A stretch of 47,099 bases of DNA from a virus (lineage: Duplodnaviria; Caudoviricetes): IMG/VR virus record IMGVR_UViG_3300020393_000695, positions 1 to 47,099 of that record; one strand, 5' to 3'. This document shows, in pieces, positions 1-47,099 of this stretch (positions within the stretch are counted from its first letter, which is position 1; the number at the start of each line of letters is the position of its first letter). Below the pieces are notes generated by a model that saw nothing but the letters and a program-made list of their open reading frames with translations, had not been told where the DNA came from and made no database searches. Made by a program: the position numbers and the translations under genes.

Positions 1-1
1 T

Positions 2-175
2 TCATATTACCACCTCAAGTAATTGTAAAAGTTTAGTGAAAGAAAATGCGAAAGCACTCATTGTTACAAAAGGAACTGACAGTCCCCAATTCTTGTCAAT
101 GTAATTAAGGATTCGTACATCCAAATTTGTGAATGTTGAATTCCTTTCTAAGTTACCGATTTCTAATTTTGTCAT
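2..175 (-). CDS. Small early hypothetical protein (57 aa, MTKLEIGNLERNSTF...LLEVVI), missing from the ORF track
   Basis: ATG at 175 is preceded by a GAGG SD (181-184) and a promoter. The frame is open to TGA at 2-4, which overlaps the ATG of the next gene across the circular junction. Confidence 0.7.
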   Translation of the reverse strand: MTKLEIGNLERNSTFTNLDVRILNYIDKNWGLSVPFVTMSAFAFSFTKLLQLLEVVI

Positions 176-205
176 TTTTACCTCGTATCAATTATCAATA
201 TGTAT

Positions 206-239
206 ATTTAAACATTTTTGGGTTGTAATTACAACCCCC
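206..239 (-). promoter_or_regulatory. Sigma70-type early promoter with a palindromic operator over the -35
   Basis: Minus strand reads TTGTAA-17 nt-TTAAAT with an extended -10 TG. Perfect 18-bp palindrome GGGTTGTAATTACAACCC at 220-237. Confidence 0.7.
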
Positions 240-248
240 TAAAGTAAA

Positions 249-1340
249 TTATTTTACAATGTAATCTTTGCTCACCACCCCTTTATCTTTAGTTCCAACA
301 AACGTTGCTTTTACAAAAGTGTATTTGCCAGAAGGTAATCTTCTTAAGTGTTTTCTTCTTGCATGAAATCTGACACCTCCCTCTCTATGAACCTTTCTTC
401 CTGTTTCACGTGGAACATTGTCATACATATCAAGCACCAAAGTTTTGTGTTCCCAAGTTGGTTTGCTCACCAGTTCTGAAAATTTATAGGCAGATTGACT
501 TTCTAATATTCTTGGAGATAAACCTTTTACTTTTTTCTGACGGTTGATTTGTGGAAAAGACATCATAGCAAAAAAAGTACAAAGAACATTTGAGATTTGT
601 TGTACCCAAATATTCAAACTTTGATTTGTGTATCTTCCTGTAGAATCAGCTTGTGTATCAACAGTATTGATCCATGGATTCAACTCAGGGTCTTCTTGTA
701 GCCAAAAAGTAAAAGAACCATCATCATGATATTTGATACTGTAAACGTTTGGGTCAAAAACAAATTTTTTCAGATGTGCAATGTAAGGAACACAAGTTAT
801 GTGAAATAAACGGTTACTGATTGAACCATCAACATCTACTACTTCTGATTCATTATCTTCTTTTACCAGTAAGTTCATAGTTACATCTGTTTCGTTATTC
901 TGTGCGATTGGAGAAAGATTTACATTATTACCATCTGGTGCATTTTTATGAATACCTGCAATCTGACATTGTAGGAAACATTCTTCAAACGGCATATGAT
1001 AAGAAATATCGGGTCTGATTTTTTCCATTTCATCTTCATTCAATCCAGAACCTCTAGTCAAATCCATGTAAAACTTTTGGGATTCTTGGATTGTGTTTGA
1101 AAAACTTCTGAAATGTCTATAGAAGAGAGTGTAGTCAATTGCACGGTAACCATCTACTGTTCTATCTTTGGCAATCTTATCAATGTCAATGTGTGAAGCC
1201 AATTCCCATTCAGCAAAGAACCTTTCAAAGAAATCATCAACTACATAATATTCTTTTCCGTCTATCTCTCTTTTTTTCGTATTGGGTTCACCTATCAATT
1301 TATAAGTGTGCAATAACTTTTCTAAAATAATTTTATTCAT
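249..1340 (-). CDS. Hypothetical early protein (363 aa) with a basic C-terminal RxHxRRxHxR motif
   Basis: Long ORF with a GAGG SD and its own promoter. C-terminal RFHARRKHLRRLPSGK motif is of a type seen in uncharacterised phage proteins. Confidence 0.8.
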   Translation of the reverse strand: MNKIILEKLLHTYKLIGEPNTKKREIDGKEYYVVDDFFERFFAEWELASHIDIDKIAKDRTVDGYRAIDYTLFYRHFRSFSNTIQESQKFYMDLTRGSGLNEDEMEKIRPDISYHMPFEECFLQCQIAGIHKNAPDGNNVNLSPIAQNNETDVTMNLLVKEDNESEVVDVDGSISNRLFHITCVPYIAHLKKFVFDPNVYSIKYHDDGSFTFWLQEDPELNPWINTVDTQADSTGRYTNQSLNIWVQQISNVLCTFFAMMSFPQINRQKKVKGLSPRILESQSAYKFSELVSKPTWEHKTLVLDMYDNVPRETGRKVHREGGVRFHARRKHLRRLPSGKYTFVKATFVGTKDKGVVSKDYIVK

Positions 1341-1380
1341 TTTTACCTCATTTCATTCATCAAATTTCAGCTTACTTCCG

Positions 1381-1413
1381 ATGATAACATAAAATAGTTG
1401 TTATTACAACCCC
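1381..1413 (-). promoter_or_regulatory. Sigma70-type early promoter with a second operator copy
   Basis: Minus strand reads GGGG-TTGTAA-17 nt-TATCAT with an extended -10 TG. Imperfect palindrome GTTGTTATTACAAC at 1397-1410. Confidence 0.75.
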
Positions 1414-1429
1414 TTTAAGATATTTTTTT

Positions 1430-1714
1430 TTAATCATCTATTTCAAAGTTTTTAAAAATAATAGCATTGCCAACAATATAATCTTTCACGTCATGCAAAT
1501 CTAAATACATATCCGTTGCTTTAGCATTTAGTTTCAAACGGTTCAACTTTCCCTCTTCATTTATAATCATAGGTCTTCTTTGATTCTCATATCTACAAGC
1601 AACAAGTTCTATGCGACCATCTACCATTTGCTGCATTTCTTTAAGAGAAGGTTTTTCATTTGACCTAATGTGGGTTTCTATACCGTCTGTATCTAATACC
1701 AAATATTCAAACAT
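1430..1714 (-). CDS. DUF3846-like phage protein
   Basis: Motifs LKEMQQMVDGRIE, MIINEEGKLNRLKLNAKAT and DYIVGNAII. Confidence 0.75.
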   Translation of the reverse strand: MFEYLVLDTDGIETHIRSNEKPSLKEMQQMVDGRIELVACRYENQRRPMIINEEGKLNRLKLNAKATDMYLDLHDVKDYIVGNAIIFKNFEIDD

Positions 1715-1717
1715 AAT

Positions 1718-1915
1718 TTATTTAATAATTTTTTTTTCCAAATAATCTTTGCATAATCTTTCTATTCTTGGATTGATTTTTGCGTAACCTAATTCAAATC
1801 TAGAAATCATACTTCTGTTAGGCAATTCGCCAACATAATAACCTAAGTATTTTGCTAACTCTCTTTGACTAACACCCGAATCTTCTCTTAATTTTTTTAA
1901 TTCTAATCCTGTCAT
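1718..1915 (-). CDS. XRE-family helix-turn-helix regulator
   Basis: LKKLREDSGVSQRELAKYLG...ISRFELG pattern. Confidence 0.85.
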   Translation of the reverse strand: MTGLELKKLREDSGVSQRELAKYLGYYVGELPNRSMISRFELGYAKINPRIERLCKDYLEKKIIK

Positions 1916-1918
1916 AAT

Positions 1919-2239
1919 CTAAAAAATATTATCATCATTCATATTATCTACTATTTCTTGTACTTCTTGTAAAAGAGTTTCCTGTTTACCATACTTTGCT
2001 TCAAATCTTGCTTTGTATGGATGAACACTTATTGGACCACCATCTTTATAATGAAAGTTTCTATGATGATCAGGGCATAAAGGTAAAACCTTGAAATGAG
2101 CATCAGGTTTTGTTTTGCCAACCACGTGATGTATTTCTGCATATCGGCTCTTGCCGAACTTTTTGCAAATAATACAACCAATACTTCGCACTTTATCCAT
2201 GTGTTCTTGTTCTAAACGTGTTGGTTTCCTGCCTTTCAT
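1919..2239 (-). CDS. Ref-like (recombination enhancement) Zn/HNH-type nuclease
   Basis: GCIIC...AEIHH...VLPLCPDHHR...FEAKYG pattern. Confidence 0.7.
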   Translation of the reverse strand: MKGRKPTRLEQEHMDKVRSIGCIICKKFGKSRYAEIHHVVGKTKPDAHFKVLPLCPDHHRNFHYKDGGPISVHPYKARFEAKYGKQETLLQEVQEIVDNMNDDNIF

Positions 2240-2281
2240 TTATGGTGGGGAATGGAACAAAATTCTCCCACCCCCCGATGG

Positions 2282-2515
2282 TCATTTTATCCAACATTTA
2301 TAACCTGTACAATTCTCTATCTTTTCTCCACAATCAGGACAAGTTTCAATCTCGTTATGATCAATTCCATGTCTGATAGCATCTTGCAATCTCACATAAT
2401 CAAATTGTGTCAAAACAACTTTCAAAGCATGATCACTCATATCTAAAATATCTATGTGATATCTTGCGTTAAGTTCTCTTATCACTTTGGTTTGTACAGC
2501 TATATAACTTTTCAA
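2282..2515 (-). CDS. Hypothetical protein with a Cys-rich C-terminus (CPDC...C...C)
   Basis: Likely TTG start at 2515 after a GGAG SD, overlapping the upstream TGA. The ORF track extends it to 2587. Confidence 0.6.
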   Translation of the reverse strand: MKSYIAVQTKVIRELNARYHIDILDMSDHALKVVLTQFDYVRLQDAIRHGIDHNEIETCPDCGEKIENCTGYKCWIK

Positions 2516-2856
2516 AACGGTGACTCCTTTTTTTCTGTGATAGCAACTGAAAGTAAAGGTGGTCCAGATTCTGTTTCTTTCTTCCATCCACTAAAACGAT
2601 AATTTTTTTTATCAATCCTAACTGGACCAGATATATCTGGACTACGATCAGAAAACTTATCATCATTGTTTTGATAAACCAAACCTAATGATTGTAAAAC
2701 TTCAAGTTTTGATTTTCCGTCAGCATTTCTGCTTCTCAGAATTGTGATGTATCTATCAGCACCATCAAATAGCACTGAACCTTTGAAAAGAACTTCTGCT
2801 TCATTCTCTTGCCAGAGAGTTCCTTCACCTTCTTTTTTCTCATATTTCTTATTCAT
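2512..2856 (-). CDS. Putative OB-fold ssDNA-binding protein (DUF736-like)
   Basis: Start MNKKYE at 2856 after AGGAG. Motifs SPDISGPV and YRFSGWKK, C-terminal PF as in SSB tails, and recombination-operon context. Confidence 0.55.
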   Translation of the reverse strand: MNKKYEKKEGEGTLWQENEAEVLFKGSVLFDGADRYITILRSRNADGKSKLEVLQSLGLVYQNNDDKFSDRSPDISGPVRIDKKNYRFSGWKKETESGPPLLSVAITEKKESPF

Positions 2857-3199
2857 AAAAAATTTCTCCTTTTGAGTTTTGTTGAATATTGGGCATTTTT
2901 TGTACGTTTTGACCGTCAAAATGTGAACGAGAGTGGTCTGAAAAGGCAATTCGGTACTCATAACCACGTGAATTGCGAAGCTTACGTTTCTCTATTTCAG
3001 TATTTTGCAAATCATAATCATTTATACAATCTTGTTTACGCAAGTTTCGTATTGCAGCAGATATAGTTGGTTCACCAAAGAACTTACCTGTTTTTGCTGA
3101 AATGACTTGTTGTAAATTCCAGAATGTCCACCATTTTCCATCACGCATACACAAATATACGCAATCATTTAGTGTGTAAGGTTTTTTAAACTTCTTCAT
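2849..3199 (-). CDS. Putative winged-helix DNA-binding protein
   Basis: MRDGKWWT...GEPTISAAIRNLRK...YEYR pattern. Overlaps neighbouring genes in the operon. Confidence 0.55.
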   Translation of the reverse strand: MKKFKKPYTLNDCVYLCMRDGKWWTFWNLQQVISAKTGKFFGEPTISAAIRNLRKQDCINDYDLQNTEIEKRKLRNSRGYEYRIAFSDHSRSHFDGQNVQKMPNIQQNSKGEIFYE

Positions 3200-3860
3200 T
3201 GTAGAACTCCTTTAAATTATTCAATCTTTTTTTTGTTACACCAGTTGCAACAAGAATAACCTGACTGATTGTTTCTTCATTTACTTTGAACAGATCAAAA
3301 TATTTTTCTTTCAGAACATCATTGTCCTCCTGTCCAGAACCTCCCAACCATTTATCACAAAAGTTAAGATAGGTAACTGCGTCATCACAAGTAGAAATAA
3401 CTTTTCCTTTTTTATCAGTAAAAGCAAATCTACCTTCATGTTTATATTCTTCTGGTTTATCTACTTTGGTTTTACGAAAAGATTCCATAGCTTTTTCACC
3501 ATCATCATCTTCATCAACCGAAGCAATCCCACAAGCCATACACAAAGAATATCTCTTTGCATAAGAAAGTGCAGAACCATATGCTTGTGGTTCTTGTTTT
3601 GCAGGACTCACTGGCACGATACCTGTAGGCAACTCTCCACCGTGTCCATAGAAAACGGTTTCAACACCTACTAAGCCATCTATCAAATGTGCTTTTTGTT
3701 GAAAGTAAATACCGTTCTTATTCAAAGGTTCACGAACAGTATCAATAACATTTTTCAAAGTCGCATACTTAGACTTGAAAAAAGGGTTCTTTGCATCATT
3801 CACAGGAGGGGTAATTTCCTTCTGTGCTTTTAGCAAAGCATTTATAAGTTCACTTGTCAT
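3186..3860 (-). CDS. erf: ERF-family single-strand annealing protein
   Basis: KNPFFKSKYATL and the family motif QAYGSALSYAKRYSL...G...DEDDDG. Confidence 0.9.
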   Translation of the reverse strand: MTSELINALLKAQKEITPPVNDAKNPFFKSKYATLKNVIDTVREPLNKNGIYFQQKAHLIDGLVGVETVFYGHGGELPTGIVPVSPAKQEPQAYGSALSYAKRYSLCMACGIASVDEDDDGEKAMESFRKTKVDKPEEYKHEGRFAFTDKKGKVISTCDDAVTYLNFCDKWLGGSGQEDNDVLKEKYFDLFKVNEETISQVILVATGVTKKRLNNLKEFYNEEV

Positions 3861-4660
3861 TTTTCAATCTCCTTAATGTCAAATATTTCTTTTGCCCCAA
3901 GTATTTCATTGGGACCCCATTGGCGAAAAAAGTCTTCATTTGAAATGTCTGGACACAGACAAGACATATGAGCAACTTCTTTCACATCAGACGAAAATGA
4001 AAGCAAACGCATCATTTTATGTCCAATGCTTACTAATTCACCAAACCAATAATCTACATTATCAATTGGTAAAGTATGTAATTCTGTTTTTGTTTTAGTT
4101 ACATAAACTGCATCTATAAAAGGTGGTACAGATTTTGCAGTAGAATACAGTGCAAGTTGAAAATTATAATCCTGTCTTAGTTTTGGCATTATTCCTGTTG
4201 TTTTTATATCTCTCACTGAATCTTCATAAAGCATATCTATGAAACCAATAATTGGTATTGGGAGATCAACAAAGAGTTCCACTCTTTCCTGCACTGAAAC
4301 TGGTCTTCCAAATTTTCTATAAAGTGGAATGATCTTTTCTAGTACCGAACCCAGTTGCATTTGTTTTTCCCTGCATTTATCAAAATCATAATCTGTAAAT
4401 TCATCATCAACCATCTTTTCGTAAATAGTGTCATATTCTCTCAAAGCATGATTAACGCATTCATAGATAGGAGCAGAGGTCATACAACCAACAGTGATAC
4501 CTTTCTCAACTGCTATTCCGAATGAAATTGCAGGTGAATACAATGCATCTTTATAACCTGCAATATTTACTAACCATTTTGCAGGGTCTTTTCTAAATTT
4601 ATTAATACTAGAAGGTGAAAGATATTCAACTCCGTACTTTTCAAAAGGATTATTTTTCAT
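3857..4660 (-). CDS. PD-(D/E)XK exonuclease (partner of ERF)
   Basis: LSPSSI N-terminal motif, then GFIDML...DIKT...QLALY. Confidence 0.85.
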   Translation of the reverse strand: MKNNPFEKYGVEYLSPSSINKFRKDPAKWLVNIAGYKDALYSPAISFGIAVEKGITVGCMTSAPIYECVNHALREYDTIYEKMVDDEFTDYDFDKCREKQMQLGSVLEKIIPLYRKFGRPVSVQERVELFVDLPIPIIGFIDMLYEDSVRDIKTTGIMPKLRQDYNFQLALYSTAKSVPPFIDAVYVTKTKTELHTLPIDNVDYWFGELVSIGHKMMRLLSFSSDVKEVAHMSCLCPDISNEDFFRQWGPNEILGAKEIFDIKEIEK

Positions 4661-4682
4661 GTTTCACTTGTCAATGTAGCCC

Positions 4683-4729
4683 ATTGTTTCACATTTTGGG
4701 TATTCTCACAAGCATGATATGATGATTAT
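4683..4729. promoter_or_regulatory. Divergent promoter region between the recombination and replication operons
   Basis: Leftward TTGTGA-17 nt-AACAAT (4711-4683). Rightward extended -10 TGaTATGAT (4715-4723) sits 6 nt before the ATG at 4730. Confidence 0.55.
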
Positions 4730-4942
4730 ATGAAATTTAATTCTTGGTTAAAAAAAGAAGGTTTTTCTCAAAGGAAGTTTCAAATAGTTGCAAATTCAAA
4801 AGGATACAATCTTTCTAGAAGTGCTGTAGCTAAATGGTCCAGTGGTGATCGTATCCCTAGAAGAGAAGAAATGAGGATAATCAAACACCTTACTCAAGGT
4901 GAAGTAACTGCGAATGATTTCTACGATTGGGAAAATTTGTAA
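4730..4942 (+). CDS. Cro-like HTH regulator
   Basis: First gene of the divergent operon. SQRKF...SRSAVAKWSSGDRIPR...TQGEVTANDF is typical of phage Cro/YdaS-like proteins. Confidence 0.8.
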   Translation: MKFNSWLKKEGFSQRKFQIVANSKGYNLSRSAVAKWSSGDRIPRREEMRIIKHLTQGEVTANDFYDWENL

Positions 4943-4965
4943 AAAATTTCTTGTTGGTACATAAT
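4937..4965 (+). promoter_or_regulatory. Sigma70-type promoter for the replication genes (probably leaderless)
   Basis: TTGTAA (4937-4942)-17 nt-CATAAT (4960-4965). The ATG is 7 nt downstream with no SD. Confidence 0.55.
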
Positions 4966-4972
4966 GTGAAAT

Positions 4973-5626
4973 ATGAGTATCAAGGGTTTATCTTGGGCAA
5001 TCCAAAAAGAATGCAACACACCAACAACTAAATTAGTTCTATTTATACTTTCAAATTATGCCGATGAAAAAAATTCATGTTATCCAAGTGAAAAACATTT
5101 AGGCAAAATTTGTGGGATATCGGATAGACAAGTAAGACGTTGTTTGAGTTGGTTGAAAGAAAACAATTTCATAGATATTGAAAACGTAGAAGGTAAATCA
5201 AATAGATATTATTTAAAAATAGATAGTATGGACACTGAAGTCCAAACCCATAGGACACAGACGACCAGTAATACTAAAGATGATACAAAAGATAATAATA
5301 CTCAAAAAGAAAAAATAAGAATTAAAAAAGAGGAAGGAGAATTAAGTTATGTAAATATGGTTGAACAATTATTTGATTATTTTTGGAAACATTATCCACG
5401 CAAAGTTTCTAAGAAAGAATCTTTAAGAATATTTTTCAATTTAGATCACAATCAACAAATAAAGGTTGTGAAAGCTGTACCGATATTTAAAGAAAGTGTA
5501 AAAAATACAGAAGTAAAATACATTCCTCACCCATCAACTTGGTTGAATCAAGAAAGATGGGAAGACAGTTTGCAAGAACACAAATTAAGTAAAATAAAAC
5601 CAACAAAAAATAAAATAGCAGGATGA
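4973..5626 (+). CDS. Phage replication initiator (N-terminal wHTH, conserved C-terminal domain)
   Basis: KLVLFILSNYADEKNSCYPS...SDRQVRRCL, then FWKHYPRKVSKK...YIPHPSTWLNQERWED. Confidence 0.85.
   Translation: MSIKGLSWAIQKECNTPTTKLVLFILSNYADEKNSCYPSEKHLGKICGISDRQVRRCLSWLKENNFIDIENVEGKSNRYYLKIDSMDTEVQTHRTQTTSNTKDDTKDNNTQKEKIRIKKEEGELSYVNMVEQLFDYFWKHYPRKVSKKESLRIFFNLDHNQQIKVVKAVPIFKESVKNTEVKYIPHPSTWLNQERWEDSLQEHKLSKIKPTKNKIAG
5229..5330 (+). repeat. Putative replication origin inside the initiator gene: two iteron-like repeats followed by an AT-rich tract
   Basis: GGACACTGAAGTCCA (5230-5244) and GGACACAGACGACCA (5253-5267), then TAATACTAAAGA/TGATACAAAAGA/TAATACTCAAAAAGA. Confidence 0.4.
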
Positions 5627-7329
5627 AAACAATTGAAGAGAGAGTATCAAACTTAGGTTTTGAATTAGCTAAAGGAATTCAAGATCAAAAAACCAAGTGT
5701 CCAAAATGTCAACCACCCCACAATCCAAGAGATTACCCAGTTTCAATAACTATCAAGGACAATATGTTTTTATGGAATTGTCATCATTGTGGTTACAAAG
5801 GTGGATTGCCCCTGAATGAAAAAATAGAAATAAAAAGTTTACAAAAAGAACCTAAACCTTTCTTTGGCGATAAAAAAAACTTCTCACAAGATATGTATTC
5901 ATTTTTTTCTAAAAGGGGAATCTCAAAAGATACAGTAGATTTTTTTGAGATATATCAAACACAAAATACTTCACTTGCTTTTCCTTACTTAGATGAAAAC
6001 AGAGAAATTCAAAATATCAAATATAGATCAATAAAAGAAAAAAGATTTACTCAAGTAAAAGGTGGTAAAAAATATTTATACAATTACGTAAATGTTAAAA
6101 ATGCAGACAGTGTAATTTTTGTAGAAGGAGAAATGGATTGTCTTGCCCTCAAAGAAGTTGGGTTTGAAAATGTAACAACTTTACCAGATGGTGCGCCCAG
6201 TCAGACTAATTTCAATAATGATGATAAAAGATTCAAAGTTTTAGAAGAATGTCCAATTGAAGCAAATCAAATAATCCTTTTTACAGATAGTGATACGGCA
6301 GGACAAAACTTACATGATGAACTTCTACATAGATTTGGCAAGGATATTTGTTGGTATATAGAGAAACCAAGTGATTGTAAGGATGCTAATGATGTTTTAG
6401 TGAAACATGGAGCAAAAAAATTAAAACAAATTATAGAGGAAAAAATACCTTACCCAATAGAAGGGGTTTATAGAGCAAATGATTATCAAGGAAGTGTTCT
6501 AGATTTATACAATGGTAATTATGTCAAACCTTTAGAAATTGGTTTTCCAAACTTAGACCGTATTTACAAGATAATGAAAGGAACTTTTCACTGTGTAACA
6601 GGCATACCAAATCACGGTAAATCTTATTTCATGGATTTGATATTGATTGAACTTGCAAAAAGATACAATTGGAAATTCACTATATTTTCTCCCGAACATA
6701 GTACAAGTATGCACATCAGAAGATTATCTCAAATGTTTATTGAAAAACCGTTTGATAGTGATGAAGAAAATAGAATGACGCAAGATGATTTAAGGAATGC
6801 CATGAACTGGATTGATGAACATTTTTATTTCATAGAAAGCAAAGAAAGTGTTCCAGATATTGATTATATTTTAGATTCTTCAAAAAAAAGTGTAAGGAAA
6901 TATGGTTGTCATGGAATAATCATTGACCCTTACAATGAAGTTTCTGCTACAAGAAAAGGAAATGCCAGAGAGGATGAGCATATAAGAGATTTTATTTCTA
7001 AATGTAAAAGATTTGCTAGATTACATGATGTGGTTATGTGGATTGTTGCTCACCCAACAAAACTCCCAAAAAATAATGAAGGAGCTTATTCACCACCAAC
7101 ATCTTACGATATCAGTGGTGCTTCTCATTGGTCAAACCAAAGTGATGTCATTCTTACTGTACATAGAGATTTTGATACCGATATCACAACCGTTTACACA
7201 AGAAAAATTAGAGAACAGGATTTATATGGACAAATTGGGACTGCTGAGTTTCTTTACGATAAAAAGAAAAAAACTTTTGTAGTTTATGAAGAGGAAAATG
7301 ATTGGCAAGTTCCTCATTGGACAGATTAA
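5623..7329 (+). CDS. Primase-helicase (T7 gp4/Twinkle-like)
   Basis: Zn finger CPKC...CHHC, TOPRIM motifs VEGEMD and TDSDTAG, Walker A GIPNHGKS, Walker B IIIDPY. Confidence 0.92.
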   Translation: MKTIEERVSNLGFELAKGIQDQKTKCPKCQPPHNPRDYPVSITIKDNMFLWNCHHCGYKGGLPLNEKIEIKSLQKEPKPFFGDKKNFSQDMYSFFSKRGISKDTVDFFEIYQTQNTSLAFPYLDENREIQNIKYRSIKEKRFTQVKGGKKYLYNYVNVKNADSVIFVEGEMDCLALKEVGFENVTTLPDGAPSQTNFNNDDKRFKVLEECPIEANQIILFTDSDTAGQNLHDELLHRFGKDICWYIEKPSDCKDANDVLVKHGAKKLKQIIEEKIPYPIEGVYRANDYQGSVLDLYNGNYVKPLEIGFPNLDRIYKIMKGTFHCVTGIPNHGKSYFMDLILIELAKRYNWKFTIFSPEHSTSMHIRRLSQMFIEKPFDSDEENRMTQDDLRNAMNWIDEHFYFIESKESVPDIDYILDSSKKSVRKYGCHGIIIDPYNEVSATRKGNAREDEHIRDFISKCKRFARLHDVVMWIVAHPTKLPKNNEGAYSPPTSYDISGASHWSNQSDVILTVHRDFDTDITTVYTRKIREQDLYGQIGTAEFLYDKKKKTFVVYEEENDWQVPHWTD

Positions 7330-7355
7330 AATTATGATGTAATAATTGGTACGTA

Positions 7356-7937
7356 ATGGACATTGTTTTAAAATCTGTGGAAGAAATCATTCCGTATTAT
7401 GCAAATCCTAGAATCATTCCAGAAGAAGCAGTAACCGAAGTTGCAAAATCTCTTAAAAATCATGGAGTAATGCAACCAATAGTCATAGATAAAAAAAACA
7501 TTGTAGTTGTGGGTCATACAAGACTTTTGGCAGCAAAAAAACTCGGTCTTGAATCCTTACCCTGTGTAATTTATGAAGGCACAAAAGAAAAAGTAAATGC
7601 TTATAGAATTGCAGATAACAAAACAGGCGAGTTTTCAATGTGGGATGAAGCAACTTTAGATACTGAATTAGATAAGTTGATTCAGAAAGGTGTAGAAGTA
7701 GAAGGGTTTTATGACACAGAACAATTAGAACAAGAATTATTAGAAATGGATTCAGAAGGTTTAGAACTAGATGAAACCTCTATGAATCCAAAAAACTTTT
7801 CTAATGCCGTACCTCTTATGTTTTATTTGACCACAGAAGAAAGAAAAGAAGCTATGGACAAACTAGAACATATAAGAGAACAGAAAGGACTGCTTACTAA
7901 GAACAATGCTTTGCTGTATGCTTTGAGAAACTTATGA
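7356..7937 (+). CDS. ParB/Srx-like N-terminal domain protein
   Basis: PYYANPR...QPIVID...GHTRLLAAKKLG...YRIADNKTGE. Confidence 0.88.
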   Translation: MDIVLKSVEEIIPYYANPRIIPEEAVTEVAKSLKNHGVMQPIVIDKKNIVVVGHTRLLAAKKLGLESLPCVIYEGTKEKVNAYRIADNKTGEFSMWDEATLDTELDKLIQKGVEVEGFYDTEQLEQELLEMDSEGLELDETSMNPKNFSNAVPLMFYLTTEERKEAMDKLEHIREQKGLLTKNNALLYALRNL

Positions 7938-8614
7938 TTTTAATAGAAGAACCGAAACATCTAGAAGAAATAGATCAAACATCTTCTATGTATCCCACCA
8001 AAATGTTGAGCATACAAAAAGATTATGTTTTAGAAGAAACAAATGTAACCGTGTACGGATTTCTCACAGCAGGTAAATTTACTGCAATAACTCAAGGCAA
8101 CATCAAATATGAAATACATGAAAATCAATATTTTTGTTTGAAAGGACCAATTGCAATACAAGGACTTGGTCAAATGTTTTGCATTATCCGATATGGATTT
8201 CATGGAATAGATCAAATAGGAATGTCAGAGCCAAATGGAAGATTGAGTTATATTGATGGTTGTACGGATACACTTTTAGTTTCACCACCTAGACTTGGTG
8301 ATCCATGTTTGAATTATTTACATTTCCCAATTGGCATATATCAAACACAACATCTTCACCCATCAATAAGAATGGGTATTGTGATAAATGGCAAAGGAGA
8401 AGCATTTCAAGAACCATCAAAAAAACGTTCTGGTTGGGAACTTCCTTTGAAAAAGGGTTGTATGTTTTGTTTAGAGGAGGGAGAGATACATTCATTCTCA
8501 ACTGATGAACAATATATGGATATCATTGCATATCACCCAGATTCTGATTTTGGACCCACAGATTTCAACCATCCTATGTTAAATAGAACTTATATTGATC
8601 ATGGAAAAGGTTAA
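7934..8614 (+). CDS. Cupin-fold protein
   Basis: QTQHLHPSIRMGIVINGKG...EGEIHSF...YHPDSDFGPTDFNHPM (cupin His motifs). Confidence 0.7.
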   Translation: MILIEEPKHLEEIDQTSSMYPTKMLSIQKDYVLEETNVTVYGFLTAGKFTAITQGNIKYEIHENQYFCLKGPIAIQGLGQMFCIIRYGFHGIDQIGMSEPNGRLSYIDGCTDTLLVSPPRLGDPCLNYLHFPIGIYQTQHLHPSIRMGIVINGKGEAFQEPSKKRSGWELPLKKGCMFCLEEGEIHSFSTDEQYMDIIAYHPDSDFGPTDFNHPMLNRTYIDHGKG

Positions 8615-8622
8615 GCAAAACT

Positions 8623-9831
8623 ATGTCAAAGGTTTATAAAAAAAAGGATGTTGATGAAAATGTTTATGATCTAGCCATCAAAAGAATCAATAGAACTTTT
8701 GATATTTTTGATACCGTAGCTGTAATGTTCAGTGGTGGAAAAGATTCCACAGTTTGTTTGAACCTTACTTTGCAAATAGCAAGAGAGAGAAAAAAACTGC
8801 CACTAGATGTTTTCTTTTTTGATGAAGAGGCAATACCGTATGAAACAATTGATTATGTAAAACGTGTTGCAGATTTAAAAGACGTTAGAATGCACTGGTT
8901 ATGTTTACCTGTAAAACATAGAAACGGTTGTAGTTTAAAAGAACCATATTGGTATCCATGGGCCCCAGAAGACAAAGCTAAATGGGTACGACCAATGCCC
9001 TCATATTCATGGGTCAAAACTCAAGATGATTTTAATTTTTTTCCAAAAGAAAAAGATAAAAGACCTTCAGTACCAGAATGTAACGGAATGTTATTTCCAC
9101 CAGAAGACTGGGGTGAAGTTGGAGTTGTAATGGGGATAAGATCAGAAGAAAGTCTGACAAGATACAGAACAATTTTACAAACAGGAAGTGGGCGACGTTA
9201 TGAAGATTACATAATAAATTTAAAATCAAAAACAGCACTAGGAAATGTTTTCAAGGTTTGTCCTATTTACGATATGAGAACTGTAGATGTTTGGACAGCA
9301 CCTCATAAATTTAACTGGGATTACAACACCACTTATGATCTATTAGAAAAACTTGGTTTAACAGCACTACAGGCAAGATGTGCCCCACCCTTTGGAGAAG
9401 AACCAATGCGAGGTCTATGGCAATACTCAATAGCTTTCCCAGATATATGGGACCGAATGCAAAATAGAGTAACTGGTTCTGCAACAGCCGCCCGATATGC
9501 CAATACAGAACTTTATGCTTTCAATGGTTTGCCACAAAAACCAGAAGATATGACATGGTTGGAATTTATTGATTATCACATCATGAAACATAAAGAAGAA
9601 TTTAGACCTATGATAAAAAAAAGTGTTAATGATTTTATCAAACAACATTATAGAAAAACCAAAGAACCTCTTATGAAAACCCATCACTATGAAACTGGGA
9701 TTGGTTATGATTTTTTATTGAGAATAGCAATGCGAGGAGATTTTAAAAGTAGGAAAGCACCTCTATTTTCTGCTGATAAAAAAATAACTGCAGATCAAAA
9801 AGTAAGATACAACAAGGAGAGATATGGCTAA
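8623..9831 (+). CDS. ibrA: PP-loop PAPS-reductase-family protein (IbrA/DUF3440-like)
   Basis: MFSGGKDSTV PP-loop, FFDEE, GIRSEESLTR, PIYDMRTVDVW, R-x-APPFGEE. Followed by a ParB-like gene. Confidence 0.8.
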   Translation: MSKVYKKKDVDENVYDLAIKRINRTFDIFDTVAVMFSGGKDSTVCLNLTLQIARERKKLPLDVFFFDEEAIPYETIDYVKRVADLKDVRMHWLCLPVKHRNGCSLKEPYWYPWAPEDKAKWVRPMPSYSWVKTQDDFNFFPKEKDKRPSVPECNGMLFPPEDWGEVGVVMGIRSEESLTRYRTILQTGSGRRYEDYIINLKSKTALGNVFKVCPIYDMRTVDVWTAPHKFNWDYNTTYDLLEKLGLTALQARCAPPFGEEPMRGLWQYSIAFPDIWDRMQNRVTGSATAARYANTELYAFNGLPQKPEDMTWLEFIDYHIMKHKEEFRPMIKKSVNDFIKQHYRKTKEPLMKTHHYETGIGYDFLLRIAMRGDFKSRKAPLFSADKKITADQKVRYNKERYG

Positions 9832-10360
9832 AAAAACTGATAAACAACCAATAACTAAAGTTGAATGGATTGATAGAGATAGTTTGAAAGCAAATGATTA
9901 CAACCCGAACAGAGTTGCACCAACTGAATTAGAACTTCTCAAAACTTCAATAAAACTATCAGGTTGGACTCAACCAATTGTAATAAGAAAAAATAAAACA
10001 ATAGTAGATGGGTTTCACCGTTGGACTGTTTCTGCAGACCCAGAAATATTTGAACTCACAGACGGCAAAGTGCCTGTTGTTACAGTCGCAGAAAAAATGG
10101 ATAAAGCAGAACAGATTTGTGCAACCATTGTTCACAATAGAGCAAGAGGCAATCACGGAATAATTCCAATGACAGAGATTGTAAGAAGTTTGAAAGAAAA
10201 ACATAAATATACCAATGAACAAATGATTGAATTACTTGGTATGGAACAAGAAGAGATAGATAGACTTTATGACTACCGACCAATGACAGAAAAAGGAAGT
10301 CAGGAAGAATTTTCAAAAGGTTGGGTCCCAGATACAAAAGAAAGAGCATTTGATGAATAA
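9824..10360 (+). CDS. ibrB: ParB-like protein (IbrB-like)
   Basis: ANDYNPNRVAPTELELL...GWTQPIV...IVDGFHRW...TIVHNRARGNH. Confidence 0.85.
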   Translation: MAKKTDKQPITKVEWIDRDSLKANDYNPNRVAPTELELLKTSIKLSGWTQPIVIRKNKTIVDGFHRWTVSADPEIFELTDGKVPVVTVAEKMDKAEQICATIVHNRARGNHGIIPMTEIVRSLKEKHKYTNEQMIELLGMEQEEIDRLYDYRPMTEKGSQEEFSKGWVPDTKERAFDE

Positions 10361-10676
10361 CTTTGAAAATAAATACAGACCTTTACCAGAAGAGGTTTGT
10401 TTACAAAAAAGTTCAATAGAGGGTTGTGGTATTCATGCAAAAAAAACCATACCTAAAAACGTAAGAATAGGAATGACACACGTATCAATTGTTTCTGAAC
10501 CTGATTGGATAAGAACACCTCTAGGTGGTTGGTTGAATCATAGTGAAAAACCAAACTGTCATATTGAATATAACTTTTTAAAAACTAAAAGATTTTTAGT
10601 CACAAGCAAGAGAATATCTAAAGGCAAAGAACTCACCGTTAGATATTCCCTCAAACATTATGTTTATGATGGTTAG
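10353..10676 (+). CDS. Minimal SET-domain protein (putative lysine methyltransferase)
   Basis: GCGIHAKKTI, WLNHSEKPNC and ISKGKELTVRY match SET motifs GxG, NHSxxPN and ELTxxY. The ATG follows the TTG start called at 10350. Confidence 0.85.
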   Translation: MNNFENKYRPLPEEVCLQKSSIEGCGIHAKKTIPKNVRIGMTHVSIVSEPDWIRTPLGGWLNHSEKPNCHIEYNFLKTKRFLVTSKRISKGKELTVRYSLKHYVYDG

Positions 10677-11152
10677 CTCCATTGCTTTGAAGTCCACTTG
10701 ATAAACTTAGAAGCATTTTCCCAAGAGTGTTCCAAAGCTTCCTTGAGTGGTTTCAAGTGCATACCGTTTTGTTCATAACCTTCTTTGATACAATCAAAGT
10801 AAGGTAATGCAGGTTCTTGATAACCTTTACGGTTCATAGCATAGAACATAACTTCTGCTGTATCCCCAAAGTCCTTTTTCATTTGTCCCTGCAACTTGAT
10901 ATAGAAATATTCTTTACGATACAAATGTGGAAACCCCTCAAAGATATCCAATGCTTTTTCACAATCGTCAGTTATTTCCCAAAGTAACCCAGAAACACTT
11001 TGACCCTTTGCAGGTTCAATGTCAGCAACGTTACGAAACACCAGTCGCCATTCTGGTAAATTCATGGTGCAAACAGGTTGAGCTTTTGGACATCTGTATT
11101 CCATGTTCTCAATATTCAAATTTGCTCCATAGGCAAAGTACAATCTTTTCAT
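10673..11152 (-). CDS. Gamma-glutamylcyclotransferase-family protein
   Basis: LYFAYGANL...RCP...ADIEP...ALDIFEGFPHLY. Confidence 0.9.
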   Translation of the reverse strand: MKRLYFAYGANLNIENMEYRCPKAQPVCTMNLPEWRLVFRNVADIEPAKGQSVSGLLWEITDDCEKALDIFEGFPHLYRKEYFYIKLQGQMKKDFGDTAEVMFYAMNRKGYQEPALPYFDCIKEGYEQNGMHLKPLKEALEHSWENASKFIKWTSKQWS

Positions 11153-11403
11153 TTCTTTTTACCTCCAATTTTTCTGATAAGTTTGTAGTGTTCCAAATCA
11201 ATGATGAAGTTGGTTGCAGAATCTGATCTCACCAAATATCCATATTGAACTTTGATACGTCTTGCAGTTTCTTTCATCCAAGTTTCAAACTCCACTTCGT
11301 CACTCAGAGAAACCTCATACATAGAATAGGCAATCTGTTTTCTAGATTGTGCAATCAATGTAACTCCACCTTGTATCTGATATTTCATTTCTCTTTTCAT
11401 CAT
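11149..11403 (-). CDS. Hypothetical protein in the amidoligase cassette
   Basis: 4-nt overlaps with both neighbours and a GGAG SD. Confidence 0.75.
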   Translation of the reverse strand: MMKREMKYQIQGGVTLIAQSRKQIAYSMYEVSLSDEVEFETWMKETARRIKVQYGYLVRSDSATNFIIDLEHYKLIRKIGGKKK

Positions 11404-12302
11404 GATTCCCTCCTGTTGATCTCTCTCAGAGATTTGATTCTGTCCTTATAGAAAGTTTTGAAAACAGCAAGGTCTTCGTGAACTTTACATAAACCGTTGA
11501 ACATCATCATAAATTTAGAATTCATTTGGTTAAGATTATCAACTCCACTTCTGATACCTCTTTGGACATCTGCTGCTCTAACCATTGCACCAGTCAAGAA
11601 CACCCAAGCAATAACTTTCGTTACATCAAAAGTTCCACTGTGGTGTCTGAACTCAATAGTTCCGTGATTCCAAAAACTTTCAATGTTCAACTTCATGTAT
11701 CTAGTATTGAAAAGATTTCTGATTTGACTAGCAGTACGTGATTGATCAATTCTTTTGAAAATAACTTCTGGGTTACCTTCATCACCATGTTCTACATAGT
11801 TGTTCAATCTTGTAAGAAGAGAAGCACAATATTCATTGTTATTTCTTCTTCTACTTGGAGCCATAATTGAATCAATGGCAGTTTCAAACTTAAGATATCT
11901 TTTGTAAAGATTTCTGAAATGTTTGATTTTCCAATCCGATACACCCCAGTGAACGTGTAATCCACAAGAACGGTTTATTCTGAAAACTGGTGCTTCTCCC
12001 AACCTTGATGCGTTTTGGTTGATATCTTGTATGGTCAAGAGAAGCTTGTGTAATTGATTGAAACCAGTTTGTCCTTCTAATATAGGAGTAACAATTTCAT
12101 AACCGTCATACTCCCCAGTACCTCTCAAACTAGAATCACTTTTGATTCTCCAAGAGTTAGAACGATCACTCCAAGAAGCACTTCTGAAATGCATATCTTG
12201 ATCTGCAAGTTTATCATTCAACATACTGATCAGTGTTTCACCACTGTATCTAGCAAGAAGTTCTATCTCAACTCCAAAAGTTCTTTCAAATTCAAATCTC
12301 AT
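11400..12302 (-). CDS. Putative amidoligase (COOH-NH2 ligase, Amidoligase_2-like)
   Basis: TFGVEIE, WRIKSDSSL, EIVTPIL, SCGLHVH, RYMKLN and GTIEFRHHSGT motifs. Confidence 0.9.
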   Translation of the reverse strand: MRFEFERTFGVEIELLARYSGETLISMLNDKLADQDMHFRSASWSDRSNSWRIKSDSSLRGTGEYDGYEIVTPILEGQTGFNQLHKLLLTIQDINQNASRLGEAPVFRINRSCGLHVHWGVSDWKIKHFRNLYKRYLKFETAIDSIMAPSRRRNNNEYCASLLTRLNNYVEHGDEGNPEVIFKRIDQSRTASQIRNLFNTRYMKLNIESFWNHGTIEFRHHSGTFDVTKVIAWVFLTGAMVRAADVQRGIRSGVDNLNQMNSKFMMMFNGLCKVHEDLAVFKTFYKDRIKSLREINRRES

Positions 12303-12334
12303 ATATCAACCTCGTTTTTTTTATCAACACTATG

Positions 12335-12366
12335 ATTATACACAATTAGGTTATTATTGCAACCCC
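12335..12366 (-). promoter_or_regulatory. Sigma70-type promoter with a third operator copy, driving the amidoligase cassette
   Basis: Minus strand reads GGGG-TTGCAA-16 nt-TATAAT, with TGTG before the -10. Imperfect palindrome GGTTATTATTGCAACC at 12349-12364. Confidence 0.75.
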
Positions 12367-12446
12367 TATTAACACATTTTGTATTTATTTTTTTTTTACA
12401 ACAACGTATGATGTTGAGATTAAGTGAGATTTATTGATTAAAAAAA

Positions 12447-13013
12447 GTGGCTAAACGAAACAAACTTACAAAAGAATTAGCAGAAAAAATAAGGATTCAA
12501 TTTGTTCAGGGGATAGATGAAGGTACTTCAGAACGTAGATATCAAACCCTTGATGCTTTAGCTACAGAAAATAATATAGCCAGAGCAACTCTTTACAGAT
12601 GGTCAAAAAAAGAAAATTGGAAATCTCAACAAGAAAGATTCCATGAAGAGTTTTTGCAAAAGGTAGATGCAGAAAGAACAAAACAATTGATTGCTGATTC
12701 AAAAAAATTTGATAGCAATGCTTTGAGTTTGGCAAAGATTCTTCTCAATGAAGTAGGAATGACTTTGCAAATGAATCAACAATATAGACAGAATGGTGAT
12801 ACAAAAAGAATTCTTTCACCTGTACAACTTTCACAATTATCCAATTCGGCATTGACGGCCCAAAAACTTGGAAAATTAGCTTTAGGAGAAAGTACAGAAA
12901 ACATGAAATTAAATGCCGAAATCTCAGACACAGACGCCTTCAGAGGAGCTATGGAATTGCTTGACGAGGTTGCAGAGCAACGCAGAAAAGCAGACGATTC
13001 AGCTGTACACTGA
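12447..13013 (+). CDS. terS: Terminase small subunit (putative)
   Basis: N-terminal HTH (TLDALATENNIARATLYRW). Lies directly upstream of and overlaps the large terminase. Confidence 0.75.
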   Translation: MAKRNKLTKELAEKIRIQFVQGIDEGTSERRYQTLDALATENNIARATLYRWSKKENWKSQQERFHEEFLQKVDAERTKQLIADSKKFDSNALSLAKILLNEVGMTLQMNQQYRQNGDTKRILSPVQLSQLSNSALTAQKLGKLALGESTENMKLNAEISDTDAFRGAMELLDEVAEQRRKADDSAVH

Positions 13014-14220
13014 TTGGTTAAAAAAAGCTAGACCAAAACAGCTTTCACCAAAAGCCGAACATTTCATATGGTTGATTCTTGCAGGTCGTGGGTGGGGCAA
13101 AACTAGAACAGGGGCTCAAGACATTGCCCTGTTTGCCCTTAGAAATCCCAACTCAATTTGTGCCGTCGTTGCCCCTACATTTGGAGATTTAAGAAGAGTT
13201 TGTTTTGGTGGACCTAGTGGTTTACTCACAATCATTCCAGAAGATTGTTATAAAACTAATTACGGTACTAATGGATATGCTTCAAGTTTATCTGAAATAA
13301 GATTGCATAACGGTTCAAAGATAGTTGGATATGCAGCAGTAAATCCAGAAAGATTGCGTGGTCCACAATTTCACCGTGCTTGGTGCGATGAAGTTGCAAG
13401 TTGGCAATACCCAGAAGCTTTTGACCAACTTATGTTTGGTTTACGTTTGGGAGATAATCCACAAGCTGTAATCACCACAACACCAAAACCCATACCACTT
13501 ATAAAACAATTAGTTGCAAGAGATGATGTATTTGTAACGAGAGGTTCAACGTTTGAGAATGAAAAGAACTTGGCTGAGTCGGCCCTTGAAATGATGCGTG
13601 AAAGATATGAAGGAACAACTTTAGGAAGACAAGAATTGTACGCAGAAATAGTTGATGATGTTGAAGGTGCATTATGGAATCCAAAATTGATAGACGAAGC
13701 ACGTTTACCAAGAGAACAGGAAAAAGAATTACAAAGTATTATTGTTGCAATTGATCCTGCTGTTACCAGTAATGTGAATTCAGATGAAACAGGAATAATA
13801 GTTGTTGGAAAAGATATCAACAATCAATATTATGTTTTAGAAGATGCTTCAGGCAGAATGACACCAGATCAGTGGGCAAGAAAATCAATCAATCTTTTTT
13901 ATGATTGGGATGCAGACAAGATTGTTGCAGAAACAAATAATGGTGGTGATTTAGTAGAAAGACTTTTACGTAATTTTGATGTTAATATACCTTATAGAAG
14001 TGTACAAGCTACCAGAGGTAAACTTGTTAGAGCCGAACCAATAGCTTCCTTGTACGAACAAAAAAGAGTACATCATATGGGGGTATTCCCTGAACTGGAA
14101 TCTCAAATGTGTACTTACACAGGACAACTTAGACCAAGTCCTGATAGACTAGATGCGTTAGTTTGGGGTTTGACCGAACTAAATAAATCTAAAGGTAGAG
14201 TTGACTGGAGGATAAGTTAG
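12913..14220 (+). CDS. terL: Terminase large subunit (GTA/Terminase_6-like)
   Basis: Walker A LAGRGWGKT, LRGPQFHRAWCDE Walker B, nuclease motifs VAIDPA and SPDRLDALVW. Confidence 0.97.
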   Translation: MPKSQTQTPSEELWNCLTRLQSNAEKQTIQLYTDWLKKARPKQLSPKAEHFIWLILAGRGWGKTRTGAQDIALFALRNPNSICAVVAPTFGDLRRVCFGGPSGLLTIIPEDCYKTNYGTNGYASSLSEIRLHNGSKIVGYAAVNPERLRGPQFHRAWCDEVASWQYPEAFDQLMFGLRLGDNPQAVITTTPKPIPLIKQLVARDDVFVTRGSTFENEKNLAESALEMMRERYEGTTLGRQELYAEIVDDVEGALWNPKLIDEARLPREQEKELQSIIVAIDPAVTSNVNSDETGIIVVGKDINNQYYVLEDASGRMTPDQWARKSINLFYDWDADKIVAETNNGGDLVERLLRNFDVNIPYRSVQATRGKLVRAEPIASLYEQKRVHHMGVFPELESQMCTYTGQLRPSPDRLDALVWGLTELNKSKGRVDWRIS

Positions 14221-16365
14221 ATGGCTTTGATAGACGATATAAGAAATGTTTTTTCTAGAAAGGAGAAAACAGAAACAAAACAAAACCACAATATGGTGGG
14301 ATATTTTGGAGTTGGCACAGGAAGTGCAAAAAACTACAAATATCAAGATTTAGCTAAAGAAGGTTATCTCAAGAATGCTATTGTTTACCGTTGTGTAAAC
14401 GAAATCAGCAAAGGAGCAGGTAGTGTTGGCTACATGATAAAAAGTGGTGAAAATATGATTGATAATCACCCAATTATTGATTTGATAGATAGACCCAACC
14501 CTCTTCAATCTAACACAGAATTTTTTAATAGTTTGTTTGGATTCTTACTACTAAGTGGTAATGCTTATATTTTAAAAGTTGGAAGTGATATGGGACCACC
14601 TAGAGAATTACATCTTTTAAGACCTGACCGTATAAAAATTAAAGGTGGAGGAAAACCAATACCTGATAGATATGAATATACTATAAATGGCAAAGTTCAA
14701 AATGTGTTTGATATTGACCCTGACACTGGGAACTCCGAGTTGAAACATATAAGACTTTGGAATCCACTGGATGATTATTATGGATTATCACCACTACAAG
14801 CAGCGGCTGAAGAAGTTGATCAACATAATCTTAGTTCACAACACAACATTAACTTACTGAACAATGGTGCAAGACCATCAGGTGCAGTTATATTCAAACC
14901 AAAAGATGATCAAGGTTTCACAGTAAATTTGACAGAATCACAAAGACAACAACTGCTTACTGATTTGAATAACAGATTTGTAGGTTCTGAAAATGCAGGA
15001 AGACCAATGTTGCTTGAAGGAGATTTTGATTGGAAGGAAATGGGTTTGAGTCCCAAAGATATGGATTTCATAAATCTCAAACATATGTCTGCAACAGATA
15101 TTGCTTTGTGTTTTGGTGTACCAAGTCAATTAGTTGGTGTGCCTGACAGTCAAACTTACAATAATGTTGCAGAGGCAAGACTAGCCCTATATGAAGAAAC
15201 CATCATTCCACATCTTAAATTAATTCAATCAGATTTGAATGAATGGTTAGTTCCAATGTTTTCAGAAGATTTAGAATTTTGTTATGACTTTGATGGGATA
15301 CCTGCACTTGCAGAAAAGAAAAGACAAACTTATGAGAACGTAACAAATGCAGTGAATTCAGGAATCATGACGAGGAATGAAGCAAGAGAAATTATTGGTT
15401 TCAGTCCAGTTGAAGGTGGAGATGAAATTTACATAAATGCGGCACTCATGCCAATTGGTTCACCTATGGTAGAAGAACCAGAAAATCCAATTGAAGAAGA
15501 AGATGAAAAAGAATATGAAGAATTCAATCAAGAAGAATGGTTGGAAGAAGAGATAGATATTGATGATACAAAACAAGAAATAACAAACTTTCCAAATAAA
15601 GGAGATGATAAAAAAATATCTTTGAGAAATTCAGAGTATCCACAGTTTGATTATGATTTCGCAAAAAATGTAAAGGAAGTAGGAGTTGGAAAACAAATCT
15701 GGAAAGCAGGTGGAAACATCAGAGGTAATGAAGCTTTTATGTTATGGGGAAGAGCCAGAGAAGGTTCTGAATCTCCTGCAGTTTTAAAATGGATAAAAGA
15801 AAGGGAAGCTTGGGCTGCAAGACACAGTGTAGTTGACGGTAATCAATTTGTAGGTGGCAAAGAACCAAATATGTCCAATGTTGCAGGAATTGTTGCGTTG
15901 ATGAAATGGGGGGTAGTAAATCCAAAACTTGGAAAACAGGGAATGAAAGATGTAATCCTAGAACTCACCAAAAAGTTAGAAGGTCGTAAAGAACCAAAAG
16001 AGCTTGAATTAGATGATATAGAACCTTTAGATACTGACTTACATATTGAGATAGTAGAAGATTTAAAACAAGTTTCAGCAAAAGTAAAAGAAGGATTGAA
16101 AAACAAAGTTGATAAACACAATGAAAAATATGGAGATAATCCAAAGAAAAGAGCAACTTTAAGAATGTTGGAAGCTGTGTTTCGTAGGGGAGTGGGGGCC
16201 TATAATACGAATCCCGGCAGTGTAAGACCGAGAGTTTCAGGTCCAGACCAGTGGGCATATGCGAGGGTAAATTCTTTTTTGGCAGCATTAAGAACAGGAA
16301 GATTTCAAGGTGGAAAACATGACCAAGACCTATTCCCAAAAGGACACCCCCTCTCTTCAAAATAA
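14221..16365 (+). CDS. HK97-family portal protein with a long C-terminal extension
   Basis: YGLSPLQAA, NGARPSG, IALCFGVPSQLVG and MTRNEARE motifs, then an acidic linker and about 260 extra aa. Confidence 0.95.
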   Translation: MALIDDIRNVFSRKEKTETKQNHNMVGYFGVGTGSAKNYKYQDLAKEGYLKNAIVYRCVNEISKGAGSVGYMIKSGENMIDNHPIIDLIDRPNPLQSNTEFFNSLFGFLLLSGNAYILKVGSDMGPPRELHLLRPDRIKIKGGGKPIPDRYEYTINGKVQNVFDIDPDTGNSELKHIRLWNPLDDYYGLSPLQAAAEEVDQHNLSSQHNINLLNNGARPSGAVIFKPKDDQGFTVNLTESQRQQLLTDLNNRFVGSENAGRPMLLEGDFDWKEMGLSPKDMDFINLKHMSATDIALCFGVPSQLVGVPDSQTYNNVAEARLALYEETIIPHLKLIQSDLNEWLVPMFSEDLEFCYDFDGIPALAEKKRQTYENVTNAVNSGIMTRNEAREIIGFSPVEGGDEIYINAALMPIGSPMVEEPENPIEEEDEKEYEEFNQEEWLEEEIDIDDTKQEITNFPNKGDDKKISLRNSEYPQFDYDFAKNVKEVGVGKQIWKAGGNIRGNEAFMLWGRAREGSESPAVLKWIKEREAWAARHSVVDGNQFVGGKEPNMSNVAGIVALMKWGVVNPKLGKQGMKDVILELTKKLEGRKEPKELELDDIEPLDTDLHIEIVEDLKQVSAKVKEGLKNKVDKHNEKYGDNPKKRATLRMLEAVFRRGVGAYNTNPGSVRPRVSGPDQWAYARVNSFLAALRTGRFQGGKHDQDLFPKGHPLSSK

Positions 16366-17164
16366 AGAACTTTATACTTTCCGAAGAGGTAGAGTATCAG
16401 TTGCTCAAGAAATAAGAAGACAAACTAATTTTAGAAAAAGGTACGAATCTTTTATTTTCAAAAGATTAAACACGGTGTTTAGAAGATTCTTGAACACAAC
16501 CTTATTTCTCTACACTGAAACAGGAGTTTTTCAACCAGAGGTGGCAAGTAATAGACTTCTTGAAGAACTAGAACCAGTCTTAATATCATTTTACAGAAGA
16601 GTACACTTAGCAATGTTTCAATCAAATGAAGCATATTATGAAAGATTTAGAAAAGAAGAAGCATTTGTTTTTGGAAGAAACATGGATATAGAAAATCTGG
16701 TAGAAGAATATTTTCGCACAAAAACTTTAATTCTTTCGGGAATCGCAACAAGACAAGCAAATCTTATTCAAAAAGAAATACAAAAACTAAGAGCAGAAGA
16801 TTTGACCATTCCACAAATAGCAAGAGGTATTCAACAGAAGTTCACAAATATATTTAGAAATAGAGCAAGATTAATTGCAAGAACAGAAACTCATAATGTT
16901 TCGTCTTTTGCAAATCATAAATATCACACAACAGTAGCAGATAATCTTGGAATCAATATGCAGAAAAGATGGTGTGCTGTGAACGATTCAAGAACACGTT
17001 CTTTCCATGCTGAAGCAAATGGTCAAACAGTAAATATGGATGGAGATTTTATAGTAAATGGTGTACCAATGTCTTTTGCAGGTGATCCAAAAGGTGGTGC
17101 AAAAAACGTAATCAACTGTCGTTGCGTGATTCTCTATGTTGATGAAAATGATATTGTCACGTAA
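16310..17164 (+). CDS. Head morphogenesis protein (SPP1 gp7/Mu gpF-like)
   Basis: RARLIARTETH, KRWCAVNDSRTRSFH and INCRC. Start codon uncertain. Confidence 0.9.
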   Translation: MENMTKTYSQKDTPSLQNKELYTFRRGRVSVAQEIRRQTNFRKRYESFIFKRLNTVFRRFLNTTLFLYTETGVFQPEVASNRLLEELEPVLISFYRRVHLAMFQSNEAYYERFRKEEAFVFGRNMDIENLVEEYFRTKTLILSGIATRQANLIQKEIQKLRAEDLTIPQIARGIQQKFTNIFRNRARLIARTETHNVSSFANHKYHTTVADNLGINMQKRWCAVNDSRTRSFHAEANGQTVNMDGDFIVNGVPMSFAGDPKGGAKNVINCRCVILYVDENDIVT

Positions 17165-17188
17165 GATGTAATAATTATATAATTGGAA

Positions 17189-18265
17189 ATGCCAATACCA
17201 AAACCAAAAAGTGGAGAAAGTAGAAGCAAATATTTAAGTAGATGTTTAGGAGATAGCACTATGATTGACGAGTATGACGCAAATCAAAGAATGGCTATCT
17301 GTTCAAAAGAATACGAAGATTCCAAAGGGAATGATGAAGAAAAGGAACGTGTAAGACGAGATGTCTTCACCACGCAAGAAGAAGCAGAAGAACGTGCAAA
17401 AGAAATAGGTTGTTCTGGTTTTCATTCCCACGAAGAAGATGGTCGCACAGTTTTTATGCCTTGTGCTTCCCATGATGCATATGTTTCTGCTGAAGGTAGA
17501 GATGTTGCAGGTTACCACGAAGACGAAGACGATAAGAAGAAACCTAAGAAAAAGGAAGATTGTGGTTGTGTAGAAACCAAAGATTTTGAAGGTGCTATAG
17601 AAGTTCCTTTGGAATTGAAGATGGGACACGAAGATGATGAAAAAGAAGAAGGTATATTTGAAGGATACGGTTCTGTTTTTGATAACACAGATTTAGGCAA
17701 TGATGTTATTAGAAAAGGAGCATTCACAAAATCTCTCCGACGTAAAGGTCCTAAAGGTATTAAGTTACTGTACCAACATAAAACCGATATGCCGATAGGT
17801 GTATTTGAAAAAATCCAAGAAGATGAAAAGGGTCTTTACGTCAAAGGTAAATTAGCTCTCCAAACTCAAGCAGGAAGAGAAGCATTTGAGCTTATGAAAA
17901 TGGGAGCATTATCAGGATTATCTATTGGTTTTAGAACCAATGAAAAAGGATATCACTATGATAAACGTACAAAGAAACGAATCATAGAAGATGTAGAACT
18001 AATGGAAGTATCTTTGGTTACTTTCCCTATGAACCCAAAAGCACAGGTTGATATGGTGAAGTCTGAAGATATTACAATTAGAGAATGGGAAAATGGATTG
18101 CGAGATGCTTTCAATCTTTCACGTTCTGACTCAAAGGTAGCGGCAAAAGCCGTACACCATGCATTTGAAGAGAAAAGAGCTAACGAGATGTTGGTTTCAG
18201 AAACTGACAATGCAGAATTGGTAAATACCATAAAAAACCTTATAAAAACCTTACAATCTATATAG
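17189..18265 (+). CDS. HK97-type prohead protease with an N-terminal extension
   Basis: FEGYGSVF, LLYQH, GLSIGF and EVSLVTFPMNP. N-terminal Cys/His-rich segments. ATG at 17189. Confidence 0.95.
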   Translation: MPIPKPKSGESRSKYLSRCLGDSTMIDEYDANQRMAICSKEYEDSKGNDEEKERVRRDVFTTQEEAEERAKEIGCSGFHSHEEDGRTVFMPCASHDAYVSAEGRDVAGYHEDEDDKKKPKKKEDCGCVETKDFEGAIEVPLELKMGHEDDEKEEGIFEGYGSVFDNTDLGNDVIRKGAFTKSLRRKGPKGIKLLYQHKTDMPIGVFEKIQEDEKGLYVKGKLALQTQAGREAFELMKMGALSGLSIGFRTNEKGYHYDKRTKKRIIEDVELMEVSLVTFPMNPKAQVDMVKSEDITIREWENGLRDAFNLSRSDSKVAAKAVHHAFEEKRANEMLVSETDNAELVNTIKNLIKTLQSI

Positions 18266-18274
18266 GAGGAAACT

Positions 18275-19492
18275 ATGGTAGATGAAGTGAAAGAGGTTCT
18301 GAATGAGTATGGTCAAGCTTTTGAAGAATTCAAAAAAAGCAATGACGAGAAAATTGAGAAACTTGAAAAGGGTTTAGATGTGCCAGTTACGTTGTTACAA
18401 AAGATGGAAGCTATTGAAAAAGATATGGACCGTCTGGAGGACATAAGCTCAAATCTAAACCAACAAAAAGAGGCAAACGAGGCAATCCAAGAAAAAATGG
18501 AAATACTTGAAACGATGGCTAAAAGACCAAATGCAGGTATTGACAGTAAAAGCTTAGATGAAACACGTTCTGCTTTTGATTCTTTCTGTAGAAAGGGTCA
18601 ACATGGGATTACTGACATGGAGAAAAAAGCTCTTACAGTCAGTAATGATACAACTGGTGGGTACTTAGCTCCACCTGAATATGTGAGGGAACTGTTAAAA
18701 ACAGTAACAGAAATCTCGCCTATCAGGTCAATAGCAAGAGTTCGTAACACTGGGCAAAGAAGTGTACAAGTTCCAAAAAGAACTGGTCAATTCGCTGCAC
18801 AATGGGTTGCTGAATCTGGTACTCGTTCAGAAACAACTGGATACACAGTAGGTCTAGAAGAAATTCCTGCTCACGAATACTACGCATTAGTAGATATTTC
18901 AGAGCAAGATTTAGAAGATACTGTCTTTGATTTAGAAGCAGAAATGCAATCAGAGTTTGCAACTCAATTTGCAAAAGCTGAAGGTACTGCTTTTGTATCT
19001 GGTGATTCTATAGGGAAACCAGAAGGTATCTTAACTAACTCTAATGTAAGTTCAGTAAATTCAGGTGCAGGTGCCGCCTTGACAGCAGATGGATTAATTA
19101 CTTTGGTTCATTCTATTAAATCTGAATATGCAAGAAGTGGTACTTTTGTTTTCAACAGGTCCACTCTTTCTGCAATCAGAAAATTAAAAGATACTGCAGG
19201 TCAATATGTGTTCCAAGCAGGAATGATGCTTACTGGTGGAGTAACTAATACAATTCTTGGTTACCCATACGTAGAAGCTACTGATATGCCTGACGTTGCG
19301 TCAAGTGCAAAACCAATTGTTTTTGGTGATTTTGCAAGAGCATATTTAATTATTGATAGAGTGCAAATGTCTGTACTTAGGGATGAAATGACTCAAGCTA
19401 CAACTGGTAATGTAAGATACATTGCAAGACGTAGAGTTGGTGGACAGGTCGTTCAAGCAGAGGCAATTGTCAAACAAAACATAAGCGCATAA
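18275..19492 (+). CDS. HK97-fold major capsid protein
   Basis: N-terminal coiled-coil delta domain, GGYLAPPEY, TILGYP, IVFGDF and RRVGG. Confidence 0.97.
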   Translation: MVDEVKEVLNEYGQAFEEFKKSNDEKIEKLEKGLDVPVTLLQKMEAIEKDMDRLEDISSNLNQQKEANEAIQEKMEILETMAKRPNAGIDSKSLDETRSAFDSFCRKGQHGITDMEKKALTVSNDTTGGYLAPPEYVRELLKTVTEISPIRSIARVRNTGQRSVQVPKRTGQFAAQWVAESGTRSETTGYTVGLEEIPAHEYYALVDISEQDLEDTVFDLEAEMQSEFATQFAKAEGTAFVSGDSIGKPEGILTNSNVSSVNSGAGAALTADGLITLVHSIKSEYARSGTFVFNRSTLSAIRKLKDTAGQYVFQAGMMLTGGVTNTILGYPYVEATDMPDVASSAKPIVFGDFARAYLIIDRVQMSVLRDEMTQATTGNVRYIARRRVGGQVVQAEAIVKQNISA

Positions 19493-19503
19493 GGAGGGCA
19501 TAA

Positions 19504-19953
19504 ATGAAAGACTTAGCAAATAGTATTTCGGTAGTGCAATCACTTGCTCCTGCAGTAAGAACAGCTGATGCAAATGGCACAGGTGTTGACTTGCAAGGGT
19601 TTGAAGGTGCAACTGTTGTAGTTGATACAGGTGCAGAAGGAGTAACTCTTTCTGGTTCTGTAAAGATTGACTTTAAATTGGAAGAGTCTTCAGACGATTC
19701 AACTTATTCTGCTGTTACTTCAGCCACTGCTGTGACTGATGGTACAGTAGATTCTAGTGGAATCTTCTTGACTCTTGATGATAATGCAGAAACTCCACAA
19801 GTAGCCACTATCGGTTACGTTGGGGGTGCGAGATACATTAGAGTCGTTGCTGACTTTACTGGCTCTCATTCAACTGGTACACCAGTTGCAGCTAGTATTA
19901 TCAAAAGCAGTCCTAGACACAATGTTGATGCTGATTCAAGCTCTACTGTATAA
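19504..19953 (+). CDS. Putative capsid decoration/cement protein
   Basis: Follows the capsid gene with a strong GGAGG SD and lies before a terminator. Beta-rich, with NGTGVDLQGFE and RYIRVV. Confidence 0.6.
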   Translation: MKDLANSISVVQSLAPAVRTADANGTGVDLQGFEGATVVVDTGAEGVTLSGSVKIDFKLEESSDDSTYSAVTSATAVTDGTVDSSGIFLTLDDNAETPQVATIGYVGGARYIRVVADFTGSHSTGTPVAASIIKSSPRHNVDADSSSTV

Positions 19954-19960
19954 ATAAACT

Positions 19961-19993
19961 GAGGTGGGGTAGGAAACTACCCCCCTCATTTTT
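19961..19993 (+). terminator. Rho-independent terminator after the capsid genes
   Basis: GAGGTGGGGTAG-GAAA-CTACCCCCCTC hairpin followed by ATTTTT. Confidence 0.8.
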
Positions 19994-20004
19994 GAGGAAA
20001 AAAA

Positions 20005-20376
20005 ATGGCAAAAAAAAGTTTTAAAATCATTGTTCCAAAACCTGCTTCTGCAAATGAACATGGCACAGATACTAAGTTGTATGTAGCTGATGAAATAGTT
20101 ACAGCAGAAGAAGGAGATTGGCAAGATGATATTATGAAAACCTTTGTAGAAAATGGTTGGGCAATGGAAACTAAAATTGAAGATGTGTCTGATATAGAAA
20201 CTTCCGAACCAGTAAGGGCTAGAAATGAAAAGGGTCATTACATTGCTGATGATCCATCAACACCTGATGTCAATGAGGCATATGAAGGAGGGAAAGCACC
20301 TAAGAAAACAACTAAAAAAACTACGAAGAAAACAACAACTAAAAAAGCAACAAAAACTACTAAAAAGAAAGGGTAA
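20005..20376 (+). CDS. Hypothetical protein with an RARNEKGHYIADDPSTPDVNEA motif and a Lys/Thr-rich tail
   Basis: GAGG SD. C-terminus KKTTKKTTKKTTTKKATKTTKKKG. Confidence 0.8.
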   Translation: MAKKSFKIIVPKPASANEHGTDTKLYVADEIVTAEEGDWQDDIMKTFVENGWAMETKIEDVSDIETSEPVRARNEKGHYIADDPSTPDVNEAYEGGKAPKKTTKKTTKKTTTKKATKTTKKKG

Positions 20377-20422
20377 ACCAAAAGGTTAAGATGGTAAGTA
20401 CCATGCTCAAAAAGGAATTAAT

Positions 20423-20776
20423 ATGGCGGCAGGGTTTCATCATTTTATCATTGAACAGGGAGCAACTTTTGGACAAACCCTTACCTTAAAAGATTCCAGT
20501 GATGCAGTAGTAAACCTTACTGGTTATGCTAGTGCAGAAATGGATTTACGACTCCATTCGGATAGTTCTACAACAATAATTACACTTACAACAGCAAATT
20601 CCAGAATAACTTTAGGTGGTTCTAACGGAACAGTTACACTTTCTATTTCAGCTACAGATACAGCAAGTCTTAGTGTTGGAGATGGAGTTTATGATTTAGA
20701 AATTGTAGATGGAAGTGGAAATATTTTTAGAATCTTAGAAGGTACTTTTACTATCAGGGGTAATGTAAGCAAATAA
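20423..20776 (+). CDS. Putative fibre anchor/adaptor virion protein
   Basis: IEQGATF...NLTGY...GVYDLEI...RILEG Ig-like pattern, coupled (TAATG) to the fibre gene. Confidence 0.6.
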
Positions 20777-23700
20777 TGGCAATAAGTAAGATAACAGTAT
20801 CAGATTCAAGTCCAGTCAATAGTGTTACTGTCACAGGTACTTCAACAATTGATGTCATAACTGTTGGAACTCAAGGACCTACAGGTCCAAATACAATTTT
20901 TACAAAAGGTTTCAAAACACACACCAATGATAGTTCTGATAACGGTGCAGGAATTATTTATGACCATGCAAATAGTAGATGGTGTAGTACCGTAGATTCA
21001 GATGTAGCTTCTGTAAATTTTAAAGTACAAAAACTAATTTTGAATTCAGGAGTAGCAGTAAATTCTATTTTAGATGAAGATAACATGGCTTCAGATTCTG
21101 CAACTGCTTTGGTTACTCAACAATCAATCAAAGCTTATGTAGATGCTCAAATAACCTTACAAGATATTGATTATCAGGGAGATACTGGTGGCGCACAAAC
21201 TGTAGATTTAGATTCACAGACTTTAACTTTTGCAGGTGGTACTGGGATAGATACATCAGGTTCTGGTCAAACCTTGACTATTGCTATAGATAGCACGGTA
21301 GCAACCCTATCTGGTACACAAACTCTTACAAATAAAACACTTACCAGTCCAAAAATAAATGATTCCACAGCAATCACCACCACAGGTACGGAAATAAATA
21401 AATTAGATGGTGATACTACTGCTTCTGCAGTTGTTGTGGTTGATGCAGACCAACTAATAATTAATGATGATGGAAGTATCAAACAAATAGCAGTTACTAG
21501 ATTAGATACCTATTTTTCGGGTACTACTGCTACTTTAACAAACAAAACTTTAACAGCCCCTGTTCTAAATAATGTTGACATAAATGGGGGCGATATTTCT
21601 TCTGCTACTGTTATCAATAAATCCCCCGTAATAACACTAGCAGGAGATTTATCAGGAAGTGTAACCCTTACAGAATTAGGAAATGGAACTCTTACTGCAA
21701 CTATATCTGCAAACTCAGTTGCTTTGGGAACAGATACAACAGGAAACTACGTAGCAGGTGTTTCAGGAACTACAAATGAAATTGAAGTAACTGGTAGTGG
21801 AAGTGAAGGTGCAACAGTTACAGTTGGTTTGCCAGATAATGTAACCATTGCAGGTGATTTAACGGTCAATGGCTCAACCACTACAATTGATACTACGAAT
21901 CTTTCTGTTGAAGATAGTTTGATAGAACTTGCAAAAAATAATACAAGTGCAGATTCTTTAGATATTGGTTTGTTTGGTGTATATGATACTTCAGGTTCAC
22001 AGGATTTGTATGCAGGATTATTTAGAGATGCTAATGATTCTGGAAAGTTTAAACTATTCAAAGACCTGCAAGTAAAACCTACAACCACAGTTAATGTAAG
22101 TGGAGCAGGATATTCAGTTGCTACTTTAGTTGCAAATCTAGAGGGGAACGTAACTGGACAAGTTTCTACATTAAGTAATTTTGATACCGATAATTTAAGT
22201 GAAGGTTCTTCTAATTTATATTTTACAAATACAAGAGTAACTTCTGCTTTAACAAGTTTATCTACAACTACAGATGCGACTGCTTCTGACTTAGTTGTTT
22301 TTTATGATGTAAGTGCAGGGCAATGGGAAAAATCAACAATCACAAACTTAGCTTTACAAGGACCGACAGGACCTACTGGGCCAACAGGACCTACAGGTCC
22401 TGCAGGACCTTCGGGAAGTGATGGAAGTGCAGGAGCAACAGGACCAACAGGACCGACAGGACCCACAGGACCTAGTGGACCTGCAGGGGCTGATGGAAAT
22501 GACGGGGCAACTGGACCTGCTGGACCTACAGGACCTACTGGACCTGCAGGTGCAGATTCAACTGTTGCAGGACCTACTGGTCCCACTGGTCCCACTGGTC
22601 CCACTGGACCTGCAGGACCTTCTGGTTCAGATGGTTCAGATGGTTCAGATGGTGCAACTGGTCCTACTGGTCCGACTGGACCTGCAGGTCCTACAGGACC
22701 AACTGGACCGACTGGTCCGACTGGTCCGACAGGGAGTATCGGAAACAGCACAAATGCAGATTTTACTTTTCAGGGGGCTAGTGCAAATATTGTATTTGAT
22801 GCAAGTGAGAATGCCCTTGAGTTTGCAGATTCAACAAAAGCAGTATTCGGTACAGGGGAAGATTTAAACATTCAAAGTGATGGCACAAATGGAGAGATAA
22901 ATGCCGGTAATGGAAATTTAACTGTAGATGTAGCAGGGGATATAATTCTTGATGCAGATGGTGGAGATTTAATATTCAAAGACGCAGGAACAAGTATTGC
23001 TAAATTAAGCAACAACTCTTCTGACTTGCAAATAAGTGTAGAAACAGCAGATAAAGATATCAAATTCAACGGAACAGATGGTGGAAGTGGGATAACTGCT
23101 CTCACCCTTGATATGTCCGAATCAGGTGCTGCAACCTTCAATAGCTCAGTGACAGCAACACAATTCATAGGTGATGTTGTAAATGGACAAGCAACAGAAA
23201 CAAGTTTCCAAAGTTCTGACTTAATAGCAGTTTATGATGTGTCTGCTTCTGCAATCAAAAAAGGAACTATTTCAAATGTTGCCCTTCAAGGACCAACTGG
23301 TCCAACTGGTCCAACTGGTCCAACAGGTCCAAGTGGTCCGAGTGGATCAGCAGGTAGTGACGGAGCTACAGGTCCAACAGGTCCCACAGGTCCTACCGGT
23401 CCTGCCGGTCCAACTGGTCCTGCAGGTAGTGATGGTAATGATGGTTCTGACGGAGCTACGGGTCCAACCGGTCCAACAGGACCAACGGGTCCTGCAGGTC
23501 CTACGGGTCCATCAGGTCCTGCAGGAAGTGATGGTTCAGACGGAAGTGCAGGTCCTACAGGTCCTACTGGTCCTACTGGTCCTACAGGTCCTACGGGTCC
23601 GTCAGGTAGTGCAACAATCAATAATAATGCAGACAACAGGATTATTACAGGGAGTGGAACTTCAGGTACTTTAGAAGCCGAAACAACTCTTACTTTTAAC

Positions 23701-24576
23701 AGTGGTACTTTAGCTTTATCAACAGGAGATTTTCTTGTAGATGTAGCAGGAAATATACAATTAGATGCAGATGACGCAGGTGAAATTAGATTCCTTGATG
23801 GTGGAACTCAATATGCAGCAATAAAAAAAGATAGTAACGATGCTGTTATTCAATCTATTGTAGCTGATGGAGATTTAAAATTTAACGGTATTGATGATTC
23901 TTCTGTTATTACTGCTCTTACTCTTGATATGTCAGATGCAGGAACAGGAATATTTAATCACGATGTAAGAGTAGGCGATAATAATTTCTTTATTTGTGGT
24001 GCAGGTGATGATGTCGCTATACAAAGTGATGGTACAAACGGAACAATATTTGCAGGAAATGGTAACTTAACTCTTGATGTAGCAGGTGATATTAATATTG
24101 ATGCAGATGGTGGTGATGTTTATTTTAAAGATGGTGGAACTGAATTTTTAAGATTACAAAATGATAGTGGTAATATAAATATCCGACAAGATACTTCTGA
24201 CAAAGATATATTATTTCTTGGTAATGATGGAGGTTCAAGTATTGTTGCATTGACGTTAGATATGTCAGAGGCAGGTGCTGCAACATTCAATAATGATGTT
24301 ACAGCTTTCTCAGATGCAAGATTAAAAGATAATATTGAAACTCTAGAGAATGGATTACAAAAAATAGAACAACTTAGAGGTGTAACTTATACAAGAGATA
24401 ACAAAGAAAGTATTGGTGTAATTGCTCAAGAAGTAGAAAAAATATTACCAGAAATTGTCAAAACAGCAGATGATGAAATGGGTACAAAATCTGTTGATTA
24501 CAGTAGAATAACTGCAGTGTTGATTGAAGCAGTAAAAGAATTATCAGCAAGAGTTAAAGAACTAGAGAATAAATAA
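20776..24576 (+). CDS. Collagen-repeat fibre protein with a C-terminal peptidase S74 intramolecular chaperone
   Basis: TLTNKTL fibre repeats, two long Gly-X-Y tracts, and [10 protein letters not shown]...GVIAQEVE...LIEAVKEL. Confidence 0.92.
22360..22743 (+). repeat. Collagen-like 9-nt repeat tract 1 (mostly GPT, about 42 triplets, one interruption)
   Basis: GGN-CCN-ACN tandem units in the fibre gene. Confidence 0.95.
23290..23613 (+). repeat. Collagen-like 9-nt repeat tract 2 (about 36 triplets)
   Basis: GGN-CCN-ACN tandem units with GSD insertions. Confidence 0.95.
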
Positions 24577-25229
24577 TGGCAGTCCCAACAGGTACGGCAA
24601 AATTTTCAGAAATACAAACAGAGTTTGGTGGAAGCAATCCTATCTCTCTAAGTGAATATTACTCAGGAGGTAGTAATACTAAATCTAATTTAGGAATTTT
24701 TGCACCTAACGGGATTCCAACTTCAGGAACAATTAGTGTCAACGATTTTCGTGGTGCAGAGAATACCAGTGAAGAATTTTCAACAAATGTAACTTTCACT
24801 GCAGGTTCTATAGCATTTTCAAATCCTTTTTTAGAAAGTAAAGGAAGGAGTTCTTTAAATTCACCAAATGGTTCAATTGCTGATGATACTCCTGATAATG
24901 GCAGAATGATGAAATCATCTACATTGAACGAAGTCACTTATAATAAATCTACACCTAAAGGTTCTTCAACATCAACCGAGTTTTTTAAAGTACAAATTTT
25001 TATTTCAAATACAGTTTCAGGTTACAACAACAATATCAATAATGATACTGATGCTTTCAAGCAATTCAGGGATACAAGTTCAGGAGGTGGTGGTACTTTC
25101 AATAGATCGGCTGCAAGTTATACTACTTCTGTTACAGGAGGTGTAGCAGTTCACAGTTGGCAATGGGGAAGCACCCCTTATTCACCAATTGGTACAGGCA
25201 CAAGGTCCGTAACTTTTGATTGTGATTGA
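24576..25229 (+). CDS. Putative fibre-tip adhesin
   Basis: N-terminal SEIQTEFGGSNPISLSEYY...IPTSGTISVNDFRG, a motif typical of genes following S74-bearing fibres. TAATG coupling. Confidence 0.6.
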   Translation: MAVPTGTAKFSEIQTEFGGSNPISLSEYYSGGSNTKSNLGIFAPNGIPTSGTISVNDFRGAENTSEEFSTNVTFTAGSIAFSNPFLESKGRSSLNSPNGSIADDTPDNGRMMKSSTLNEVTYNKSTPKGSSTSTEFFKVQIFISNTVSGYNNNINNDTDAFKQFRDTSSGGGGTFNRSAASYTTSVTGGVAVHSWQWGSTPYSPIGTGTRSVTFDCD

Positions 25230-25453
25230 TTATGAGTATAGAAATACAAATAGATAATGGCATAAAAAAAGTATCTAAAACGTATGATGGTATATTTGTA
25301 CAAATTCCTGCAATTTTAGATAGTAATGGGGATGTTGATTTGGTGGCTTCAGAACAAGCTTTAGATATTTTTCACTGGGATAATAATGAGAGCTTGGAAA
25401 CTCAGGAAACCAAAGTACCTCCTTATGTTCCAGAAGATGTTGGTGAAATTTAA
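25226..25453 (+). CDS. Hypothetical acidic protein
   Basis: ORF coupled to both neighbours. Confidence 0.6.
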   Translation: MIMSIEIQIDNGIKKVSKTYDGIFVQIPAILDSNGDVDLVASEQALDIFHWDNNESLETQETKVPPYVPEDVGEI

Positions 25454-26145
25454 TGAGCTTTGCAAAGCTTTTAAGAAATGAGGTTTCTACAAAAGTAGAA
25501 GATGATTTAGTAATCACAGTTCTTAAAGGAAATACAGACGATTACATTGAAAGAGGTTCTTTTTCGGGTGTGGCAAATAGAGATATTGTTACAACAGATA
25601 CTGAAAGTGCCAATGTAGTTTGTGTTCCTATAAGAACAATTATTGCTGAAGGAAAAGCAGAACTATCATGGGAGTGGGAAACTGACATATCAGAATCTGA
25701 CGTAACTAGATTTGTTTCTTTGAACAATTCAGATGCACTCAAAAGTTCTAGTAATTTTTCTCAATCTACTGTTGCAGAAGCAGTGTCTAATAAAAAATTT
25801 GTAATGAATGTAGAATATGATCCTATTTTTTCTGAACTAGGCGATTTACAAATAAGATGGCAACTTAAAACTAATGGGAAAATAAAAGCTTTAGCAGATA
25901 ATACAAAATTCCTATGCACCATTACTAACAACAGCGCATATCAAGTAAAAATTCTTGATATACCAGTTGGTGCTACCAAAACAGTTGCTAGACAAGGAAC
26001 AATAAATTATTTAGTATTTGCTCAAGATTGTTCAGTTGGTGGCACAACACTATCTGAAAACACATTTAAAAAATTATCTAGTAATTCAGTAGATGTTAAA
26101 AATGAAAGTTCAAAACCGTGCAGAATAGTAACAATATATAAATGA
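25453..26145 (+). CDS. Hypothetical protein (beta-rich)
   Basis: 230-aa ORF with TAATG coupling. Confidence 0.75.
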   Translation: MSFAKLLRNEVSTKVEDDLVITVLKGNTDDYIERGSFSGVANRDIVTTDTESANVVCVPIRTIIAEGKAELSWEWETDISESDVTRFVSLNNSDALKSSSNFSQSTVAEAVSNKKFVMNVEYDPIFSELGDLQIRWQLKTNGKIKALADNTKFLCTITNNSAYQVKILDIPVGATKTVARQGTINYLVFAQDCSVGGTTLSENTFKKLSSNSVDVKNESSKPCRIVTIYK

Positions 26146-26411
26146 GAGAAAAACTTTTTTACTTATTACCAGTTTTAAATACCATGTTTACCGATGGTAA
26201 ATGGAATTTTCCATTAATAAGAATAGTAAAAGATTTCCACAAAAAACATGGTTTGATTCTCACTATCCTGTGGGTTCTCTTGGTTGTAGTAGGAACAAAG
26301 GTAGTTTTTATAAATGGAACTATAGGAATCATTAATTACACTTTTGGTATAGATATACCCTTCGGTCCCGTTTGGGAAAATATAAGAGGTAATTTTGGAT
26401 TTGTTGATTAA
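26142..26411 (+). CDS. Hypothetical membrane protein
   Basis: Hydrophobic segment GLILTILWVLLVVVG. Confidence 0.65.
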   Translation: MREKLFYLLPVLNTMFTDGKWNFPLIRIVKDFHKKHGLILTILWVLLVVVGTKVVFINGTIGIINYTFGIDIPFGPVWENIRGNFGFVD

Positions 26412-26514
26412 AGTATTTCTTTTCTTTGGTGGTTTTTTATCTGGCACACTTGTTACGTATGCCTTTTTTTCTTTAGTACCTATTTTACAAGCTCTAGCAA
26501 ATTTGCAGTTATGA
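26401..26514 (+). CDS. Small hydrophobic peptide (37 aa, MLIKVFLFFGGFLSGTLVTYAFFSLVPILQALANLQL), missing from the ORF track
   Basis: TTG start after GAGG. Fills the gap exactly, and its TGA overlaps the ATG at 26511 (ATGA). Confidence 0.5.
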   Translation: MLIKVFLFFGGFLSGTLVTYAFFSLVPILQALANLQL

Positions 26515-27095
26515 ATAGTATTTGGCAACTTTGGGAGAAAGGAGTTGATCAAGAAGTATTAAAAAAAATTGAAGAAATCACAAATGAATTGCAAGTTAAA
26601 GATTCTCAAGTAGGTCATTACAAACCGAAAGAAGGAGAAACAAACCCAAAAATTAGAAGATCAAAAACTGCGTTCTTAAATAATTCTAACAAATCACATT
26701 CTCAAATTTTTAGTATGTTCACTAATTTTTTTTATGAAGCAAATGCAAATGCTTTTGGGGTACATATAGATAGACTCACAGATATTCAATACACAGAGTA
26801 TCATGCAGAAGAAGATGGTTTTTATGATTTCCACCAAGATTGTTTTATTGAATCAGAAAGACTTATAGACCGAAAATTAAGTTTGACCATGCAACTTTCA
26901 GACCCAGAAGATTATGAAGGAGGAGATTTTGTATTCCATAATTCATTTGTACCTTCACCACCAGATACAAGGGTTTTGAAAAAACAAGGAGCTATATTAG
27001 TTTTCCCTTCATTTGTTTTGCATAAAGTAGAACCTGTAACAAAAGGCATAAGAAAAAGTTTGGTAGCTTGGATTGATGGACCCTGTTGGAAATAA
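26511..27095 (+). CDS. 2OG-Fe(II) oxygenase (prolyl-hydroxylase/PKHD-like)
   Basis: HQD...RKLS...YEGGDF...FPSFVLHKVEPVTKGIRKSLVAW. Confidence 0.92.
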   Translation: MNSIWQLWEKGVDQEVLKKIEEITNELQVKDSQVGHYKPKEGETNPKIRRSKTAFLNNSNKSHSQIFSMFTNFFYEANANAFGVHIDRLTDIQYTEYHAEEDGFYDFHQDCFIESERLIDRKLSLTMQLSDPEDYEGGDFVFHNSFVPSPPDTRVLKKQGAILVFPSFVLHKVEPVTKGIRKSLVAWIDGPCWK

Positions 27096-27708
27096 ATATA
27101 GTCTGAAAAATAAAAAACTTCTCCAATACAAAACAGAGATGTTGGATTTGAATTTTTATTCAAGTGTAGTTTACAAACAACAAATATCTGCAAAACATCA
27201 TTTTGATCATGTTTATACGTTGCCTTTTTTAGATAAAGAATTTTGTAAAGAATTGTTGCAAGAAATAAAGCTTTTAGAAGAATCTTTTGATTACAAGGGT
27301 AACTTAGATGAAGATGAAAGTGTAAGAAGTCCAGAATTACAAATAGCACAAATATGTCCAGAACTTTCAGAAAATTTGTTACGTAACATATGTACGTTTG
27401 GAAATTATTTTTTTTCAGAAGTGTTTGATTCAGATGTGGATTCTGGATCAGTTCACGTTACTAAATACGATAAAAATTGGATAGGGAAAATGCACAATGA
27501 TTTAGCTGATGTAACTGTTTTGATACCCTTGAATGAAAACGAATTTGATGGTGGAGGTACAGAATTCAAAAAAGGAATTATTGAGCCACAAGACATTGGC
27601 ACTGCAACAATTTTTCCTAGTTTTATTACTAAACACAAAGGATTATCTATTACTTCTGGGGAAAGATATCTACTGGTTTTTTGGTTGAGAAAAATTAAAC
27701 TTTTGTAA
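27073..27708 (+). CDS. 2OG-Fe(II) oxygenase (resembles the PLOD/lysyl-hydroxylase catalytic domain)
   Basis: PFLDKEFCKELL, HNDLADVTVLIPLN, GGGTEF and HKGLSITSGERYLLV. Start codon uncertain. Confidence 0.82.
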   Translation: MMDPVGNKYSLKNKKLLQYKTEMLDLNFYSSVVYKQQISAKHHFDHVYTLPFLDKEFCKELLQEIKLLEESFDYKGNLDEDESVRSPELQIAQICPELSENLLRNICTFGNYFFSEVFDSDVDSGSVHVTKYDKNWIGKMHNDLADVTVLIPLNENEFDGGGTEFKKGIIEPQDIGTATIFPSFITKHKGLSITSGERYLLVFWLRKIKLL

Positions 27709-27754
27709 TTTTTTCATTAGAGATGTTAAAATTCATTTATCAAGGAGATAGACA

Positions 27755-28042
27755 ATGGCAGATGCTAACAAAGATTTAAGAACCTACACTATAGAAACTG
27801 TAGATAAAGATGGTAAAACACCCATCAAAACAGAATATAAAGTAGAAGATATGGATAAAAACCAAGTAATTCTTTACAACAGGTTAGAAAAATTATCTGC
27901 TGAAAAAAATGACTTGAATATGCTTTTAGTAGAAAAAGAAATTCTTATAAATAGTTACAACCAGTCTTTAATTAAATCTTTACAACCAGAAAGAAAAATA
28001 GAAGATTTAACTAATGGTAAAGACAAAAAAAACAACGATTGA
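27755..28042 (+). CDS. Hypothetical coiled-coil protein
   Basis: AAGGAG SD, 95 aa. Confidence 0.75.
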   Translation: MADANKDLRTYTIETVDKDGKTPIKTEYKVEDMDKNQVILYNRLEKLSAEKNDLNMLLVEKEILINSYNQSLIKSLQPERKIEDLTNGKDKKNND

Positions 28043-28208
28043 AGTTGCCAGTGAACTTGAAGCACACGAAAGAGAATGTGCTATACGTTATGCCAATATA
28101 GAAAAAAGACTTGATTCTGGTCAAGCAAGATTCACACGAATAGAAGCAATGATTGTAGGTATCTACGGACTGTTGATCGCTTCGCAAATTTTAGATAGGA
28201 TGTTCTAA
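28014..28208 (+). CDS. Small membrane-anchored coiled-coil protein
   Basis: HERECAIRY...IEKRL followed by a C-terminal TM (MIVGIYGLLIAS). Confidence 0.7.
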   Translation: MVKTKKTTIEVASELEAHERECAIRYANIEKRLDSGQARFTRIEAMIVGIYGLLIASQILDRMF

Positions 28209-28861
28209 TGGCAGGACTTAGTATTGCTACAGAACCTACACAAGAACCACTTTCTTTACAGGAAGTTAAAGATTATTTACGTGTTGAAGATTCTGCAGAT
28301 GAGAGAATCTTAAGAACAATGATTGAAACTGCAAGAAGATTTGCAGAAGAACATTTAGGAAGATCACTTATGCAAACTACAATTCATCAGTTCATTGATG
28401 GATATGATGAAATTGAAGACCCACTCTTTGAGGGATTTAGAAAAGGACCATTTCTTACTTATTATAAAAACTACATAACATTGGCAAGACCACCAGTGAT
28501 TTCTGTTACAAGTGTAAGTACGTTTAACGATTCAGATACAGAAACAACCTTTGCTAGTTCAAAATACTTTTTAGACAATGCAAGAGAACCTGCAAGAATA
28601 GTTTTAAGAAACGGAGAAACTTTCCCAACCAGTTTAAGGGTAGCTAACGCAATCAAAATTGTATATGTGTCAGGTTATACATCTCCATTTACAATCCCCG
28701 AACCTATAAGATTGGGGATGTTACAACATATTGCACACTTATATGAACACCGAGGCGATATGTACAATTCCGTTGGTTACCCACCTTCTTTACAAAGACT
28801 TTATCAACCTTACGTAGTAATGAAAGGTTTATCTTCTTCTACACTTTTATCAATTGGTTAA
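28208..28861 (+). CDS. Head-tail adaptor (HK97 gp6/phiE125 gp8-like)
   Basis: EPLSLQEVKDYLRV...IAHLYEHRG. Confidence 0.9.
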   Translation: MAGLSIATEPTQEPLSLQEVKDYLRVEDSADERILRTMIETARRFAEEHLGRSLMQTTIHQFIDGYDEIEDPLFEGFRKGPFLTYYKNYITLARPPVISVTSVSTFNDSDTETTFASSKYFLDNAREPARIVLRNGETFPTSLRVANAIKIVYVSGYTSPFTIPEPIRLGMLQHIAHLYEHRGDMYNSVGYPPSLQRLYQPYVVMKGLSSSTLLSIG

Positions 28862-29184
28862 TGGCTGTTGGTGGATTAAGACATAAAGTTGATTTGCAAA
28901 AACCAACCAATACGAGAGATGCAGGTGGTGGTGCAGTAAAAACCTTCACAACTTTGGCTCAACTTTACGCACAAATAAAGCCCGTCAGTGGGCAAGAAAA
29001 GTATAGACAGGGTCAAGTTCAAGAAAGTGTAACTCACCACGTGACGGTCCGTTATCGTAGCGACATAGGTACAAATATGAGGTTGGTGTATCAATCTAGA
29101 AACTTCAATATACGACATATCAGAAATATAGATGAAAGGAACAGATTCTTGCTTTTAGTTTGTAATGAAGGAGAAGCAACATGA
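28861..29184 (+). CDS. Head closure protein (SPP1 gp16-like)
   Basis: GLRHKVDLQ...THHVTVRY...RNFNI. Confidence 0.9.
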   Translation: MAVGGLRHKVDLQKPTNTRDAGGGAVKTFTTLAQLYAQIKPVSGQEKYRQGQVQESVTHHVTVRYRSDIGTNMRLVYQSRNFNIRHIRNIDERNRFLLLVCNEGEAT

Positions 29185-29609
29185 AACTCATTTTTTCTCT
29201 AAAAAATTTAGATGTTTTCAATAAACGAATGGAAAAAAGATTGAAAAATGATGCATTGAAAGAAGTAAAAAAGAACGTAACTTATGGAACAAATATTGTA
29301 GAAAACTTTGCAAAAGAAAAAATACAAAGAAGTCCTGCAACTGGTAACCCAAGAGGTGATGGAAGTTTTGCTTCTGCGCCCGGCGAATTTCCCAAAACTG
29401 ATACAGGATTTTTGGTGCAAAATATTTCTTCAAAAGTTTTTACAAAGGGAAACACAGTCATAGGTCAGATAATAAGTTCAGCACCTTATTCCAAACATTT
29501 AGAGTTTGGAACAACAAAAATGGCAGCAAGACCATTCATGCAACCAAGTTTGGAAGCTAATGCCAAAAAAATAGAAAGAAGATTTAAACGTGGAGGTTAC
29601 ATAGATTGA
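29181..29609 (+). CDS. HK97 gp10-like neck protein
   Basis: SAPGEFPKTDTG...LEFGTTKMAARPFMQP. Confidence 0.9.
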   Translation: MKLIFSLKNLDVFNKRMEKRLKNDALKEVKKNVTYGTNIVENFAKEKIQRSPATGNPRGDGSFASAPGEFPKTDTGFLVQNISSKVFTKGNTVIGQIISSAPYSKHLEFGTTKMAARPFMQPSLEANAKKIERRFKRGGYID

Positions 29610-30013
29610 GTATCGGACAATTTGCATTGCAATCTACAATTTATTCAACACTTAACGGTGATAGCAACTTAACAAATACTTTAGGTGCAGGAGTTTTTGA
29701 TGAAGTTGTTGAAGGTACAAGTTATCCATTTGTTGCTATCGGTGAAGAAACTGCAGTTGATTACGGAACAAAAACTTTAGATGGTGGTGAGTTCACAATC
29801 AATATTCATGTATGGTCACAATATACAGGTGCAAAAGAAACTAAAAATATTATGGACAGAATTCACGAACTGCTTCACAATAGTAGTTTAAGTGTTACTG
29901 GTTTTAACCTTATAAATATGAGATTTGAATTCAGTGATATTTTAAGGGACCCAGATGGGATAACCAGACACGGTGTCATGCGATTTCGTGCAGTAATTTT
30001 AGGAACTTCATAA
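29606..30013 (+). CDS. Tail terminator (DUF3168-like)
   Basis: YPFVAIGE...IHVWS...RDPDGITRHGVMRFRA. Confidence 0.88.
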   Translation: MSIGQFALQSTIYSTLNGDSNLTNTLGAGVFDEVVEGTSYPFVAIGEETAVDYGTKTLDGGEFTINIHVWSQYTGAKETKNIMDRIHELLHNSSLSVTGFNLINMRFEFSDILRDPDGITRHGVMRFRAVILGTS

Positions 30014-30026
30014 AAGGAGAAAAATT

Positions 30027-30431
30027 ATGGCAGCACAGAAAGGATCAGCAGTCCTCATCAAAGCTACAGTAAGTGGAAGTAAAGTAACCGTTGGTGGTTT
30101 GCGTTCTTCTTCAATTGTTCTGAATGATGAAATGGTTGATATTACTAACAAGGATTCTTCCAATGCAAGAACTCTTTTACCTCAAGGTGGAATTCAATCA
30201 CTTACTATAAGTGGTTCAGGTGTCTTTACTGATAGCACATCTGAACAACAATTGAGAACTTCGGTTGGAGAATCTGTTTTTAATACTTACGATTTCGTTA
30301 TTCCAGATTTGGGAACTTACTCAGGAAGTTTTCAAGTAACTTCACTTGAATTTGCAGGTGAATACAATGGAGAAGCAACTTACAGTGTAACACTTGAATC
30401 AAGTGGTGCAGTCACCTTTGCCGCAGCATAA
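30027..30431 (+). CDS. Major tail tube protein (TP901-1/GTA-like)
   Basis: MAAQKG...GGLR...VDITNKDS...SGSGVF...LEFAGEYNGEATYSVTLES. Confidence 0.92.
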   Translation: MAAQKGSAVLIKATVSGSKVTVGGLRSSSIVLNDEMVDITNKDSSNARTLLPQGGIQSLTISGSGVFTDSTSEQQLRTSVGESVFNTYDFVIPDLGTYSGSFQVTSLEFAGEYNGEATYSVTLESSGAVTFAAA

Positions 30432-30670
30432 TGTTTGAAACAGTTGAAGTAAAAAAAGGAAAAGAAATTATTCAAGGTTCACTTGATGATGGTGTTCTTT
30501 CCGTACCAAATGTTTTAGGAAAGTCTGTTTCAGAAGTAACAATAAACGGCAAATCTTACAATGTTTTAGAATCAAATGTAGATGTTAGAGATAATTTAAT
30601 TTATTTAACAATAGATATTCCAGACGGAAAATCAGGAGCTAAGTCAAATGACGAATCCACTGAAGGGTGA
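30431..30670 (+). CDS. Hypothetical protein
   Basis: Coupled ORF between the tail tube and chaperone genes. Confidence 0.65.
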   Translation: MFETVEVKKGKEIIQGSLDDGVLSVPNVLGKSVSEVTINGKSYNVLESNVDVRDNLIYLTIDIPDGKSGAKSNDESTEG

Positions 30671-30998
30671 AGTCCAAATTTCATTAGGTGAAAAAACATA
30701 TAAAGCAAGACTGACGATTGATGCTTTAGTTAGAATAGAGGAAGCAACGAATCTCGGTATTCTTAAATTAGCAACTAAAATCGCAAGTGCTGAATGTAAA
30801 CTTTCAGAACTCATTATCATTTTAACTGCCGCTTTGCGTGGGGGTGGAAATGATTTACAAGAAAAGGATATAAAAGAAATCATATCCGATATAGGTATAG
30901 TCCAAGCAAGTACAGAAGTAGCTAGACTGATTGCGTCTTCTCTAAGCGACCCAAATGACGAGGAAGCAGAAGAGGTAAAGTTGGAAAAGGCAACATAG
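30648..30998 (+). CDS. Tail assembly chaperone (GTA gp10-like)
   Basis: MTNPLKGEV...LTIDALVRIE...ALRGGG, at the canonical position. Confidence 0.85.
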   Translation: MTNPLKGEVQISLGEKTYKARLTIDALVRIEEATNLGILKLATKIASAECKLSELIIILTAALRGGGNDLQEKDIKEIISDIGIVQASTEVARLIASSLSDPNDEEAEEVKLEKAT

Positions 30999-31192
30999 CT
31001 GAGTCAATCAGCTGGAATCGGTATATGGAAATTTGTATCGGTACAATGCAAATGCGACCCAAAGATTTCTGGAATCTTTCCTGTGTTGAATTATATGCTG
31101 CCATAAGGGGTTTCAAGCAATTCCACACCGTAGAACAAGATCATATGTCTAGGGGAGAACTAGAAAACTTAATGGAGCTTTATCCAGACTGA
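30989..31192 (+). CDS. -1 frameshift extension of the tail assembly chaperone (G-T type)
   Basis: Open -1 frame ...WNRYMEICIGTMQMRPKDFWNLS...ELENLMELYPD, ending in a TGA that overlaps the tape measure ATG. Slippery G-GAA-AAG at 30983-30989. Confidence 0.75.
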   Translation, partial: GNIAESISWNRYMEICIGTMQMRPKDFWNLSCVELYAAIRGFKQFHTVEQDHMSRGELENLMELYPD

Positions 31193-32838
31193 TGGCAACT
31201 ACTGTAGATCAATTAATTGTAGAAATTAAAGCAGATACTAAAGATTTGCAATCACAACTACGCAGATTGGAAGGAAGGATAGGTTCTGCAGGAAAAACTG
31301 GTAGTACAGCTTTTGTGCCAATGATTGGAAGTATGAAAAGTATGTTGCCAATAATAGCAGGTGTTGTTGCAGGTCTAGGGGCAATCGGGGCAGTTCGTGG
31401 AATAGCACAAGTTGGTTCTGAGTTTGAAGATATGCGTGATTCTTTGAACCAAGTATTCGGTAGTATTCAAGGTGGAGAACGAGCTTTTAACAATATCTTA
31501 ACCTTCGCACAAACAACTCCTTTTCAAGTTGAAGATGTAACTAGAGCATTTATTTCATTAAAAGGTGCAGGTATTGAACCGAGTGCAGATATGTTACAAG
31601 TCTTTGCCGATACTGCCTCCACATCTGTAGATCAATTAGGGGCATTTCAGGCAATGGTGCGTTTAGTCCAAAGATCGGCTGCAGGTGGATTAGGTCTTGA
31701 GGAAATAAATCAGTTAGATGATAGAGGAATACCTGCAACAAAAATCCTTACCGAAGCATTGAATGTAAATAGATTAGAGTTGAGTAAGTTTGGTCAAACA
31801 GCCGAAGACGCAGCATTCATGGTGGAAAAACTTATAGAAGGAATGAAAGAACGTTTTGGTGGAGCAATGGAACAGAAGATGGATAACCTATCTACTAAAA
31901 CTTCAAATATGACGATTGCTTTTAAAGAATTACAGAACTCTATTTTTGAAGGAGGATTAGGAGATTTCTTAGGAGATTTAGCAGATAAAATGAATAACTT
32001 GGCAAGTGCAACTGCCAAAAGCATTAGAGCTATGACTGGTAATGAAACTGCTATGGATATCTTTGGAACTTTTGACGCAGGTGAAATATCCAGAAGGGGA
32101 CCTGAACTTATTGAAGAAATTGATAAAAAATTAGACACAATTTTTAGAAGAGGAGGTGGCTCACAAGAAGCTGCCAGATTGGAAAAATTAAGAAACACAA
32201 TTGATTTCATGGTGATAGATGCAGATGAAGTTTTATTTGATGAATTATTGAAAGAAATAGCAGATAAAAGTGATGAACTTACTCCAAAATTGAATTTGAT
32301 GACAGAAGCTTTTGGAAGTTTAGATCAAATTACAAAAGAGGGGGCACAATCTATATCTGAAGATTTTACTGATGCATTATTGAATGGAGAAAATGTTTTG
32401 AGTAGTTTCGCAGATTTTACAAAAAGCATTATTTCTCAAATTATTGCGACTTTTTTAAGATTAGCAGTAATAGAACCTATCTTACAAGGAGCATTTTCGG
32501 CACTTGGTTTGAATTTTGGAACACCAACAGGTTCTGCTGCAACAGGTGGTTTAGCCACTCACAATAGACCTATGCTTGTTGGTGAAAGGGGTCCAGAATT
32601 GTTTGTTCCACATACTCCCGGCAGTATCATCAATTCAAATAATACAAGGTCTGCTCTTGCAGGAGGTGGAAGTGGGGTGGTTATAAATCAAAGTATAAAT
32701 TTTGCAACTGGTGTAGTTCCAACAGTAAGAAAAGAAGTTTTAAATTTATTACCACAAATATCGCAAGTAACAAAAGCTTCGGTTTTAGAAGCTAGTGCGA
32801 GAGGTGGTTCTTTTAGCAGAACAATAAGAGGTAGATAA
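31192..32838 (+). CDS. Tape measure protein
   Basis: Helical and Ala/Gly-rich, with FAQTTPFQV and C-terminal LVGERGPELFVP. Confidence 0.92.
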   Translation: MATTVDQLIVEIKADTKDLQSQLRRLEGRIGSAGKTGSTAFVPMIGSMKSMLPIIAGVVAGLGAIGAVRGIAQVGSEFEDMRDSLNQVFGSIQGGERAFNNILTFAQTTPFQVEDVTRAFISLKGAGIEPSADMLQVFADTASTSVDQLGAFQAMVRLVQRSAAGGLGLEEINQLDDRGIPATKILTEALNVNRLELSKFGQTAEDAAFMVEKLIEGMKERFGGAMEQKMDNLSTKTSNMTIAFKELQNSIFEGGLGDFLGDLADKMNNLASATAKSIRAMTGNETAMDIFGTFDAGEISRRGPELIEEIDKKLDTIFRRGGGSQEAARLEKLRNTIDFMVIDADEVLFDELLKEIADKSDELTPKLNLMTEAFGSLDQITKEGAQSISEDFTDALLNGENVLSSFADFTKSIISQIIATFLRLAVIEPILQGAFSALGLNFGTPTGSAATGGLATHNRPMLVGERGPELFVPHTPGSIINSNNTRSALAGGGSGVVINQSINFATGVVPTVRKEVLNLLPQISQVTKASVLEASARGGSFSRTIRGR

Positions 32839-33704
32839 TGAGTAAAGAAATTGAAATGCCTACTACACCTAATTTTATTACAAGTGAATTTTCTTTAGAA
32901 AGAACTATAGGTACAACAATAAGTCCATTTACAGGTTCTCAAAGACAACAAGAATTTGATAATGTTTTTTGGTCTGCAACTGTTTCGCTTCCTCCATTGA
33001 ATAGAAGTCAAGCTTCAAACTGGCAAAGTTTTCTTACTAGGTTGAAAGGTCCTATAAACAATTTCCAATTTACAGACCCAGACGCAAAAACAGGAACGGG
33101 GACTTATAACTCAAATGATTTAAAAGCAAATAAAAGAATTACTAATACTAATGTAACTCTTTCTTTTTCTGGGAATACAATCACTGCAGGTGCTTCTACT
33201 TTTTCAAGTGCTATTGTTGGGGATTACATAGTTGTAACAGGTGCAACCAATGAAAATAATAATGGTACTCATAAAATAACAACAGTTACATCAAACACAG
33301 TTGTTGTAGTAGATACAAATTTGACAGCAGAATCTTCAACTGCAAGTTGTAAAGTGCAACAAAATATAAAAGGTTCTCAGGGATTATCTTTATTAGGTGA
33401 TACTAATTCTGCAACTGGAACACTTGCCGTAGGTGATTATCTTGGAGTGCTTTCAGGAACACTTACGACTAACCAACCAATACAACTGGTTTTAGTAACT
33501 GAAGTAAGCACGGAAACCAGTGGAACACCTAATAAGTACAGTGTTGGTATAGAACCAAAGTTAAGACAGGATATTGCAGATAACCAACTTGTAAAATTCA
33601 ATAATGCAAAAGGTTTGTTTAGATTGAGTGAGAACAATGCGAATTGGTCTGGCAATCATAATTCAATTTACAATATAAGTTTTAGTTGTGTAGAGGTGAT
33701 ATAA
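32838..33704 (+). CDS. Distal tail protein (Dit-like) with an inserted beta-rich domain
   Basis: Follows the tape measure gene. SPFTG...WSATVSLPP...F-x-x-x-LKG N-terminus and GLFRL C-terminus flank a Thr-rich insert. Confidence 0.65.
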   Translation: MSKEIEMPTTPNFITSEFSLERTIGTTISPFTGSQRQQEFDNVFWSATVSLPPLNRSQASNWQSFLTRLKGPINNFQFTDPDAKTGTGTYNSNDLKANKRITNTNVTLSFSGNTITAGASTFSSAIVGDYIVVTGATNENNNGTHKITTVTSNTVVVVDTNLTAESSTASCKVQQNIKGSQGLSLLGDTNSATGTLAVGDYLGVLSGTLTTNQPIQLVLVTEVSTETSGTPNKYSVGIEPKLRQDIADNQLVKFNNAKGLFRLSENNANWSGNHNSIYNISFSCVEVI

Positions 33705-34340
33705 ATGAGTACAAGAGAAGGAATAGATACTAAGGTACTAACTGCTTTAGGAGAGGATAAAATTTATCCTTTCTTTGCAGTCAAAGGTCAGTTTGATAGT
33801 GGCACTGTTAGACTATGGACTGGAACGGAAGATATTACTATTGATTCAGAAACTTATACGGGTGCAGGTTCTTTGCTTTCTATGACAGGAGTTGAAGAAA
33901 ACAGTGATCTTGCTAGTACCAACTTGGTTGTAACTTTATCAGGTATGGACCAAACTGTTTTAAATTTAGCTCTTTCTGAAAATTATCAGAACAGACGTAT
34001 AGATGCTTTTCTTGGATTTTTAGACGGTGGTACAAATGAAGTAAAAGGAAAGATGAATATATTTGGTGGTCGTATGACTCAAATGACAATTTCCGATTCA
34101 GCACAAGGTTCACAAGTTACAATCAATTCCGAAAACAGATTAGTAGATTTAGATAGACCAAGTAACTTGCGTTACAACAGGGGTTCACAACAATTTTTAG
34201 ATTCTACTGATACTGCATTTAGACACGTTCAAGAAAATTTAGAAGTAGAATTGATTTGGGGTAGAGATGATCCAGACCCTAGTAGTAATGCTGCCGCAGT
34301 TGACCCTTATGGAAGCTACTACATAGGAGGTTTATTTTGA
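33705..34340 (+). CDS. Tail tip/hub protein
   Basis: VRLWTG...YTGAGSLL...FGGRM...ENRLVDLDRP...WGR, plus position. Confidence 0.7.
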   Translation: MSTREGIDTKVLTALGEDKIYPFFAVKGQFDSGTVRLWTGTEDITIDSETYTGAGSLLSMTGVEENSDLASTNLVVTLSGMDQTVLNLALSENYQNRRIDAFLGFLDGGTNEVKGKMNIFGGRMTQMTISDSAQGSQVTINSENRLVDLDRPSNLRYNRGSQQFLDSTDTAFRHVQENLEVELIWGRDDPDPSSNAAAVDPYGSYYIGGLF

Positions 34341-34771
34341 GCAAAAAAATTTTAAAAAAAGTACCCCAATGGGATACAAAACTATTTAATTTTCTAAGAG
34401 AGATAGAACAAAAACCTTTTAAGTGGGGTACTTGGGATTGTTGCATTTTTGCTTTGCAATCAATAGAAGTAATGACAGATAAAAAAACTGTAGCTGTTAC
34501 TTGGAAAGATAAAATGTCTGCCCTCAGATATATAAAAAAAGAAGGTGGGAGTTTGAAAGCAATTGCTGATAAATTTGTCAAACAATACGGGTTAGAAACA
34601 ATACAGAAAAGTTTTGTTACCTGTGGTGATATTGTTTTGATAAAGGAGCAAGAAACACAAGAGGATTTGTTAGGTGTGTGTAGTGGTAATTTAATTTTGT
34701 GTGTTGCAGAAGGAGGTGTAACTTATAAACCCAACGAAGACGCAAAAAAAGTTTGGAGAATTAGTAGTTAA
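34337..34771 (+). CDS. NlpC/P60-like tail assembly protein
   Basis: PFKWGTWDCCIFA...GDIVL. Confidence 0.75.
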   Translation: MSKKILKKVPQWDTKLFNFLREIEQKPFKWGTWDCCIFALQSIEVMTDKKTVAVTWKDKMSALRYIKKEGGSLKAIADKFVKQYGLETIQKSFVTCGDIVLIKEQETQEDLLGVCSGNLILCVAEGGVTYKPNEDAKKVWRISS

Positions 34772-37632
34772 TGCCAAAAGCAATTAAAACAGCAATTGTA
34801 GTTACATTAGGGGCTTTTGTTGTAATTGCTGTCGGGGCACCTGCATTTGTTAAAACATTTACGTTTCTAGGAATGACAGGTACGTCAGCATTCTTGGCCT
34901 TCACGGCAACAAGCACTTTTGTTATGTCAGCACTTGGGTCTATGTTAGCACCAGACCCACCTTCAGTAGCTTTAGAAAATTTTGGAACAAAAGCTTCTAG
35001 AAAAGATGCAAACGCACCAAGACAGATAATTTATGGACAAACAAGAGTTGGTGGAACGATAACTCAGATGGAAACTGTTGGTGATGATAATAATAAATTA
35101 TGTATGTTTATTGTGATTGCAGGACATCAAATAACAAGTATTGAGAAAGTTTTTTTAAATGACAACGAAGTAAGAGTTAATAAAAATGATGGTCAAGGTG
35201 GAAACACTACAACAAGCACAGTAAGTGGAGAAACCGTACATGAGGTTACTGACAGTGCCTTTATAAATACAGAAAATGATAATTCTTTTACCAGTGGCAG
35301 GTTGATTAGATTTACAATACATGATGGTAGTCAAACAGCAAGAGATGGATTGGCTGCCGCAAGTTTGGGAACAACTGCAGTTCCTACTACGCATAAGTTT
35401 ACAAACTGTGCTTACATTTATATGGAATGTATCTATGACCCTGAATTTTTAAGTTCAGTGCCACAAATCTCGTTTGAAGTAAAAGGTAAAAATATATTTG
35501 ATCCAAGAACAAACGCAGTTTCAACAACTGATGCACAAAGATCAAACCCTGCTCTGATAATAAGAGATTATCTTTCAAATTCTGATTTTGGTTTGAAAGC
35601 AACAACAACTGAATTAAATGACTCAACTTCTGCAGGTGGTTTTGCTTCTGCTGCAAATACTTGTGATCAATCTGTAAGCACTGATGATTCAGGTGGTACA
35701 GAATCTAGATACACTTGCAATGGTTTTACAAATATGACAGCTAATGCAAAGGAATTTTTATCAACAGCACTTGCCTCCATGGCAGGTTCTTTGACTTACA
35801 CAAATGGTAAGTTCAATGTTTTTGCAGGTGCAAATCAAACGGCTTCTATGACAATTACTGATGAAGATTGTTTGTCTGATTTACAAATTACAACTAAGAG
35901 TGCAAATGGTGATCTTTTCAATACAGTGAAAGGAATATTTACTGACAGTGAAAATAAATTCATTGGCACAGATGCACCTGTGTTACAGAATGCAACATTT
36001 CTTGCACAAGATACCCCAAGTGGAGAAAGTTCTGCTTCTTACGTAAAAACAATGGAACTTAAATTTCCTTTCACTAACACCGTTACAATGGCACAACGTT
36101 TGATGAAGATTGCATTACTACATCAAAGACAGACGATAACGATTTCTGGAAACTTCACTTTAGAGTTTATGAAATTGCAACCCAAAGATTATGTAAATGT
36201 TACAAATACCAGATTAGGTTTTTCTTCAAAATTGTTTGAGGTTGAAGCTGTAAATTTAGATATTATGGGAGAAGAAAGCGATCCACAACTCGTAACTTCT
36301 TTGCAATTGAAAGAGATGGATACGGCAGTTTATGATTTTGCAACTAATGAATACTCAACACCAATTTCTGTAGTTGCAGTTCAGAATAAAGGCACATCTA
36401 CATTATTGGCTCCAACTGGTGCTAGTAGGCAACAAACAGCAACCGTTGAAGGAGTAACAACAAAAATAAATATTGATGTTTCTTGGACTGCAAGAAATGA
36501 TCCAAGTATTGTTGCTACCGAAGTGCAGTTCAAATTAAATAGTGATAGTAATTACAAATCAATCACAACTGGTCCAAAACAAACAAGAGCTAGTATTCCA
36601 AATGTTGTAGTAGGAGAAACTTATAATATTAGACTTAGAAACATTGGTAAAAATGGAGAAGTTTCGGCAAATGTCGCCCTGTCAGATTTAACTATTGTTG
36701 CAGTTACTACAGCACCTAATACACCTTCAGGTGTAAGTATAGTAAGTGGTAAATCATTTCAAATTGGATTGTCTTGGACCAACCCAAATAATTCTGATTT
36801 ACGTGCTGTAAAAATATATCGTAAGACTAGTAATGTTACCCCGACTGATGACACTGATTTAGTTGAAACAATTTACGGTGAACCAAATGCAAAGTCTATT
36901 TTCAATTTTGGGGTACAAGATGGTTTGACTGCAGGTGTGGTTTATTATTTTTGGTTAAGAGCTATAAATCATTCGGGAGTTCATTCTCCTTTTACTTCAA
37001 GTGTGAACGGTTCGTTTACAACAGTAGATGGTTCAACTTTAGCAATAGACTCAAGTGATGGTATTAAATTAGATACGTTTGATGCAGTAAGTCATGTGAA
37101 CGTAAATACTCTTTCTGCAAATTTATTTTCAGAGGCACAAAAAGTTGATTTCAGTTTTAACAACTCAACCACTTTTACGAATATTGCAACTAATGTGGGT
37201 AATGGTTCTTTAGCACCAATATTAAGTTCTCCGATCAATTTAATAATTCCTGCTACAAAAACAGCAGAATCAAAAAATTACATAGCTAGTTGTGTATTTG
37301 GACCTGTAGGTAAAACAAATACTATTGATAATCTTGTAGGAACGGTAATATGTGTAATTGCAATATCTACAAATTCAAGTGCAACAGTTACCAGTGATTT
37401 TTTAACTACAGAGGAAAGAATTCATTCTGGTGATTCTTTTGCTTTATCAACAATGACTTTGCAAAAAGGGTTTAGTGTTACAACGAGTACGTCAGCAACA
37501 GTTACTAGATTTATTCATGTTTATGGTTTTCAGTTTGGGATATACGGAAGTGGTTATGATTTTACTAATGCTGCTGATACAGGTGATTTAGGTTTTACAG
37601 TTGATGTTTCTGTTTCTGGTGCCCATAGATGA
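34771..37632 (+). CDS. Central tail tip/host-specificity protein (lambda J-like, FN3 domains)
   Basis: PRQIIYGQTRVGG, SNPALIIRDYL, and FN3-like LSWTNP...YYFWLRAIN. Confidence 0.88.
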   Translation: MPKAIKTAIVVTLGAFVVIAVGAPAFVKTFTFLGMTGTSAFLAFTATSTFVMSALGSMLAPDPPSVALENFGTKASRKDANAPRQIIYGQTRVGGTITQMETVGDDNNKLCMFIVIAGHQITSIEKVFLNDNEVRVNKNDGQGGNTTTSTVSGETVHEVTDSAFINTENDNSFTSGRLIRFTIHDGSQTARDGLAAASLGTTAVPTTHKFTNCAYIYMECIYDPEFLSSVPQISFEVKGKNIFDPRTNAVSTTDAQRSNPALIIRDYLSNSDFGLKATTTELNDSTSAGGFASAANTCDQSVSTDDSGGTESRYTCNGFTNMTANAKEFLSTALASMAGSLTYTNGKFNVFAGANQTASMTITDEDCLSDLQITTKSANGDLFNTVKGIFTDSENKFIGTDAPVLQNATFLAQDTPSGESSASYVKTMELKFPFTNTVTMAQRLMKIALLHQRQTITISGNFTLEFMKLQPKDYVNVTNTRLGFSSKLFEVEAVNLDIMGEESDPQLVTSLQLKEMDTAVYDFATNEYSTPISVVAVQNKGTSTLLAPTGASRQQTATVEGVTTKINIDVSWTARNDPSIVATEVQFKLNSDSNYKSITTGPKQTRASIPNVVVGETYNIRLRNIGKNGEVSANVALSDLTIVAVTTAPNTPSGVSIVSGKSFQIGLSWTNPNNSDLRAVKIYRKTSNVTPTDDTDLVETIYGEPNAKSIFNFGVQDGLTAGVVYYFWLRAINHSGVHSPFTSSVNGSFTTVDGSTLAIDSSDGIKLDTFDAVSHVNVNTLSANLFSEAQKVDFSFNNSTTFTNIATNVGNGSLAPILSSPINLIIPATKTAESKNYIASCVFGPVGKTNTIDNLVGTVICVIAISTNSSATVTSDFLTTEERIHSGDSFALSTMTLQKGFSVTTSTSATVTRFIHVYGFQFGIYGSGYDFTNAADTGDLGFTVDVSVSGAHR

Positions 37633-38024
37633 GTTATCCAAAAATCATAAGTATCTACAAAAAAAGTGATGGAATCATTTGTCAGGTTCTTACGGTTTCC
37701 GAAGAATCAGCATTGAATATTTCAGAAGATTTCGGGTATGTAGATGGCAGTTATGAAAAAGGAAAATACAAAGTAGAAAATGACAAAGTAATAGCTTACA
37801 CACCAAATTATATTTTAGGAACAAATTCTGGAAATGTTAGAGAAGAAAGGAATAGAAGACTTTTACAATCAGATTGGACACAGTTACCAGATAGCCCCCT
37901 ATCAGATTCTAAAAAAACTGAATGGGCTACTTACCGACAACAACTGCGAGATATGATGGGTTCTTATACTGACTCAGAAAATAACACAGTTGAAAATACA
38001 ACATTTCCCACACAACCAAGTTAG
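37629..38024 (+). CDS. Tail fibre assembly chaperone
   Basis: VREERNRRLLQSDWTQLPDSPL...WATYRQQLRD...FPTQP. Confidence 0.85.
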   Translation: MSYPKIISIYKKSDGIICQVLTVSEESALNISEDFGYVDGSYEKGKYKVENDKVIAYTPNYILGTNSGNVREERNRRLLQSDWTQLPDSPLSDSKKTEWATYRQQLRDMMGSYTDSENNTVENTTFPTQPS

Positions 38025-38033
38025 GAGTAAACA

Positions 38034-38360
38034 ATGGAAGAAATAAAAAAAGAAGAACCAATAAAAAAACGTCTTGAGTTAGACATAGATGTAACACCAC
38101 AAAATAACGGAGAGAATCCATATATAAATTGGGTACACTTAGCGAAAACCATAGATGCTTGGCGCATTTTTCCTAGAATCTTTGTAAGTGTTTATATAGT
38201 TCTTTTATACAAAGTTGTAATATGGTTTATGGAATTACCAGAACCAAACTTAGAACAATCTGCTTTGGTATCAATAGTGGTTGGTGCTATGGCTGCAGTA
38301 TTTGGAATATATGCAGGTACTTCAGGACAAAGCAAAAAGTTTAGAGGTGAAGAGAATTAA
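38034..38360 (+). CDS. Two-TM membrane protein, holin candidate
   Basis: WRIFPRIFVSVYIVLLY and ALVSIVVGAMAAVFGIY helices with a charged C-terminus. First gene after the tail module. Confidence 0.55.
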   Translation: MEEIKKEEPIKKRLELDIDVTPQNNGENPYINWVHLAKTIDAWRIFPRIFVSVYIVLLYKVVIWFMELPEPNLEQSALVSIVVGAMAAVFGIYAGTSGQSKKFRGEEN

Positions 38361-38653
38361 TGGAAACTTTTAATCTTATTGCAGAGGTTGGAGTTCCAAT
38401 TGCAGGTGCTTTGATTATGGCTTATTTCATATTCTTAGTTATGAAACAATTGTTGTCAGGTTTAGTATCAGAAATCAAACAAATACAAGGCATTACTCAA
38501 ATGTTGATTACAAGAGCTTCTATTATGAATAATGATATGATTCGGATAGATACCAGTGTTTCTTCAGCTTTAGATTTAAGACCAGATTTACAAAGAATTG
38601 CTAGAGCAGAGAATTTTGTAGAAGATGGGAAAATTGATGCTAGAAGAGATTGA
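38360..38653 (+). CDS. Single-TM coiled-coil membrane protein A
   Basis: LIAEVGVPIAGALIMAYFIFLVM followed by a coiled coil with DMIRI. Confidence 0.75.
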   Translation: METFNLIAEVGVPIAGALIMAYFIFLVMKQLLSGLVSEIKQIQGITQMLITRASIMNNDMIRIDTSVSSALDLRPDLQRIARAENFVEDGKIDARRD

Positions 38654-38937
38654 TGGACATTGCACAATTAATTGCTGATTTTGGTTTCCCTGTTGTTATG
38701 GTTGTTGGGTTAGGATACTTTGTCTATTACGTTTGGCAAACTATCACAAATACAATTGATCCTGCTGTTTCAGATATGAAAAAAACTATTATTAGATTGA
38801 CAGATCAATTACGTTTGCTTGATCAGGATATGATACGATTGCAACAAAAGGTGAATACCGTTTTAGAATTAAAAGAAGAAAAGAAAAATGAAACGAAAAA
38901 AAACAAGACAAGAACTAGAGCAAGACGAAAAAGTTAA
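38653..38937 (+). CDS. Single-TM coiled-coil membrane protein B (paralogue of A)
   Basis: LIADFGFPVVMVVGLGYFVYYVW followed by a coiled coil with DMIRL. ATG at 38653 overlaps the upstream TGA. Confidence 0.75.
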   Translation: MDIAQLIADFGFPVVMVVGLGYFVYYVWQTITNTIDPAVSDMKKTIIRLTDQLRLLDQDMIRLQQKVNTVLELKEEKKNETKKNKTRTRARRKS

Positions 38938-39400
38938 ATATTGGTTTACCATTGTTGGGTTTTCAGTGATATGTTTGACTTTGCTTTTCGGAGCTTTTCA
39001 AACAGCTTTTGCAGATGAAATGCGTCATAAATTCAAATCTCCAAGTTTTTCTGGGAATGGTACATCTCAACATTATTTGACCATAGAAAATCAAGAACAC
39101 CTTAGAAAGAAACAAATTGAAGAAGAGAAACAAGCTCTTTTGGATGAACTTGAAAGAGATGAAGCTAATTCCACAGTTGCGAGATTTATACGTAATTTAG
39201 AATCTAGGGTTTATGCTAACTTATCAAGACAACTTGTAGAAAACCTTTTTGGAGAAGATGCACAACAATTTGGTTCTATTATGCTTGAAGGCAATCTCAT
39301 AGAGTATGTTGCAACTGATGAAACAATTACACTCACAATCACAGATGAAAATGGTCAAACTACCGATATCACATTTCCTCTTAATAGTTTTACTTTCTAG
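38888..39400 (+). CDS. csgF: CsgF-like curli assembly protein
   Basis: Signal peptide ending AFA, then DEMRHKFKSPSFSGNG...LTIENQE (compare CsgF F-x-NPxFGG), F-x-x-x-LE-x-x-x-x-x-x-LSRQL, and ITITDENGQTTDITFP. Confidence 0.75.
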   Translation: MKRKKTRQELEQDEKVKYWFTIVGFSVICLTLLFGAFQTAFADEMRHKFKSPSFSGNGTSQHYLTIENQEHLRKKQIEEEKQALLDELERDEANSTVARFIRNLESRVYANLSRQLVENLFGEDAQQFGSIMLEGNLIEYVATDETITLTITDENGQTTDITFPLNSFTF

Positions 39401-40196
39401 TTGTGCAAATTTAAAGTTTGATGCCAACCCTAATGTAAAAATATCAAAGTATCCTTATGTAACAGATGTTATTAATAGGGATATCATCAAACAAAGACCA
39501 CCAAAAGAAAATTTAATAGTTGCTGTTTACGAAAATAGTTTTTCTGATCTCACAGGACAAAGAAGAAGCAATAGTGAATATGCTTCTTTTAGTACAGCAG
39601 TTACACAAGGTTCACATAATATCCTTATCAAAGTTTTAAAAGATGTAAGCAATGGAAAGTTTTTTACAGTAGTAGAACGTGTTGCATTAGAGAATCTTAC
39701 AAAAGAAAGACAAATCATTAGGAGTGCTAGACAAAATTTTGAGGAGGATAAGCAACTTGGTAGTTTGTTATTTGCAGGAATGTTATTTGAGGGTGGAATT
39801 ATTTCCTATGAAAACAATGTCAGGAGTGGTGGTTCAGGTGCAAGGTTTCTTGGTTTAGGTGCTTCTAGAGAATACCGACAAGATGCAATTACTATCAGTT
39901 TGCGATTAGTTTCTGTTCTTACTGGGAGAATCCTTTTAGAAGAAACGGTTGCAAAAACTATACTCTCAGTTTCAACAAATCAGGACACTTTCAGGTTTGT
40001 TAGAAACAATACGGAATTAGTTGAAATTGAGAACGGAAACGTGGAAAATGAATCCATTACTATTGCATTGCAATCTGCCATAGAAGAAGCAGTTCTCAGA
40101 ATCATAGAGAAGGGATTTGAACAAAAATTTTGGAGCTATGATGAAACAAATATTATTGATTGCACTGATGATGTCTGCTCTGATATACGGGGCTGA
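39345..40196 (+). CDS. csgG: CsgG-like outer-membrane secretion lipoprotein
   Basis: Lipobox LSSC, VAVY...FSDLTGQR...FSTAVTQG, VVERVALENLTKERQIIR, EGGIISYE...GGSGARFLGLG...YRQD. Start at 39345 or 39351. Confidence 0.92.
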   Translation: MKMVKLPISHFLLIVLLSSCANLKFDANPNVKISKYPYVTDVINRDIIKQRPPKENLIVAVYENSFSDLTGQRRSNSEYASFSTAVTQGSHNILIKVLKDVSNGKFFTVVERVALENLTKERQIIRSARQNFEEDKQLGSLLFAGMLFEGGIISYENNVRSGGSGARFLGLGASREYRQDAITISLRLVSVLTGRILLEETVAKTILSVSTNQDTFRFVRNNTELVEIENGNVENESITIALQSAIEEAVLRIIEKGFEQKFWSYDETNIIDCTDDVCSDIRG

Positions 40197-40848
40197 TAAC
40201 GAAATACAAATAGACCAAACTGGTGGCACATTGAATGCCGATATTGAACAGTTAGGTTCAGGTAACTTAATAGGTGGAAGTGATGCAACTGCAGGTGATA
40301 TGACTGCACTTGATTTAGATGGTGCAACCATGACTATTGATATCAACCAAATAGGTGATTCAAACCTTTTCAAAGGGGATATAGTATCAGATACTTTCAC
40401 AGGTTTTTTTAACTTTGATGGCAACTCAAATATTTTTGATATACAAGTTGATCCTACGAATACATATGGTGCTGATAATTCTGATTTGAATATACAGGTT
40501 TCTGGTAACTCAAATGATCTTTCTTTAGATCAAGCTACAACATCAATGACTTCTGCTCTTGATTTAGATTGGATAATACAGGGAGATTCAAACATCATTG
40601 ATGCTGATATTGATGTTGATTTATCAACTAACTATATGGACATTGATGGAAACTCAAATCAACTGACATTTGATTCAAGTGGTTATCAAGGTGGCTATTT
40701 TTACATTGACCATACAGGGAACAGTAGAAATTTTTCTATTAATCAACAATCTACATTAGACAATGACTGGTTACGTGTATTTAGTAATGGTGATAACGGC
40801 ACTTTCTGTATCAACCAAAATGATGGGGGCACCAGTACCAGTTGTTGA
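40138..40848 (+). CDS. Secreted curlin-repeat protein (CsgA/CsgB-like)
   Basis: Signal peptide, then about 8 imperfect repeats of type (I/L)x(I/Q)xGxxNx(F/I/L)x(I/L)xQ. Rich in Asn, Asp, Gly and Gln. Directly follows csgG. Confidence 0.72.
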   Translation: MMKQILLIALMMSALIYGADNEIQIDQTGGTLNADIEQLGSGNLIGGSDATAGDMTALDLDGATMTIDINQIGDSNLFKGDIVSDTFTGFFNFDGNSNIFDIQVDPTNTYGADNSDLNIQVSGNSNDLSLDQATTSMTSALDLDWIIQGDSNIIDADIDVDLSTNYMDIDGNSNQLTFDSSGYQGGYFYIDHTGNSRNFSINQQSTLDNDWLRVFSNGDNGTFCINQNDGGTSTSC

Positions 40849-41875
40849 TATTGGTGCTGTAAAGGAAGTATCTGGGACTACTAAACTCATTAGAGATAAT
40901 GAGTATGATCTTTTTGAAAACTTTCAAATACAAAGTTATGATGATGTTCGGACAGCTAATGGAAGAGTTGCAATAAATTTTATAGATGAATCTGAAGTAA
41001 GACTTACCGAACATTCTTCATTGGTCATTGATGAATACATTTATGACCCAAACCCAACTAAAACCAAAATGGCACTGAAGTTTGCTTCAGGCACTGCAAG
41101 GTTCATTTCAGGCAATCTAGCAAAAATAGATAAAAGAAATATATCTCTAAAAACTCCAACGGCCCAAATTGCTGTAAGAGGAACTGACTTTACTTGTACA
41201 GTAGATGAACTTGGAAAGAGTTTAATAATTCTTTTACCAGATGAAAATGGTGATGCTTCAGGTGAAATTGTAGTCAGTACACTTGCAGGGCAAGTAGTTT
41301 TGAACAAACCTTACGAATCAACAGTTACCAGTCTGTATGAAACACCACCTTCCAACCCAGTGATTTTGAATTTAGATTTAGCTTTCATAGATAATTATTT
41401 GATTATCAATCCACCAAATGAGGAACGTTTAGATATTGGACAGGATTCACAAAATGGTTCTGCAGATTATTTAGAGTTTGCAGAATTAGATTTTGATTTC
41501 TTAGCAGAAGATTTTTTAGATAATGAACAAGAACTTGAGTTTACAGAATTAGATATTGATTATTTAGATCAAAACTTTTTAGAAGATTTGTTGAATGTTA
41601 TTGATAGTTTGGCTGTTGATGAAACTGATGAACTTAGTCAAGTTGCTTCATCAGTTAATATTCAAGGCACTTTTGTTGGACAAGATGGTGATACGCAAAT
41701 AACTACTATTCTTCAAGATGCAAAAGCTAGTTTCCGAAGAAATATTTCTAATAGCTTACAAATTGATATTGATGATGATTCAAGCACGACTATCATCATG
41801 GAACAAGATGGAGTGTCAAATCTTATCAAGCTTAATGGTGGAACTGATTCTACTATCTCAATAAATCAAACATGA
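40763..41875 (+). CDS. Exported FecR-domain protein with an acidic linker
   Basis: N-terminal hydrophobic leader, DDVRTANGRVAINFIDESEVRLTEHSSLVID and LKTPTAQIAVRGTDF. Confidence 0.85.
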   Translation: MTGYVYLVMVITALSVSTKMMGAPVPVVDIGAVKEVSGTTKLIRDNEYDLFENFQIQSYDDVRTANGRVAINFIDESEVRLTEHSSLVIDEYIYDPNPTKTKMALKFASGTARFISGNLAKIDKRNISLKTPTAQIAVRGTDFTCTVDELGKSLIILLPDENGDASGEIVVSTLAGQVVLNKPYESTVTSLYETPPSNPVILNLDLAFIDNYLIINPPNEERLDIGQDSQNGSADYLEFAELDFDFLAEDFLDNEQELEFTELDIDYLDQNFLEDLLNVIDSLAVDETDELSQVASSVNIQGTFVGQDGDTQITTILQDAKASFRRNISNSLQIDIDDDSSTTIIMEQDGVSNLIKLNGGTDSTISINQT

Positions 41876-43635
41876 AATATATCGGCTTAGCATTTATATT
41901 TTTACTTGCTTTACCCCTCTTTTTTCAGGTGACAATTTTAGAGATAGTAAAACTAAATACTTTTGATTATTTTGTTGACACTCCAAAACCTACAGGGAAT
42001 TTTGTTATTCTTAATATTACAGATGAAGATATTGATTCTGAAGGCGGCTATCCTTTACCACGTTCAAAATTAGCTGAAATACAAATCCAACTTTTGAGAG
42101 AAGGTGCAATTGGTATAGGTTGGGGTTTTGGTTTTCCTCATGCAGATAGATTGGATGGTGATAGAGATTTTGTAAAAGCTCTCTCCTATAGTCCAAGTGT
42201 TATCTCTTCTTTTGAAAACAATTCACAGAATTTTCCAAGACCTACTGGAACTGTAATTCTTGGTCCAGATGCAAACGGAATCCAAACAAATGGAGTCATT
42301 CAAAATATTCCTGTATTGCGTTCTGTAGCTTTGGAGGGAGTTGCGACTGCAAGAACAGAGATTGATAATCTAGTTAGAAGAATACCTTTGTTGTACAAAA
42401 CTCCAGAGGGTTGGATTGCTAGTTTTGGCACACAAGTTTTAAAAGCTCTCACAGATTCCAATACTTATATCATCAAAACAAATGAATCTGGTATTGAAGA
42501 AATAACTATCAAAGGCATACCACCAGTGAAAACAGATTTGCTTGGAAGGAAATGGATATCATGGGTAGCTACAGAAGAAACTACACTTCAAGAAATGAAT
42601 GTCAAAGATAAGTTTGTTTTTGTTGGAATTACAGCAAAAGGGATAATGCCACAGGTCGCAACACCTGTTGGGTTACTTGAACCCCATAAAATACAAACTG
42701 CGTTAGCAGAATCACTGCTCCTTGAAAATAGCCCTTATGTACCAAGTTATGCAAAATTGGTGGAAATCATGGTATTTTTCTTATCTGTGGGCTCCATATG
42801 GCTCATTCTAGCCCGTTTTGGAGTAACTTTGGGTATAAGTACCTCCGTATTTATCCTGCTTGTGGTGGGCTTGTTAGGAGTTCAAGCTATTAAAAATGGT
42901 TTCTTAATAGATGTAACTTGGACTCTTATTTCAAGTGTATTGGTTGGAACGTTAGCTTTCTATTTACGATTTAGAGAGCAGTACAAACTACGTTTACAAA
43001 TTAAGAAACAATTTGAACATTATCTTGACCCAAGACAGGTAAAACAACTTCAAAAGAATCCTGACTTATTAAAATTGGGTGGTGAAAAAAGAACGGCAAC
43101 TTTTTTGTTTACAGATTTACGTGGGTTCACATCTCTCTCAGAAAAACTTGAACCAGAAGAAGTTACAAAAATTATGAACCGAGTTTTATCAGTACAATCA
43201 AAATGCGTTCAACATCACGGTGGGATGATAGATAAATTTATAGGTGATGCAATGATGGGCATTTTCAATGCACCTTTAGATTTAGAAGATCACGAAGATT
43301 GTGCAGTTCTTTGTGCAATGGATATATGTGATGAAATAGAAATGTTAAATGCAGAATTACAAAAAGAGGGTAAACCCTTAGTAGCGATTGGTATTGGTAT
43401 AAACACAGGAGAAGCCATTATTGGAAACATGGGCAGTAGTACAAGATTTGATTACACAGCAATTGGGGATGCAGTAAACATTGCAGCCAGACTTGAAAGT
43501 GCAACTAAAGAACAAGGTGTAGATATTTTAGTTGGCGAAACAACACAATTTAATTCTTGTCATAACCTACAACTGGAAGCTAAAATCAACGTCAAAGGAA
43601 AAGAATTACCTTTGAATGTTTATACATTAGTATGA
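41872..43635 (+). CDS. CHASE2-domain membrane class III adenylate cyclase
   Basis: CHASE2 motifs ILNITDEDI...YPLPR, DNLVRRIPL and KFVFVGITA, then 3 TMs, then the cyclase motifs FTDLRGFT, DKFIGDA and DYTAIGDAVNIAARLES. Confidence 0.95.
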   Translation: MKYIGLAFIFLLALPLFFQVTILEIVKLNTFDYFVDTPKPTGNFVILNITDEDIDSEGGYPLPRSKLAEIQIQLLREGAIGIGWGFGFPHADRLDGDRDFVKALSYSPSVISSFENNSQNFPRPTGTVILGPDANGIQTNGVIQNIPVLRSVALEGVATARTEIDNLVRRIPLLYKTPEGWIASFGTQVLKALTDSNTYIIKTNESGIEEITIKGIPPVKTDLLGRKWISWVATEETTLQEMNVKDKFVFVGITAKGIMPQVATPVGLLEPHKIQTALAESLLLENSPYVPSYAKLVEIMVFFLSVGSIWLILARFGVTLGISTSVFILLVVGLLGVQAIKNGFLIDVTWTLISSVLVGTLAFYLRFREQYKLRLQIKKQFEHYLDPRQVKQLQKNPDLLKLGGEKRTATFLFTDLRGFTSLSEKLEPEEVTKIMNRVLSVQSKCVQHHGGMIDKFIGDAMMGIFNAPLDLEDHEDCAVLCAMDICDEIEMLNAELQKEGKPLVAIGIGINTGEAIIGNMGSSTRFDYTAIGDAVNIAARLESATKEQGVDILVGETTQFNSCHNLQLEAKINVKGKELPLNVYTLV

Positions 43636-44033
43636 AAGTCACAATAATATTAGGAGTTTTACTCTTAACAACAGTAACAAGTTCTGGATTGATAATAAGA
43701 AACTTGATGCTCAAGAATTCTGTTTTAGAAGCAAATCAATTAGTTTTAGAAGATAAAATTGTTGAACAAAACGAATCAATAAAAACTTATTTGGCAAACC
43801 AAGAAAGACACAACAAGCAACTAACAGAGATGCAAAATTCTGTTAATGCAGCACAAAGATTGGTTACAGACTTAAGAAACACTTTTGCAAAACATGATTT
43901 GAATAATCTGGCATTAATGAAACCAAAACTTATTGAAAAAAGAATTAATTCAGCTTCAAAAAAAGTTTTTGATAAATTGGTAGAAACAACAAATCCAAAT
44001 CAATTTGATGAAATACCTGATAACGATTCTTAG
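43632..44033 (+). CDS. Inner-membrane spanin (Rz-like), putative
   Basis: N-terminal TM and long coiled coil, overlapping a downstream lipoprotein gene. Confidence 0.7.
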   Translation: MKVTIILGVLLLTTVTSSGLIIRNLMLKNSVLEANQLVLEDKIVEQNESIKTYLANQERHNKQLTEMQNSVNAAQRLVTDLRNTFAKHDLNNLALMKPKLIEKRINSASKKVFDKLVETTNPNQFDEIPDNDS

Positions 44034-44364
44034 TTTATTTATCTTTACAAGTTGTGCTTCTATGCAAAGAACACAACCAGTAGAGGTCGTAACAATTACA
44101 GAAAAGGCACCAATGTTTCATCCACCTTTACCACTTGAATTACAACTTGCAGAAGTAGAATTTGAGGTTCTTACACCAGAAATTATGAAAGAGTATTTAC
44201 AATTGATTGAAGAAGGAAAAGCACCGGCAAGACCCTATTATGCTCTCACGACAAAGGGGTACGAAAACATATCTAATAATATTGCAGATATACAGCGATA
44301 CATTTCCAACATATTGTTAATAGTTGAATATTATAGAAATTATGACGAGAAAGAAGATGAATGA
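44008..44364 (+). CDS. Outer-membrane spanin lipoprotein (Rz1-like), putative
   Basis: Lipobox FTSC and Pro-rich APMFHPPLP. Confidence 0.7.
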   Translation: MKYLITILSLFIFTSCASMQRTQPVEVVTITEKAPMFHPPLPLELQLAEVEFEVLTPEIMKEYLQLIEEGKAPARPYYALTTKGYENISNNIADIQRYISNILLIVEYYRNYDEKEDE

Positions 44365-44743
44365 TCCATACTATTATAATTGTAATCTAGTGAAAGTAAT
44401 TGATGGAGATACCATAGATGTTGATATTGATTTAGGTTTCAATATTGTACTTTCAAAAAGACGTATAAGATTGATGGGCATAGATACACCAGAAAGCAGA
44501 ACAAGAAATCTTGCAGAAAAAGAATTAGGTTTAAAAGCTAAAGATAGACTGATAGAACTATGTGGAGAAAAATTACAGTTACTATCTTATGGCACAGATA
44601 AATACGGAAGAGTTTTGGGAGTACCACATACAATTGACGGTTATGATATTTGCAAAATATTAATTGAGGAAAATCATGCAGTTTCTTATTGGGGTGGTAA
44701 AAAAGTTGCTAAAGTTCTGCCAAATGGAAAATGGGGGGTATGA
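44357..44743 (+). CDS. Staphylococcal-nuclease-like (thermonuclease) protein
   Basis: VIDGDT, RIRLMGIDTPE and DKYGRVLG. Confidence 0.9.
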   Translation: MNDPYYYNCNLVKVIDGDTIDVDIDLGFNIVLSKRRIRLMGIDTPESRTRNLAEKELGLKAKDRLIELCGEKLQLLSYGTDKYGRVLGVPHTIDGYDICKILIEENHAVSYWGGKKVAKVLPNGKWGV

Positions 44744-44744
44744 A

Positions 44745-45188
44745 ATGAGAATCTCAGAAGAAGGAAAAAGTTTAATTAAAAAGTTTGAAGGATGTCGTCT
44801 AGAGGCATATCTTTGTCCTGCTGATTATTGGACTATTGGATATGGACACATAAAAGGAGTGCAAGAAGGAGATACGATTACTCAAGAAATGGCAGATATT
44901 TATTTAGATAGTGATATAGAAGAATTTGAATCCTATGTTGAAGGAATGGTAGATATTCCCCTTAGTCAAAATGAATTTGACGCATTAGTTTGTTGGACAT
45001 TCAATCTGGGACCAACAAATTTAGGTAGCTCCACATTATTGAAGGTTCTCAATCAAGGCAAAAAAGAAGAAGTACCATTTGAAATCAAACGTTGGAATAA
45101 AAGCAATGGAGAAGTTCTAGAAGGTTTGGTGAGAAGAAGAGAAGCAGAAGCATTACTCTTTGAAGGTAAGGAGTGGGAAAATATTTAG
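44745..45188 (+). CDS. Endolysin, GH24 phage lysozyme
   Basis: LIKKFEGCRLEAYLCPADYWTIGYGH...FNLG...GLVRRREAE. Confidence 0.95.
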   Translation: MRISEEGKSLIKKFEGCRLEAYLCPADYWTIGYGHIKGVQEGDTITQEMADIYLDSDIEEFESYVEGMVDIPLSQNEFDALVCWTFNLGPTNLGSSTLLKVLNQGKKEEVPFEIKRWNKSNGEVLEGLVRRREAEALLFEGKEWENI

Positions 45189-45415
45189 TGGCTTTATCTA
45201 AAACACAAAACAAACGATTAGGCATTCTTTTGTCAGTTATGTTTGCAGAAGAATTGACTGATGATGATGTGAAAGAAGTTGTAGAGCAGAATCTTGTAGA
45301 AAAGGTTCACGGTAATTATATGATCACCGAAAAAGGATTATCTGAAAAAAATCGTCTTTGTACTCTTGCAGGTTTGGTAATTCGTTATCAATCAGAAAAA
45401 AAAGAGGGGAGTTAG
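45173..45415 (+). CDS. Hypothetical protein
   Basis: Last plus-strand ORF before the convergent terminator. Start uncertain (GTG at 45173 or 45188). Confidence 0.6.
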   Translation: MGKYLVALSKTQNKRLGILLSVMFAEELTDDDVKEVVEQNLVEKVHGNYMITEKGLSEKNRLCTLAGLVIRYQSEKKEGS

Positions 45416-45424
45416 ACTCCCCTC
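45396..45424 (-). terminator. Rho-independent terminator at the early/late convergence
   Basis: GAGGGGAGT-TAG-ACTCCCCTC 9-bp stem with an A8 tract on the left (U tract on the minus strand). Confidence 0.85.
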
Positions 45425-45491
45425 ATAAACCACATTGTATTGATAAAATACTAAGTTTTATTGGGATAAAACTCAGCCGAGGTGTGTGGTT

Positions 45492-45677
45492 TTAGTTTTC
45501 TCTTTGAAGAACTTGATAGTCATATTTTTGCCAAATGTCTTCTTTGAATACATCCCAATTTGCACATTCGGTTTCAATGATTTTATCTGCTCTATCAAAA
45601 CCATAATTTTTTACAAGTTCTGAATACCTTCTATAAGTTCTTTCGTAACTCATAAATTCTTTCATTGTTTTTTTCAT
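45492..45677 (-). CDS. Hypothetical early protein
   Basis: ATGA-coupled to the upstream ORF. Confidence 0.65.
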   Translation of the reverse strand: MKKTMKEFMSYERTYRRYSELVKNYGFDRADKIIETECANWDVFKEDIWQKYDYQVLQREN

Positions 45678-45916
45678 TGTCTTTTCTTCTCCATTTTTCT
45701 TTTCTCAAGCACTATTTTAGCTTTTTGATTTATTTCCTCAACAGCTTGTTTAGTTTGCCAATATGCTTTGATGATGTGTCTGATATCATCATCTGCAGTT
45801 GAGTTGTAAGTTTCAAGAATATGAACATCAGATTCTTCCTCAGAAAGAAAATCAATTTCCCTCATAAGTTTGAGATATTTCTGCAACTGGATACCTGTAA
45901 ATTTTATTCCTGACAT
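45674..45916 (-). CDS. Hypothetical early protein
   Basis: Likely start MSGIKF after GGAGG. The ORF track extends it to 45964. Confidence 0.65.
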   Translation of the reverse strand: MSGIKFTGIQLQKYLKLMREIDFLSEEESDVHILETYNSTADDDIRHIIKAYWQTKQAVEEINQKAKIVLEKRKMEKKRQ

Positions 45917-46197
45917 TGTTCCCTCCCTGTTCTTTGAAGGTAAGGAGAAGTTTCTTTGTTCCATAAATCTTCTACCACTGTGTCAAAATCCCAAACAATT
46001 TCTTGCAAACTCTTAAGACTTGTAGTTATCCAACTCAACCTCATTAAGATTTTTTCTCTTTCGTTAGAATCTGCTGTTTTCAATGAAGTAAGAGTTTCAT
46101 TATCAATGGAATCATTCAACTCTTTAAGAATGGCAATTGAATCATAAAGTTCTTCCTCACACTTATCTAATTTTAAAAATACTTCTTTCTTGTTCAT
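45904..46197 (-). CDS. Hypothetical coiled-coil early protein
   Basis: AGGAGG SD. Confidence 0.7.
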   Translation of the reverse strand: MNKKEVFLKLDKCEEELYDSIAILKELNDSIDNETLTSLKTADSNEREKILMRLSWITTSLKSLQEIVWDFDTVVEDLWNKETSPYLQRTGREQCQE

Positions 46198-46211
46198 GTT
46201 TTTCCTCCTTA

Positions 46212-46559
46212 TTAAAAAGTTTTTTCTTTACCCACAATTGAAAGGTTTTCTTTTTGTTCGTGGTGTAAATCATAGTTGATACCTAAGTAATCCATAATAT
46301 CTGCTTTCAAACACCATAAGTTATAACCAGTTCTAGCACTTATCTCAATGTAGCCATAATGAAAACTTAGTGAAAAATATTTTTCTTGCACAAGGCGATA
46401 ACCCTCTGGACTGTTTTTATCAACTTTCACATTTGATCTCATTATCCAATATTCATCCCATGATCCATGTTTCCTTCTAATATCAAGACCATTAGATTTG
46501 AGAACCTCTAAGATTCTTTCTTCTGATAATAAAGTTTTGATTTTTTCTGTATGTTTCAC
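46212..46559 (-). CDS. Hypothetical early protein
   Basis: GTGA overlap with the upstream ORF. Confidence 0.65.
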   Translation of the reverse strand: MKHTEKIKTLLSEERILEVLKSNGLDIRRKHGSWDEYWIMRSNVKVDKNSPEGYRLVQEKYFSLSFHYGYIEISARTGYNLWCLKADIMDYLGINYDLHHEQKENLSIVGKEKTF

Positions 46560-46828
46560 GATTGCCCCTGTCTTGATTTTATGTACTCTTTTTTTTCATA
46601 TTCAAGAATTGCTTTGTAAATTCTATTGTCAATAATAGCTACTGCCTTTTCTAAAGAATCTACTCCACCACCGGTCAATATAGAATCATAGTTAGGCGAT
46701 ATCAAATCATGGAAGTGTTTATCTTCTATCTGATAAGGTGCTATGTAATAACCTTTATATTTATAAGACTTTAGCTTTTCAAACTTTTTTGTAGATTTGC
46801 TAAATATTATGTTTGTTTGTAATTTCAT
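46556..46828 (-). CDS. Hypothetical early protein
   Basis: AGGAG SD. Confidence 0.7.
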   Translation of the reverse strand: MKLQTNIIFSKSTKKFEKLKSYKYKGYYIAPYQIEDKHFHDLISPNYDSILTGGGVDSLEKAVAIIDNRIYKAILEYEKKEYIKSRQGQS

Positions 46829-46845
46829 TATTTTCTCCTTTTTTA

Positions 46846-47097
46846 TTAATTATTTTGAATAGTTACTACTATGTCACCTAAGTGATACTTTGAAGCAAAA
46901 GCACTGACTTTTGCGTAAGCACCTTCTAAAGTGTCAAAGCTTTGTTTGTAATCAGGTCTGAAACAACCGAAGTCATAAAGCTCTGCTCCAACAGGGGCAT
47001 CATAGATTTCTGCGTCAAAATCATTGAGTATCTCAATGCTTCGGATAGTAAGTTCAAATTTCTTTTGAACTTCTGTTATTTCATAAGTTATTTTCAT
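46846..47097 (-). CDS. Hypothetical early protein
   Basis: Its SD (GAGGTG) lies at window positions 11-16, across the circular junction. Confidence 0.7.
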   Translation of the reverse strand: MKITYEITEVQKKFELTIRSIEILNDFDAEIYDAPVGAELYDFGCFRPDYKQSFDTLEGAYAKVSAFASKYHLGDIVVTIQNN

Positions 47098-47099
47098 AT

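What the first reader, a model, noticed from the sequence alone, without database searches (positions are those of the whole stretch)
38360..43635. Phage-encoded curli pore + curlin + FecR + CHASE2 adenylate cyclase operon: candidate trans-envelope signalling system inside the lysis region
Seen: seven consecutive genes, each overlapping the next: TM-A, TM-B, CsgF-like, CsgG-like lipoprotein, secreted curlin-repeat protein, exported FecR-domain protein and CHASE2-3TM-cyclase. The block takes more than 5 kb (about 11% of the genome) between the holin candidate and the spanin/endolysin genes. Known: CsgG/CsgF form the curli (type VIII) secretion pore. FecR-domain proteins and CHASE2 cyclases are neighbours in bacterial signalling loci. 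From memory, csgF/csgG have been reported in SAR11 myophages, but I know of no functional description of the link to FecR and a cyclase in a phage. No CsgE, CsgC or CsgD is visible. Inference: the products span outer membrane, periplasm, inner membrane and cytoplasm. A surface curlin/CsgG complex could sense contact, superinfecting virions or kin-infected cells and relay through FecR to CHASE2, producing cAMP that tunes lysis timing or host physiology. Alternatively it builds amyloid that aggregates hosts or masks receptors.
Basis: partly seen in the sequence, partly recalled or inferred. Interest (0 to 1): 0.92.

Follow-up and report, generated by a model that had tools for sequence, protein, structure and literature searches.

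The report
Known phage curli-cyclase module, siphovirus copy
A marine long-tailed phage carries, next to its lysis genes, an intact copy of an already published gene block (curli-type outer-membrane pore, curlin-like protein, FecR-domain protein, membrane adenylate cyclase); it likely builds a pore-anchored surface structure for which the cAMP-making enzyme is an optional read-out, but its function is untested.

Summary
The seven overlapping genes are real, intact and under purifying selection. An independent 2025 assembly holds the whole region in one contig. The block is not new: Wittmers et al. 2022 (PMC9599517) described the same order (small genes, CsgF, CsgG, curlin, FecR, cyclase) in pelagiphage podo- and myoviruses, and cultured HTVC008M and Melnitz carry it. 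This scan had noted it on other DNA many times (73 findings, at least 69 genomes), including a siphovirus and a lysis-cassette copy.

What this check adds:
(1) The cyclase is optional: absent in 28 of 69 curlin-anchored loci and in a complete genome, while FecR stays constrained.
(2) The two small genes are one-helix membrane proteins, not the histidine kinases of the paper.
(3) The closest bacterial relatives of the FecR domain are N-terminal domains, often of RTX adhesins, and often sit beside related cyclases.
(4) The FecR protein ends in a weak curlin-like rung.

Best model: a CsgG/CsgF/curlin export-and-display unit with FecR as a periplasmic anchor and the cyclase as an accessory sensor. 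Placement by lysis genes is common in small phages but not in the two cultured myophages. The host and the cAMP target are unknown.

The parts
38034..38360 (+). Two-helix membrane protein, holin candidate (flank; often travels with the block)
   Evidence: 2 hydrophobic segments; phrog_10198 unknown function; precedes TM-A in many relatives
38360..38653 (+). TM-A, 97 aa single-helix membrane protein (the 'HK' position of Wittmers 2022; not a kinase)
   Evidence: phrog_18771; 1 hydrophobic segment; 42% identical to HTVC008M gp011; no HATPase_c in the record
38653..38937 (+). TM-B, 94 aa paralogue of TM-A
   Evidence: phrog_18771 2e-27, weak holin phrog_4898 1.9e-5; 21% identical to TM-A in alignment A3
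38888..39400 (+). CsgF-like protein with signal-type hydrophobic segment
   Evidence: PF10614 1.7e-17; hydropathy
39351..40196 (+). CsgG-like outer-membrane lipoprotein (open frame begins at 39306; start chosen by alignment)
   Evidence: PF03783 1.2e-48; E. coli CsgG structures at E about 1e-37; lipobox Cys invariant in 23 of 23
40138..40848 (+). Secreted curlin-like beta-solenoid with a C-terminal Cys pair
   Evidence: PF07012; AF2 mean pLDDT 86; top VIA-align hit P. korlensis CsgA 8c50, Z 18.6, rmsd 9.1, 200 aligned; alignment A2
40763..41875 (+). FecR-domain protein: N-terminal FecR fold, about 100 aa acidic linker, beta-rich tail ending in a degenerate curlin-like rung
   Evidence: PF04773 1e-11; AF2 model; best Foldseek hit PupR CCSSD 6ovk, E 2.2e-3; charge profile; tail motif test
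41872..43635 (+). N-terminal TM + CHASE2 + 3 TM + class III adenylate cyclase; optional in the family
   Evidence: PF05226, PF00211; D415, K455, D459, N536, R540, K575 invariant in 41 of 41, T/S529; absent in 28 of 69 curlin-anchored loci
43632..44033 (+). Rz-like inner spanin (flank)
   Evidence: phrog_739 3.7e-9
44008..44364 (+). Rz1-like outer spanin (flank)
   Evidence: phrog_812 5.4e-13
44360..44743 (+). SNase-like nuclease (flank)
   Evidence: PF00565 1.5e-10
44748..45188 (+). Phage lysozyme/endolysin (flank)
   Evidence: PF00959 1.5e-46

Best explanation
The block is an intact copy of the published phage curli module, and it likely builds a CsgG/CsgF pore in the infected cell's outer membrane that would export the curlin-like solenoid and would hold the FecR protein as a pore-tethered anchor, with the CHASE2 cyclase predicted to be an optional cAMP read-out of that structure. 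Shown: gene identities, order, purifying selection, an intact cyclase motif, the cyclase being dispensable, and bacterial relatives of the FecR domain sitting at the N-terminus of secreted adhesins and near related cyclases. Inferred: late expression with the lysis genes; Sec export; the folded FecR domain staying in the periplasm while its acidic linker and curlin-like tail engage the pore or curlin; FecR contacting CHASE2; cAMP acting on a host protein. The benefit to the phage (surface masking, contact sensing, timing of lysis) is not shown.
For: Core always together: FecR after curlin 77 of 77, CsgG before curlin 76 of 76; in cyclase-anchored loci all five genes are in order 38 of 38. Cyclase optional: present in 41 of 69 curlin-anchored loci with room; no cyclase in a complete 58 kb genome or a 91% complete one, with 2 positive controls; cyclase-less loci fall in 4, 6 and 9 clades on FecR, CsgG and curlin trees. 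FecR omega is 0.020-0.054 in four cyclase-less pairs, so it has a job without the phage cyclase. Bacterial relatives match only the N-terminal domain (86 of 300 genomes sampled from the class of G011). Of 15 such proteins scanned, 9 carry RTX repeats and 2 more carry cadherin/FG-GAP/Calx repeats; type I secretion genes lie beside 5. 25 of 113 listed bacterial cyclase hits have a listed FecR-like hit within 5 kb (lower bound). FecR tail: QxGxxN in 115 of 155, I-x-I-x-Q ending in 154 of 155, tail beats shuffles (p<=0.05) in 106 and 115 of 155 with two curlin matrices. Columns conserved with the cyclase are lost more often in the FecR domain of cyclase-less phages (12 of 81) than in the C-part (2 of 57), Fisher p 0.043, sequences not independent. 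Pore retention by an N-terminal module is shown for LapA (10.1101/198937, abstract); that is an analogy only.
Against: Profile-profile comparison of FecR and curlin alignments is not significant (probability 1.3%). The tail rung scores far below true repeats (window 18-25 versus median 39-43) and is not found in the HTVC008M or Melnitz FecR tails. AF2 gives low confidence for FecR residues 170-351. The linker has conserved hydrophobic periodicity, which suggests a binding element rather than a passive thread. No CsgG or curlin gene lay near any of 20 bacterial FecR loci, so there is no bacterial precedent for this pairing in my sample. No CsgE gate. No cAMP receptor in the phage, and the host is unknown. 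The residue changes in cyclase-less FecRs are mostly conservative and come mainly from one clade.
Confidence: 0.45

Rival explanations
1. Curli fibre secretion: the block makes amyloid that aggregates hosts (sibling capture) or masks receptors against superinfection; FecR and the cyclase are loosely attached regulators (Wittmers 2022; Zaragoza-Solas 2020).
For: CsgG, CsgF and a curlin fold are present; the cyclase is dispensable; a second curlin gene occurs in HTVC008M, Melnitz, L058 and L064.
Against: Buchholz 2022 saw no clumping of Melnitz-infected cells in cytograms or TEM under their conditions, although Melnitz carries the full block. The single curlin here has irregular rungs and a conserved Cys-pair C-terminus, which may cap the solenoid (inference). 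FecR is never missing after curlin (77 of 77), which is unexpected for a loose passenger.
Confidence: 0.22
2. Lysis accessory: the pore and/or the small membrane proteins take part in envelope disruption or its timing (as proposed by Buchholz 2022); the cyclase, where present, tunes this.
For: The block is translationally coupled to the holin candidate and Rz (1 and 4 nt overlaps). A window-type lysis gene lies within 1.5 kb downstream in 44 of 62 cyclase-anchored loci and in 19 of 25 cyclase-less loci (not dereplicated). Other lysis genes occur in L030, L055 and L063. 9 of 28 TM proteins hit a holin PHROG weakly (best 1.6e-5).
Against: In HTVC008M and Melnitz no lysis gene is annotated within 7 kb of the FecR gene. 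Several podovirus-like loci continue into non-lysis genes. This genome already has spanins and lysozyme. A late operon is a natural landing site for envelope cargo (inference).
Confidence: 0.17
3. Ungated import channel: CsgG without CsgE lets ligands into the periplasm, where FecR/CHASE2 sense them (nutrient or iron status).
For: No CsgE; proposed as an alternative in PMC9599517; the FecR fold resembles PupR-type signalling domains.
Against: Does not explain the obligatory curlin and CsgF. The nearest FecR relatives are adhesin N-termini, not FecI/FecR anti-sigma factors. No sigma factor or TonB-dependent receptor in the block.
Confidence: 0.1
4. Degenerate host capture or chimeric assembly.
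For: None found.
Against: One 30.9 kb contig from an independent study spans 34700-45500 with 250 differences. omega is 0.035-0.132 for all seven genes against L001. GC is 34.1% in the block versus 34.7% elsewhere. At least 7,481 related protein clusters exist.
Confidence: 0.01

Closest known systems
Pelagiphage viral T8SS (curli) region, Wittmers et al. 2022, PMC9599517
   Same: Order: one or two small genes, CsgF, CsgG, curlin, FecR, adenylate cyclase; no CsgC/D/E; cyclase not always present.
   Different: Described for Podoviridae and Myoviridae; this carrier has siphovirus genes (tail terminator, major tail, tape measure, distal tail, J-like fibre). No second curlin here. The paper calls the small genes histidine kinases, but here they are 94-97 aa one-helix proteins with no kinase domain. 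The main text does not mention CHASE2, holin, spanin or endolysin.
HTVC008M (NC_020484 gp011-gp019) and Methylophilales phage Melnitz (MZ577098) modules; PMC7029224, PMC9004378
   Same: Homologues of all seven genes in the same order, 31-43% identical.
   Different: T4-like 141-147 kb myophages; extra curlin between FecR and the cyclase; not beside annotated lysis genes; the FecR tail lacks the QxGxxN rung.
Enterobacterial curli system (csgBAC-csgDEFG)
   Same: CsgG pore (E about 1e-37 to E. coli structures), CsgF family hit, curlin fold.
   Different: No CsgE, CsgC or CsgD; one divergent curlin; added FecR protein, cyclase and TM proteins.
Bacterial FecR-domain + CHASE2 cyclase loci (Campylobacterota cluster, PMC9239204; S. 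meliloti CyaD1/D2/K with SMc02177, PMC5498481)
   Same: FecR-domain exported protein beside a CHASE2 adenylate cyclase.
   Different: The outer-membrane partner in bacteria is a type I secretion/TolC or TPR-type protein, not CsgG. In S. meliloti the FecR gene was not required for perceiving the plant signal.

Membership tests
Pelagiphage viral T8SS module (Wittmers 2022) | CsgF, CsgG and curlin adjacent in this order | tested here: met
Pelagiphage viral T8SS module (Wittmers 2022) | Followed by FecR and frequently an adenylate cyclase | tested here: met
Pelagiphage viral T8SS module (Wittmers 2022) | Preceded by one or two short genes (labelled HK in the paper) | tested here: met
   TM-A and TM-B are homologous to HTVC008M gp011/gp012 (42%, 36%)
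Pelagiphage viral T8SS module (Wittmers 2022) | No CsgC, CsgD, CsgE | tested here: met
   (record 95% complete)
Pelagiphage viral T8SS module (Wittmers 2022) | Host is Pelagibacter | not testable with these tools
   No host call; the nearest cultured capsid match is a Rhizobium phage at 46.5%
Histidine kinase (TM-A/TM-B) | HisKA/HATPase_c catalytic domain | tested here: not met
   94-97 aa; no kinase family among 28 members at E<=0.1; no PF02518 in the record
Class III adenylate cyclase | Two metal-binding Asp, adenine-specifying Lys and Thr/Ser/Asp, transition-state Asn and Arg (role labels recalled) | tested here: met
   Invariant in 41 of 41; T 30 / S 11 at position 529
Class III adenylate cyclase | Makes cAMP | not testable with these tools
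   Needs an assay
Canonical curli system | CsgE gate and CsgD regulator | tested here: not met
Canonical curli system | Subunit with curlin beta-solenoid fold | tested here: met
   AF2 pLDDT 86; top VIA hit CsgA 8c50, Z 18.6, rmsd 9.1; Foldseek gave no E<=0.001 hit
Canonical curli system | Forms amyloid fibres | not testable with these tools
   Needs ThT/EM
FecI/FecR/FecA cell-surface signalling | Membrane-anchored anti-sigma FecR with ECF sigma and TonB-dependent receptor | tested here: not met
   The FecR domain is N-terminal, with no cytoplasmic anti-sigma part; no sigma or TonB-dependent receptor among the 14 neighbouring ORFs
Holin (TM-A/TM-B or 38034-38360) | Holin family match or lytic activity | tested here: inconclusive
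   9 of 28 weak hits to phrog_4898; nearest named Atlas cluster YvrJ at 0.88, a lead only
Pycsar cyclase | Pyrimidine cyclase with a cNMP-binding effector beside it | tested here: not met
   PycC hits cover only the catalytic region; adenine-type residues; no cNMP-binding gene

The most novel reading that the evidence does not exclude
Marine phages of at least three virion types have rebuilt a bacterial adhesin-retention/CHASE2 sensor on a curli pore. The FecR protein threads CsgG, docks its terminal curlin-like rung on the surface solenoid and keeps its FecR plug in the periplasm. Contact or load outside then switches the CHASE2 cyclase, and cAMP sets lysis timing. Cyclase-less phages would signal to a host-encoded CHASE2 cyclase instead.
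Probability: 0.18. Interest if true: 0.85.

Novelty: new member of a known kind. Interest (0 to 1): 0.33.

Why it matters
The module is abundant: about 0.1% of assembled marine viral proteins according to PMC9599517, at least 7,481 FecR clusters, and roughly 2,200-2,300 IMG/VR stretches by estimate. Its function is unknown. This copy extends it to a siphovirus-type genome and sharpens what to test. The fixed core is TM-CsgF-CsgG-curlin-FecR, the cyclase is an add-on, and the 'histidine kinase' label looks wrong. If the tether-and-sense model held, it would be a phage-built outside-in sensor, which would be a major result; nothing here shows that yet.

Tried and rejected
- Complex prediction, FecR domain (8-200) with CHASE2 (26-292), both as alignments: no verdict, score 0.01 against a mark of 0.32, controls not folded. 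It is not used as evidence either way.
- Foldseek gave no E<=0.001 match for the curlin model or the FecR model.
- Sequence searches of PDB with CsgF and with the curlin profile found nothing meaningful.
- ESM Atlas: no usable hit for FecR 195-351.
- Promoter scan was below chance (27 versus 36.8 expected).
- No RNA holder listed among public runs.
- Scan of genome contigs with the FecR alignment used only two patterns and gave 5 loci in 3 MAGs. They have 50-62% identity and phage-like neighbours, so I read them as mis-binned phage contigs, not bacterial operons.
- 'Longer' FecR search gave only 2 proteins.
- Host assignment: I tested whether the small low-GC family around G019 could be the source or host. 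It is rich in cNMP-binding proteins (42 of 42) and has CHASE2-type cyclases, but these are only about 38-40% identical over the C-terminal half and no closer than other bacteria, so no host claim is made.
- PMC12753301 and PMC10580990 have no mention of curli.
- Rejected readings: chimera or decay; histidine kinase; FecI/FecR iron signalling; Pycsar.
Full report
OBSERVATION. The record is a 47,099 nt IMG/VR virus record, 95% complete. It has an HK97-type head, tail terminator, major tail, tape measure, distal tail and a J-like fibre, that is, a siphovirus gene set. Seven + strand ORFs fill 38360-43635 (11.2% of the record), and each overlaps the next. Family scans confirm CsgF, CsgG, a curlin repeat, FecR, and CHASE2 plus a class III cyclase. 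Rz/Rz1-like spanins, an SNase and a lysozyme follow. The upstream two-helix 'holin' has no named family. CsgE, CsgC, GerE/CsgD, HATPase_c and cNMP-binding domains were not found in the record, with controls ringing.

NOT AN ARTEFACT. Of four runs from four studies laid on 34700-45500, one (X2, 2025) holds the whole stretch in a single 30.9 kb contig with 250 differences; the other three cover it in short pieces. Against L001, omega is 0.035-0.132 for the seven genes, with dS 0.9-2.6, partly saturated. GC matches the rest of the genome. The residues I recall as catalytic in class III cyclases are invariant in 41 of 41 aligned proteins, with Thr or Ser at the adenine site.

ALREADY KNOWN. Wittmers et al. 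2022 (PMC9599517; I saw the abstract, passages and section 9, not the supplements) describe one or two 'HK' genes, CsgF, CsgG, CsgA/B, FecR, often a second curlin and an adenylate cyclase, in pelagiphage podo- and myoviruses. They note the lack of CsgE, report transcripts, and offer aggregation, superinfection defence or import as functions. Zaragoza-Solas 2020 (PMC7029224, passages) first noted csgF/csgG. Buchholz 2022 (PMC9004378, passages and part 1 of 2 of section 9) proposed lysis timing and saw no clumping. HTVC008M and Melnitz carry homologues of all seven genes in the same order. In my searches I found no paper placing the module in a siphovirus, naming its CHASE2 domain, or testing it. 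The library is limited, and the Wittmers supplements (Fig. S3, Data Set S1F) may bear on this. Earlier notes of this scan report the block 73 times in at least 69 genomes, including a siphovirus and lysis-cassette copies.

SYNTENY AND WHAT IS FIXED. The viral scans kept the best 80 loci each, so they are biased to close relatives and are not dereplicated unless stated. Cyclase-anchored: FecR upstream in 65 of 65 loci with room, and all five genes in order in 38 of 38. FecR-anchored: cyclase in 68 of 68. Curlin-anchored: FecR 77 of 77, CsgG 76 of 76, but cyclase only 41 of 69; in most of the 28 without it, FecR runs straight into spanin genes. A complete 58 kb genome with terminal repeats and a 91% complete genome have no cyclase anywhere, while two controls do. 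Cyclase-less loci form 4 clades on the FecR tree, 6 on CsgG and 9 on curlin. FecR stays strongly constrained in cyclase-less pairs (omega 0.020-0.054, four pairs; 0.054-0.116 in four cyclase-bearing pairs). So the core is TM-CsgF-CsgG-curlin-FecR and the cyclase is accessory. This agrees with the paper's remark that the cyclase is not always present.

LYSIS LINK. A homologue of the window's spanins or lysozyme lies within 1.5 kb downstream in 44 of 62 cyclase-anchored loci (within 3 kb in 22 of 29 clusters at 85% identity). Over all viral loci the counts are 70 of 121 with cyclase and 19 of 25 without. Some 'misses' carry other lysis genes; others continue into non-lysis genes. In HTVC008M and Melnitz no lysis gene is annotated within 7 kb. 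The linkage is common in small phages but not universal, and it may only reflect late transcription.

ANATOMY. CsgG aligns with E. coli CsgG structures and has an invariant lipobox Cys. The curlin folds confidently as a beta-solenoid (pLDDT 86). Its best wide structural match is P. korlensis CsgA (Z 18.6, rmsd 9.1, 200 aligned), ahead of SufB/D-type solenoids at Z 15-16; Foldseek found nothing at E<=0.001. TM-A and TM-B are paralogous one-helix proteins, all in phrog_18771 (28 of 28), with weak holin hits in 9 of 28 and no kinase domain; the published HK label is not supported. The FecR protein has a moderately confident N-terminal FecR fold (about 10-165), then a low-confidence, highly acidic linker and a beta-rich tail. 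The last 30 residues resemble one curlin rung in most small-phage copies (QxGxxN in 115 of 155; above shuffles in 106 and 115 of 155). However, they score well below true repeats and do not do so in the two myophages, and profile-profile comparison is not significant. This is a hint, not a finding.

BACTERIAL CONTEXT. I took this lead from an earlier scan note (e1-5631924) and tested it. In 300 genomes drawn from the class of G011 (a MAG titled Parvibaculum), 86 have a match, and all listed matches cover only the N-terminal domain, often in very long frames (G011's own phage-like hits dropped). Among 15 such proteins scanned, 9 have RTX repeats, 2 have other adhesin repeats and 4 show FecR alone; type I secretion genes flank 5 (neighbours only partly scanned). 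In 20 regions of 8-19.5 kb, none had CsgG, curlin or TM homologues and 3 had a cyclase. Cross-listing shows 25 of 113 bacterial cyclase hits within 5 kb of a listed FecR-like hit, 36 within 20 kb (148 FecR places were listed and 47 were not). FecR + CHASE2 clusters are also in print (PMC9239204, PMC5498481, passages). In S. meliloti the FecR gene was not needed for signal perception, which counts against a simple relay. LapA shows that an N-terminal module can tether an adhesin in its pore (10.1101/198937, abstract); homology to that module was not tested.

MECHANISM. Most likely (0.45) the phage installs a curli-type pore that exports the curlin and retains the FecR protein as an anchor. The CsgG channel is about 13 A wide, too narrow for a folded domain (inference). 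The cyclase, where kept, would read the state of that anchor. A weak sign of coupling: columns conserved in cyclase-bearing FecRs are lost more often in the FecR domain (12 of 81) than in the C-part (2 of 57) of cyclase-less ones. On the FecR-domain tree the cyclase-less copies share an ancestor with only 42 of 155 tips, against 150 of 155 on the C-part tree. These rest on few independent lineages and mostly conservative changes. Rivals are plain amyloid secretion (0.22), a lysis accessory (0.17) and an import channel (0.10). The target of cAMP is unknown: the phage has no cNMP-binding protein and the host is unassigned.

VERDICT. A real, intact and abundant module, but a further member of one published in 2022. 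Interest 0.33; it would be high only if the tether-and-sense mechanism were shown.

Noticed in passing
window 10350-10676 (+): Small SET-domain protein (Pfam SET 9.7e-9), unusual cargo for a small phage.
   Followed up: no
window 7356-10360 (+): ParB-like, unknown 226 aa, PAPS-reductase/DUF3440 and ParB-like cluster; resembles IbrA/IbrB or DNA-modification modules (recalled).
   Followed up: no
window 10673-12302 (-): Amidoligase plus gamma-glutamyl cyclotransferase pair.
   Followed up: no
window 26511-27708 (+): Two 2OG-Fe(II) oxygenases between a long tail-fibre gene and the head-tail connector genes.
   Followed up: no
L284, L308 (G019:C4:614000-645000) and the 42-genome family of G019: Small (0.8-2.0 Mb) genomes, about 33% GC in the loci measured. 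G019 has a locus of GAF-cyclase, TolC, FecR-domain protein, two type I secretion sets, small cNMP-binding proteins, a CHASE2 cyclase and a cNMP-HlyD fusion; all 42 genomes have cNMP-binding proteins. Possibly a cAMP-gated adhesin secretion system in a streamlined lineage.
   Followed up: partly
L029 3189-4688; L085 1694-2854: ORFs that look like DNA cytosine methyltransferases (by eye) inserted between FecR and the cyclase; other loci have small inserts there. The FecR-cyclase junction is an insertion and loss hotspot.
   Followed up: no
L084-L088: Module copies in three GTDB MAGs (titled Maricaulis, Neomarinimicrobiota, Parvibaculum) with phage-like neighbours, probably mis-binned phage contigs; L087 lacks the cyclase.
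   Followed up: partly
window 40138-40196 and 40763-40848: The CsgG C-terminal Cys-pair extension and the FecR N-terminus lie in overlaps with the curlin gene; the CsgG extension is present in only some relatives and may be a by-product of the overlap.
   Followed up: no
P0121, P0122: Longer FecR-domain relatives (940 and 962 aa) whose C-termini look by eye like TbpB-type barrels, i.e. FecR domain plus another secreted cargo.
   Followed up: no
window 45404-45424: Terminator-like hairpin where the late operon meets the convergent early genes.
   Followed up: no
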